A stretch of 25,420 nt of DNA from the NCBI GenBank assembly GCA_964550945.1, contig CAZKBD010000002.1, positions 16,727 through 42,146 of the forward strand, in the 5' to 3' direction. The position numbers were made by a program, and so were the translations under genes. This DNA is from an uncultured Methanosarcinales archaeon. Its GTDB lineage: Archaea > Nanobdellota > Nanobdellia > Woesearchaeales > CAZKBD01. Within the stretch, counting starts at the first letter, position 1. Every line of letters starts with the position of its first letter. Positions 1-25,420 of this stretch are shown piece by piece. The notes under the pieces were generated by a model that worked only from the letters and a program-made list of their open reading frames with translations, had not been told where the DNA came from and searched no databases.

Positions 1-516
1 GTTGTCTAGGATTGTGAATTCTGGACTTGTTGTTAAAATCCCAAATACATGGTTTAACTCATTCTGAACAAAACCTGCTAATTCCAAAGCTTCTTTAATC
101 TCTTTCTCTACCACCTCAAAAAATTCAGGCCTAGATAAGTCATAACTGCATAACAATATCTCTAATCTATTTATCATCTTCTGATATCCATTAGACATTT
201 CTTTGTTAGTCATATTAGCAGAATTCGAAATAATATCTTTCAGATTACAAATTAATTCATAATAGTTTTTCTTTGTAAATTTAGTATATTCTGCGATTTC
301 GTTTTTATTTCTAAAAATATTCAAAGCTCGCATAGCATTTCTTTTTAGATCTTTACCAAGATAGTACATCTGAACCACATTATCTTTACTTACACACATT
401 AACTTGGTATAATCACTGCCCAACACATTTCTCTTTTTATGTCCATTAAAAAGAGCTTCAATTCTGTAAAACGGGTGAACAGTTTCCCATCTTAAAATCC
501 AATTATTTTGTTTCAT
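1..516 (-). CDS. hypothetical protein, 3' end cut by window edge (first 172 codons present)
   Basis: Absent from the ORF track because it runs off the window. My minus-strand translation from the ATG (complement of 514-516) reads MKQNNWILRWETVHPFYRIEALFNGHKKRNVLGSDYTKLMCVSKDNVVQMYYLGKDLKRN... and stays open to position 1. Its start overlaps the stop of the upstream phosphatase gene by 14 nt, which looks operon-like. No family recognised with confidence. Confidence 0.6.
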   Translation of the reverse strand, partial: MKQNNWILRWETVHPFYRIEALFNGHKKRNVLGSDYTKLMCVSKDNVVQMYYLGKDLKRNAMRALNIFRNKNEIAEYTKFTKKNYYELICNLKDIISNSANMTNKEMSNGYQKMINRLEILLCSYDLSRPEFFEVVEKEIKEALELAGFVQNELNHVFGILTTSPEFTILDN

Positions 517-1081
517 GTTGAATTTCCTCCAGAACTTTATCAAGCGTTCTTTCTGCCAACCTTTTTGATTCACTTGATACCTTAGAAAATGCTTTTAATG
601 TTCTTGGATCAATCCTTCCCCTGTATAATAATCCATTTTTTGGTTTAAAGGCATCATCCACATCCAAAGAATCTTCTGAGATACCCCATCCCAAATATTC
701 TCTCATTGTATAGATATGTTCGCTCGATTCTGGATACGTTTTTCTTAACCCATCCCTAATATGAGTTTCAAAAGTAAGCACCACATAAGCATCAGTTACC
801 AATCTCTCATTGACAGGTTTTATTTCATGATCTTCAATTTCATGGATTCCTTCCCTATTCATTACTTCTCTTATCCAATGATTTGCACCAGTATCATTCT
901 GTCTGAGGAAATCGTTTATTTTTTCTTCGTTAAAACCTGCTGAATCAACTCTTATATAACCAATTCCTCTCTCATCTAGGATATGATTCATATGTGCATG
1001 ATAAGATGCACTTCTGCCTTTATTATTACCACATACTGCTAATATTACATATTTTCCTTGAGTTTGAGTGGATAGTTCCAT
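503..1081 (-). CDS. low-molecular-weight protein-tyrosine-phosphatase / ArsC-type phosphatase family protein
   Basis: The P-loop VILAVCGNNKGRSASYHAH fits the C-X5-R-(S/T) signature near the N-terminus, with a later DSAG motif. The ORF is open to 1117 (MWIYLLGHFHFK-MELS...). I prefer the ATG at 1081 because it puts the P-loop Cys at residue 17, as is typical. A TATA-like element (complement of about 1105-1112) lies about 28 nt upstream of that ATG. Confidence 0.7.
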   Translation of the reverse strand: MELSTQTQGKYVILAVCGNNKGRSASYHAHMNHILDERGIGYIRVDSAGFNEEKINDFLRQNDTGANHWIREVMNREGIHEIEDHEIKPVNERLVTDAYVVLTFETHIRDGLRKTYPESSEHIYTMREYLGWGISEDSLDVDDAFKPKNGLLYRGRIDPRTLKAFSKVSSESKRLAERTLDKVLEEIQHETK

Positions 1082-1122
1082 CTTGAAGTGGAAGTGACCT
1101 AACAAGTATATCCACATTATTC

Positions 1123-1136
1123 CACCCTAAGGGGTG
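1123..1136. promoter_or_regulatory. GC-rich inverted repeat CACCC-N4-GGGTG in the divergent phosphatase/TrmB intergenic region (possible operator)
   Basis: A 5-bp perfect inverted repeat (1123-1127 / 1132-1136) stands out in an otherwise AT-rich spacer. It lies just upstream of the TATA box of the TrmB-family gene. Function not demonstrated. Confidence 0.25.
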
Positions 1137-1150
1137 AACAATAGAAAAAT

Positions 1151-1158
1151 TTATATAA
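1151..1158 (+). promoter_or_regulatory. TATA box (TTATATAA) for the TrmB-family gene, leaderless spacing
   Basis: The palindromic TTATATAA is centred about 26 nt upstream of the ATG at 1180. There is no Shine-Dalgarno between them, as expected for a leaderless archaeal transcript. Confidence 0.55.
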
Positions 1159-1179
1159 TAACCCAGAATCATTAATAAC

Positions 1180-1944
1180 ATGAATACAGAAATACTTGAG
1201 AAAATTGGATTTACAAAAGGAGAAATTAAGGTGTATTTCTCTCTATTGGGGTTAAGTAACTCTACCTCTGGGCCAATTATTTTGAAGTCCAATGTTTCCA
1301 GATCAAAGGTCTATGAAATTCTTGAAAGATTAAAAGAAAAAGGGATAGTCAGCGAATCCATTAAAGAAAACACAAGATATTTTCAAGCAGCTTCTCCTGA
1401 ACGAATTTTGGATTACATTGAAGAAAAAGAGGATTCAATTAAGAATCAAAAAGAAGAATTCAAGAAGAGTTTGCCAGAATTAATTCAAAAGCAAAAATAT
1501 GCCGAAGAAAAGCAAGAGGTAAAAGTTTATGTCGGTTTTGAAGGGATAAAAACATTCTATAATGAAATATTAAAGCAATTAAATGAAGGCGATGAATACT
1601 TGGCTATGACATTTTCAGACATTTCATTGAACAATAAATCAATAGTACTGATGTTTCAAAAATTCCACCAAAAGAGGTCAGAAAAACACGCCAAAGCAAG
1701 GATTTTATGCAACATTAAAGACAGATTGACCCAGCAGAAGATGAACTACTCTGATACTGCTCTCTATGAATTTAGGGTTACCAATCAGATATTGCCTACA
1801 GGAATTGCTATTGTGAAAGATATTGTCGCAACCTTTAACTGGGGCAAGAAACCAAGAGTTTTTGCCATAATCTGTAAGGAAAACGCAGACCAATACAGGA
1901 GATTCTTCTATTCAGTATGGCATAAATCTAACCCTGTTCAATAA
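1180..1944 (+). CDS. TrmB-family transcriptional regulator (short form, 254 aa)
   Basis: The N-terminal winged helix LEKIGFTKGEIKVYFSLLGLSNSTSGPIILKSNVSRSKVYEILERLKEKGIV is followed by a charged coiled-coil linker, the typical TrmB N-terminal architecture. It is too short for a full sugar-binding domain. Confidence 0.8.
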   Translation: MNTEILEKIGFTKGEIKVYFSLLGLSNSTSGPIILKSNVSRSKVYEILERLKEKGIVSESIKENTRYFQAASPERILDYIEEKEDSIKNQKEEFKKSLPELIQKQKYAEEKQEVKVYVGFEGIKTFYNEILKQLNEGDEYLAMTFSDISLNNKSIVLMFQKFHQKRSEKHAKARILCNIKDRLTQQKMNYSDTALYEFRVTNQILPTGIAIVKDIVATFNWGKKPRVFAIICKENADQYRRFFYSVWHKSNPVQ

Positions 1945-3136
1945 CTGCCAAACAATAATTCTTTGTCAGATACTTATTAACAACCCTTATAATGTCTTTT
2001 TTCTGTATTTTTCTTATGTTTCTTATGTATTCGTTGATTAAATTTGCGTCGCCATTCATCTCCCAGAAATTAAGCTCATCAGCCAAATGAAAAGTATCTT
2101 CGTTATGCAATAAATATTCCCCTTCCAAATAAGTCTTAGCCTCTTTTAATTCCTCATCACTCAACTCTTTCAATTTTTCGAATTCTTCAAGAATCAATCT
2201 TACTACCAAGGGAATATTTTTCTTATCAGTATTCAGGTAAACAGCGAAATATCCATAACTTATGTTAGCTTCATGGTTAGCTCCAACCTCGTAAGCCAAT
2301 CCTCTTTTATTCCTTATCTCAATAAACAACTTGCCAGACTGGCCTCTGCCAAGTACAGCTTTTATAATGTCCAAAACATAGCTGTCTTTTTCTTTTCTGT
2401 TTACTGTTTTATAGCCTAAAACCATGTAAGAGCTGAGTATCTTTCTTTTTTCAGTCAGTTTTTGTATGCTTTTTTGCTTAGGCTCGTTTACTATCCGCTT
2501 TTTATCAAAATTTTTTCTATCAAAACCATAGAAATACCTCTTTATCAGAGGCAGGGGATTTTCTATTCCGCCTACGACTGCAATAATAATATTATTTGGC
2601 CTATAATATCTTTCAAAATAAGCCATAATATGCTGCCTTTTTATCTTTTTTATGGCTTGGACTGTGCCATAAACCGGGTTTTTTGTTGGGGATTTCTTGA
2701 AAAGAGCTTTCTGAAACAGAACCCATTGATGGAATCTTGGCTCATCCTTGACCATATTTATCTCTTTTAATATGACCTCTCTTTCGCGCTCTATGGACTT
2801 ATCCTCAAAAAGAGGATTTTGGATAACATCAGATAAAACATCTAAAGCAATCTCAAAATGCTTGTTCAGAACCTTGACAAAGAAGCATGTTTTTTCGTTA
2901 GAGGTATAAGCATTAAGATCTCCTCCTAATTTTTCAATCTCATTTGCAATCTCTTTGTTGGTTTTCCTTTTTTTTGTGCCTTCAAAGACCATGTGCTCAA
3001 TAAAGTGAGATATGCCGCTGACTTTTGAATCTTCATTGTTAGAGCCTGTTTTAACTGTTATCTCAATAGCAACTGATTTAGCAGCTTTCTTCTCAAAAAT
3101 CACTGTCAGGCCATTATTTAAGACAAATTTTTTCAT
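1928..3136 (-). CDS. M16 (pitrilysin/insulinase) family zinc peptidase
   Basis: The inverted zinc motif H-F-I-E-H is encoded at 2993-3007 (GISHFIEHMVFEGTKKR). A length of 402 aa with two homologous halves is typical of M16B. Confidence 0.9.
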   Translation of the reverse strand: MKKFVLNNGLTVIFEKKAAKSVAIEITVKTGSNNEDSKVSGISHFIEHMVFEGTKKRKTNKEIANEIEKLGGDLNAYTSNEKTCFFVKVLNKHFEIALDVLSDVIQNPLFEDKSIEREREVILKEINMVKDEPRFHQWVLFQKALFKKSPTKNPVYGTVQAIKKIKRQHIMAYFERYYRPNNIIIAVVGGIENPLPLIKRYFYGFDRKNFDKKRIVNEPKQKSIQKLTEKRKILSSYMVLGYKTVNRKEKDSYVLDIIKAVLGRGQSGKLFIEIRNKRGLAYEVGANHEANISYGYFAVYLNTDKKNIPLVVRLILEEFEKLKELSDEELKEAKTYLEGEYLLHNEDTFHLADELNFWEMNGDANLINEYIRNIRKIQKKDIIRVVNKYLTKNYCLAVIEQG

Positions 3137-3158
3137 ACAACAAATTTAAATGCCAAAC

Positions 3159-3168
3159 TATTTAAATA
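3159..3168. promoter_or_regulatory. perfectly palindromic TATA box TATTTAAATA shared by the divergent M16 and M24 genes
   Basis: The 10-nt palindrome is centred at 3163.5. That is 27.5 nt from the minus-strand ATG (3136) and 28.5 nt from the plus-strand ATG (3192). There is no SD on either side. Confidence 0.5.
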
Positions 3169-3191
3169 TAATCTTTTTGATATAAGCACTA

Positions 3192-4256
3192 ATGAGGATA
3201 AAAGAATTTCAGGAATGGCTGAAAGGGAAAAATATAGATTTTGCATTGCTTCTGAATAATTATAAGCAGGATCCAAACTTGTTTTATCTTACCCAGCTTG
3301 ATTTGGAATTTGCCTGCCTGATCATACCTAAAAATAAAAAACCTCTCTTGATTGTATCTTCTTTTGAAAAGGAAAGAGTGAAAAAATACGGCAAAATAAA
3401 AAATGTTATCGGCAAAAAGAAAGGACGGCTATTTGAGTACATCAAACACAGATTAAACAGAGCAAAAAAAATTGGAATAAACAAAAACGTATTTTCAGTG
3501 AACGAATATAAAGCGCTTAAAAAATACTTTAAGAAGTGCAGATTTATTGATATATCGCAAGAATTGACTAACCTAAGGCAGATAAAAACTAAGGAAGAGA
3601 TTTTATTGATAAAAAAATCAGCATCAATCGCTTCTAAAATCACTGAGAAATGCATATTGAATATCAAGAAACTTAAAACAGAGATAGCTGTAAAAGATTT
3701 TCTTGAAGTTGAAACAAAAAAGAATGGTTGTGAAATCGCATTTCCGCCTATTGTAGCTTCTGGCAGCAATGCCGCGATGCCCCATCATGCTCCGCAAAAT
3801 ATCCCACTAAAAAAAGGATTTTGCGTTATTGATTTTGGAGTTAAACACAGAGGATATTGCTCTGATCTAACAAGGACAGTTTATATTGGGAAGCCTTCTA
3901 AGAAAGAATTAGAACTTTATAACTTTTTATTGGATATACAACAGAATACCATTAAGGAGATAAAGATAAATAAGAAAACTTCTGATTTATACAATAAAGT
4001 TGTAAAAGACCTTGGAAAATTTAAAAAATACTTTACTCATGGCCTGGGCCACGGCATTGGAATAGAAGTGCATGAAAATCCCAACCTAACACCTGGCTCT
4101 AAAGATAAAATCAAGCAAGGCATGGCATTTACTGTTGAGCCAGGGATTTATATAAAGGACAAAATAGGGATAAGGATTGAAGATGACATACTGGTTGGAA
4201 AAAATAGTGTTGAGGTTTTAACAAAGACAAAAAAGAATTTGATTATCATAAAATAA
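3192..4256 (+). CDS. M24B Xaa-Pro aminopeptidase / prolidase family
   Basis: Pita-bread metal-ligand motifs are present: VIDFGVKHRGYCSDLTRT, HGLGHGIGIEVHENP, EPGIY and IRIEDD. Confidence 0.9.
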   Translation: MRIKEFQEWLKGKNIDFALLLNNYKQDPNLFYLTQLDLEFACLIIPKNKKPLLIVSSFEKERVKKYGKIKNVIGKKKGRLFEYIKHRLNRAKKIGINKNVFSVNEYKALKKYFKKCRFIDISQELTNLRQIKTKEEILLIKKSASIASKITEKCILNIKKLKTEIAVKDFLEVETKKNGCEIAFPPIVASGSNAAMPHHAPQNIPLKKGFCVIDFGVKHRGYCSDLTRTVYIGKPSKKELELYNFLLDIQQNTIKEIKINKKTSDLYNKVVKDLGKFKKYFTHGLGHGIGIEVHENPNLTPGSKDKIKQGMAFTVEPGIYIKDKIGIRIEDDILVGKNSVEVLTKTKKNLIIIK

Positions 4257-4260
4257 AAAA

Positions 4261-7131
4261 ATGAGACTCAATATGGCAAAATTTATAAGGATATCACATC
4301 TGCACTTGATGATTTTAATTGCCATTCTCTTAATCCATCCAGTTTTTGCTGCTAGTAATTGTACAGATTCCGATAATGGACAAAACTTCTTTGAAAAAGG
4401 AACAATGACTGATTCTGATTCAGGATATACTTATTCAGATTATTGTAGTTCTGATAAACTAGTAGAATTCTACTGTGATCCTGGATATCATTTCATCTAT
4501 AAGAATTGCTCTGAGTATAGCATGGTTTGTGAAGATGGAGCTTGTATAAATATGACCGCGCCACCTCCAACGACAGATAATTGCGCAGATTCTGATGGAG
4601 GGCAAAATTTTGATAACAAAGGAGTAGTTGTAGATAGAACAAATCGTACTGAGATAGATTATTGTACTAGTTCTTCTCAACTAGTTGAATGGTATTGCAG
4701 TTCCAATAACCTAGTTGAGTATGTGTACCAAACGTGTAGTTGTGAAAATGGAATGTGTGTAGAACTACAAGAATGTATAGACTCTGATGACGGGGTTGAT
4801 TATTATACGAAAGGAACTACAACTGGCCTTGCTTATATGAGAATAATAGACCCCACAGGAGACTATCCTCCAAATACAGGAGTATCCTTAACTGATTATT
4901 GTACAAGTTCTACATTTCTAAGGGATTACTTTTGTAATGAGGCAAAAAAAGTAACTTTCTACGCATATGAATGTCCCAACGGTTGTCAAGAGGGGGTTTG
5001 TATTACACCATCAAACAAATGTTCAGACGGAACATCTTATGGAGAATGTTCATCAACAAAACCAAAATATTGTGATAATGGAAATCTAATTAATAATTGT
5101 CAAGTATGTGGTTGTCTTTCTGGTCAAACATGTGAAACGAACGGCAGTTGCACTTCTCCACCATCAGAAGTTGTATGCACAGATTCTTCAATATTAGGAG
5201 ATGCAAATAATGATGGCAAAGTAACTTATGACGATTACATAACTGTTTTTAACATATACGCTGGTTCAATCCAACCGCCATCCAATCTTTGCTGTGTTGA
5301 CCTGGATAAGGATGGAGAGATTACAAGGGAAGATTCCCAGCTCACATATGATATCTATGTTGGAAAAATTAATCTGGGAAGATGCAATATAGCTGGTTGT
5401 GTTGTTGGAGATCCATGCACTACTTCAGAAAACTGCCTAGGAAAATATGATGTTGGCTGTAATTGCATAGATATTCCAAATGATAATTGTCCAGCTATTG
5501 TTAATGATACCACCCACCCAATAATTTCTGATGTGTCAATTACGCCTGAAGTTGGACCACCCGGAACTATTTTCACAATAAACTCAAGAGTTGAAGATGA
5601 ATCTGCATTGCAATATGTCGTAACTCCTATTTATATTCTTAACGATTATCAAAATTCAATTCAGTTGAATATGTATGACGATGGGCAACATAACGATGAA
5701 CAAGCTGATGATGGTATTTATGGTGCAGTATGGGACTCAACAGGATATCAAACAGGAGTGTATGGTTATGCTGTTTCAACAAGAGATTTTTATAATAATG
5801 ATGCATCCACTACTCTACACTATTTCTTGATTGCAGAAACAACGGATTTGTGCAAAGAAGTAATTCCAGGACACAATAACCTAAATGAACCGAGAGCAAA
5901 TATAGTTTTTGTTGGAATCAACTATCCAGACAAAGAATTTTTTAAAACAATAGTGGAAGAGAGTGTTGATTACGAAGGAAATAAACAAGGCCTATTGTTC
6001 TTAGAGCCTTTAAAATCAAATAAAGATAAATTTAATTTCTGGTATGTTGATGAAACTAAAGATTTGGGGCATAATCATTGGGATGATATCAGTGCATCAA
6101 ATAGTGAGAGGATACGATTGTCTTTTATGTGCCCCCTAAGCAACAAATATGTAATAGCGTATTATAACACCTTCTTTAGGCCACAGGCATTTTATAAAGC
6201 CCATGCAGAAATTTCATTTTTAGATGTTGACTGCTCTTTTAGGCAATACTGTGATAATGGTGATTTAGATCAAGATGGATGTGTATCTGGCCAGGATTAT
6301 CTGAATTATATGGATATGACTTTGGCACAAAACTTTGAAGATAAATCAGTTCCTGATATAAATGAAGATGGAAATATTAATGGAGATGATTTAGAAGTTT
6401 CATATTTATGCCAGGTATACAGAGTTGGTTGTTCAAATGAATATCCAGATTGCTTAAGAAGAGATATTTTTGATGATTATAAAACATATACTCCTCATGA
6501 AGTCGGACACTTATTTGGGGGTTTATTAGATGAATATGTTGAGGAAGGAGTAGCTCCTTATTCGATTTCTTATAACGGAAATTGTTTCCAAGGGACAAAG
6601 CAAGAATGTCTTTCAAATTTAAATGATAAATGGTATGATTTACTGGGTTATGGTTGTGGAGATAATAACAAAATAGATTGTGCTCAAGAGCCGAACTGCC
6701 AATATGATGCAAATGAAGATGGAAAGGTCACAATAGAAGACAGAGATGTTGTTTATAATATGTATACAGGTCAAATACCAATGAAAAATTGTACATCAGG
6801 GGGTCAAGAATATATTATCGGAGATGTTGATAATGATGACATATTAGAGTACGAAGATTATATAAAAGTGAGTAATGTAGGTAGTCTTGGTGTAGTGTGT
6901 GATGACCCGAATGATCCAGGATGTTATTTAGAAGTTGGTTGTTTTGAAGGGTGTAATTATCAAGCAACAGGGTGGTTTAGGAATACCGTATCCAACCTAA
7001 TGAGAAATAATTTTGTAGGTCCAGAATATTTTTCATATGGTCCTGTAAATGAGAGGATCATATGCGAAGAGATAAAATCTATTACTGGCTCAGCAACAGG
7101 CATATGTTCAACAAAATATAATACAGGGTGA
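4261..7131 (+). CDS. secreted multidomain protein: signal peptide, 3 Cys-rich repeats, Cys knot-like module, 3 dockerin-like modules, Ig-like domain, M64 (IgA-peptidase-like) zinc metallopeptidase core
   Basis: N-terminal signal/anchor KFIRISHLHLMILIAILLIHPVFA|AS. HEVGHLFGGLLDEY at 6496-6537 matches the M64 signature HExGHxFxxLxDEY. The upstream IVFVGINYPDKEFF...LEPLKSNKDKFNFWYVDE resembles the M64 core. An alternative ATG lies at 4273. Confidence 0.75.
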   Translation: MRLNMAKFIRISHLHLMILIAILLIHPVFAASNCTDSDNGQNFFEKGTMTDSDSGYTYSDYCSSDKLVEFYCDPGYHFIYKNCSEYSMVCEDGACINMTAPPPTTDNCADSDGGQNFDNKGVVVDRTNRTEIDYCTSSSQLVEWYCSSNNLVEYVYQTCSCENGMCVELQECIDSDDGVDYYTKGTTTGLAYMRIIDPTGDYPPNTGVSLTDYCTSSTFLRDYFCNEAKKVTFYAYECPNGCQEGVCITPSNKCSDGTSYGECSSTKPKYCDNGNLINNCQVCGCLSGQTCETNGSCTSPPSEVVCTDSSILGDANNDGKVTYDDYITVFNIYAGSIQPPSNLCCVDLDKDGEITREDSQLTYDIYVGKINLGRCNIAGCVVGDPCTTSENCLGKYDVGCNCIDIPNDNCPAIVNDTTHPIISDVSITPEVGPPGTIFTINSRVEDESALQYVVTPIYILNDYQNSIQLNMYDDGQHNDEQADDGIYGAVWDSTGYQTGVYGYAVSTRDFYNNDASTTLHYFLIAETTDLCKEVIPGHNNLNEPRANIVFVGINYPDKEFFKTIVEESVDYEGNKQGLLFLEPLKSNKDKFNFWYVDETKDLGHNHWDDISASNSERIRLSFMCPLSNKYVIAYYNTFFRPQAFYKAHAEISFLDVDCSFRQYCDNGDLDQDGCVSGQDYLNYMDMTLAQNFEDKSVPDINEDGNINGDDLEVSYLCQVYRVGCSNEYPDCLRRDIFDDYKTYTPHEVGHLFGGLLDEYVEEGVAPYSISYNGNCFQGTKQECLSNLNDKWYDLLGYGCGDNNKIDCAQEPNCQYDANEDGKVTIEDRDVVYNMYTGQIPMKNCTSGGQEYIIGDVDNDDILEYEDYIKVSNVGSLGVVCDDPNDPGCYLEVGCFEGCNYQATGWFRNTVSNLMRNNFVGPEYFSYGPVNERIICEEIKSITGSATGICSTKYNTG
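4360..5001 (+). repeat. three tandem divergent Cys-rich protein modules (C-x-DSD-x-G ... DYC-[ST]S ... [FW]YC ... G-x-C)
   Basis: Module 1 is 4360-4545 (CTDSDNGQNFFEKGT...DYCSSDKLVEFYC...CEDGAC). Module 2 is 4582-4758 (CADSDGGQNFDNKGV...DYCTSSSQLVEWYC...CENGMC). Module 3 is 4774-5001 (CIDSDDGVDYYTKGT...DYCTSSTFLRDYFC...CQEGVC). The similarity is at protein level only. Confidence 0.7.
5197..5370 (+). other. dockerin-like module 1 (two Ca-binding loop/helix repeats)
   Basis: GDANNDGKVTYDDYITVFNIYAGS ... VDLDKDGEITREDSQLTYDIYVGK, a paired repeat of about 22 residues with a DxNxDGxxxxxD loop. Confidence 0.65.
6253..6410 (+). other. dockerin-like module 2, inserted inside the M64 core upstream of HExxH
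   Basis: DNGDLDQDGCVSGQDYLNYMDM ... DINEDGNINGDDLEVSYLCQVY. Confidence 0.55.
6703..6870 (+). other. dockerin-like module 3
   Basis: YDANEDGKVTIEDRDVVYNMYTGQ ... GDVDNDDILEYEDYIKVSNV. Confidence 0.65.
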
Positions 7132-7135
7132 GAGC

Positions 7136-7684
7136 ATGAAAAAAATATTAATTATCTTTTTATTGGTTAGTTTAGTTTTACCCCTAGTTTATTCTGCGCA
7201 ACAAAAAGTCTATATCTTAAACCTAAAATATGATGAGGGGAAGGTTACAAAAGAAAGCCTGATTGTTACACGAGGCATGTTTAGTGAAGAAAGCCAACCA
7301 GAAACAGGATACAGACTAGAATTAATCTCTTTTGCAGGTGAAATCATTTATACGCGGAAATTTAGTTTTCCAGAACTTCAGAAAGGACCCTTGCCCAAAG
7401 AGTCAGATATTTTAGAAAGAGAAAAATACTTGCCAAATATAAAAGAAAAAGAACATTCTATCTTAAGAACATCCTCAGTTGAATTAATGATACCTTATTA
7501 TGAAGATGCAAAGACAATTAGAATTTATGATGTAAATGATATAAATGTATTAGAGATTGATGTTAGCTCTTTTTCAGAAAGGGCTGCTATTGATGAGACA
7601 TCAGCAGAAAAAGTAAATCCAACCAAAAGTTTGTTTCAAAGAATAGCAGATTTCTTAAAAAGGGTATTTGGATTAGGTGTGTGA
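7136..7684 (+). CDS. small secreted beta-rich protein, unknown function, translationally coupled to the M64-like gene
   Basis: Signal peptide MKKILIIFLLVSLVLPLVYS|AQ. GGTGA (7127-7131), overlapping the upstream stop codon, sits 4 nt before the ATG. There is a C-terminal amphipathic helix SLFQRIADFLKRVFGLGV. Confidence 0.6.
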   Translation: MKKILIIFLLVSLVLPLVYSAQQKVYILNLKYDEGKVTKESLIVTRGMFSEESQPETGYRLELISFAGEIIYTRKFSFPELQKGPLPKESDILEREKYLPNIKEKEHSILRTSSVELMIPYYEDAKTIRIYDVNDINVLEIDVSSFSERAAIDETSAEKVNPTKSLFQRIADFLKRVFGLGV

Positions 7685-7711
7685 CTAATAGAGACCACTC
7701 AAAAACCAAAG

Positions 7712-7720
7712 AAATAAATA
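7712..7720 (+). promoter_or_regulatory. TATA-like box AAATAAATA upstream of the long M29 paralogue
   Basis: Centred about 27 nt upstream of the ATG at 7743, the same spacing as the other first genes in this window. Confidence 0.4.
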
Positions 7721-7742
7721 CAAGTAGTTAGAAAAAATCCAT

Positions 7743-9524
7743 ATGAAATACAACCTAAGCATATTCAACAAGGAAGTTGGCTATTACCTTAACAAATTAA
7801 AGGGCAAGGTAAAAAATAAGACTATTTTTGTGATTATAGACATAAAACACCAAAAAGCATTTTATTCTATCGCTGCTCTATCAAGAGCGACTAATGAATT
7901 AGGCGCAGACCTTCATGTTGTTGTAATTGACGGCAAAAGCAAGAATTTGGAGATGATTAAGGATGTGTGGAGCATATATGATGACCTGAAAAAAAAGCTA
8001 AGAACCAAAAAAGCTGGAGCTCTGCGGGCTTTTATCAGCGCCGTAGACAAAAGGACATCTAATAACACGTTCATGGATATTTTTGAAAGGCCTGAATTTA
8101 TTCTAACTGCAAATGAACACAATTTCTCTGGGACAATTGAATTGGATTATAAGGATAGCTGGCACAAAAAATACAGACAAGAAGAGCTTTTGGAAACTGC
8201 AAAAAAGATATGGAAAGAGGGATATGCTGTCAAAAAAGATGAAAATGTGAGCATTGGTTTTGTTTTAGTCCCATCAAAAAAGGATACAGAGCTGCCTTTA
8301 GAAGATTATCTTGACTCTTCTTCAATTTCCTTGGCAATGGCAATGGCAGCCAAAGGATTTAAGGCAAAAGTCAGCTTGGCTTCTTCAACAGACAGGTCTT
8401 CCCAGCTAGAAAAGCCTGTGAGAACAGCTGAGTTAATGATGACTTTAAGGGGCTGTGAGATGGATAAAGAAGTTGATGATGAAATATTCAGAAAATATAA
8501 GGAATTTTCAAAATTAATGAATATGGAAAAAATGGAGTTCAGCCAAGCCAGTTTCGGGATTCATGCCAAAGGGTATTATGGACGGCATTTCTTTGGAGAA
8601 CGGATAGGATACCCTAGCTTAGATAAAAAAACAATATGGAGCTCTCCTGGGCAGCTCATGCTGAAAGACAGGTATGAGCCGCAAGCGGCATTAGAAAAAA
8701 GGGACCCTATGATGAGGTATGCTATTACAGAAACATTGCCCATAGACCTTTTCATTGAAACATGCAATGTGGATTATGGGAAGCTAAGAAAAAGAAGCAT
8801 CAAAATAAGGGATATATTCAATAAATGCAGATACATAAGGGTTGTTGGAAAACAAATTGGCAATTATAAAACTGATTTTAGGGTTGATTTGATAACAAAA
8901 GAAGGCAAAAGAAGAGAATTTACTGCTTCTGACTCTGATGTTACATCAATAATTGACCAGGAATGGTATAAAAAAACCGGCAGGAAATGCGGAGCTTATG
9001 CAAATTTTCCATCTGGAGAGACTTTTGTGACTCCTGAGAAAATGAAAGGCATGATGATTGGAGATGTAGTCATTAATGTTGACAGGAGCTATGTTATACC
9101 TAAAGGAAATCCCATAATAGTTGAATTCGGAGAAAAAGGATATAAAGTGATAAAAGCGCCTGCAAATATATTGAAGGCTATGAATAAAGTAAGAAGAGAG
9201 TCAAAGCAAAAATTGAAGGATTATGAAAAAAATAAAAGCCTGCCGAAAGAGATTATTGAGATTTACAAAAGAAATTTCTGGAATATTGGCGAATTTGCAG
9301 TAAATACCAATCCAAAAGCGAAATTATGCAATTACCTTATTGTAAATGAAAAGATTGCAAGGATGATTCATGTTGCTTTAGGCTTAGGTTTTGAGCCAGA
9401 CCGTAAAACATTATACCATTGGGATATTGTGGTCAATTCACCTAAACAGAAAATGGACATATATGGAGTTGATGACAATAATAAAATTTACTGGGTAATC
9501 AAAAAAGGGGAATTTGTTGCATGA
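7743..9524 (+). CDS. M29 (aminopeptidase T/AmpS/PepS)-like protein, expanded 593-aa form
   Basis: The C-terminal half carries M29-like motifs: NFPSGETFVTPE, IGEFAVNTNPKA, NEKIARMIHVALGLG and TLYHWDIVV. The N-terminal KTIFVIIDIKHQKAFYSIAALSRATNELGADLHVVV resembles the M29 N-domain. It has about 275 more residues than its neighbour. Confidence 0.6.
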   Translation: MKYNLSIFNKEVGYYLNKLKGKVKNKTIFVIIDIKHQKAFYSIAALSRATNELGADLHVVVIDGKSKNLEMIKDVWSIYDDLKKKLRTKKAGALRAFISAVDKRTSNNTFMDIFERPEFILTANEHNFSGTIELDYKDSWHKKYRQEELLETAKKIWKEGYAVKKDENVSIGFVLVPSKKDTELPLEDYLDSSSISLAMAMAAKGFKAKVSLASSTDRSSQLEKPVRTAELMMTLRGCEMDKEVDDEIFRKYKEFSKLMNMEKMEFSQASFGIHAKGYYGRHFFGERIGYPSLDKKTIWSSPGQLMLKDRYEPQAALEKRDPMMRYAITETLPIDLFIETCNVDYGKLRKRSIKIRDIFNKCRYIRVVGKQIGNYKTDFRVDLITKEGKRREFTASDSDVTSIIDQEWYKKTGRKCGAYANFPSGETFVTPEKMKGMMIGDVVINVDRSYVIPKGNPIIVEFGEKGYKVIKAPANILKAMNKVRRESKQKLKDYEKNKSLPKEIIEIYKRNFWNIGEFAVNTNPKAKLCNYLIVNEKIARMIHVALGLGFEPDRKTLYHWDIVVNSPKQKMDIYGVDDNNKIYWVIKKGEFVA

Positions 9525-10474
9525 AGTTAAAAAAACAAGTTTCTTTGTCTATACTCAAGAATTGCATGGCTCTTAAAAAAACCGAGCGCTTATTGATAGT
9601 ATATGATAAACATAAGGAAGATATTGCTGATTCTATTATCGATGAAGCGAAAAAAATTACTGAAAACATAAGAAAAATTCAAACAAAAATCGCTAAAGTA
9701 AATGGCGAAGAGCCTTCTAACAAAGTTGCAAAAGAGATGCAGAAGTGCGATGTTTTGCTGCTGATAACTACCAAATCCCTCTCTCATACAGAATCCAGAA
9801 GAAAAGCGTCTAAAAAAGGAGTAAGGGCAGCAAGCCTTCCTGGCGTGACTGTAGAAATGTTAAACAGAGCACAAACCGCCGATTACCTAAAAATAAAAAA
9901 AATAAATGATAGGATATACAAAAAAATAAAAAACAAAAAAATTCTAAGAATCAAAACAGACAAAGGAACTGATTTATTGGTTTATATTCAAACTCCAGTT
10001 ATTGATTCTGGGTTATACATCAAAAAAGGCTCTTTTGGGAATCTTCCTGCTGGAGAGGTTTTATTTGCTCCTGTTGAGCATAAAACAAAAGGCATTGTTG
10101 TGATAGATAAGACCATGGCAGGAATAGGAAAACTAAAAAGCCCTATCAAACTGAAAATTGAAAATGGTTACGTTAAAGAGATTACAGGGAAAAAAGAAGC
10201 TGTAAAACTGGATAAACTATTGGGAGAATTTAAGACAAAAGCAGTTTACAACATTGCAGAATGCGCATTTGGCACTAATTATAAGGCAAAAATCAGCGGA
10301 ATTACATTAGAAGATGAAAAGGTTTTTGGGACTGTCCATATAGCATTAGGAGATAATACTAGCTTCCCAGGCGGAAAAACAAGAGCTCCTGTCCATCTGG
10401 ATGGGGTTATTAGCAAGCCGACTGTGTATGTGGATGGTAAGAAGATAATGAACAAAGGCAAGTTATCCATCTGA
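9521..10474 (+). CDS. M29 family aminopeptidase (compact 317-aa form)
   Basis: Motifs present: GNLPAGEVLFAPVE, IAECAFGTNYKA, LEDEKVFGTVHIALGDN and APVHLDGVI. An ATGA start/stop overlap with the upstream paralogue lies at 9521-9524. Confidence 0.8.
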   Translation: MKLKKQVSLSILKNCMALKKTERLLIVYDKHKEDIADSIIDEAKKITENIRKIQTKIAKVNGEEPSNKVAKEMQKCDVLLLITTKSLSHTESRRKASKKGVRAASLPGVTVEMLNRAQTADYLKIKKINDRIYKKIKNKKILRIKTDKGTDLLVYIQTPVIDSGLYIKKGSFGNLPAGEVLFAPVEHKTKGIVVIDKTMAGIGKLKSPIKLKIENGYVKEITGKKEAVKLDKLLGEFKTKAVYNIAECAFGTNYKAKISGITLEDEKVFGTVHIALGDNTSFPGGKTRAPVHLDGVISKPTVYVDGKKIMNKGKLSI

Positions 10475-10485
10475 AAACAGAAAGG

Positions 10486-10495
10486 TTTAAATATA
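10486..10495 (+). promoter_or_regulatory. TATA box TTTAAATATA (preceded by AAAGG) of the NTase/HEPN cassette
   Basis: The same TTTAAATATAAT string occurs at the M16/M24 promoter (3161-3172). Here it lies about 62 nt upstream of the ATG, implying a short leader. Confidence 0.45.
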
Positions 10496-10513
10496 ATTCT
10501 AGATTATTAGAAT
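10496..10513. promoter_or_regulatory. inverted repeat ATTCTA-N6-TAGAAT abutting the TATA box (candidate operator)
   Basis: Perfect 6-bp arms at 10496-10501 and 10508-10513 lie between the TATA box and the expected transcription start. The downstream gene encodes a winged-helix domain. Confidence 0.35.
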
Positions 10514-10551
10514 ATATTCAAAAAAAATAGAAAAATTTCAAAAATCTTAGA

Positions 10552-11421
10552 ATGATAATAAACAATAAGGCGCAAGCAGCAATCATGGGGTTTCTGACAG
10601 AGAGATGGTATGATTCTTTTACAGCCAAAGAAATCAAGGAAAAAACTCACCTTAGTTTTCAATCGGTTTATGACTCGCTTCATTTCCTGTCAGACAAGAA
10701 CATAGTAACGCTTCATAACAACAGCTACGCAATCAACTTCAGAAATGAAATTGCCTGGTCGTTCAAAAAACTGTATGATAGCAATAAGTTTTTACAGTTA
10801 GATCAGCATCTCCAGAATATCATAAAACTTATGAGGGAAAAGCTTGAGTTATTTTACCAATACGATCTGCTTGCTTTTTTAGTTTTCGGCTCAATAGCAA
10901 AGCTAGAGCATAAAAAGAAAAGCGACATTGACTTTTTTGTCCTATTCAAGGATAAACAAAAAGATTTTCTAAAAACCTTAACATTAGACTATGCCAATTT
11001 TAATTATATCGATAAAGATATCGCCGAATTTAATAAGGAATTTGAAGAAGGAGACGATCTTTTGATTTCGATATTCAAAAATAACCTAATAATGTACGGA
11101 AATGATTTTCTAAGGCATTATTTCGAAAAAGGCCTGCCCAATATAGGCAAGAATGTAATAGATGATAGGGAAAAGGCTCTTGAAAAGATGAAGCACAAAA
11201 TCGATAGTTTGTATAGAGAAGACAACAACCAGATGTTAGTTGAAGTTTTTAAAAGGTATGTGCTGTTAAAATCAAGAGTTGAACTTATCAGAAGATTAAA
11301 CAAGATTCCGTCAACAAAACAGGAAACACTAAACGAAATGAGAAAGATAGATAAAAAGCTGATAGAATCTTATAATGCAAACATAAAGAATATTAAAAAA
11401 ATTGTTGAGGCCCATGTCTGA
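10552..11421 (+). CDS. winged-helix + minimal nucleotidyltransferase (MNT-like) fusion protein with C-terminal helical domain
   Basis: The NTase signature G-S-x10-D-x-D (GSIAKLEHKKKSDIDFFV) is encoded at 10888-10932. The N-terminal wHTH-like segment is AAIMGFLTERWYDSFTAKEIKEKTHLSFQSVYDSLHFLSDKNIV. Confidence 0.75.
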   Translation: MIINNKAQAAIMGFLTERWYDSFTAKEIKEKTHLSFQSVYDSLHFLSDKNIVTLHNNSYAINFRNEIAWSFKKLYDSNKFLQLDQHLQNIIKLMREKLELFYQYDLLAFLVFGSIAKLEHKKKSDIDFFVLFKDKQKDFLKTLTLDYANFNYIDKDIAEFNKEFEEGDDLLISIFKNNLIMYGNDFLRHYFEKGLPNIGKNVIDDREKALEKMKHKIDSLYREDNNQMLVEVFKRYVLLKSRVELIRRLNKIPSTKQETLNEMRKIDKKLIESYNANIKNIKKIVEAHV

Positions 11422-11842
11422 ACGGATCAAAAAAGTTTATGAGTTTACAAAAGAGAGATTAGAGAAAGCTATATCCTTTTTTAATGAAGGGGATGTTGAG
11501 GATTCTGTGCAGAATATCTGGTCTGTTTTTGAGAATTGCATAAACTTGTTAAAAGATATCAAGAATCATGCCCCTTTATACCAGCATAGACCAAAAACAG
11601 AGCTGTTTAGGAAGTATTACAGGGAGAAAATCCTGTCAAAGGATTACTCTAATTTTCATAAAGAAATTGACGATTACAGGAAGAGGGCATTTCTAAGCGA
11701 ATATTCAAGAACAAAGCCCTTGCCGCCATTAGCCTCTATTAAGCCTTATTTGGATAAGGCTAAAGAGCTTTTTGAAGAAACAAAACAAGAGCTAATAAAA
11801 GAGAAGGTAATAGAAGAAAGAAAAACGTCGCAAGAGAAGTAG
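11414..11842 (+). CDS. HEPN-like all-helical protein, partner of the nucleotidyltransferase
   Basis: The ATG at 11414 overlaps the NTase stop by 8 nt (ATGTCTGA), with GAGG (11407-11410) 3 nt upstream. The track's start at 11402 is a TTG. The helical pattern EKAISFFNEGDVEDSVQNIWSVFENCINLLKD...H...DDYRKRAFLSEY resembles the PF05168-type HEPN usually paired with MNT. I found no R-x(4-6)-H motif. Confidence 0.55.
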   Translation: MSERIKKVYEFTKERLEKAISFFNEGDVEDSVQNIWSVFENCINLLKDIKNHAPLYQHRPKTELFRKYYREKILSKDYSNFHKEIDDYRKRAFLSEYSRTKPLPPLASIKPYLDKAKELFEETKQELIKEKVIEERKTSQEK

Positions 11843-11889
11843 ATGTTGATGGTAAGAAAATAATGGATAATTGGAAGTTAGTATTATAA
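11839..11889 (+). pseudogene. orphan relic of an M29 aminopeptidase 3' end (16 codons + stop)
   Basis: This stretch translates to VDVDGKKIMDNWKLVL*, compared with VYVDGKKIMNKGKLSI* at the functional gene end (10424-10474). Identity is 36/51 nt, ungapped, with the stop at the same offset. Confidence 0.65.
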
Positions 11890-11892
11890 CAA

Positions 11893-11898
11893 TTTTTT
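11893..11898 (+). terminator. oligo-T run (T6) after the relic stop codon
   Basis: Archaeal terminators are typically T-tracts. This one lies 4 nt after the relic TAA in a convergent gap. Confidence 0.3.
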
Positions 11899-11930
11899 CT
11901 GAAGTGTGTTTAATGATGCCAAAGCAACTG

Positions 11931-12581
11931 CTAGCTAACCTGGGTAATTTTGATGGAACACTCTTCTCTCTGATCTTTATTAGTAATTAAACCACATAGG
12001 TTGATGTCGCTTAAATCAATGGCTAATAAATAATAACAAACATCTTTTTCGTTTTGGTAATTGATTTTATTACATATTTCAATGTTCTTTTCTTGCCTAG
12101 CAATTTTTATGTAACAACTAGGTATTGAATACTGAGATGTCTTGAAAGTAACTACCGAATCACATATACTTAAATCATTAGCAGTTATAGCCAAGAATTC
12201 ATAACATTTATTTTTAGTATCTAAAAATGTCCTATTTAAGTCTGCTCCTATAGGGGCCCATTGAGGATAGGATCCCCCAGTTGAGATAGAATCACAAAAA
12301 TCTTTAGTTATAGTGTTATTTTTACCACCTAGCACATCCCCCATTTCCATATTAAGAAGTGTTACGTAACAGGGCTCAGCACCAAATTCAGCTTCTTTGC
12401 ATCTATTTAGCCCCTCATCATATTTTCCTTGCCTAATTAATGTTAATCCTTCACCTATAATTCCTGTAGCTTTTTCTAGTCTTTTATTACGTTCGTTACG
12501 CTCCATTACATAAAGAACCCCATAAATTATCACAATAATAACAAGGACTGATAAAACCACACAAATCAGTTTTTTAGTCAT
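11931..12581 (-). CDS. N-terminally membrane-anchored Cys-rich protein, unknown function
   Basis: A single TM helix LICVVLSVLVIIVIIYGVLYV is followed by repeated C-containing units (DLSICDSV, IPSCYIKIARQEKNIEICNKI, KDVCYYLLAIDLSDINLCGLI, REECSIKI). Confidence 0.6.
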   Translation of the reverse strand: MTKKLICVVLSVLVIIVIIYGVLYVMERNERNKRLEKATGIIGEGLTLIRQGKYDEGLNRCKEAEFGAEPCYVTLLNMEMGDVLGGKNNTITKDFCDSISTGGSYPQWAPIGADLNRTFLDTKNKCYEFLAITANDLSICDSVVTFKTSQYSIPSCYIKIARQEKNIEICNKINYQNEKDVCYYLLAIDLSDINLCGLITNKDQREECSIKITQVS

Positions 12582-12603
12582 ACATTATCTATGAATCTCC
12601 TAG

Positions 12604-12612
12604 TATATAAAA
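12604..12612 (-). promoter_or_regulatory. TATA box (TTTTATATA on minus strand) for the Cys-rich membrane protein gene
   Basis: Centred about 27 nt upstream of the minus-strand ATG at 12581. Confidence 0.45.
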
Positions 12613-12642
12613 TTTACTGGCAATATAATGCAAACCCAAAAC

Positions 12643-12650
12643 TATATAAA
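12643..12650 (+). promoter_or_regulatory. TATA box TATATAAA for PAN
   Basis: Centred about 26 nt upstream of the ATG at 12673, with no SD. Confidence 0.5.
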
Positions 12651-12672
12651 TTCAAAAGCATTTTACTAAGAA

Positions 12673-13830
12673 ATGGCAGATAATAATGGAACAGAGGGTA
12701 AGAACATTCTTGACAGCGTTATTTACAAATACTCAACAACCACAAACCAGCTTGAAGAAGAAAATAGGATTCTGAAAGATACCCTAAATAAGCTAAAAGA
12801 AGAATTGGATAAATTTAGGGTGCCTCCTTTAATGGTTTGTGAGATCAGGGATATAAAAGATGACACAGCAATAATCAGAGTTCCAAATGGCAATGAGTTT
12901 CTCGTGAATATCACAGGCGAATGTGAAAAATTAAAGCTAGGCGATTCAGTGCTTTGCGAGCAAAAAAACCTCACAGTAATGAAAAAGCTGTTATTGTCAA
13001 AGAAGTTTAATGTTGAAAAGTTTGTAATAGTTGAAAAACCTACAACAGAATGGAGCGAGATTGGTGGCTTGGACCAGCAGATAACTGAGATACAGGAAGT
13101 AGTTGAGCTGCCATTAACCAAACCAGAGCTGTTTAAAAAGGTAGGGATAGAGCCCCCAAAAGGAATACTGCTTTATGGCCCGCCTGGAACAGGGAAAACA
13201 TTATTGGCAAAATCAGTGGCTCATTCTACAAATTCCACTTTTATAGAGATTGTGGCATCTGAGCTAGTCCAGAAATTCATTGGAGAAGGCGCTAAACTGG
13301 TTAAAGAGATATTTGAGCTGGCAAGAAAAAAAGCCCCTTCAATCATCTTTATTGATGAGCTTGATGCTTTAGCTTCCAAAAGAGTAGAGATTGGCACATC
13401 TGGAGAAAGGGAAGTGAACAGAACATTTATGCAGCTTTTAGCTGAGCTTGACGGGTTTAAGCCATTGGATAATGTCAAGATAATCGGAGCAACAAACAGA
13501 AAAGATATATTAGACCCAGCCATAATAAGGCCTGGAAGATTAGACAGATTGATACATGTTCCTGCGCCTAATAAAGAGGCAAGAGCCACTATATTTAAAA
13601 TCCATACAAAAAGGATGACCTTAGACAAAAACATAAATGTACAAGTTGTTGTTGATAAGATGGAGAACTTTTCAGGAGCTGAGATTAAAGCAGTTTGCAC
13701 TGAAGCAGGTTATTTTGCAATAAGAGCTAACCGCAAAAAAGTTGTAAGAGAAGATTTCTATCGGGCTGTAGAAAAGGTAAAAAGAGAAGAAAAATTAGAA
13801 GGCCAAGACTACCTTAATATGTTTGGCTGA
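12673..13830 (+). CDS. pan: proteasome-activating nucleotidase (AAA+ ATPase, Rpt homologue)
   Basis: N-terminal coiled coil (LEEENRILKDTLNKLKEELDKF) and an OB-like segment. Walker A GPPGTGKT is at 13177-13200, followed by Walker B IIFIDELD and second-region-of-homology ATNR...RPGRLDR. Confidence 0.9.
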   Translation: MADNNGTEGKNILDSVIYKYSTTTNQLEEENRILKDTLNKLKEELDKFRVPPLMVCEIRDIKDDTAIIRVPNGNEFLVNITGECEKLKLGDSVLCEQKNLTVMKKLLLSKKFNVEKFVIVEKPTTEWSEIGGLDQQITEIQEVVELPLTKPELFKKVGIEPPKGILLYGPPGTGKTLLAKSVAHSTNSTFIEIVASELVQKFIGEGAKLVKEIFELARKKAPSIIFIDELDALASKRVEIGTSGEREVNRTFMQLLAELDGFKPLDNVKIIGATNRKDILDPAIIRPGRLDRLIHVPAPNKEARATIFKIHTKRMTLDKNINVQVVVDKMENFSGAEIKAVCTEAGYFAIRANRKKVVREDFYRAVEKVKREEKLEGQDYLNMFG

Positions 13831-13850
13831 TCTTGTTAAATTCATAACTA

Positions 13851-13857
13851 TTATAAA
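13851..13857 (+). promoter_or_regulatory. TATA box TTATAAA for glmS
   Basis: Centred about 27 nt upstream of the ATG at 13881. Confidence 0.45.
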
Positions 13858-13880
13858 CTAATTTTAACTTTATCTTCAGA

Positions 13881-15707
13881 ATGTGCGGGATTGTGGGGTA
13901 TATAGGCAGTAGAAAAGCTTCTTCTTTGCTAATCAAAGGAATTAAAAACCTTGAATATCGAGGATATGATTCAGCAGGCATGGCTATAATAAATAAGAAT
14001 AGGCTGCTAGTAAAAAAAGGCGTTGGAAAGATAGATGAGGTAAATAAAAAATCAAATTTTATTGAGATGGATGGCAATATTGGATTAGCGCATACGCGCT
14101 GGGCCACATGCGGTGGCATAACAAAAGAAAATGCGCACCCCCACACTGACTGCAGCGGGAAAATATCCTTGGTGCATAACGGGATTATTGAAAATCATGA
14201 TGACCTTAAAAAAGAACTGGTTAAAAATGGGCATAAGTTCAAATCAGAAACTGACACAGAAATTGTTGCGCACCTGATAGAAGAAGAGTATAAAGGGGAT
14301 TTAAAAGAAGCAACATTAAAAGCGCTGAAAAAATTAGAAGGATCATACGCATTAGGCATAATCCACGCTGACCATGAAGAGCTGATAGCTGCGAGAAATG
14401 AAAGCCCCTTAGTAATAGGCATAGGCGATAACGAGAATTTTATATCCTCTGATGTGCCAGCGATTTTGGAGTTTACTCGCAAGGTGGTTTATCTGGGTAA
14501 TAATGAGATTGCGGTCTTAAAAAAGGATAATGTTGAAGTTTTTGATTTAGATGGCAGCAAAAAACAAAAAAGAGCTGAAAAGATAGAGTGGAATGCAGAA
14601 CTGGCAGAAAAACAAGGATTCAAGCATTTTATGCTGAAAGAGATACATGAACAGCCCAGCGTTATTGCTGAGACAATAAATGGCAGATTAGAGGATTCTG
14701 ATATTTTAATAAGAGATGAGATTGGCTTAAGCGAAAATGAGATCAAGCAGATAAAGAGGATCATAATTGTTGGCTGCGGGACTTCATGGCATGCTGGCCT
14801 TGTGGGAGAATTTATGATAGAAGAGCTTGCGCAAATTCCTGTTGAGGTTGAATATGCTTCTGAGTTTAGGTATAGAAACCCAATTGTTGACAAAAACACC
14901 ATAGTAATTGCTATCTCGCAAAGTGGCGAGACAGCAGACACATTAGCTGCTTTAAGAGAAGCCAAGAAAAAAGGAGCTAAAATACTTTCAATCGTTAATG
15001 TTAAAGGAAGTTCGATAGCTCGCGAGTCAGATATTGTTATTGACACCAGAGCAGGGCCTGAAATTGGTGTTGCTTCAACAAAAGCTTTCACAAGCCAATT
15101 AGTGATACTTTATCTGATTACAGTCTATTTTGGAAAAATTAAGGGGCTATTGCCTAAAGAGCAGATTGCAAACAGAGTGAGAGATTTAAGAAAACTGCCA
15201 TTGCAGATACAAGCTGTTTTAGAGGAGGAAGAGTATATCAAGCTTCACGCAAAGCAATTCTATAAGAAAACAAACGCATTGTACTTAGGAAGAGGAATAA
15301 ATTTCCCAATTGCCTTGGAAGGAGCCTTAAAGCTGAAGGAAGTAAGCTATATCCATGCAGAAGGATATCCTGCTGCTGAGATGAAGCATGGGCCTATTGC
15401 GCTTATAGACAAAGAAATGCCTGTCGTGTTTATTGCAACACAGGATAACAGGACTTATAAGAAAGTTCTGAATAACATAGAAGAGATAAAAACAAGAGGG
15501 GGCATAATAATAGCGATTGAAACAAACGGAGATGAATATGTCAAAAAAATAGTGGACCATAACTTCTATGTGCCAAAAACATCTTACATCTTAACTCCAA
15601 TACTAGCTGTTATTCCGTTGCAGATATTAGCATATTATATTGCTGTGCTGCGCGGATTAGATCCGGACAAGCCAAGGTCATTGGCAAAGAGCGTGACTGT
15701 GGAATGA
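13881..15707 (+). CDS. glmS: glutamine--fructose-6-phosphate aminotransferase (isomerising)
   Basis: Ntn-amidotransferase start MCGIVGYIG, two SIS domains (GCGTSWHAG, SQSGETADT) and the characteristic C-terminus LAKSVTVE. Confidence 0.95.
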   Translation: MCGIVGYIGSRKASSLLIKGIKNLEYRGYDSAGMAIINKNRLLVKKGVGKIDEVNKKSNFIEMDGNIGLAHTRWATCGGITKENAHPHTDCSGKISLVHNGIIENHDDLKKELVKNGHKFKSETDTEIVAHLIEEEYKGDLKEATLKALKKLEGSYALGIIHADHEELIAARNESPLVIGIGDNENFISSDVPAILEFTRKVVYLGNNEIAVLKKDNVEVFDLDGSKKQKRAEKIEWNAELAEKQGFKHFMLKEIHEQPSVIAETINGRLEDSDILIRDEIGLSENEIKQIKRIIIVGCGTSWHAGLVGEFMIEELAQIPVEVEYASEFRYRNPIVDKNTIVIAISQSGETADTLAALREAKKKGAKILSIVNVKGSSIARESDIVIDTRAGPEIGVASTKAFTSQLVILYLITVYFGKIKGLLPKEQIANRVRDLRKLPLQIQAVLEEEEYIKLHAKQFYKKTNALYLGRGINFPIALEGALKLKEVSYIHAEGYPAAEMKHGPIALIDKEMPVVFIATQDNRTYKKVLNNIEEIKTRGGIIIAIETNGDEYVKKIVDHNFYVPKTSYILTPILAVIPLQILAYYIAVLRGLDPDKPRSLAKSVTVE

Positions 15708-16171
15708 AATACAGGCAAGCAAAAAAAACAGATGCAGAAGGAATTGCAATAGTTCTGAAAGAATGCTACAATATTGACTCAATAGAGGAGGGAATGCAAG
15801 CATTCGAATTTGAAGCCAAAAAAGGAGTAACTTATATTGTTGCAGAAGAAAATGATCAAATTGTCGGATTAGTAACCTGGTTTTTTCACGGATTGCCAAA
15901 ACATCAACTGGCAGAGCTGGATAGAATAGCAGTAATCCCTAAATTCAGGGGAAAAGGAATAGCGCATGAATTATTCCATCGATTGATTGAAGATGCAAAT
16001 AAAGAACTAAACAAGCATAACAAAAGATTAAGAAAAGTGTTCTTAATGACCCACGCGTCAAATACAAGAGCGCACAAATTCTATGAGAAATTAGGCCTTA
16101 CTCATGAAGCAACATTAAAAAACCATTTCTATGAAGGAGAGGATGAGAAGATCTATTCAGGGTTTTTTTAG
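15704..16171 (+). CDS. GNAT family N-acetyltransferase
   Basis: Acetyl-CoA motif A IAVIPKFRGKGIAHELFHRLIE, with NTRAHKFYEKLGL downstream. An ATGA overlap with the glmS stop lies at 15704-15707. Confidence 0.85.
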   Translation: MKYRQAKKTDAEGIAIVLKECYNIDSIEEGMQAFEFEAKKGVTYIVAEENDQIVGLVTWFFHGLPKHQLAELDRIAVIPKFRGKGIAHELFHRLIEDANKELNKHNKRLRKVFLMTHASNTRAHKFYEKLGLTHEATLKNHFYEGEDEKIYSGFF

Positions 16172-16178
16172 CAAAAAA

Positions 16179-16186
16179 TTTAAAAT
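16179..16186 (+). promoter_or_regulatory. TATA box TTTAAAAT for the GT-C gene
   Basis: Centred about 27 nt upstream of the ATG at 16210. Confidence 0.4.
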
Positions 16187-16209
16187 ATACCTATTATAAT
16201 TAGTATATA

Positions 16210-17733
16210 ATGAATAAGAAGATAATAGTATCTGCCTTGCTTTTGATATTTCTAATCCAAGCAATTCCCTTGTTGTTCTGGATAAAAGATGACACAATGC
16301 CTCCTTCTTGGGATCAGTCCTGGCATGCCATGCTCAGCGTCAACAAATTTAATCAGTTTTTTGGCAAAACTAATTTGACTACAACAGAGCTGGAAAAAAT
16401 ATACCCCACATTTAGGCATGCAAATGCATATTACCCCCCTTTTTTTCATGTAGCCACAATCCCATTCTATTTGTTCTTAGGGTTAGAGTACGATTCAGCA
16501 TTAATGACTAACATATTCTTCCTTCTGATACTGATCATCAGTTCTTTTTTTATAGGAAAAAAACTGCATAGCTCAAAAGCAGGGTTACTAAATGCGTTTA
16601 TAGTGTCCACTATCCCTGTTTACAGTTATTTAATGAGGGATTACCTAATAGATTTCTCATTAAGCTCAATGGTTTCTCTGGGTCTTGCCTTGCTCCTCTA
16701 TGCAGATAATTTTCAAAATCTGGCATATTCTCTTTTGTTTGGCCTATCATTTGGTTTGGGTATGTTAACCAAATGGACATATGCCCTATTCCTCGTATTT
16801 CCCATCTGTTTTGCATTATTCGCGTTTATGAAGAAAAATATTTTCGAAAATGGATGGTATCGCCTTTTGTACAATATACTCTTCACATTAATAGCCGCTT
16901 CTTCTGTGATGGCCACATGGTATAACTACGCCAGAATCAAAATACTGTTACCTATGCTAAAGACCTATTCAAGTGCCGGAATTTTAGAAGGAGACCCTTC
17001 ATTCAATTCATTAAATGGGTTAACCTATTATCTTTTTGCTATGCTGAGCACTTATTCATTTTTTTATTTTTTATTGTTTGTGGTTGGCGCAGTGTTACTT
17101 ATTAAATATTACAAAAAACGAGAAATTTCAATTATGTTAATATTTAATCTTTTGGTGGTGTATTCCTTTTTTACAATTCTCTCGAATAAGGATCAAAGGT
17201 ATATAGTCCCACTATATATATTTTTATCATCCATAACTGCTGTCGGAATTTGCCTAATAAACAATAAAAAAATACGATATGCTGTAATAATCCTGGTTAT
17301 CACTGCAGGCCTTTTTCAGAATATTGCGTATAATCTCCAATCAATAAACATCAACTATGAACTCCGAGGAATATCCCTTCTTAATACACAAGGAAAACAC
17401 CCAGGCTCTTCAGATATAGACATTAATGAGATAATGCTGGCTATAAGCAATTCTAACAAAGGAATACCCTCTTCTGTTTGCATTATTTCTGAGTCAGAAA
17501 TTTTGAACGACATCAACATACCCTATTATTCAATTAAAGGCAATTATCCAGCAAGCTACATGGTAGGCAATGGATGCAACCCTCTAAAATTTGATTATAC
17601 AGTTATAGGGCCTATTGAAGAGACATGGAGGTCTCAGCTATTTGAGCAATCAAAGAGCATGTTGCAGAAAAATATCCACCAATTTAAACAGATTTATTCT
17701 GTTGGAGATGTTAATATTTATAGACGCACATAA
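16210..17733 (+). CDS. GT-C fold membrane glycosyltransferase (ArnT/PMT_2-like, GT39/GT83-like)
   Basis: At least 10 predicted TM helices. The first loop carries acidic KDD followed by PPSWDQSWHA. A soluble C-terminal domain of about 130 aa follows. Confidence 0.7.
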   Translation: MNKKIIVSALLLIFLIQAIPLLFWIKDDTMPPSWDQSWHAMLSVNKFNQFFGKTNLTTTELEKIYPTFRHANAYYPPFFHVATIPFYLFLGLEYDSALMTNIFFLLILIISSFFIGKKLHSSKAGLLNAFIVSTIPVYSYLMRDYLIDFSLSSMVSLGLALLLYADNFQNLAYSLLFGLSFGLGMLTKWTYALFLVFPICFALFAFMKKNIFENGWYRLLYNILFTLIAASSVMATWYNYARIKILLPMLKTYSSAGILEGDPSFNSLNGLTYYLFAMLSTYSFFYFLLFVVGAVLLIKYYKKREISIMLIFNLLVVYSFFTILSNKDQRYIVPLYIFLSSITAVGICLINNKKIRYAVIILVITAGLFQNIAYNLQSININYELRGISLLNTQGKHPGSSDIDINEIMLAISNSNKGIPSSVCIISESEILNDINIPYYSIKGNYPASYMVGNGCNPLKFDYTVIGPIEETWRSQLFEQSKSMLQKNIHQFKQIYSVGDVNIYRRT

Positions 17734-17744
17734 AATAAATAAAA
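17731..17744 (-). terminator. T-rich tract (GTTTTATTTATTTTA on minus strand) after eL14, candidate end of the ribosomal operon
   Basis: Lies immediately downstream of the eL14 stop in a 12-nt convergent gap and overlaps the GT-C stop codon. Confidence 0.3.
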
Positions 17745-17745
17745 C

Positions 17746-18153
17746 CTACTTTGGCTGTTCTTCCTTATTTATTTTAGGCTCTTTCTTCTCTGTCGAATCT
17801 TTCTTTTTCTTAACTTCCTTCTTTTTCTCTTTCTTCTTGGGCTTTTCTTTGCTCTCTTCTTCAGCCTTTGCTTTGCCTCTCAGCTTTTTAGGCCTTTCTG
17901 TCTTTTCCTTGGGCTTTGTTTCCCTAACCTTAAGACCTAATTTCTCAAATTCCTTGCTGACAGCTGAGTGAGGAGCATTTTTCTCAATTTGGATGACCTG
18001 ATCCAACGGCTCCAAATGAGCAACACTGCATTTCCTTCTTCTTGTTTCTCCATCTATCATAACATAGTTATCATCTAAAATCTCTATTACAGCGCATTTA
18101 CAGCCGGAATCTCTTCCTGCTGTTTTTACACACAATCTGCCTATCTCAATCAT
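17746..18153 (-). CDS. rpl14e: ribosomal protein eL14 with a Lys/Glu-rich C-terminal tail of about 60 aa
   Basis: KOW-type core IEIGRLCVKTAGRDSGCKCAVIEILDDNYVMIDG. GAGGT lies 4 nt upstream of the ATG, inside the eL34 gene end. Confidence 0.85.
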   Translation of the reverse strand: MIEIGRLCVKTAGRDSGCKCAVIEILDDNYVMIDGETRRRKCSVAHLEPLDQVIQIEKNAPHSAVSKEFEKLGLKVRETKPKEKTERPKKLRGKAKAEEESKEKPKKKEKKKEVKKKKDSTEKKEPKINKEEQPK

Positions 18154-18419
18154 TTTGACCTCGCATTTGCAATTATTAATCTCCTAGAGCAGCCTGAGCA
18201 CAAAACACCACCATATGGCCTTTCAGGCCTTTTTTTTGTTTTTGGCATGTTTCGCATTTTATACGGCCGTTCAGCAGCAACTCCTTTAAGTATAGCCCCA
18301 CATCTGCCGCATTTGGCTTTTGCAGGCTTTCTATACCTATAATGAAGTACTGTCCTTCCACCTGGTGTTTTTACAAATACTCTTCGAAAAGTTCTTGATT
18401 TATATTTTCCGGAAACCAT
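18150..18419 (-). CDS. rpl34e: ribosomal protein eL34
   Basis: SRTFRRVFVKTPGGRTVLHYRYRKPAKAKCGRCGAILKG...CSGCSRRLI is the zinc-ribbon eL34 pattern. A GAGGT SD lies upstream. Confidence 0.9.
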   Translation of the reverse strand: MVSGKYKSRTFRRVFVKTPGGRTVLHYRYRKPAKAKCGRCGAILKGVAAERPYKMRNMPKTKKRPERPYGGVLCSGCSRRLIIANARSK

Positions 18420-18429
18420 TTTTTTTACC

Positions 18430-19173
18430 TCAATACAATTTCATTAATTTTCTTAGTAGCATGCTAAACACAATTGAAAATATAATATAACTGCCAAGCC
18501 AGCCAATCTTCCAGCCAAACAAATTAAGCATTTTTAATGGAGCATTATCGATCTGGATTGTTTTAATTTTTGAGTCTTTTAATTTAGTGATTGGCTCTTT
18601 ATAATTCTGTTCGTTGGTTATCAAAACGTCTTTTTTATAAGTTTGGCCATCAAATTTATACTCTAATTGGTATTCGCCTTCATTACCCATCAAAAGCCAA
18701 CTAACTTTGCTATCCTTAATCTCTTTGGTAGCATTGCTATCAATCGTTATCCCTTTTGGGAAAGAGGATAATTCAATATTTCCATCCATATTCTCAGCAA
18801 ATTGCACTGTTGTAGTAAAATCCTGGCCCGGCCTTATTGGCTCATAAGCAAGATGAGCAGTCATCCAGCCAAATATAATGATTATAGGTATAAATGTAAA
18901 CAATGTTGATTTCATGCTCTGCATCATATACTTCATGTTTACTTCCATTGCCTTTTTCTGGACAGCCATCATCTTTTGAGGATCCTGCTTGAGCTCTTTT
19001 ATCTGCTTCTGGAATGATTTCATCTCTTCCTTAAGGCTTTTCATCAAATCCTGATTAGTTGTATATTTGTATATGACGCTGATAATCAAAGCTATTATGA
19101 ATGAAATCAAAATAAGAGCTAATAATATTGGCAGCTTCAATAATGGATTAAGCACTGGATCTAAAAATGCCAT
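18430..19173 (-). CDS. DUF106 / Oxa1-superfamily (YidC-like, EMC3/TMCO1-related) membrane protein with an inserted loop domain
   Basis: The layout is TM1 (LPILLALILISFIIALIISVIY), a cytosolic coiled coil (LMKSLKEEMKSFQKQIKELKQDPQKMMAVQKKAMEVNMKYMMQSMK), TM2, and then a C-terminal TM. It occupies the conserved position directly after secY. Confidence 0.7.
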   Translation of the reverse strand: MAFLDPVLNPLLKLPILLALILISFIIALIISVIYKYTTNQDLMKSLKEEMKSFQKQIKELKQDPQKMMAVQKKAMEVNMKYMMQSMKSTLFTFIPIIIIFGWMTAHLAYEPIRPGQDFTTTVQFAENMDGNIELSSFPKGITIDSNATKEIKDSKVSWLLMGNEGEYQLEYKFDGQTYKKDVLITNEQNYKEPITKLKDSKIKTIQIDNAPLKMLNLFGWKIGWLGSYIIFSIVFSMLLRKLMKLY

Positions 19174-20592
19174 CTAAACGCCACCTACAAATTTTCTTAG
19201 CATAGGATTCATGTCCATCATGTGCTGTTTTGCAATCTCCTCATAAAGCCTGTAAACAATCATAACTGTAAGCAAAATGCCTGTGCCTCTGCTTAAAGCT
19301 CCACTTAAATCAGCTATTCCAGCTAACAGACCAATAGCAGCGCCGCCCATAATTGTTAAAGGCCATATATACCTATTGAGCAGCCTTTCTAGGACTCTTT
19401 CATCTCTTCTAAATCCTGGAATCTGCAAACCCGAGCTCATCATCTGCTTTGCCTGGCTTCTTGCATCCATGCCTGCTGTCTGGACCCAAAATACGCTAAA
19501 TAAGATAGATCCACCAATCATAAATATCAGGTAAACAATAGCCTGCAGAACTATTGAGCCGTTAATACTTCCGGTGATTACTGATCTAACAATATCTGGG
19601 CTATTGATCAGCCTTACCAGCCCTGACATTGGAGAACCGCTTGCATCAAAGCTTCCCAATATTGGCCAGCCCCAATTTTGCAATAATCTGCCCCATAACT
19701 GCATGTTGGCCATCAAAGCAGCTACAAGAATAACTGGAATGTTGCTTGTATAAAAGAATGACAAAGGCCATCTTATTCCATGACCCCTTATACGGCCAAA
19801 ACTTAGAGGAATTTCAACTTTCATTGCCTGGCCATAAACCGATATTGCGAATACTATAATAGTTGATAAAATTGCTGCAATTTTCAAAGCAGCAGTAATG
19901 GGATCGCCTGCTGCCAAACTCTGAAACAAAGCAGGAACTGCTCCAGCTGCATATGTAGCCCCTGTTACTCCGCCTGGGCCAGGAAGCCAATTGAATGCCT
20001 GAATAAATATCTCCTGGCTGACTCCAGCTGCAATGAACAAGCTAACTCCAGAGCCAAAGCCCCATTTGCTTACAACTTCATCCATGAATAATATCATTAT
20101 TCCGCCAAGTGTTAACTGAAAGACAAGCAATAATTGCAATATATTATACAATGGAACCCCTTTTGTTACAATGCCTGCAAAACCTTCTGGTGATAACCCC
20201 CCCATGTAAACATAAATTGCACCTTCAAATATTATAAAAAAGACTGAAAGTAATTTTTGGATGCCCTGAAAAGTCTTCTTGCCTTCTGGCTTTGTTAAAT
20301 CGAACTTTACAATTCCTGAACCGTTTAATAGCTGCAGGACGATTGAAGAAGTTACTATGGGGCCTATACCTAAAGATATTATAGAGCCAAACTTAGCTCC
20401 CAGAATAATCGAGAGGTATTCAAATCTTTGCAGAGCATTACTGCCAAGCCCAAACAATGGCAGCAAACCCAGAACAAAATACAGGACTAGAACTATTCCG
20501 GTCCACTTTAACTTCTCTTTAAAGGAAAGCCTTTTTTGAGTAGGACCTGCTACTTCAGGAAGATTATGAATAAACTCGTTCCATATACCCAT
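19174..20592 (-). CDS. secY: preprotein translocase subunit SecY
   Basis: 472 aa with 10 TM helices. Typical archaeal N-terminus PEVAGPTQKRLSFKEKLKWTGIVLVLYF, and the operon position after uL15. Confidence 0.95.
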   Translation of the reverse strand: MGIWNEFIHNLPEVAGPTQKRLSFKEKLKWTGIVLVLYFVLGLLPLFGLGSNALQRFEYLSIILGAKFGSIISLGIGPIVTSSIVLQLLNGSGIVKFDLTKPEGKKTFQGIQKLLSVFFIIFEGAIYVYMGGLSPEGFAGIVTKGVPLYNILQLLLVFQLTLGGIMILFMDEVVSKWGFGSGVSLFIAAGVSQEIFIQAFNWLPGPGGVTGATYAAGAVPALFQSLAAGDPITAALKIAAILSTIIVFAISVYGQAMKVEIPLSFGRIRGHGIRWPLSFFYTSNIPVILVAALMANMQLWGRLLQNWGWPILGSFDASGSPMSGLVRLINSPDIVRSVITGSINGSIVLQAIVYLIFMIGGSILFSVFWVQTAGMDARSQAKQMMSSGLQIPGFRRDERVLERLLNRYIWPLTIMGGAAIGLLAGIADLSGALSRGTGILLTVMIVYRLYEEIAKQHMMDMNPMLRKFVGGV

Positions 20593-20593
20593 C

Positions 20594-21046
20594 TTAGCCC
20601 TCTTGGTTCAATAGTATAAGCTGTCCACCGGCTTTTTCTATTTTAGCACTAACATTGCCAGAAGCATATTTTGATGTTATCTTTAATTTTTTTGTAACCT
20701 TGCCTTTGCCTAATAGCTTATTATATCCTAATTTTTGCAGATCAACAACAAAAACATCATTATTCTTTTCAATAAGTTTGCTTGATAAAAATGATTCGAC
20801 CTTTTCATCAATATACCCTATATTGATAGTCTTAATCTCTTCCTTATTGCCGCCTGGCCTAAAGCCCAATTTACCAAAATACCTTTCTTTCCAGTGGAGT
20901 GGTTTCATCTGGTCTGCTCTTTTTCCTGTACCAGCTAGGCCCCGTCCTCCCCTGTTTCCTGCTCCTCGATGTTTTTTCATGGCACCCCATCCATGAGTGG
21001 TTGAGCCATGCTGCCTTGAATTCTTTTTTCTTTTTCTGACTACCAT
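20594..21046 (-). CDS. rpl15: ribosomal protein uL15
   Basis: Gly/Arg-rich N-terminus HGWGAMKKHRGAGNRGGRGLAGTGKR, and the operon position. Confidence 0.9.
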   Translation of the reverse strand: MVVRKRKKNSRQHGSTTHGWGAMKKHRGAGNRGGRGLAGTGKRADQMKPLHWKERYFGKLGFRPGGNKEEIKTINIGYIDEKVESFLSSKLIEKNNDVFVVDLQKLGYNKLLGKGKVTKKLKITSKYASGNVSAKIEKAGGQLILLNQEG

Positions 21047-21429
21047 CAGATCATCCTCTTGATCAAATCATTGATCTTTTTGCCCCTATACCCTAAGGCT
21101 CCACCAGCGTTAAAACCTATCTTAATGCCTTTTCTTTCAAAACCCTTTCTTGGCGGGCTTAATCTAAAGAATTTCTTCATCACTTCTTTTCCATCTTTAT
21201 CCTTGGATTTTTGGCCTCGTTTTTCAATCAATAATTTAAGAACATCATCATCAATTTCACCATAGGTTATATAATCCTTGGCCTTCTTCACCATGCCTAA
21301 AATCTCCAGCTTGTCATCAAGAATAACACAGGAGTTATTTCTATACAAGTGCAGCATATCCAAAGTGTCCTTTACGGTTTTTTTGACACCTATATTCCCT
21401 CTAATCCGTATAACAGCTATTTTACTCAT
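21046..21429 (-). CDS. rpl30: ribosomal protein uL30
   Basis: IAVIRIRGNIGVKKTVKDTLDMLHLYRNNSCVI, with its stop overlapping the uL15 start by 1 nt. Confidence 0.9.
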   Translation of the reverse strand: MSKIAVIRIRGNIGVKKTVKDTLDMLHLYRNNSCVILDDKLEILGMVKKAKDYITYGEIDDDVLKLLIEKRGQKSKDKDGKEVMKKFFRLSPPRKGFERKGIKIGFNAGGALGYRGKKINDLIKRMI

Positions 21430-22225
21430 TTTCTTTGCTCTCTTTCTCTTTGCTATCTTTGAATCCCTCTATTATCCCTAGATCTTTGAAAGTTTTAGAA
21501 GGGACTTTTGTCAATATAAGATTTTTTAATGCATCATAACATGCATAAATCATGTTTATTTTGCTTCTTGTTTGCCCTCTTGTCTTGGACCATATATCTT
21601 TTATGCCAGCAGCTTTCATAATCTTTTGGCATTCTTTTTCAATCGTTAGTCCAGTGCCTCTAGGAGCAGGCATCAGCTTAATCCTTACAGAACCGCATTT
21701 CCCAGTCACTCCAAATGGAATGGTATGAGGCTGCTTGCATCCACACTGCCAGCTTCCACATCCTCTTCTTATCTTGATAATATTCAATTTAGCATTTCTA
21801 ATTGCCTTTTCTCGAGCAGGAACGGTTTCTTTGGATTTTCCATAGCCTATCCCGATATAACCGTCTTCATTGCCTACAATAGCAAATGCTGCAAATTTTG
21901 GCTTATTGCCTTCCTGCGTCTTTTTCTGGGTCTGCTTGAAAACTCTTCTCTGGCCGCCACCAAATTTTCCCTTGGATTGGCCAATCAGCATCAATTCGGT
22001 AGTCATATTTGGCAAAAGCGCATCAGTTATTTCGGGCTCCATTATCTTTAATCCGTTGTCTAATATCTCTGCAATGTTTGTTATCTCGCCGTTTTTCACT
22101 TTTTTACCTAACAATGTCCTCGGTTTCCAAGCTTCTTTATCAAATGAGCTGACTATTTTAGTTTCTACTTCCTTCTTTTCAATCTCTTGGATAATAACCT
22201 CTTCGGTATCTTTTTCGTCTGCCAT
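21422..22225 (-). CDS. rps5: ribosomal protein uS5
   Basis: dsRBD-like and S5 C-domain motifs (FAAFAIVGNEDGYIGIGYGKSKETVPAIRNA..., GTGLTIEKECQKIMKAAGIKDIWS). Acidic N-terminal extension and a KE-rich C-terminal extension. Confidence 0.9.
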   Translation of the reverse strand: MADEKDTEEVIIQEIEKKEVETKIVSSFDKEAWKPRTLLGKKVKNGEITNIAEILDNGLKIMEPEITDALLPNMTTELMLIGQSKGKFGGGQRRVFKQTQKKTQEGNKPKFAAFAIVGNEDGYIGIGYGKSKETVPAREKAIRNAKLNIIKIRRGCGSWQCGCKQPHTIPFGVTGKCGSVRIKLMPAPRGTGLTIEKECQKIMKAAGIKDIWSKTRGQTRSKINMIYACYDALKNLILTKVPSKTFKDLGIIEGFKDSKEKESKENE

Positions 22226-22809
22226 TATTTCACACCTAGTATCTTCTTCTTAGCCTCTTCAAACAATTTTCCGATATCTTCTGGATCAACATTATTTTTT
22301 AAATAGAGGCTGAACATTTTTTTATACTCTTCGTGGTTTTTTTTCATAAGGCCAGCATACTTCTTGATGTGATCGCCTTTAATCCTATCTTCTGATGGCA
22401 GGATATCAGCTGAATGAGGAACATTTATCCCCACATCAAAAACGCCTTTTATAACAGCATAAATCCTGCTGCCTTTTACTGATTTGTTGAAACCCATGTC
22501 AAGCACAAAATCATTCAAGCCTTTTTCTTTTGCTCTTTTTGCCAACAAAAGGCCAGTGAGATATGCTCCAGGAACATTTCCTTTGCCGGCTTTCCATCCG
22601 AATTTGTCCAGCTCAGAAGAATGGGCTGATAACACTACTTTATCTCCTTGAGGAGTGTACTCCACAACCTGCGCAAGAATGTTTTTTAGCGATTTTCTAA
22701 TTACTAATCTTCTTTTGCCTGAAAGCAATAACTTTAATCTTTTCTTGTAATTAGTCAACCCTTTTCGTTTTCTCCTGAATTGCACAGGATTAGTTCTTGA
22801 TTGTTTCAT
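22225..22809 (-). CDS. rpl18: ribosomal protein uL18
   Basis: FRRKRKGLTNYKKRLKLLLSGKRRLVIRKSLKNILAQVV, and the operon position. Confidence 0.9.
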   Translation of the reverse strand: MKQSRTNPVQFRRKRKGLTNYKKRLKLLLSGKRRLVIRKSLKNILAQVVEYTPQGDKVVLSAHSSELDKFGWKAGKGNVPGAYLTGLLLAKRAKEKGLNDFVLDMGFNKSVKGSRIYAVIKGVFDVGINVPHSADILPSEDRIKGDHIKKYAGLMKKNHEEYKKMFSLYLKNNVDPEDIGKLFEEAKKKILGVK

Positions 22810-23249
22810 TTTAAACCACGTTCTTGCAAGTATAACTTAATATGCCTTCTGCTTCTGAAAAACCCACCTTTGCATTTCAGATAAAGCTCCCTATAAGATT
22901 GTTTTGAAATAACTCCTTTTTGCTTGAGCCTTCTTATAAGGTCTCTTTGTGATCTTATTGTATTCATCCATAATCTTTTCCTAGGTAATCTTGAAGTCTT
23001 CTTTCCCTTCCTACTGCCTGGGCCTTGCTGCCTGCCTTTTCTTTTTTGTATTGCTCTTTTTCTGGCCCTTCCTCTCGAAATGCCTTTCTTTTGTTTTCTT
23101 GTGATAACTCCATCATTAATGAGGCCCCTGATGTCTGCTTTTGTAATTGATTCCTTGATATCCTCTAATGAGGCTTGGTCAAATATAACCCTTTTTGGTG
23201 AACACTTAAGGATTTGAGCAGCCAGCCTTTTTTGGGTGTTTAGTTTCAT
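22806..23249 (-). CDS. rpl19e: ribosomal protein eL19
   Basis: MKLNTQKRLAAQILKCSPKRVIFD...GRQQGPGSRKGKK. The track's start at 23258 is a GTG, so I prefer the ATG at 23249. Confidence 0.85.
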   Translation of the reverse strand: MKLNTQKRLAAQILKCSPKRVIFDQASLEDIKESITKADIRGLINDGVITRKQKKGISRGRARKRAIQKRKGRQQGPGSRKGKKTSRLPRKRLWMNTIRSQRDLIRRLKQKGVISKQSYRELYLKCKGGFFRSRRHIKLYLQERGLK

Positions 23250-23254
23250 TATGA

Positions 23255-23848
23255 TCACTCAGCATCTTTCTTGGTTAATAGCTTGTCCTTCTCTTGTTTC
23301 TCTCTTGCTACCTTCTCTTCTTCATTTTCTATCTTCTCAGCAAGCCCTTCCTTCTTTTCATCTTTCTCATTTGCTTTTTTCTTAAGCTCTTTTTCCTTCT
23401 CTTTCTTTTTCTCTTTGAGGCTTTTTGTCTTTTCAACCCTCTTCTTGAAGTCTTCCTCAATTTTTATTGCTATTGAGTTAGCATCTTTGAAATTCAAAAC
23501 CTTGATGCTATTTTCAAGAGCTTTTTTCAACAAGTCAAGCCTCTTCTTCTTGCCAACCGAGGCAGATATTATGATGCCCTCTTTTTTCTTATCTATGTTG
23601 TCAAGATCGTTTAAGTTGGAAACAAATATTATTTTTAATCCGCTTCTGTCTAAACCCCTGACAGAAACTGGTGACCTATAACCTGAACTAACACATTTGC
23701 TGCGGCCGCCAAATCCATGCCTCATCTTTGAGTGAACTCCTTTAGGCTTTCTCCATTCAATGCCTAGCTTCTTCCTTTTATGGGAGTCCTCTCTGACAAA
23801 ATCCGGCTTCTTTTTTTTCATGGCCCTTCTTAATTCCAGATGGTTCAT
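23255..23848 (-). CDS. rpl32e: ribosomal protein eL32 with a Lys/Glu-rich C-terminal tail of about 65 aa
   Basis: KPDFVREDSHKRKKLGIEWRKPKGVHSKMRHGFGGRSKCVSSGYRSP is the eL32 core. A KE tail runs from about residue 128. Confidence 0.9.
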   Translation of the reverse strand: MNHLELRRAMKKKKPDFVREDSHKRKKLGIEWRKPKGVHSKMRHGFGGRSKCVSSGYRSPVSVRGLDRSGLKIIFVSNLNDLDNIDKKKEGIIISASVGKKKRLDLLKKALENSIKVLNFKDANSIAIKIEEDFKKRVEKTKSLKEKKKEKEKELKKKANEKDEKKEGLAEKIENEEEKVAREKQEKDKLLTKKDAE

Positions 23849-24399
23849 TTGATATCCTCACCATTCTTGTTAATGATAAAAATTCCGTCCTGAAAAATTC
23901 GTGTATCAAATCTTGTTCTTCTTGTCAGCAATTCTATATCAGCTGCAACTTGGCTGACTAATTCTATATCAATCCCTTCTACTGTCACGATATCGCCGCT
24001 AACAGCAACTTTAGCTCTTGGCTTAATCTTCAAGACTCTTGGCACCTTCTCTCCCAAGAAATTTTTTACAACAAATTTATCTCCTTCGACAGAGACATTC
24101 ATTGGGAAATGGCCGGCACAGATCTTTAGCTTGTATATGCATCCCTCATTTACGCCCCTTATCATATTCTTGATATGGGCTTTAAACGATCCAACAATCT
24201 TCTTTTCTCTTTTTGAGGATTTTTTTACTTGGATAGATAAGTTATTGCCATTCACATCCAGGGCCACATTTGGGTATACTAATCTTTTTTTCACTTCTCC
24301 TTTAGGCCCCTTAATATTTACTATATCCTTATCTATTGAAACAGAAGTACCATGGGGAATTTCAATTTCTGCTCCGATATTCTTTTCTTTGCCTTTCAT
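23845..24399 (-). CDS. rpl6: ribosomal protein uL6
   Basis: Two-domain uL6 pattern (IEIPHGTSVSIDKDIVNIKGPKGEV..., KICAGHFPMNVSVEGDKFVVKNFLGEK), and the operon position. Confidence 0.9.
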   Translation of the reverse strand: MKGKEKNIGAEIEIPHGTSVSIDKDIVNIKGPKGEVKKRLVYPNVALDVNGNNLSIQVKKSSKREKKIVGSFKAHIKNMIRGVNEGCIYKLKICAGHFPMNVSVEGDKFVVKNFLGEKVPRVLKIKPRAKVAVSGDIVTVEGIDIELVSQVAADIELLTRRTRFDTRIFQDGIFIINKNGEDIK

Positions 24400-24400
24400 C

Positions 24401-24790
24401 TTAATAACAATAAGCTAATAATACCCCGCCAAGCCCTTTTTCCTTGGCTTGGGTATGAGTCATGATGCCTTTTGGCGTTGATACAATAATAATACCAAAT
24501 CCTTTAGCAGGAAGATACCTTTTTTCGAACATTTCAAATCCGCCCTTCTTTACAGAGTATCTCGGTTTAATTGCGCCGCACATATTTATCCTGCCTAGCA
24601 AACTTACCTTGAGTATATCCCCTTTGTTGTCGCTTATCTCCTTAAATTCGCCTATATACAGGTTCTCATTCATTAATTTAAAGACTTCTTTAATAAGTTT
24701 GGATATAGGCTTGATTAGGCATTCTTTCTTGCTTACCTTTTCGCTGTTAAGTATCGCTGATAAAGCATTAGCTAATGGGTCGTTTAACAT
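24401..24790 (-). CDS. rps8: ribosomal protein uS8
   Basis: [40 protein letters not shown] overlaps the uS14 stop codon. Confidence 0.9.
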
Positions 24791-24797
24791 TTTTACC

Positions 24798-25028
24798 TCA
24801 ACTATATTTTTTGAACCCTATTTTAGGGGCTATTTCCCTAAAGCATTGCCTGCAAAGCTCCAGACCATATTTGCTTATATGCGCTCCGATTCTGCCGCAT
24901 CTCCTGCATCTCTTTGCACTAAATCCAGTTTTCCTCTCTTTCGGGCAGTTAAATTTGGCATATCTTTTAAGCTTGGTTGGCTTTGCTCTTAACTGCTTCA
25001 ATACTTTAGTATGTGAACTGTAACTCAT
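24798..25028 (-). CDS. rps14: ribosomal protein uS14 (zinc-binding type), with about 20 extra N-terminal residues
   Basis: [36 protein letters not shown] is the CxxC...CxxC zinc type. An ATGA overlap with the uL5 stop supports the long start. Confidence 0.85.
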
Positions 25029-25420
25029 TCTTCTTCACCTATCTTAATACCAAATTCCTTTGTCATAAATTCTATCGATTCCTCTTTAGTAATCCTGTGT
25101 CTTCTTGGTATCTTCCTTTTCTTTATGCTTCGCCTTTTGATCCTAAAACCATTTCTTTCTAAACTAATGCATACCTCTAATCCCATAACTCCGATTTTGG
25201 GATCATATTTAACTCCAGTTATATCAATATATTCAGGAATGCCAAAAGCTACATTGCCTTCATTATCAAATTGCCCTTTCTTTAAGGTGCGACTTGCTGC
25301 ATCCAGCAGCCTATTAAGAAGTTCTTTTGCTTTTTTACCTCTTAATGTTATCTTGCAACCGATAGCCAAACCAGGCCTTATACCCCAATCAGGTATCCTT
25401 TTATCGGAAACTGTCTTTAC
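25025..25420 (-). CDS. rpl5: ribosomal protein uL5, 5' end outside window
   Basis: The frame stays open upstream of the track's internal Met: [35 protein letters not shown]...FGIPEYIDI...[20 protein letters not shown]. Confidence 0.85.

What the first reader, a model, noticed from the sequence alone, without database searches (positions are those of the whole stretch)
4261..7131. 956-aa secreted protein combining three dockerin-like modules, Cys-rich repeats and an M64 (IgA-peptidase-like) core split by a dockerin insertion
Architecture as read from the translation:

- A signal peptide.
- Three tandem Cys-rich modules (4360-5001).
- A CSDGTSYGECS...YCDNGNLINNCQVCGC module.
- Dockerin-like module 1 (5197-5370).
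- An Ig-like segment with MYDDGQHNDEQADDGIYGAVW (about 5521-5830).
- An M64-like catalytic core (about 5893-6650) with HEVGHLFGGLLDEY at 6496-6537.
- Dockerin-like module 3 (6703-6870) and a Cys-containing C-terminal region.

As I recall canonical M64 proteins, the strand equivalent to VIAYYNTFF sits only a few tens of residues from HExxH. Here about 90 residues intervene, and they contain a complete second dockerin-like pair (6253-6410).

Three dockerins in one archaeal protein imply docking to cohesin-type partners. This could be a cell-surface assembly or, in an episymbiotic small-genome archaeon, a device that contacts the host and degrades its proteins. M64 enzymes are known for cleaving Pro-rich hinge sequences.
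Basis: partly seen in the sequence, partly recalled or inferred. Interest (0 to 1): 0.7.

Follow-up and report, generated by a model that had tools for sequence, protein, structure and literature searches.

The report
Archaeal M64 protease with nested dockerins
This is a real gene for a secreted, many-module zinc protease of a tiny-genome (DPANN) archaeon whose catalytic domain is interrupted twice by calcium-binding dockerin-like modules; it sits in a peptide-digestion operon next to a conserved small anchored partner protein, which makes it an unusual variant of a known protease family rather than a new kind of system.

Summary
The ORF 4261-7131 (956 aa) is real and was recovered in several independent assemblies. 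Its six 12-residue Ca-loop motifs compare with 0.08 expected by chance.

The catalytic domain belongs to family M64. It has the HEXXHXXXGXXD motif, and a DPANN-only profile hits the solved M64 enzymes at E 8e-18.

Two corrections:
- The catalytic domain runs to the C-terminus, so dockerin-like module 3 is also an insertion inside it. It lies in 'loop 4', which covers the active site in the solved enzymes.
- Ca-loop insertions before the HExxH helix are not unique. One-loop and two-loop versions occur in several other clusters of this archaeal M64 subfamily.

All three modules are dockerin type I-like by sequence: module 1 is solid, modules 2 and 3 are weaker. No cohesin is encoded in the window, and the rest of the genome could not be reached.

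New finding: the gene is translationally coupled to a small secreted, C-terminally anchored beta-sandwich protein (7136-7684). This partner is syntenic in at least seven other loci and fused to an M64 domain in one protein. Its model weakly resembles the N-terminal gate domain of the Bacteroides M64 peptidase.

M24 and M29 peptidase genes flank the pair. The most likely role is surface proteolysis for peptide scavenging.

The parts
4261..4350 (+). Signal peptide (residues 1-30; alternative start Met5 at 4273)
   Evidence: Read from the sequence: K/R-rich n-region, hydrophobic core, VFA|AS. NCBI's copy starts at Met5.
4360..5001 (+). Three 6-Cys 'CxDSDxG...' repeats (residues 34-95, 108-166, 172-247)
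   Evidence: Cys positions. Local jackhmmer finds 221 copies in 65 of the related proteins. No Pfam match even at E 10.
5017..5151 (+). 'CSDGTxYGxCS...NCxxCGC' Cys-rich module (residues 253-297)
   Evidence: 129 copies in 32 related proteins. No Pfam match.
5176..5385 (+). Dockerin-like module 1 (residues 306-375), clamped by Cys306, 344, 345 and 375
   Evidence: Pfam Dockerin_1 26.3 bits (cut-off 22.9). EF-hand_1 also scores 26.8 bits. A profile of this module type hits solved dockerins at E 6e-21 to 1e-9, ahead of EF-hand proteins.
5515..5835 (+). Ig-like beta-sandwich with choice-of-anchor X motif (residues 419-525)
   Evidence: NCBIfam NF041940 32.7 bits. AF2 pLDDT is mostly about 75-90. 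Foldseek hits are Ig-like domains.
5845..6228 (+). M64 catalytic domain, N-terminal alpha/beta part (residues 529-656), up to the strand before the active-site helix
   Evidence: Alignments A2 and A3. AF2 pLDDT about 63-95, mostly above 84. The profile matches 4df9_A.
6229..6477 (+). Nested dockerin-like module 2 (residues 657-739; loops at 668 and 699; six Cys)
   Evidence: Absent from P0009, P0010, P0008 and bacterial M64. Pfam Dockerin_1 18.5 bits, below the cut-off. The profile hits dockerins 6kgc_B at 1.7e-5 and 3ul4_B at 0.008. hhalign against the module-1 type gives 79%. AF2 predicts loop-helix twice at pLDDT about 58-75.
6478..6681 (+). Active-site helix and start of 'loop 4' (residues 740-807), with HEVGHLFGGLLDEY at 6496-6537 (His746, Glu747, His750, Asp757)
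   Evidence: Motif HEXXHXXXGXXD as defined for M64 (PMC12402451). Invariant in alignments A2 and A3.
6682..6891 (+). Nested dockerin-like module 3 (residues 808-877; loops at 816 and 855), inside loop 4
   Evidence: Present only in the query, P0002 and P0003. hhalign against the module-1 type gives 97%, E 1.3e-10. Pfam scores only 14.4 bits. Best PDB hit is the dockerin pair 8x39_A at E 0.005. AF2 did not model it (pLDDT 29-40).
6892..7131 (+). C-terminal part of the M64 catalytic domain (residues 878-956) and stop codon
   Evidence: The motifs GCFEGCNY, FR..SNLMR and SYGPVNE align to 4df9_A residues 360-408. AF2 pLDDT is about 53-67 over the two strands (893-909) and 74-91 from residue 926.
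7136..7684 (+). Conserved partner gene: 182-aa secreted seven-strand beta-sandwich protein with a C-terminal amphipathic helix (a transmembrane helix in relatives)
   Evidence: The start lies 4 nt after the peptidase stop. Syntenic after M64-like genes in L001, L003, L005, L009, L010, L011 and L015. Fused in P0089, E 2.6e-22. AF2 core pLDDT 88-97. The Foldseek top 9 hits are all BF3526, E 0.03-0.14.
3192..4256 (+). Upstream operon member: PepQ-like M24 Xaa-Pro peptidase
   Evidence: Pfam Peptidase_M24 194 bits. NCBIfam dipep_PepQ_Arch is the best hit but scores below its cut-off. The stop lies 4 nt before the M64 start.
7743..10474 (+). Downstream operon members: two overlapping M29-like aminopeptidase ORFs (7743-9524 and 9521-10474)
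   Evidence: Peptidase_M29 scores 49.6 bits for 9521-10474. For 7743-9524 there is only a weak C-terminal M29 match, E 0.007.

Best explanation
The gene encodes a Sec-exported, disulfide-rich, modular zinc metallopeptidase of family M64. The host is a groundwater DPANN archaeon of the Woesearchaeota/Pacearchaeota type.

**Shown**
- The catalytic domain (residues about 529-956) has the complete M64 zinc site: His746, His750 and Asp757, with Glu747 as the general base.
- It is interrupted twice by Cys-clamped, dockerin type I-like Ca-loop pairs.
  - The first lies between the last core strand and the active-site helix.
  - The second lies inside the long 'loop 4'.
  - In the solved M64 enzymes both of these elements border the active-site cavity.
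- The gene sits in an operon-like row: PepQ-like M24, M64, a small anchored partner, then two M29-like ORFs.
- The partner is a conserved neighbour of this M64 subfamily and is fused to the catalytic domain in one relative.

**Inferred**
- The enzyme is exported and folds with Ca2+ and disulfides.
- It is kept at the cell surface. The membrane-associated partner probably does this, and the N-terminal DPANN surface modules, including dockerin-like module 1, may contribute.
- It cuts extracellular proteins or peptides. The products are imported and finished by the cytoplasmic M24 and M29 peptidases, supplying amino acids to an organism with little biosynthesis.
- I favour the two nested modules being Ca2+-dependent structural or exosite elements that shape access to the active site. 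I consider them less likely to be classical cohesin plugs.
- The partner may act in trans like the N-terminal gate domain of the Bacteroides enzyme BF3526.
For: **M64 membership**
- The motif is present.
- Pfam scores 26.8 bits on the domain alone.
- The DPANN-only profile A2 hits 4df9_A at 8e-18 and 3p1v_A at 4e-17, in three collinear stretches that include the C-terminal motifs.
- The profile search also reaches bacterial M64 proteins P0092 and P0094.

**Insert positions**
- They come from alignments A1 and A3.
- Their structural meaning comes from PMC12402451. There the active site is flanked by alpha4, beta12, loop 3, loop 4 and the NTD, and loop 4 is flexible above the active site.

**Dockerin likeness**

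**In-situ origin of insert 1**
- One-loop versions with the same DGC and YGC Cys pattern occur in P0079, P0080, P0082, P0084, P0085, P0095 and P0122.
- Two-loop versions occur in P0125 and P0168 (same Cys pattern) and, in a different form, in P0132, P0153 and P0214; P0130 shares the pattern but only one of its loops fits the motif.

**Operon**
- The intergenic gaps are 4 nt, 4 nt, 58 nt and an overlap.
- A TATA-like box lies at 3161-3168.

**Partner**
- Synteny is shown, and the fusion.
- Relatives have C-terminal transmembrane helices.
- The model has four strands, a short helix, then three strands. This is the same order as the BF3526 NTD described in PMC12402451.
- Asp91 is invariant in that short helix.
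- The Foldseek top hits are BF3526 only.

**Archaeal context**
Against: **Catalytic domain**
- The whole-protein Pfam M64 score (22.8) is below the cut-off.
- The AF2 model is only moderate (mean pLDDT 67) and module 3 is unmodelled.
- Foldseek with that model returned only Ig-like hits and no M64 entry in the top 50.
- The structural second Zn site of bacterial M64 (Glu/Cys/Cys/Cys) is absent (with PMC12402451).

**Partner**
- Its resemblance to the BF3526 NTD is weak. The best E is 0.034.
- 3p1v is not among the top 50 hits.
- hhalign against M64_N gives E 0.43.
- In the fusion protein the domain is C-terminal, whereas the NTD is N-terminal.

**General**
- There is no expression, localisation or activity data.
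- The choice between a structural role and a docking role for the nested modules is not resolved by any test run here.
Confidence: 0.6

Rival explanations
1. All three modules are functional dockerins that plug into cohesin-type receptors on the archaeon's own surface or on a host cell. They assemble or position the protease at a cell-cell interface.
For: - The modules are dockerin type I-like by sequence.
- Archaeal cohesin-dockerin pairs have been shown to bind (PMC9012536, citing Haimovitz et al. 2008).
- Module-1-type modules recur on many DPANN secreted proteins carrying other catalytic domains.
- A dockerin's two ends lie close together, which makes it easy to insert into a loop. This point is from my own knowledge.
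Against: - None of 27 window ORFs is a cohesin.
- The partner protein's model has no cohesin among its top 50 structural matches.
- The partner also accompanies dockerin-free peptidases P0009 and P0010.
- One-loop versions of insert 1 exist at the same site.
- Modules 2 and 3 fall below the Pfam cut-off.
- A module buried in catalytic loops next to the cleft would be sterically awkward to plug into a cohesin. This is an inference.
Confidence: 0.2
2. The enzyme is an offensive tool. It degrades host S-layer or other host surface proteins at the contact site to open access to host cytoplasm or lipids. It is not a general peptide scavenger.
For: [quoted passage not shown]
- The protein has many putative binding modules upstream of the protease.
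- It is probably tethered to the membrane by the partner.
Against: - The operon partners are ordinary cytoplasmic peptide-finishing enzymes (M24, M29), which fits nutrition.
- No host is known.
- No feature tested here points to a specific substrate.
Confidence: 0.12
3. The protein is mainly an adhesin or structural surface protein, and the M64-like domain is catalytically dead or vestigial.
For: - Cys-rich and Ca-binding modules make up a large share of the protein.
- Two large insertions disrupt the catalytic domain.
- The structural Zn site is lost.
Against: - All catalytic residues of the M64 motif, plus the Tyr of DEY, are kept in the query and its closest relatives P0002 and P0003. The motif is invariant or nearly so across the aligned archaeal and bacterial relatives.
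- The core regions are modelled with high confidence.
- The gene is linked to other peptidase genes.
Confidence: 0.05

Closest known systems
BF3526 (Bacteroides fragilis) and BACOVA_00663 (B. ovatus), MEROPS family M64; PDB 4DF9/9QDI and 3P1V
   Same: - The HEXXHXXXGXXD zinc motif followed by E-Y.
- The N-terminal EPF-S-K-FN segment.
- The C-terminal G-x-[FY]-E-G-x-x-Y ... Y-R-P ... M-R ... P-V segment.
- The DPANN profile hits these structures at E 8e-18 and 4e-17.
- Both are secreted.
- A seven-strand beta-sandwich with a helix between strands 4 and 5 accompanies the catalytic domain. It is in cis in BF3526 and possibly in trans here.
   Different: - There is no PF16217 N-terminal domain in cis.
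- The Cys3-Glu structural Zn site is replaced (Asn912, Gly927, Asn930).
- Loop 3 of BF3526 has no counterpart.
- Two dockerin-like modules are inserted.
- Many disulfide-type Cys are present.
- About 500 residues of extra N-terminal modules are added.
ThomasA, the IgA protease of Thomasclavelia (Clostridium) ramosa; PDB 9QDH, 9EKK and others
   Same: - It is a multidomain secreted M64 enzyme in which accessory beta domains surround the catalytic domain.
- Loop 4 flanks the active site.
- The DPANN profile hits it at E 1.8e-4.
   Different: - The accessory domains are different.
- Its substrate recognition through the IgA Fab has no counterpart expected in groundwater archaea.
- It has no Ca-loop insertions.
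Type I dockerins of cellulosomal enzymes (e.g. 2CCL/1OHZ Xyn10B, 3UL4, 6KGC) and the tandem dockerins of a serine protease (8X39)
   Same: - A duplicated 12-residue Ca loop followed by a helix.
- Loop spacing of 31-39 residues.
- Profile E-values of 6e-21 to 1e-9 for the module-1 type.
   Different: - Here the modules are clamped by conserved Cys.
- Two of them are nested inside a catalytic domain rather than appended at an end.
- No cohesin partner is known.
- The context is not cellulolytic.
Non-cellulosomal dockerin/cohesin-like modules of archaea (Archaeoglobus, ANME; Peer et al. 2009 as cited in PMC9012536)
   Same: They are dockerin-like modules on archaeal secreted proteins, and their role cannot be read from their presence alone.
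   Different: - Those reports concern terminal modules, often with cohesins in the same genome.
- I found no report of DPANN M64 enzymes or of nested dockerins. The M64 survey in PMC12402451 does not contain the words 'archaea' or 'dockerin'. In the listed results of a paper search (M64, DPANN, Woesearchaeota, Nanoarchaeota, peptidase; at least 3 of 5 terms) no paper held 'M64'.

Membership tests
MEROPS M64 / Pfam PF09471 (IgA peptidase M64) | Zinc-binding motif HEXXHXXXGXXD, as defined in PMC12402451 | tested here: met
   HEVGHLFGGLLD at residues 746-757. It is invariant in alignments A2 and A3.
MEROPS M64 / Pfam PF09471 (IgA peptidase M64) | Profile match at the curated threshold | tested here: inconclusive
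   22.8 bits for the whole protein (cut-off 26). 26.8 bits for residues 529-956 alone and 27.5 bits with both inserts removed. Only profile positions 127-198 of 302 match. Relatives P0009 and P0010 score 40 and 35 bits.
MEROPS M64 / Pfam PF09471 (IgA peptidase M64) | Homology to structurally solved M64 enzymes over the whole catalytic domain | tested here: met
   The DPANN-only profile A2 hits 4df9_A at 8e-18 and 3p1v_A at 4e-17, in N-terminal, active-site and C-terminal stretches. It hits 9ekk_A at 1.8e-4.
MEROPS M64 / Pfam PF09471 (IgA peptidase M64) | M64 three-dimensional fold | tested here: inconclusive
   The AF2 model has mean pLDDT 67. The Foldseek top 50 hits were all to the Ig-like domain, so nothing was learned about the catalytic part.
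MEROPS M64 / Pfam PF09471 (IgA peptidase M64) | Second, structural Zn site (Glu plus three Cys), present in BF3526 and ThomasA | tested here: not met
   The Cys positions align to Asn912, Gly927 and Asn930 (alignment with PMC12402451). This is a feature of the two solved enzymes, not the family definition.
MEROPS M64 / Pfam PF09471 (IgA peptidase M64) | N-terminal beta-sandwich domain (PF16217) of the largest M64 cluster | tested here: not met
   There is no PF16217 match in the protein. The downstream partner is a candidate trans equivalent only. Foldseek gives E 0.03-0.14 to BF3526, and hhalign gives E 0.43.
MEROPS M64 / Pfam PF09471 (IgA peptidase M64) | Zn-dependent peptidase activity, with cleavage next to Pro in the characterised members | not testable with these tools
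   This needs biochemistry.
Dockerin type I (Pfam PF00404) | Two tandem repeats, each a 12-residue Ca-binding loop followed by a helix | tested here: met
   Loop pairs lie at 314/347, 668/699 and 816/855, far above chance. For module 2, AF2 predicts helices starting inside each loop.
Dockerin type I (Pfam PF00404) | Profile match at the curated threshold | tested here: inconclusive
   Module 1 scores 26.3 bits and passes (cut-off 22.9). Module 2 scores 18.5 and module 3 scores 14.4, and both fail. hhalign against the module-1-type profile gives 79% for module 2 and 97% for module 3.
Dockerin type I (Pfam PF00404) | Closer to solved dockerins than to EF-hand proteins | tested here: met
   Module-1 type: dockerins at 6e-21 to 1e-9, EF-hand proteins from 2e-6. 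Module 2: dockerins at 1.7e-5, EF-hand proteins at 0.5. Module 3: only the dockerin pair 8x39_A at 0.005.
Dockerin type I (Pfam PF00404) | Dockerin fold confirmed by structure comparison | not tested
Module 3 is unmodelled in the large model.
Dockerin type I (Pfam PF00404) | A cohesin partner and Ca2+-dependent binding to it | tested here: inconclusive
   No cohesin is found among 27 window ORFs. The rest of the genome is not retrievable. Binding cannot be tested here.
Choice-of-anchor X domain (NCBIfam NF041940) | Profile match at the curated threshold | tested here: met
   32.7 bits against a cut-off of 25, at residues 469-494.

The most novel reading that the evidence does not exclude
This is a two-component, surface-tethered protease of an ultrasmall archaeon.

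- The gate domain that bacterial M64 enzymes carry at their N-terminus is made here as a separate, membrane-anchored protein (7136-7684). It binds the catalytic subunit in trans and restricts it to free N-termini.
- The two dockerin modules grafted into the loops around the active site are true docking sites. They clamp the catalytic cleft directly onto a cohesin-like receptor on a host or self surface protein.
- Proteolysis would then be switched on, or aimed, only at the cell-cell contact.
Probability: 0.1. Interest if true: 0.8.

Novelty: new variant of a known kind. Interest (0 to 1): 0.5.

Why it matters
- **Family scope.** Studies of M64 peptidases have centred on gut bacteria. The 2025 family survey does not contain the word 'archaea'. 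Here a large archaeal branch appears: 543 cluster representatives at E 1e-30 or better in the profile search, whose best-scoring members are the archaeal-type proteins. It has its own rules: disulfides instead of the structural zinc site, Ca-loop insertions at the rim of the active site, and a conserved small anchored partner.
- **DPANN biology.** How DPANN archaea feed and attach is a central open question. This locus gives a concrete two-gene module, inside a peptide-processing operon, that can be expressed and tested.
- **Protein engineering.** Dockerin-type modules nested in catalytic loops would also interest protein engineers, because they show a natural insertion-tolerant site in a metalloprotease.
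- **Limits.** None of this changes a paradigm. The family, the module types and the likely role are all of known kinds.

Tried and rejected
1. **Foldseek of the 376-956 model against the PDB.** Only Ig-like hits came back, so it says nothing about the catalytic or dockerin folds.
2. **Partner as sequence homologue of M64_N.**
   - hhalign against P0092 and P0094 N-domains gave E 0.43.
   - The profile found nothing in the PDB.
   - Pfam found nothing.
   - This is rejected at the sequence level and kept only as a weak structural lead.
3. **P0008 C-terminal extension as a second fusion with the partner.**
   - BLASTP gave E 0.097 on 11 residues.
   - An HMM of stand-alone partners does not detect it.
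   - It is not counted.
4. **Module 3 as a circularly permuted dockerin (repeat 2, then repeat 1).** One PDB alignment and local jackhmmer suggested this. The collinear hhalign alignment is far stronger (97%), so I dropped the permuted reading.
5. **Partner as a cohesin.** No cohesin is among its top 50 structural matches. It also occurs with dockerin-free peptidases.
6. **Reaching the rest of the 60-kb source contig or genome.**
   - P0001 is not on record.
   - End-of-window genes are found only on contigs of about 1-2 kb.
   - The species-representative genome collection holds only relatives.
7. **Single origin of the two-loop insert.** A crude neighbour-joining tree scatters the insert-bearing clusters. 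I cannot tell repeated gain from repeated loss.
8. **tRNA genes.** There are none in the window.

Full report

The ORF 4261..7131 on the + strand encodes 956 aa.
- Its G+C content (0.34-0.36) matches its surroundings.
- A 100% identical protein is in NCBI. It is 952 aa and starts at Met5 (4273).
- Its 90% cluster has members from JGI and ENA assemblies. It is therefore not an assembly artefact.

- 56 Cys, including three 6-Cys repeats at residues 34-247.
- The CSDGT module at residues 253-297.
- Ca-loop pairs at residues 314/347, 668/699 and 816/855.
- HEVGHLFGGLLDEY at residues 746-759 (6496-6537).

Six matches to a 12-residue Ca-loop pattern compare with 0.08 expected from shuffles (maximum 3 in 20,000).

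**2. Organism and neighbourhood**

The window is archaeal. It carries L30/L7e, S5, L15, SecY, an EMC3/Oxa1-like protein, L14e, L19e and L32e.
- Relatives of the protein come from Woesearchaeota, Pacearchaeota, Micrarchaeota and other DPANN MAGs.
- Identical neighbouring genes occur in groundwater metagenomes.

The gene lies in a tight same-strand row:
- PepQ-like M24 (3192-4256), then a 4-nt gap.
- The M64-like gene, then a 4-nt gap.
- A 182-aa secreted ORF (7136-7684), then a 58-nt gap.
- Two overlapping M29-like ORFs, ending at 10474.

An M16 peptidase gene lies divergently upstream. A TATA-like TTTAAATA lies about 25 nt before 3192.

**3. The catalytic domain**

*Pfam.* On the whole protein Pfam M64 scores 22.8 bits, below the cut-off of 26. 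On residues 529-956 alone it scores 26.8, and with both inserts removed 27.5. In each case only the active-site region matches.

*Profile evidence, which is decisive.*
- An alignment of seven DPANN catalytic regions (A2) hits the solved Bacteroides M64 enzymes 4df9_A (8e-18) and 3p1v_A (4e-17). The match comes in three collinear stretches: N-terminal, active-site and C-terminal. It also hits the T. ramosa IgA protease at 1.8e-4.
- Against 5.8 billion proteins the same profile reaches proteins that NCBI names M64 peptidases, including bacterial ones with PF09471 and PF16217.

*Motif.* The family motif HEXXHXXXGXXD (PMC12402451) is intact: His746, Glu747, His750 and Asp757, followed by Glu-Tyr.

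*Differences from the solved enzymes.*
- The Glu/Cys/Cys/Cys structural zinc site is missing. The three Cys align to Asn912, Gly927 and Asn930 (PMC12402451).
- There is no PF16217 N-terminal domain.

*Structure prediction.* The AF2 model of residues 376-956 has mean pLDDT 67.
- It is mostly confident for the Ig-like domain (about 75-90) and for the core strands and helices of the N-terminal half (mostly 84-95).
- Foldseek with it returned only Ig-like matches, so the fold test was uninformative.

**4. The insertions**

Alignments with insert-free relatives (P0009, P0010, P0008, P0052, bacterial P0092 and P0094) show two insertions in the query, P0002 and P0003.

*Insert 1 (residues 657-739).*
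- It sits between the strand EISFLD and the active-site helix.
- The distance from the KFNFW motif to HExxH is 156 residues here, against a family median of 86.

*Insert 2 (residues 808-877).*
- It sits after GYGCGDNNKIDC and before the conserved GCFEGCNY...FR..SNLMR...SYGPVNE block.
- That block aligns to BF3526 residues 360-408.

*Structural meaning.* In BF3526 the active site is flanked by the active-site helix, strand beta12, loop 3, loop 4 (residues 317-409, flexible above the active site) and the N-terminal domain (PMC12402451).
- Insert 1 lies at the junction just before that helix.
- Insert 2 lies within the equivalent of loop 4.
- Both therefore border the cleft. This is an inference from the alignment.

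**5. Are the modules dockerins?**

*Module 1.* It passes Pfam Dockerin_1 (26.3 against 22.9). It also passes EF-hand_1.
- A profile of 13 modules of this type from DPANN proteins hits solved dockerins first and strongly. 8x39_A scores 6e-21, and 4uyq_B, 2ccl_B, 3ul4_B and 1daq_A score around 1e-10.
- EF-hand proteins appear only from 2e-6.

*Module 2.*
- Pfam Dockerin_1 scores 18.5 bits, below the cut-off.
- Its profile hits dockerins 6kgc_B at 1.7e-5 and 3ul4_B at 0.008.
- hhalign against the module-1 type gives 79%.
- AF2 predicts the loop-helix, loop-helix pattern at pLDDT about 58-75.

*Module 3.*
- Pfam Dockerin_1 scores 14.4 bits.
- hhalign against the module-1 type gives 97% (E 1.3e-10), collinear, with a linker 7 residues longer.
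- AF2 could not model it.

'Three dockerin-like modules' therefore holds at the sequence level. The fold of modules 2 and 3 and any binding remain untested.

**6. How unusual is the insertion?**

A profile search of 1.84 billion cluster representatives finds 10,798 M64-type proteins at E 1e-3 or better, and 543 at 1e-30 or better. Among 159 family members examined, the best hits plus the earlier relatives:
- 19 have at least one Ca loop at site 1, and 8 have two.
- A sister clade has a one-loop version (P0079, P0080, P0082, P0084, P0085, P0095, P0122). It shares the peculiar D-x-N-x-D-G-C-V loop and the downstream C...YGC pattern.
- P0125 and P0168 share the query's C-x-F-x-Q-Y-C ... DGC ... 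YGC ... C pattern with two loops. P0130 shares it with one loop matching the motif.
- Two loops at site 2 occur only in the query's own cluster.
- A crude neighbour-joining tree scatters these states.

Insert 1 is thus a recurrent, Cys-locked feature of this archaeal subfamily, not a one-off graft. That favours a structural or exosite role, although it does not exclude docking.

**7. Cohesins**

None of 27 window ORFs has a cohesin match. I could not reach the rest of the genome. The literature notes two things (PMC9012536):
- Archaeal dockerin and cohesin modules exist outside cellulose degradation.
- Their presence alone does not define a function.

**8. The partner gene**

*Synteny and fusion.* The 182-aa ORF at 7136-7684 has homologues immediately downstream of M64-like genes in L001/L002 (P0002), L003/L004 (P0009), L005 (P0010), L009, L010, L011 and L015. 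E-values range from 1e-81 to 5e-18.
- It is absent next to P0082 and P0088.
- An HMM built only from stand-alone partners matches residues 245-396 of the M64-like protein P0089 at 2.6e-22. That is a fusion.

*Architecture.* Family members have a signal peptide, a beta-rich domain of about 130 aa, and a C-terminal segment. That segment is a transmembrane helix with a basic tail in P0235, P0236, P0239, P0240 and the L003 ORF. In the window's copy it is an amphipathic helix.

*Sequence searches.* No Pfam, NCBIfam or PDB sequence match was found.

*Structure.* The AF2 model has core pLDDT 88-97. It shows four strands, a short helix and three strands. The BF3526 N-terminal domain has the same element order: seven strands in two sheets, with helix alpha1 between beta4 and beta5. 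Glu97 of that helix contacts the substrate N-terminus, and the domain restricts access to the active site (PMC12402451).
- The partner family has an invariant Asp91 in its short helix. That region is modelled with low confidence.
- The nine best Foldseek hits are all chains of BF3526 (E 0.034-0.14, probability up to 0.96). No cohesin is in the top 50.

*Against the resemblance.*
- These hits are weak.
- 3P1V is missing from the list.
- hhalign against two bacterial M64_N sequences is negative.
- The fused copy is C-terminal.

I treat 'trans-acting gate or anchor subunit' as a lead, with roughly even odds.

**9. Other modules**

The 6-Cys repeats and the CSDGT module recur in dozens of DPANN secreted proteins that carry other catalytic domains, such as C25, subtilisin, M14 and LamG. 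They have no Pfam model. They look like a shared extracellular module kit, and their function is unknown.

**10. Verdict**

- The M64 and dockerin-like assignments are supported.
- The cohesin-docking and host-attack interpretations are unsupported, though not excluded.
- The best reading is a surface-associated M64 metallopeptidase that feeds a peptide-scavenging operon. It has Ca2+/disulfide modules grafted at the rim of the active site and a conserved small anchored partner.
- It is a new variant of a known kind and of moderate interest.

Noticed in passing
window 7136-7684 (+); also L001:3730-4251, L003:8801-9406, L005:7508-8131, L009:3142-3621, L010:8505-9101, L011:6295-7167, L015:1672-2397: A small secreted beta-sandwich protein with a C-terminal anchor sits directly downstream of M64-like peptidase genes in many DPANN loci. 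It is fused to the catalytic domain in P0089. It belongs to no described family. Its model weakly resembles the N-terminal gate domain of BF3526.
   Followed up: yes
window 3192-10474 (+) and 1928-3136 (-): The neighbourhood is rich in peptidase genes. A PepQ-like M24, the M64 gene, the partner and two overlapping M29-like ORFs appear to form one operon, with an M16 gene divergent upstream. The 593-aa ORF 7743-9524 has only a faint M29 match (E 0.007) and is otherwise unassigned.
   Followed up: partly
relatives P0105, P0110, P0135, P0156, P0167, P0218, P0227 and others (not in the window): About 24 of 157 relatives of the catalytic domain lack the canonical HExxH...DEY pattern at the aligned position. 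Many of them have HExxxH (e.g. HEFGGH, HEVGGH). That is one extra residue between the two zinc-binding histidines.
   Followed up: no
window 6991-7053 (residues 911-931): The Cys3-Glu structural zinc site described for both solved M64 enzymes is not conserved. The three Cys positions are Asn912, Gly927 and Asn930. The domain instead carries many Cys that look like disulfide partners.
   Followed up: partly
window 4360-5151 (residues 34-297): Two Cys-rich module types have no Pfam model: 'CxDSDxG...C..G.C' and 'CSDGTxYGxCS...NCxxCGC'. They are shuffled across dozens of DPANN secreted proteins that carry unrelated catalytic domains.
   Followed up: partly
window 10552-11421 and 11402-11842 (+): An MNT-type nucleotidyltransferase (MntA-like, weak match) overlaps a PaREP1-like ORF by 20 nt. 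This may be a HEPN/MNT-type toxin-antitoxin pair.
   Followed up: no
window 3137-3191: Two TTTAAAT-type elements lie in the 55-nt divergent intergenic region between the M16 and M24 genes. They look like archaeal TATA boxes, one for each direction.
   Followed up: no

Follow-up and report, generated by a model that had tools for sequence, protein, structure and literature searches.

The window, i.e. the whole 25,420-nucleotide stretch of DNA that was analysed, contains two M29-type peptidase genes in tandem. The gene considered here encodes an aminopeptidase T-like protein of 317 aa (positions 9521 to 10474, plus strand; Pfam PF02073, E = 3.5e-13). It has 3104 homologues, the closest of which (78, 77 and 72 % identical) all derive from DPANN archaea. 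A discrete 1.35-kb unit, referred to below as the cassette, begins at the next base (10475 to ~11824) and carries two genes on the plus strand. It is followed by 14 nt of junction filler, ACGTCGCAAGAGAA (11825 to 11838, plus strand), by a second version of the end of the M29 gene, hereafter the orphan tail (11839 to 11889, plus strand), and by a run of six T residues, read directly from the sequence (11893 to 11898, plus strand). A convergent gene then encodes a lineage-specific, Cys-rich protein of 216 aa with an N-terminal membrane helix (11931 to 12581, minus strand). This protein is an ORFan: a single other match was obtained, 31 % identical across half its length, and searches of Pfam, NCBIfam and PADLOC returned none. 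Its upstream region (12582 to 12632, minus strand) extends from the start codon to the point at which homology to the native spacer begins, and contains a TATA-like box that may act as its promoter. To the right lie the native promoter and spacer of PAN, beginning AACCCAAAACTATATAAATTC (12633 to 12672, plus strand), which abut the M29 stop codon in relatives, and the gene for PAN itself, a proteasome-activating AAA ATPase and the ancestral downstream neighbour of M29 (12673 to 13830, plus strand; Pfam AAA, E = 3.5e-43, with a match to Prot_ATP_ID_OB_C).

The last 16 codons and the TGA stop codon of the functional M29 gene (10424 to 10474, plus strand) encode VYVDGKKIMNKGKLSI, and the orphan tail, which appears to be a non-coding relic of another allele, would encode VDVDGKKIMDNWKLVL. 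The two are identical at 36 of 51 nt without gaps, and their stop codons are in register. The tail sequences, coordinates, match count and stop offset of the original prediction were reproduced exactly; its core of 21/23 identities is corrected to 20/23 (10430 to 10452). Between 10428–10465 and 11843–11880, 31 of 38 nt are identical, and a high-identity core, GATGGTAAGAARATAATG, matches at 17 of 18 positions, with more diverged arms. It is apparent that homology ends abruptly at both edges of the repeat, as no extension was found upstream or downstream, gapped or ungapped. The stop codon of the second cassette gene (TAG, 11840 to 11842) falls within the first two codons of the orphan tail, an overlap that the original prediction had implied.

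A short repeat in an AT-rich (35.5 % G+C), low-complexity genome might be a chance match, or the arrangement might be an assembly chimera. The ungapped score of the repeat was 41, compared with 22.2 ± 1.9 (maximum 31) in 300 dinucleotide shuffles of the window minus the repeat, a test that the original prediction had named and that it passed. When the window was compared with itself by BLAST, the two tails were the best direct repeat (E = 0.004). A position-specific scoring matrix (PSSM) was built from the C-termini of 112 family members, with the window's own protein left out. The functional tail scored 33.4 bits and the orphan tail 24.3 bits, while the next best, non-M29 sequence among 874 stop-preceded 16-mers in six frames scored −18.6 bits, so that the orphan tail falls well beyond the null distribution. 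Six independent assemblies of at least 99.5 % identity, each covering parts of the region, agree with one another, and two of the six (L093 and L094) span the M29 gene, the cassette, the orphan tail and the Cys-rich gene. Because six assemblies cover parts of the region and two span the whole arrangement, an assembly artefact is excluded; the repeated M29 gene end is real. With the stop codons in register as well, we attach practically no credence to chance or chimerism as the source of the repeat.

The left end of the cassette (10475 to 10551, plus strand) contains a BRE/TATA-like sequence, AAACAGAAAGGTTTAAATA, and palindromic repeats of the form ATTCTA-N6-TAGAAT (palindrome I1 and related repeats), all kept in the three copies of the cassette that were found. 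Promoter and operator roles for these are putative. The first gene encodes a wHTH-nucleotidyltransferase (NTase) of 289 aa (10552 to 11421, plus strand), which matches Pfam Polbeta (PF18765; 31 bits against a cut-off of 26.9) and NTP_transf_2 (PF01909; 27.6 against 21) and, in PADLOC, PDC-S09/M05A. It carries a GSx10DxD motif, GSIAKLEHKKKSDID, and scores 26 bits against the MntA equivalog NF047752, under the cut-off of 60. The NTase is a putative MntA-like antitoxin and autoregulator. The second gene, co-oriented with the first and overlapping it by 8 nt, encodes a small all-helical partner of 142 aa (11414 to 11842, plus strand). This protein had been labelled HEPN, a label that should be softened to PaREP1/HEPN-like: the match to PaREP1 (PF05942) is sub-threshold (E = 0.0018), AF2 predicts a helical bundle (pLDDT 72) whose Foldseek matches to HepT/HEPN structures are non-significant (best E = 0.26), a sequence search of the PDB gave no match, and the catalytic Rx4-6H motif is missing from all three partner homologues.

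MNT/HEPN, or MntA/HepT, modules constitute the type VII toxin-antitoxin systems (PMC7641770). The cassette resembles them in its overlapping two-gene operon, in an NTase with GSx10DxD and in a small all-helical partner that has weak similarity to the HEPN clan through PaREP1 and for which HepT structures rank high in the fold search. In type VII systems the partner is toxic and is neutralised by AMPylation; such an activity of the cassette is putative. It differs from them in that the NTase comes first, is large (289 aa) and has an N-terminal wHTH domain and a C-terminal helical extension, in that the partner, under every family threshold, lacks the Rx4-6H RNase motif, and in that the family is very rare, being present in three lineages in 5.8 billion proteins. 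A distant haloarchaeal wHTH-NTase likewise has an overlapping downstream gene.

Only two homologues of the NTase were found among 5.8e9 proteins, and both belong to further copies of the cassette, at loci L089 (81 % identity) and L091 (75 %). In both, the NTase and partner genes remain paired; in L091 the partner gene contains an in-frame stop codon, which is compatible with toxin decay. Homology among the three copies opens at the first base past the M29 stop codon (10475), ends at ~11824 and has the same termini in the two other, mutually unrelated contexts. The cassette is therefore mobile, being found in three unrelated contexts, and in this respect the original prediction was borne out. 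It had also raised the question of whether other copies are flanked by duplicated host-gene ends: neither L089 nor L091 has such a duplication or an M29-like tail. No repeat flanks the L091 copy (P = 0.49). The L089 copy lies in an array of similar small cassettes with same-orientation hairpin repeats between them, and the repeat that flanks it is this array-wide element, with no duplicated target DNA. The inter-cassette repeats matched no family when L089 and L091 were searched with Rfam, and the L089-type hairpin repeat does not occur in the window.

It was of interest to compare the cassette with integron gene cassettes and CALINs, of which the archaeal ones are rich in toxin-antitoxin cassettes (PMC9668308). 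A promoter-bearing, toxin-antitoxin-like module of one or two genes in different genomes, and the array in L089, are points of likeness. In contrast to integron cassettes, no attC-like element, IntI or attI was found in the window, and the L089 repeats, which are not part of the segment in common with the window, do not fit canonical R''/R' boxes. A transposon with target-site duplication was considered and rejected. It would have terminal inverted repeats and near-identical short target-site duplications at every copy; no inverted repeat pairing the two cassette ends was reported, and the flanks of the L091 and L089 copies show no such duplication. Searches of the 2.2-kb insert and of the annotated genes (~0.5 to 20.6 kb of the window) detected neither an integrase nor a transposase, as the original prediction had stated. 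Neither the cassette nor the Cys-rich gene was found on a virus, phage or plasmid, the only matches being haloarchaeal wHTH-NTases of ~25 % identity.

The state of the locus before the insertion is indicated by its relatives. The order of a 593-aa gene, M29 and PAN is kept in those relatives with long enough contigs, and empty sites, with the PAN promoter no more than ~50 nt after M29, were found in 11 of the lineages sampled (loci L081, L082, L084, L088, L098, L099, L122, L125, L129, L130 and L152). The promoter motif lies 0–3 nt past the M29 stop codon in L081 and L129, and the M29 ORF reads through it in L098. Since PAN directly follows M29 in relatives, the extra DNA in the window amounts to ~2.16 kb and includes the Cys-rich gene, and the orphan tail is situated in the middle of it, away from its edges. 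The original prediction had envisaged an empty site in which M29 is followed by the T-run and the Cys-rich gene; what the relatives show is M29 and PAN side by side. Its suggestion that the T-run was the original terminator is likewise not supported, as the run has no counterpart in the closest relatives, and a T-run past the M29 stop codon in more distant relatives is part of the PAN TATA box. The run may instead terminate the cassette transcript. No cassette, Cys-rich gene or third M29 paralogue is present between M29 and PAN in the sampled relatives, which are 58–78 % identical. The absence of the cassette from every one of them supports its being an insertion at M29, in agreement with this part of the original prediction.

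Because empty sites exist, a reading in which the orphan tail is all that is left of a third, decaying M29 paralogue, with the NTase/HEPN pair ancestral at this position, is largely refuted, and we regard it as highly improbable. There is no M29 homology 5' of the 51 nt, where conserved cassette sequence is found instead. The window does already have a tandem pair of M29-type genes, and a second tail scoring at least 12 bits was found at one other locus, L027, among 149 loci (1.78 Mb); that tail lies ~1 kb downstream and possibly belongs to a tandem paralogue.

There are archaeal integrative elements and casposons whose target is the 3'-distal part of a protein-coding or tRNA gene (PMC6563490). 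The original prediction followed this model, with a cassette that carried its own replacement for the M29 gene end; in full, a site-specific integrative element would have an attP that mimics the M29 3' end, its integrase having been lost or acting in trans. Several features of the arrangement are in line with it. The direct repeats come from a gene 3' end, leave the gene intact and bracket the cassette exactly, their length of 51 bp is within the range reported for archaeal att sites, and the 17/18 core with its more diverged arms resembles an att core. The residues encoded there, VDGKKIM, are, however, the most conserved of the protein, and explain the conservation equally well. Several results are also at odds with the model. 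The unit common to the three cassette copies (10475 to ~11824) excludes both tails, so the replacement gene end lies outside the cassette, and the copies in L089 and L091 lie away from M29 genes and without any gene-end repeat. The DNA past the orphan tail is a lineage-specific gene and not the native PAN promoter, and if the cassette and one tail are removed, the Cys-rich block is still left over in comparison with the empty site. No orphan tail was found at the other M29 loci among the 149 examined, and there is therefore no evidence for the M29 end as a recurrent att site. The window further differs from known elements in having no integrase, casposase or terminal inverted repeats, in repeats that are only 71 % identical and in an inserted unit of 1.35 kb. 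An integrative element is thus considered unlikely. Incoming DNA may still have re-supplied the gene end, which would then derive from another M29 allele and not from an att site owned by an integrative element.

The manner in which the two tails differ bears on their origin. By codon position, their identity is 0.69/0.94/0.50, and the corresponding values for the window's M29 gene and its 78 %-identical relative are 0.84/0.88/0.52. The divergence of the tails is therefore comparable to that between different lineages and carries the signature of purifying selection. Of the 15 differences, four are in the first 27 nt and 11 in the last 24, clustered in the last seven codons, which are variable in the family. 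The orphan tail agrees with the family consensus at D10, N11, V15 and L16, where the functional tail differs, and it matches the tails of P0018, P0019 and P0024 at 12 of 16 residues. Its damage is confined to the two most constrained positions, where an aromatic residue is replaced by D and a near-invariant G by W.

These observations can be set against the possibility that the cassette, on insertion, duplicated 51 bp of its target in situ, by a staggered cut and fill-in or by template switching, and that the copy then decayed. Direct repeats do flank the cassette, the left one abutting it and the right one 14 nt away, and the two damaging substitutions are such as a copy released from constraint would acquire. 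Neutral decay of an in-situ copy was simulated, and the probability of an intact tail as family-like as the orphan tail was 1e-4 if all 15 differences fell on the orphan, 4.5e-3 if 10 did and 0.029 if seven did. Even with the split that suits this reading best, the functional copy, though constrained, would have had to change at a rate no lower than that of the neutral one. Identity at second codon positions of 94 %, against 50 % at third positions, and the concentration of differences in family-variable codons also speak against it, as do the lack of a flanking repeat in L091 and the array-wide nature of that in L089. An in-situ duplication is accordingly thought very improbable. The PSSM, the decay simulation and the codon positions agree, and support the view, already put forward in the original prediction, that each tail is a true M29 gene end and that most of their divergence arose while both were functional, as in distinct alleles.

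The locus most likely records recombination between two of its diverged versions, and a classical integrating element is a less likely source of the repeat. Specifically, we lean, by a modest degree, towards a recombinant locus in which the orphan tail originally formed the 3' end of another, diverged M29 allele and was then displaced: the fragment is homologous to the end of the upstream gene, and foreign DNA lies between them. From an ancestral order of M29 stop codon, spacer of up to ~50 nt and PAN promoter, the self-contained 1.35-kb cassette would have landed directly behind the M29 stop codon in one lineage, and the Cys-rich membrane-protein gene behind that of another. Joining of the two haplotypes would then have set one M29 end and the cassette in front of the 16 terminal codons of the other allele. 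The junction at 11825 to 11838 would be the illegitimate one; it shows no clear microhomology, and a nearby 12-nt identity is out of register. The second crossover would have been homologous and upstream of the tail, as in C-terminal displacement by homology-facilitated illegitimate recombination (HFIR). Alternatively, it may have taken place inside the 51-nt tail, through Campbell-type integration of a circle carrying the donor's gene end, although the ~29 % divergence of the tails would hamper homologous recombination there. The orphan tail would have drifted afterwards (Y to D and G to W), and would now supply the stop codon of the partner gene and possibly its T-run terminator. We infer the order of events, the identity of the native tail and the recombination pathway. 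Nucleotide identity to relatives did not discriminate between the tails as the native one (33/33, 32/35, 28/28 and 33/35 matches), because they are too short for the relatives to decide. Base composition over the insert did not discriminate either. Relatives rank alike on both sides of the insert, L081 being nearest for both M29 and PAN, and no phylogenetic discordance was detected between the genes to its left and right, so that nothing points positively to a foreign origin for the body of the M29 gene.

To our knowledge, HFIR has been demonstrated in bacteria and not in DPANN archaea. C-terminal displacement leaves orphaned 3' regions in Rhs, CDI and T6SS effector-immunity loci, for which HFIR has been proposed (PMC5361080). 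As in those loci, an intact gene and its cargo precede a displaced, diverged, homologous 3' end, and no dedicated recombinase is involved; in the mechanism proposed, one junction would be homologous and the other illegitimate. Here the gene is a housekeeping peptidase, there a polymorphic toxin; only 16 codons are displaced, in a single orphan and not a string; the cargo is an unrelated toxin-antitoxin-like cassette and not a cognate immunity gene; and the host is a DPANN archaeon whose donor haplotypes have yet to be observed. The orphan tail does not, of course, reveal a new class of element.

The parental haplotypes (M29–cassette–PAN, and M29 with an intact orphan-type tail–Cys-rich gene–PAN) were not found in any collection searched. 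Exact-protein look-up of the window's M29 and NTase returned no record. Among species-representative genomes, the best M29 relative was 57 % identical and matches were mostly bacterial, and thus of no use for synteny. In a metagenome scan with low-complexity patterns from the single M29 protein, none of 600 matched stretches encoded a relative; a later scan used a hand-made degenerate DNA pattern. Should the haplotypes be recovered from the source metagenomes, a base-by-base reconstruction of the recombination pathway would become possible.

Gene exchange and gain are poorly documented among DPANN archaea, which are uncultured and possess very small genomes. The leftover gene end indicates that two diverged lineages contributed DNA that was joined with no dedicated recombinase nearby, and a rare toxin-antitoxin-like cassette whose termini are exact has passed from genome to genome. 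A bolder proposal, which we put forward as a rather doubtful one, is that the cassette, with its fixed termini, spreads among DPANN archaea without a recombinase of its own, and that the orphan tail records hitch-hiking homology: on leaving one genome, the cassette would carry away part of the adjacent housekeeping gene, and would use this part to recombine into the orthologue in a new host. If true, this would constitute a general, recombinase-independent means of transferring defence or toxin-antitoxin cassettes between reduced genomes.

The locus also provides a clean natural record of a conserved housekeeping junction, that of M29 and PAN, repeatedly accepting new DNA. Independent gains in this spacer were observed in at least three other lineages. 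In L126 a convergent ORF encodes a 94-aa membrane protein, which was considered as a homologue of the Cys-rich protein and rejected, the match being confined to the membrane helix. The L156/L158 spacer contains an element of ~230 nt that is rich in inverted repeats, and that of L119 contains additional hairpin-rich DNA.

The window is AT-rich archaeal DNA (35.5% GC), and the names attached to its nearest protein relatives are those of DPANN groups (Nanoarchaeota, Woesearchaeota). The original prediction described a direct repeat in which the last 16 codons and stop of the gene for a 317-aa M29 peptidase (9521-10474), situated at 10424-10474 and referred to here as the functional tail, recur at 11839-11889 as an orphan tail. 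Between the two lies a cassette (10475 to ~11824) composed of a wHTH-NTase gene and a PaREP1/HEPN-like partner gene. The repeat was confirmed: 36 of 51 nt are identical in an ungapped alignment (31/38 in the core), with the stop codons in register. Its ungapped score of 41 withstands comparison with 300 dinucleotide shuffles, for which the score was 22.2 ± 1.9 and the maximum 31. The pair is the top direct repeat of the entire 25-kb window by self-BLAST (E = 0.004), and identity breaks off sharply at both ends. Six independent assemblies cover the region in parts at an identity of at least 99.5%, and two of them, L093 and L094, reach from M29 across the cassette and orphan into the Cys-rich gene beyond. 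Since all six agree and two are spanning, the arrangement is not an assembly artefact. Chance matching and misassembly are thus excluded as sources of the repeat, and the observation itself is well supported. A separate 12-nt stretch, AAAACAAGAGCT, is shared exactly by the 3′ region of M29 (10376-10387) and the 3′ portion of the HEPN-like gene (11782-11793). Its register differs from that of the tail repeat by 9 nt, its local P is 0.004, and only the window's copy of the cassette has it; it could represent chance or recombination microhomology.

The orphan was scored with a PSSM constructed from 112 family C-termini, the window's own protein being left out. The functional tail reached 33.4 bits, the orphan 24.3, and the runner-up among 874 stop-preceded 16-mers in six frames -18.6. 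Within 149 other loci (1.78 Mb), a second tail was found only in L027, where it lies ~1 kb beyond the M29 gene and may belong to a tandem paralogue. As many as 12 of the 16 orphan residues agree with real tails of the M29 family (proteins P0018, P0019 and P0024), and the orphan has family-typical residues at sites of difference from the functional copy. It is off-family at the two most constrained positions, at which an aromatic residue has become D and a near-invariant G has become W.

These features bear on whether the orphan arose by in situ duplication of the target DNA. When neutral decay from the functional tail was simulated, an intact, equally family-like sequence was obtained with P = 1e-4, 4.5e-3 and 0.029 when 15 (all), 10 and 7 of the differences, respectively, were assigned to the orphan. 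Identity between the tails at codon positions 1/2/3 is 0.69/0.94/0.50, as compared with 0.84/0.88/0.52 for the window's M29 gene and that of a 78%-identical relative. Both results speak against in situ duplication, which is disfavoured, and together with the PSSM scores they indicate that the tails diverged mostly under purifying selection; the earlier contention that both copies evolved as gene ends is borne out by the simulation and the codon positions. The divergence of the tails is about as deep as that separating distinct lineages, with decay of the orphan beginning only afterwards. The TAG stop codon of the HEPN-like gene, which falls within the first two orphan codons (11839-11844), was made by two orphan-specific substitutions, GTG to GTA and TAT to GAT, the second of which accounts for the 'damaging' replacement of Y by D.

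In relatives at 58-78% identity, M29 is followed, after a gap of at most ~50 nt, by PAN, the gene for a proteasome-activating AAA ATPase (L081, L082, L084, L088, L098, L099, L122, L125, L129, L130 and L152). A 593-aa M29-like gene lies upstream of M29 in those relatives whose contigs are long enough. Native spacer was recognized in the window at 12633-12672 (AACCCAAAACTATATAAATTC...), matching spacers in L081 and L129 that start 0-3 nt past the M29 stop. The extra DNA therefore extends over ~10475-12632, or 2.16 kb. In it lie the two cassette genes (NTase and HEPN-like), the orphan tail and a convergent Cys-rich gene (11931-12581, minus strand) whose 216-aa product is an ORFan. The orphan is situated mid-insert, not at the right edge of the extra DNA. 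The empty site had been expected to retain the Cys-rich gene directly after M29; the relatives have PAN in that place, without the Cys-rich gene. These empty sites also largely refute the proposal that the orphan is a relic of a third M29 paralogue.

Two further features of the syntenic block were observed. In L098, a 77%-identical relative, the M29 ORF lacks its usual stop and runs on across the PAN promoter motif ACCCAAAACTATATAAAT (region 960-1022), so that its C-terminus is ...GKLYPKLYK. At 4261-7684 the gene for the M24 peptidase and that for the 593-aa M29-like protein are separated in the window by two extra genes, one for a secreted protein of 956 aa that is Cys-rich and dockerin- and M64-like, the other for a 182-aa protein; in relatives at ~65% identity (L084, L099, L088, L152 and L156) M24 is followed directly by the M29-like gene. 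The two extra genes are a second lineage-specific gain within the same block as the M29-PAN insert.

A search of 5.8 billion proteins yielded just two homologues of the NTase. The corresponding cassettes share 81% (L089/L090) and 75% (L091) nucleotide identity with that of the window. The shared segment begins exactly at 10475, the first base past the M29 stop, ends at ~11824 among the partner gene's final codons, and takes in a BRE/TATA-like promoter and palindromic operator-like repeats (palindrome at 10499-10518). By these sequence comparisons the cassette is a mobile unit in its own right, and no M29 end belongs to it. The original prediction had raised the question whether other copies, too, are flanked by duplicated host-gene ends; other copies do exist, but no M29-like tail was found at either the L089 or the L091 locus. 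In L091 the cassette sits between Sec61-beta and NAC genes with no flanking repeat (P = 0.49). Its NTase gene is intact and its HEPN-like gene (3745-4161) is interrupted by an in-frame stop at codon 57, as would fit post-insertion decay of the toxin half. A search for viral or plasmid carriers found none, and, in line with the original statement, neither an integrase nor a transposase was found in the window's annotated part. The strain-level contig L095 (2781-3071) parts from the window sequence at 11477, within the HEPN-like gene, and beyond this point carries an Rpo7/E′-like S1-domain gene absent from the window; this is probably a chimeric contig end, the alternative being a structural variant.

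The locus is most likely a scar of the C-terminal-displacement type. One M29 allele would have carried the cassette immediately past its stop codon, and the other would have ended in ...VYVDGKKIMDNGKLVL and a stop, with CAATTTTTTCTG and then the Cys-rich gene beyond it. The two would have been joined at an illegitimate junction (11825-11838), with a homologous crossover either upstream of the tail, as in homology-facilitated illegitimate recombination (HFIR), or inside the 51-nt tail, where a circle bearing the gene end of the donor would have undergone Campbell-type integration. The orphan would then have gained the Y-to-D and G-to-W changes; its TAG now ends the partner gene, ahead of a T6 run (11893-11898). 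Analogous orphaned 3′ regions occur at Rhs, CDI and T6SS loci, for which HFIR is the proposed mechanism (PMC5361080). The parental haplotypes (M29-cassette-PAN and orphan-type M29-Cys-rich gene-PAN) were not found in any collection searched, and no phylogenetic discordance was seen among the flanking genes. The site-specific integrative element of the original prediction is a less likely alternative: the 51-nt repeat is within the att length range, and 3′-distal gene targets of integration have precedent in archaea (PMC6563490), but of four defining features tested, three are lacking. Insertion as such, and the presence of two genuine gene ends, stand from that model; its inserted content, its carrier of the replacement end and its form of the empty site call for revision.

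In L089 (contig k141_3845727) the cassette lies within an array of one- and two-gene TA/defence cassettes (500-13610; also in L090), comprising three HEPN/NTase-type pairs, Fic, two AbiEii, MarR-like and other genes. The cassettes are set apart by a recurring, same-orientation element consisting of a hairpin (GGTTCGCC) with a ~25-nt loop containing an invariant CAG, then GGCGAAC, and often followed by a box, AACAAnnTGTTTTC...AAGTAGTTAAAA. These array-wide repeats account for the repeat flanking the L089 cassette. The array looks integron- or CALIN-like, although its repeats do not fit the canonical R′′/R′ boxes of attC and matched no Rfam family.

The NTase protein combines a wHTH at its N-terminus with a Pol-beta-type NTase domain that exceeds Pfam thresholds, and bears the MNT motif GSx10DxD; it matches the MntA equivalog under the cut-off, as well as PADLOC candidate-system models. 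The partner is all-helical (AF2 pLDDT 72). Its sole family match, in the window and L089 copies alike, is a sub-threshold one to PaREP1; the Rx4-6H motif is absent, and similarity of its fold to HepT/HEPN structures is non-significant (best E = 0.26). In function the cassette probably resembles an autoregulated two-gene module of the MNT/HEPN type, and it is a candidate member of the MntA/HepT family. A distant wHTH-NTase (~25% identity) was observed on Halalkalicoccus jeotgali plasmid 2 (L163, 1417-2614), where the next gene overlaps it and encodes 169 aa without a Pfam match. This suggests that modules pairing a wHTH-NTase with a small partner are more widespread among archaea and poorly annotated.

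The M29-PAN spacer is a recurrent landing place for DNA, with independent gains in other lineages. In L126 (130-560, oriented on M29) a convergent ORF of 94 aa, whose product begins with a membrane helix, occupies it in a layout like that of the window's Cys-rich gene, the protein being unrelated. In L156 (6432-6700, oriented on M29) and L158 the spacer holds a ~230-nt non-coding element with long nested inverted repeats (e.g. GGCTGCGTTGAAAAT pairing with ATTTTCAACGCAGCC), perhaps a MITE or a structured RNA. The spacer in L119 contains ~100 nt of additional, hairpin-rich DNA.
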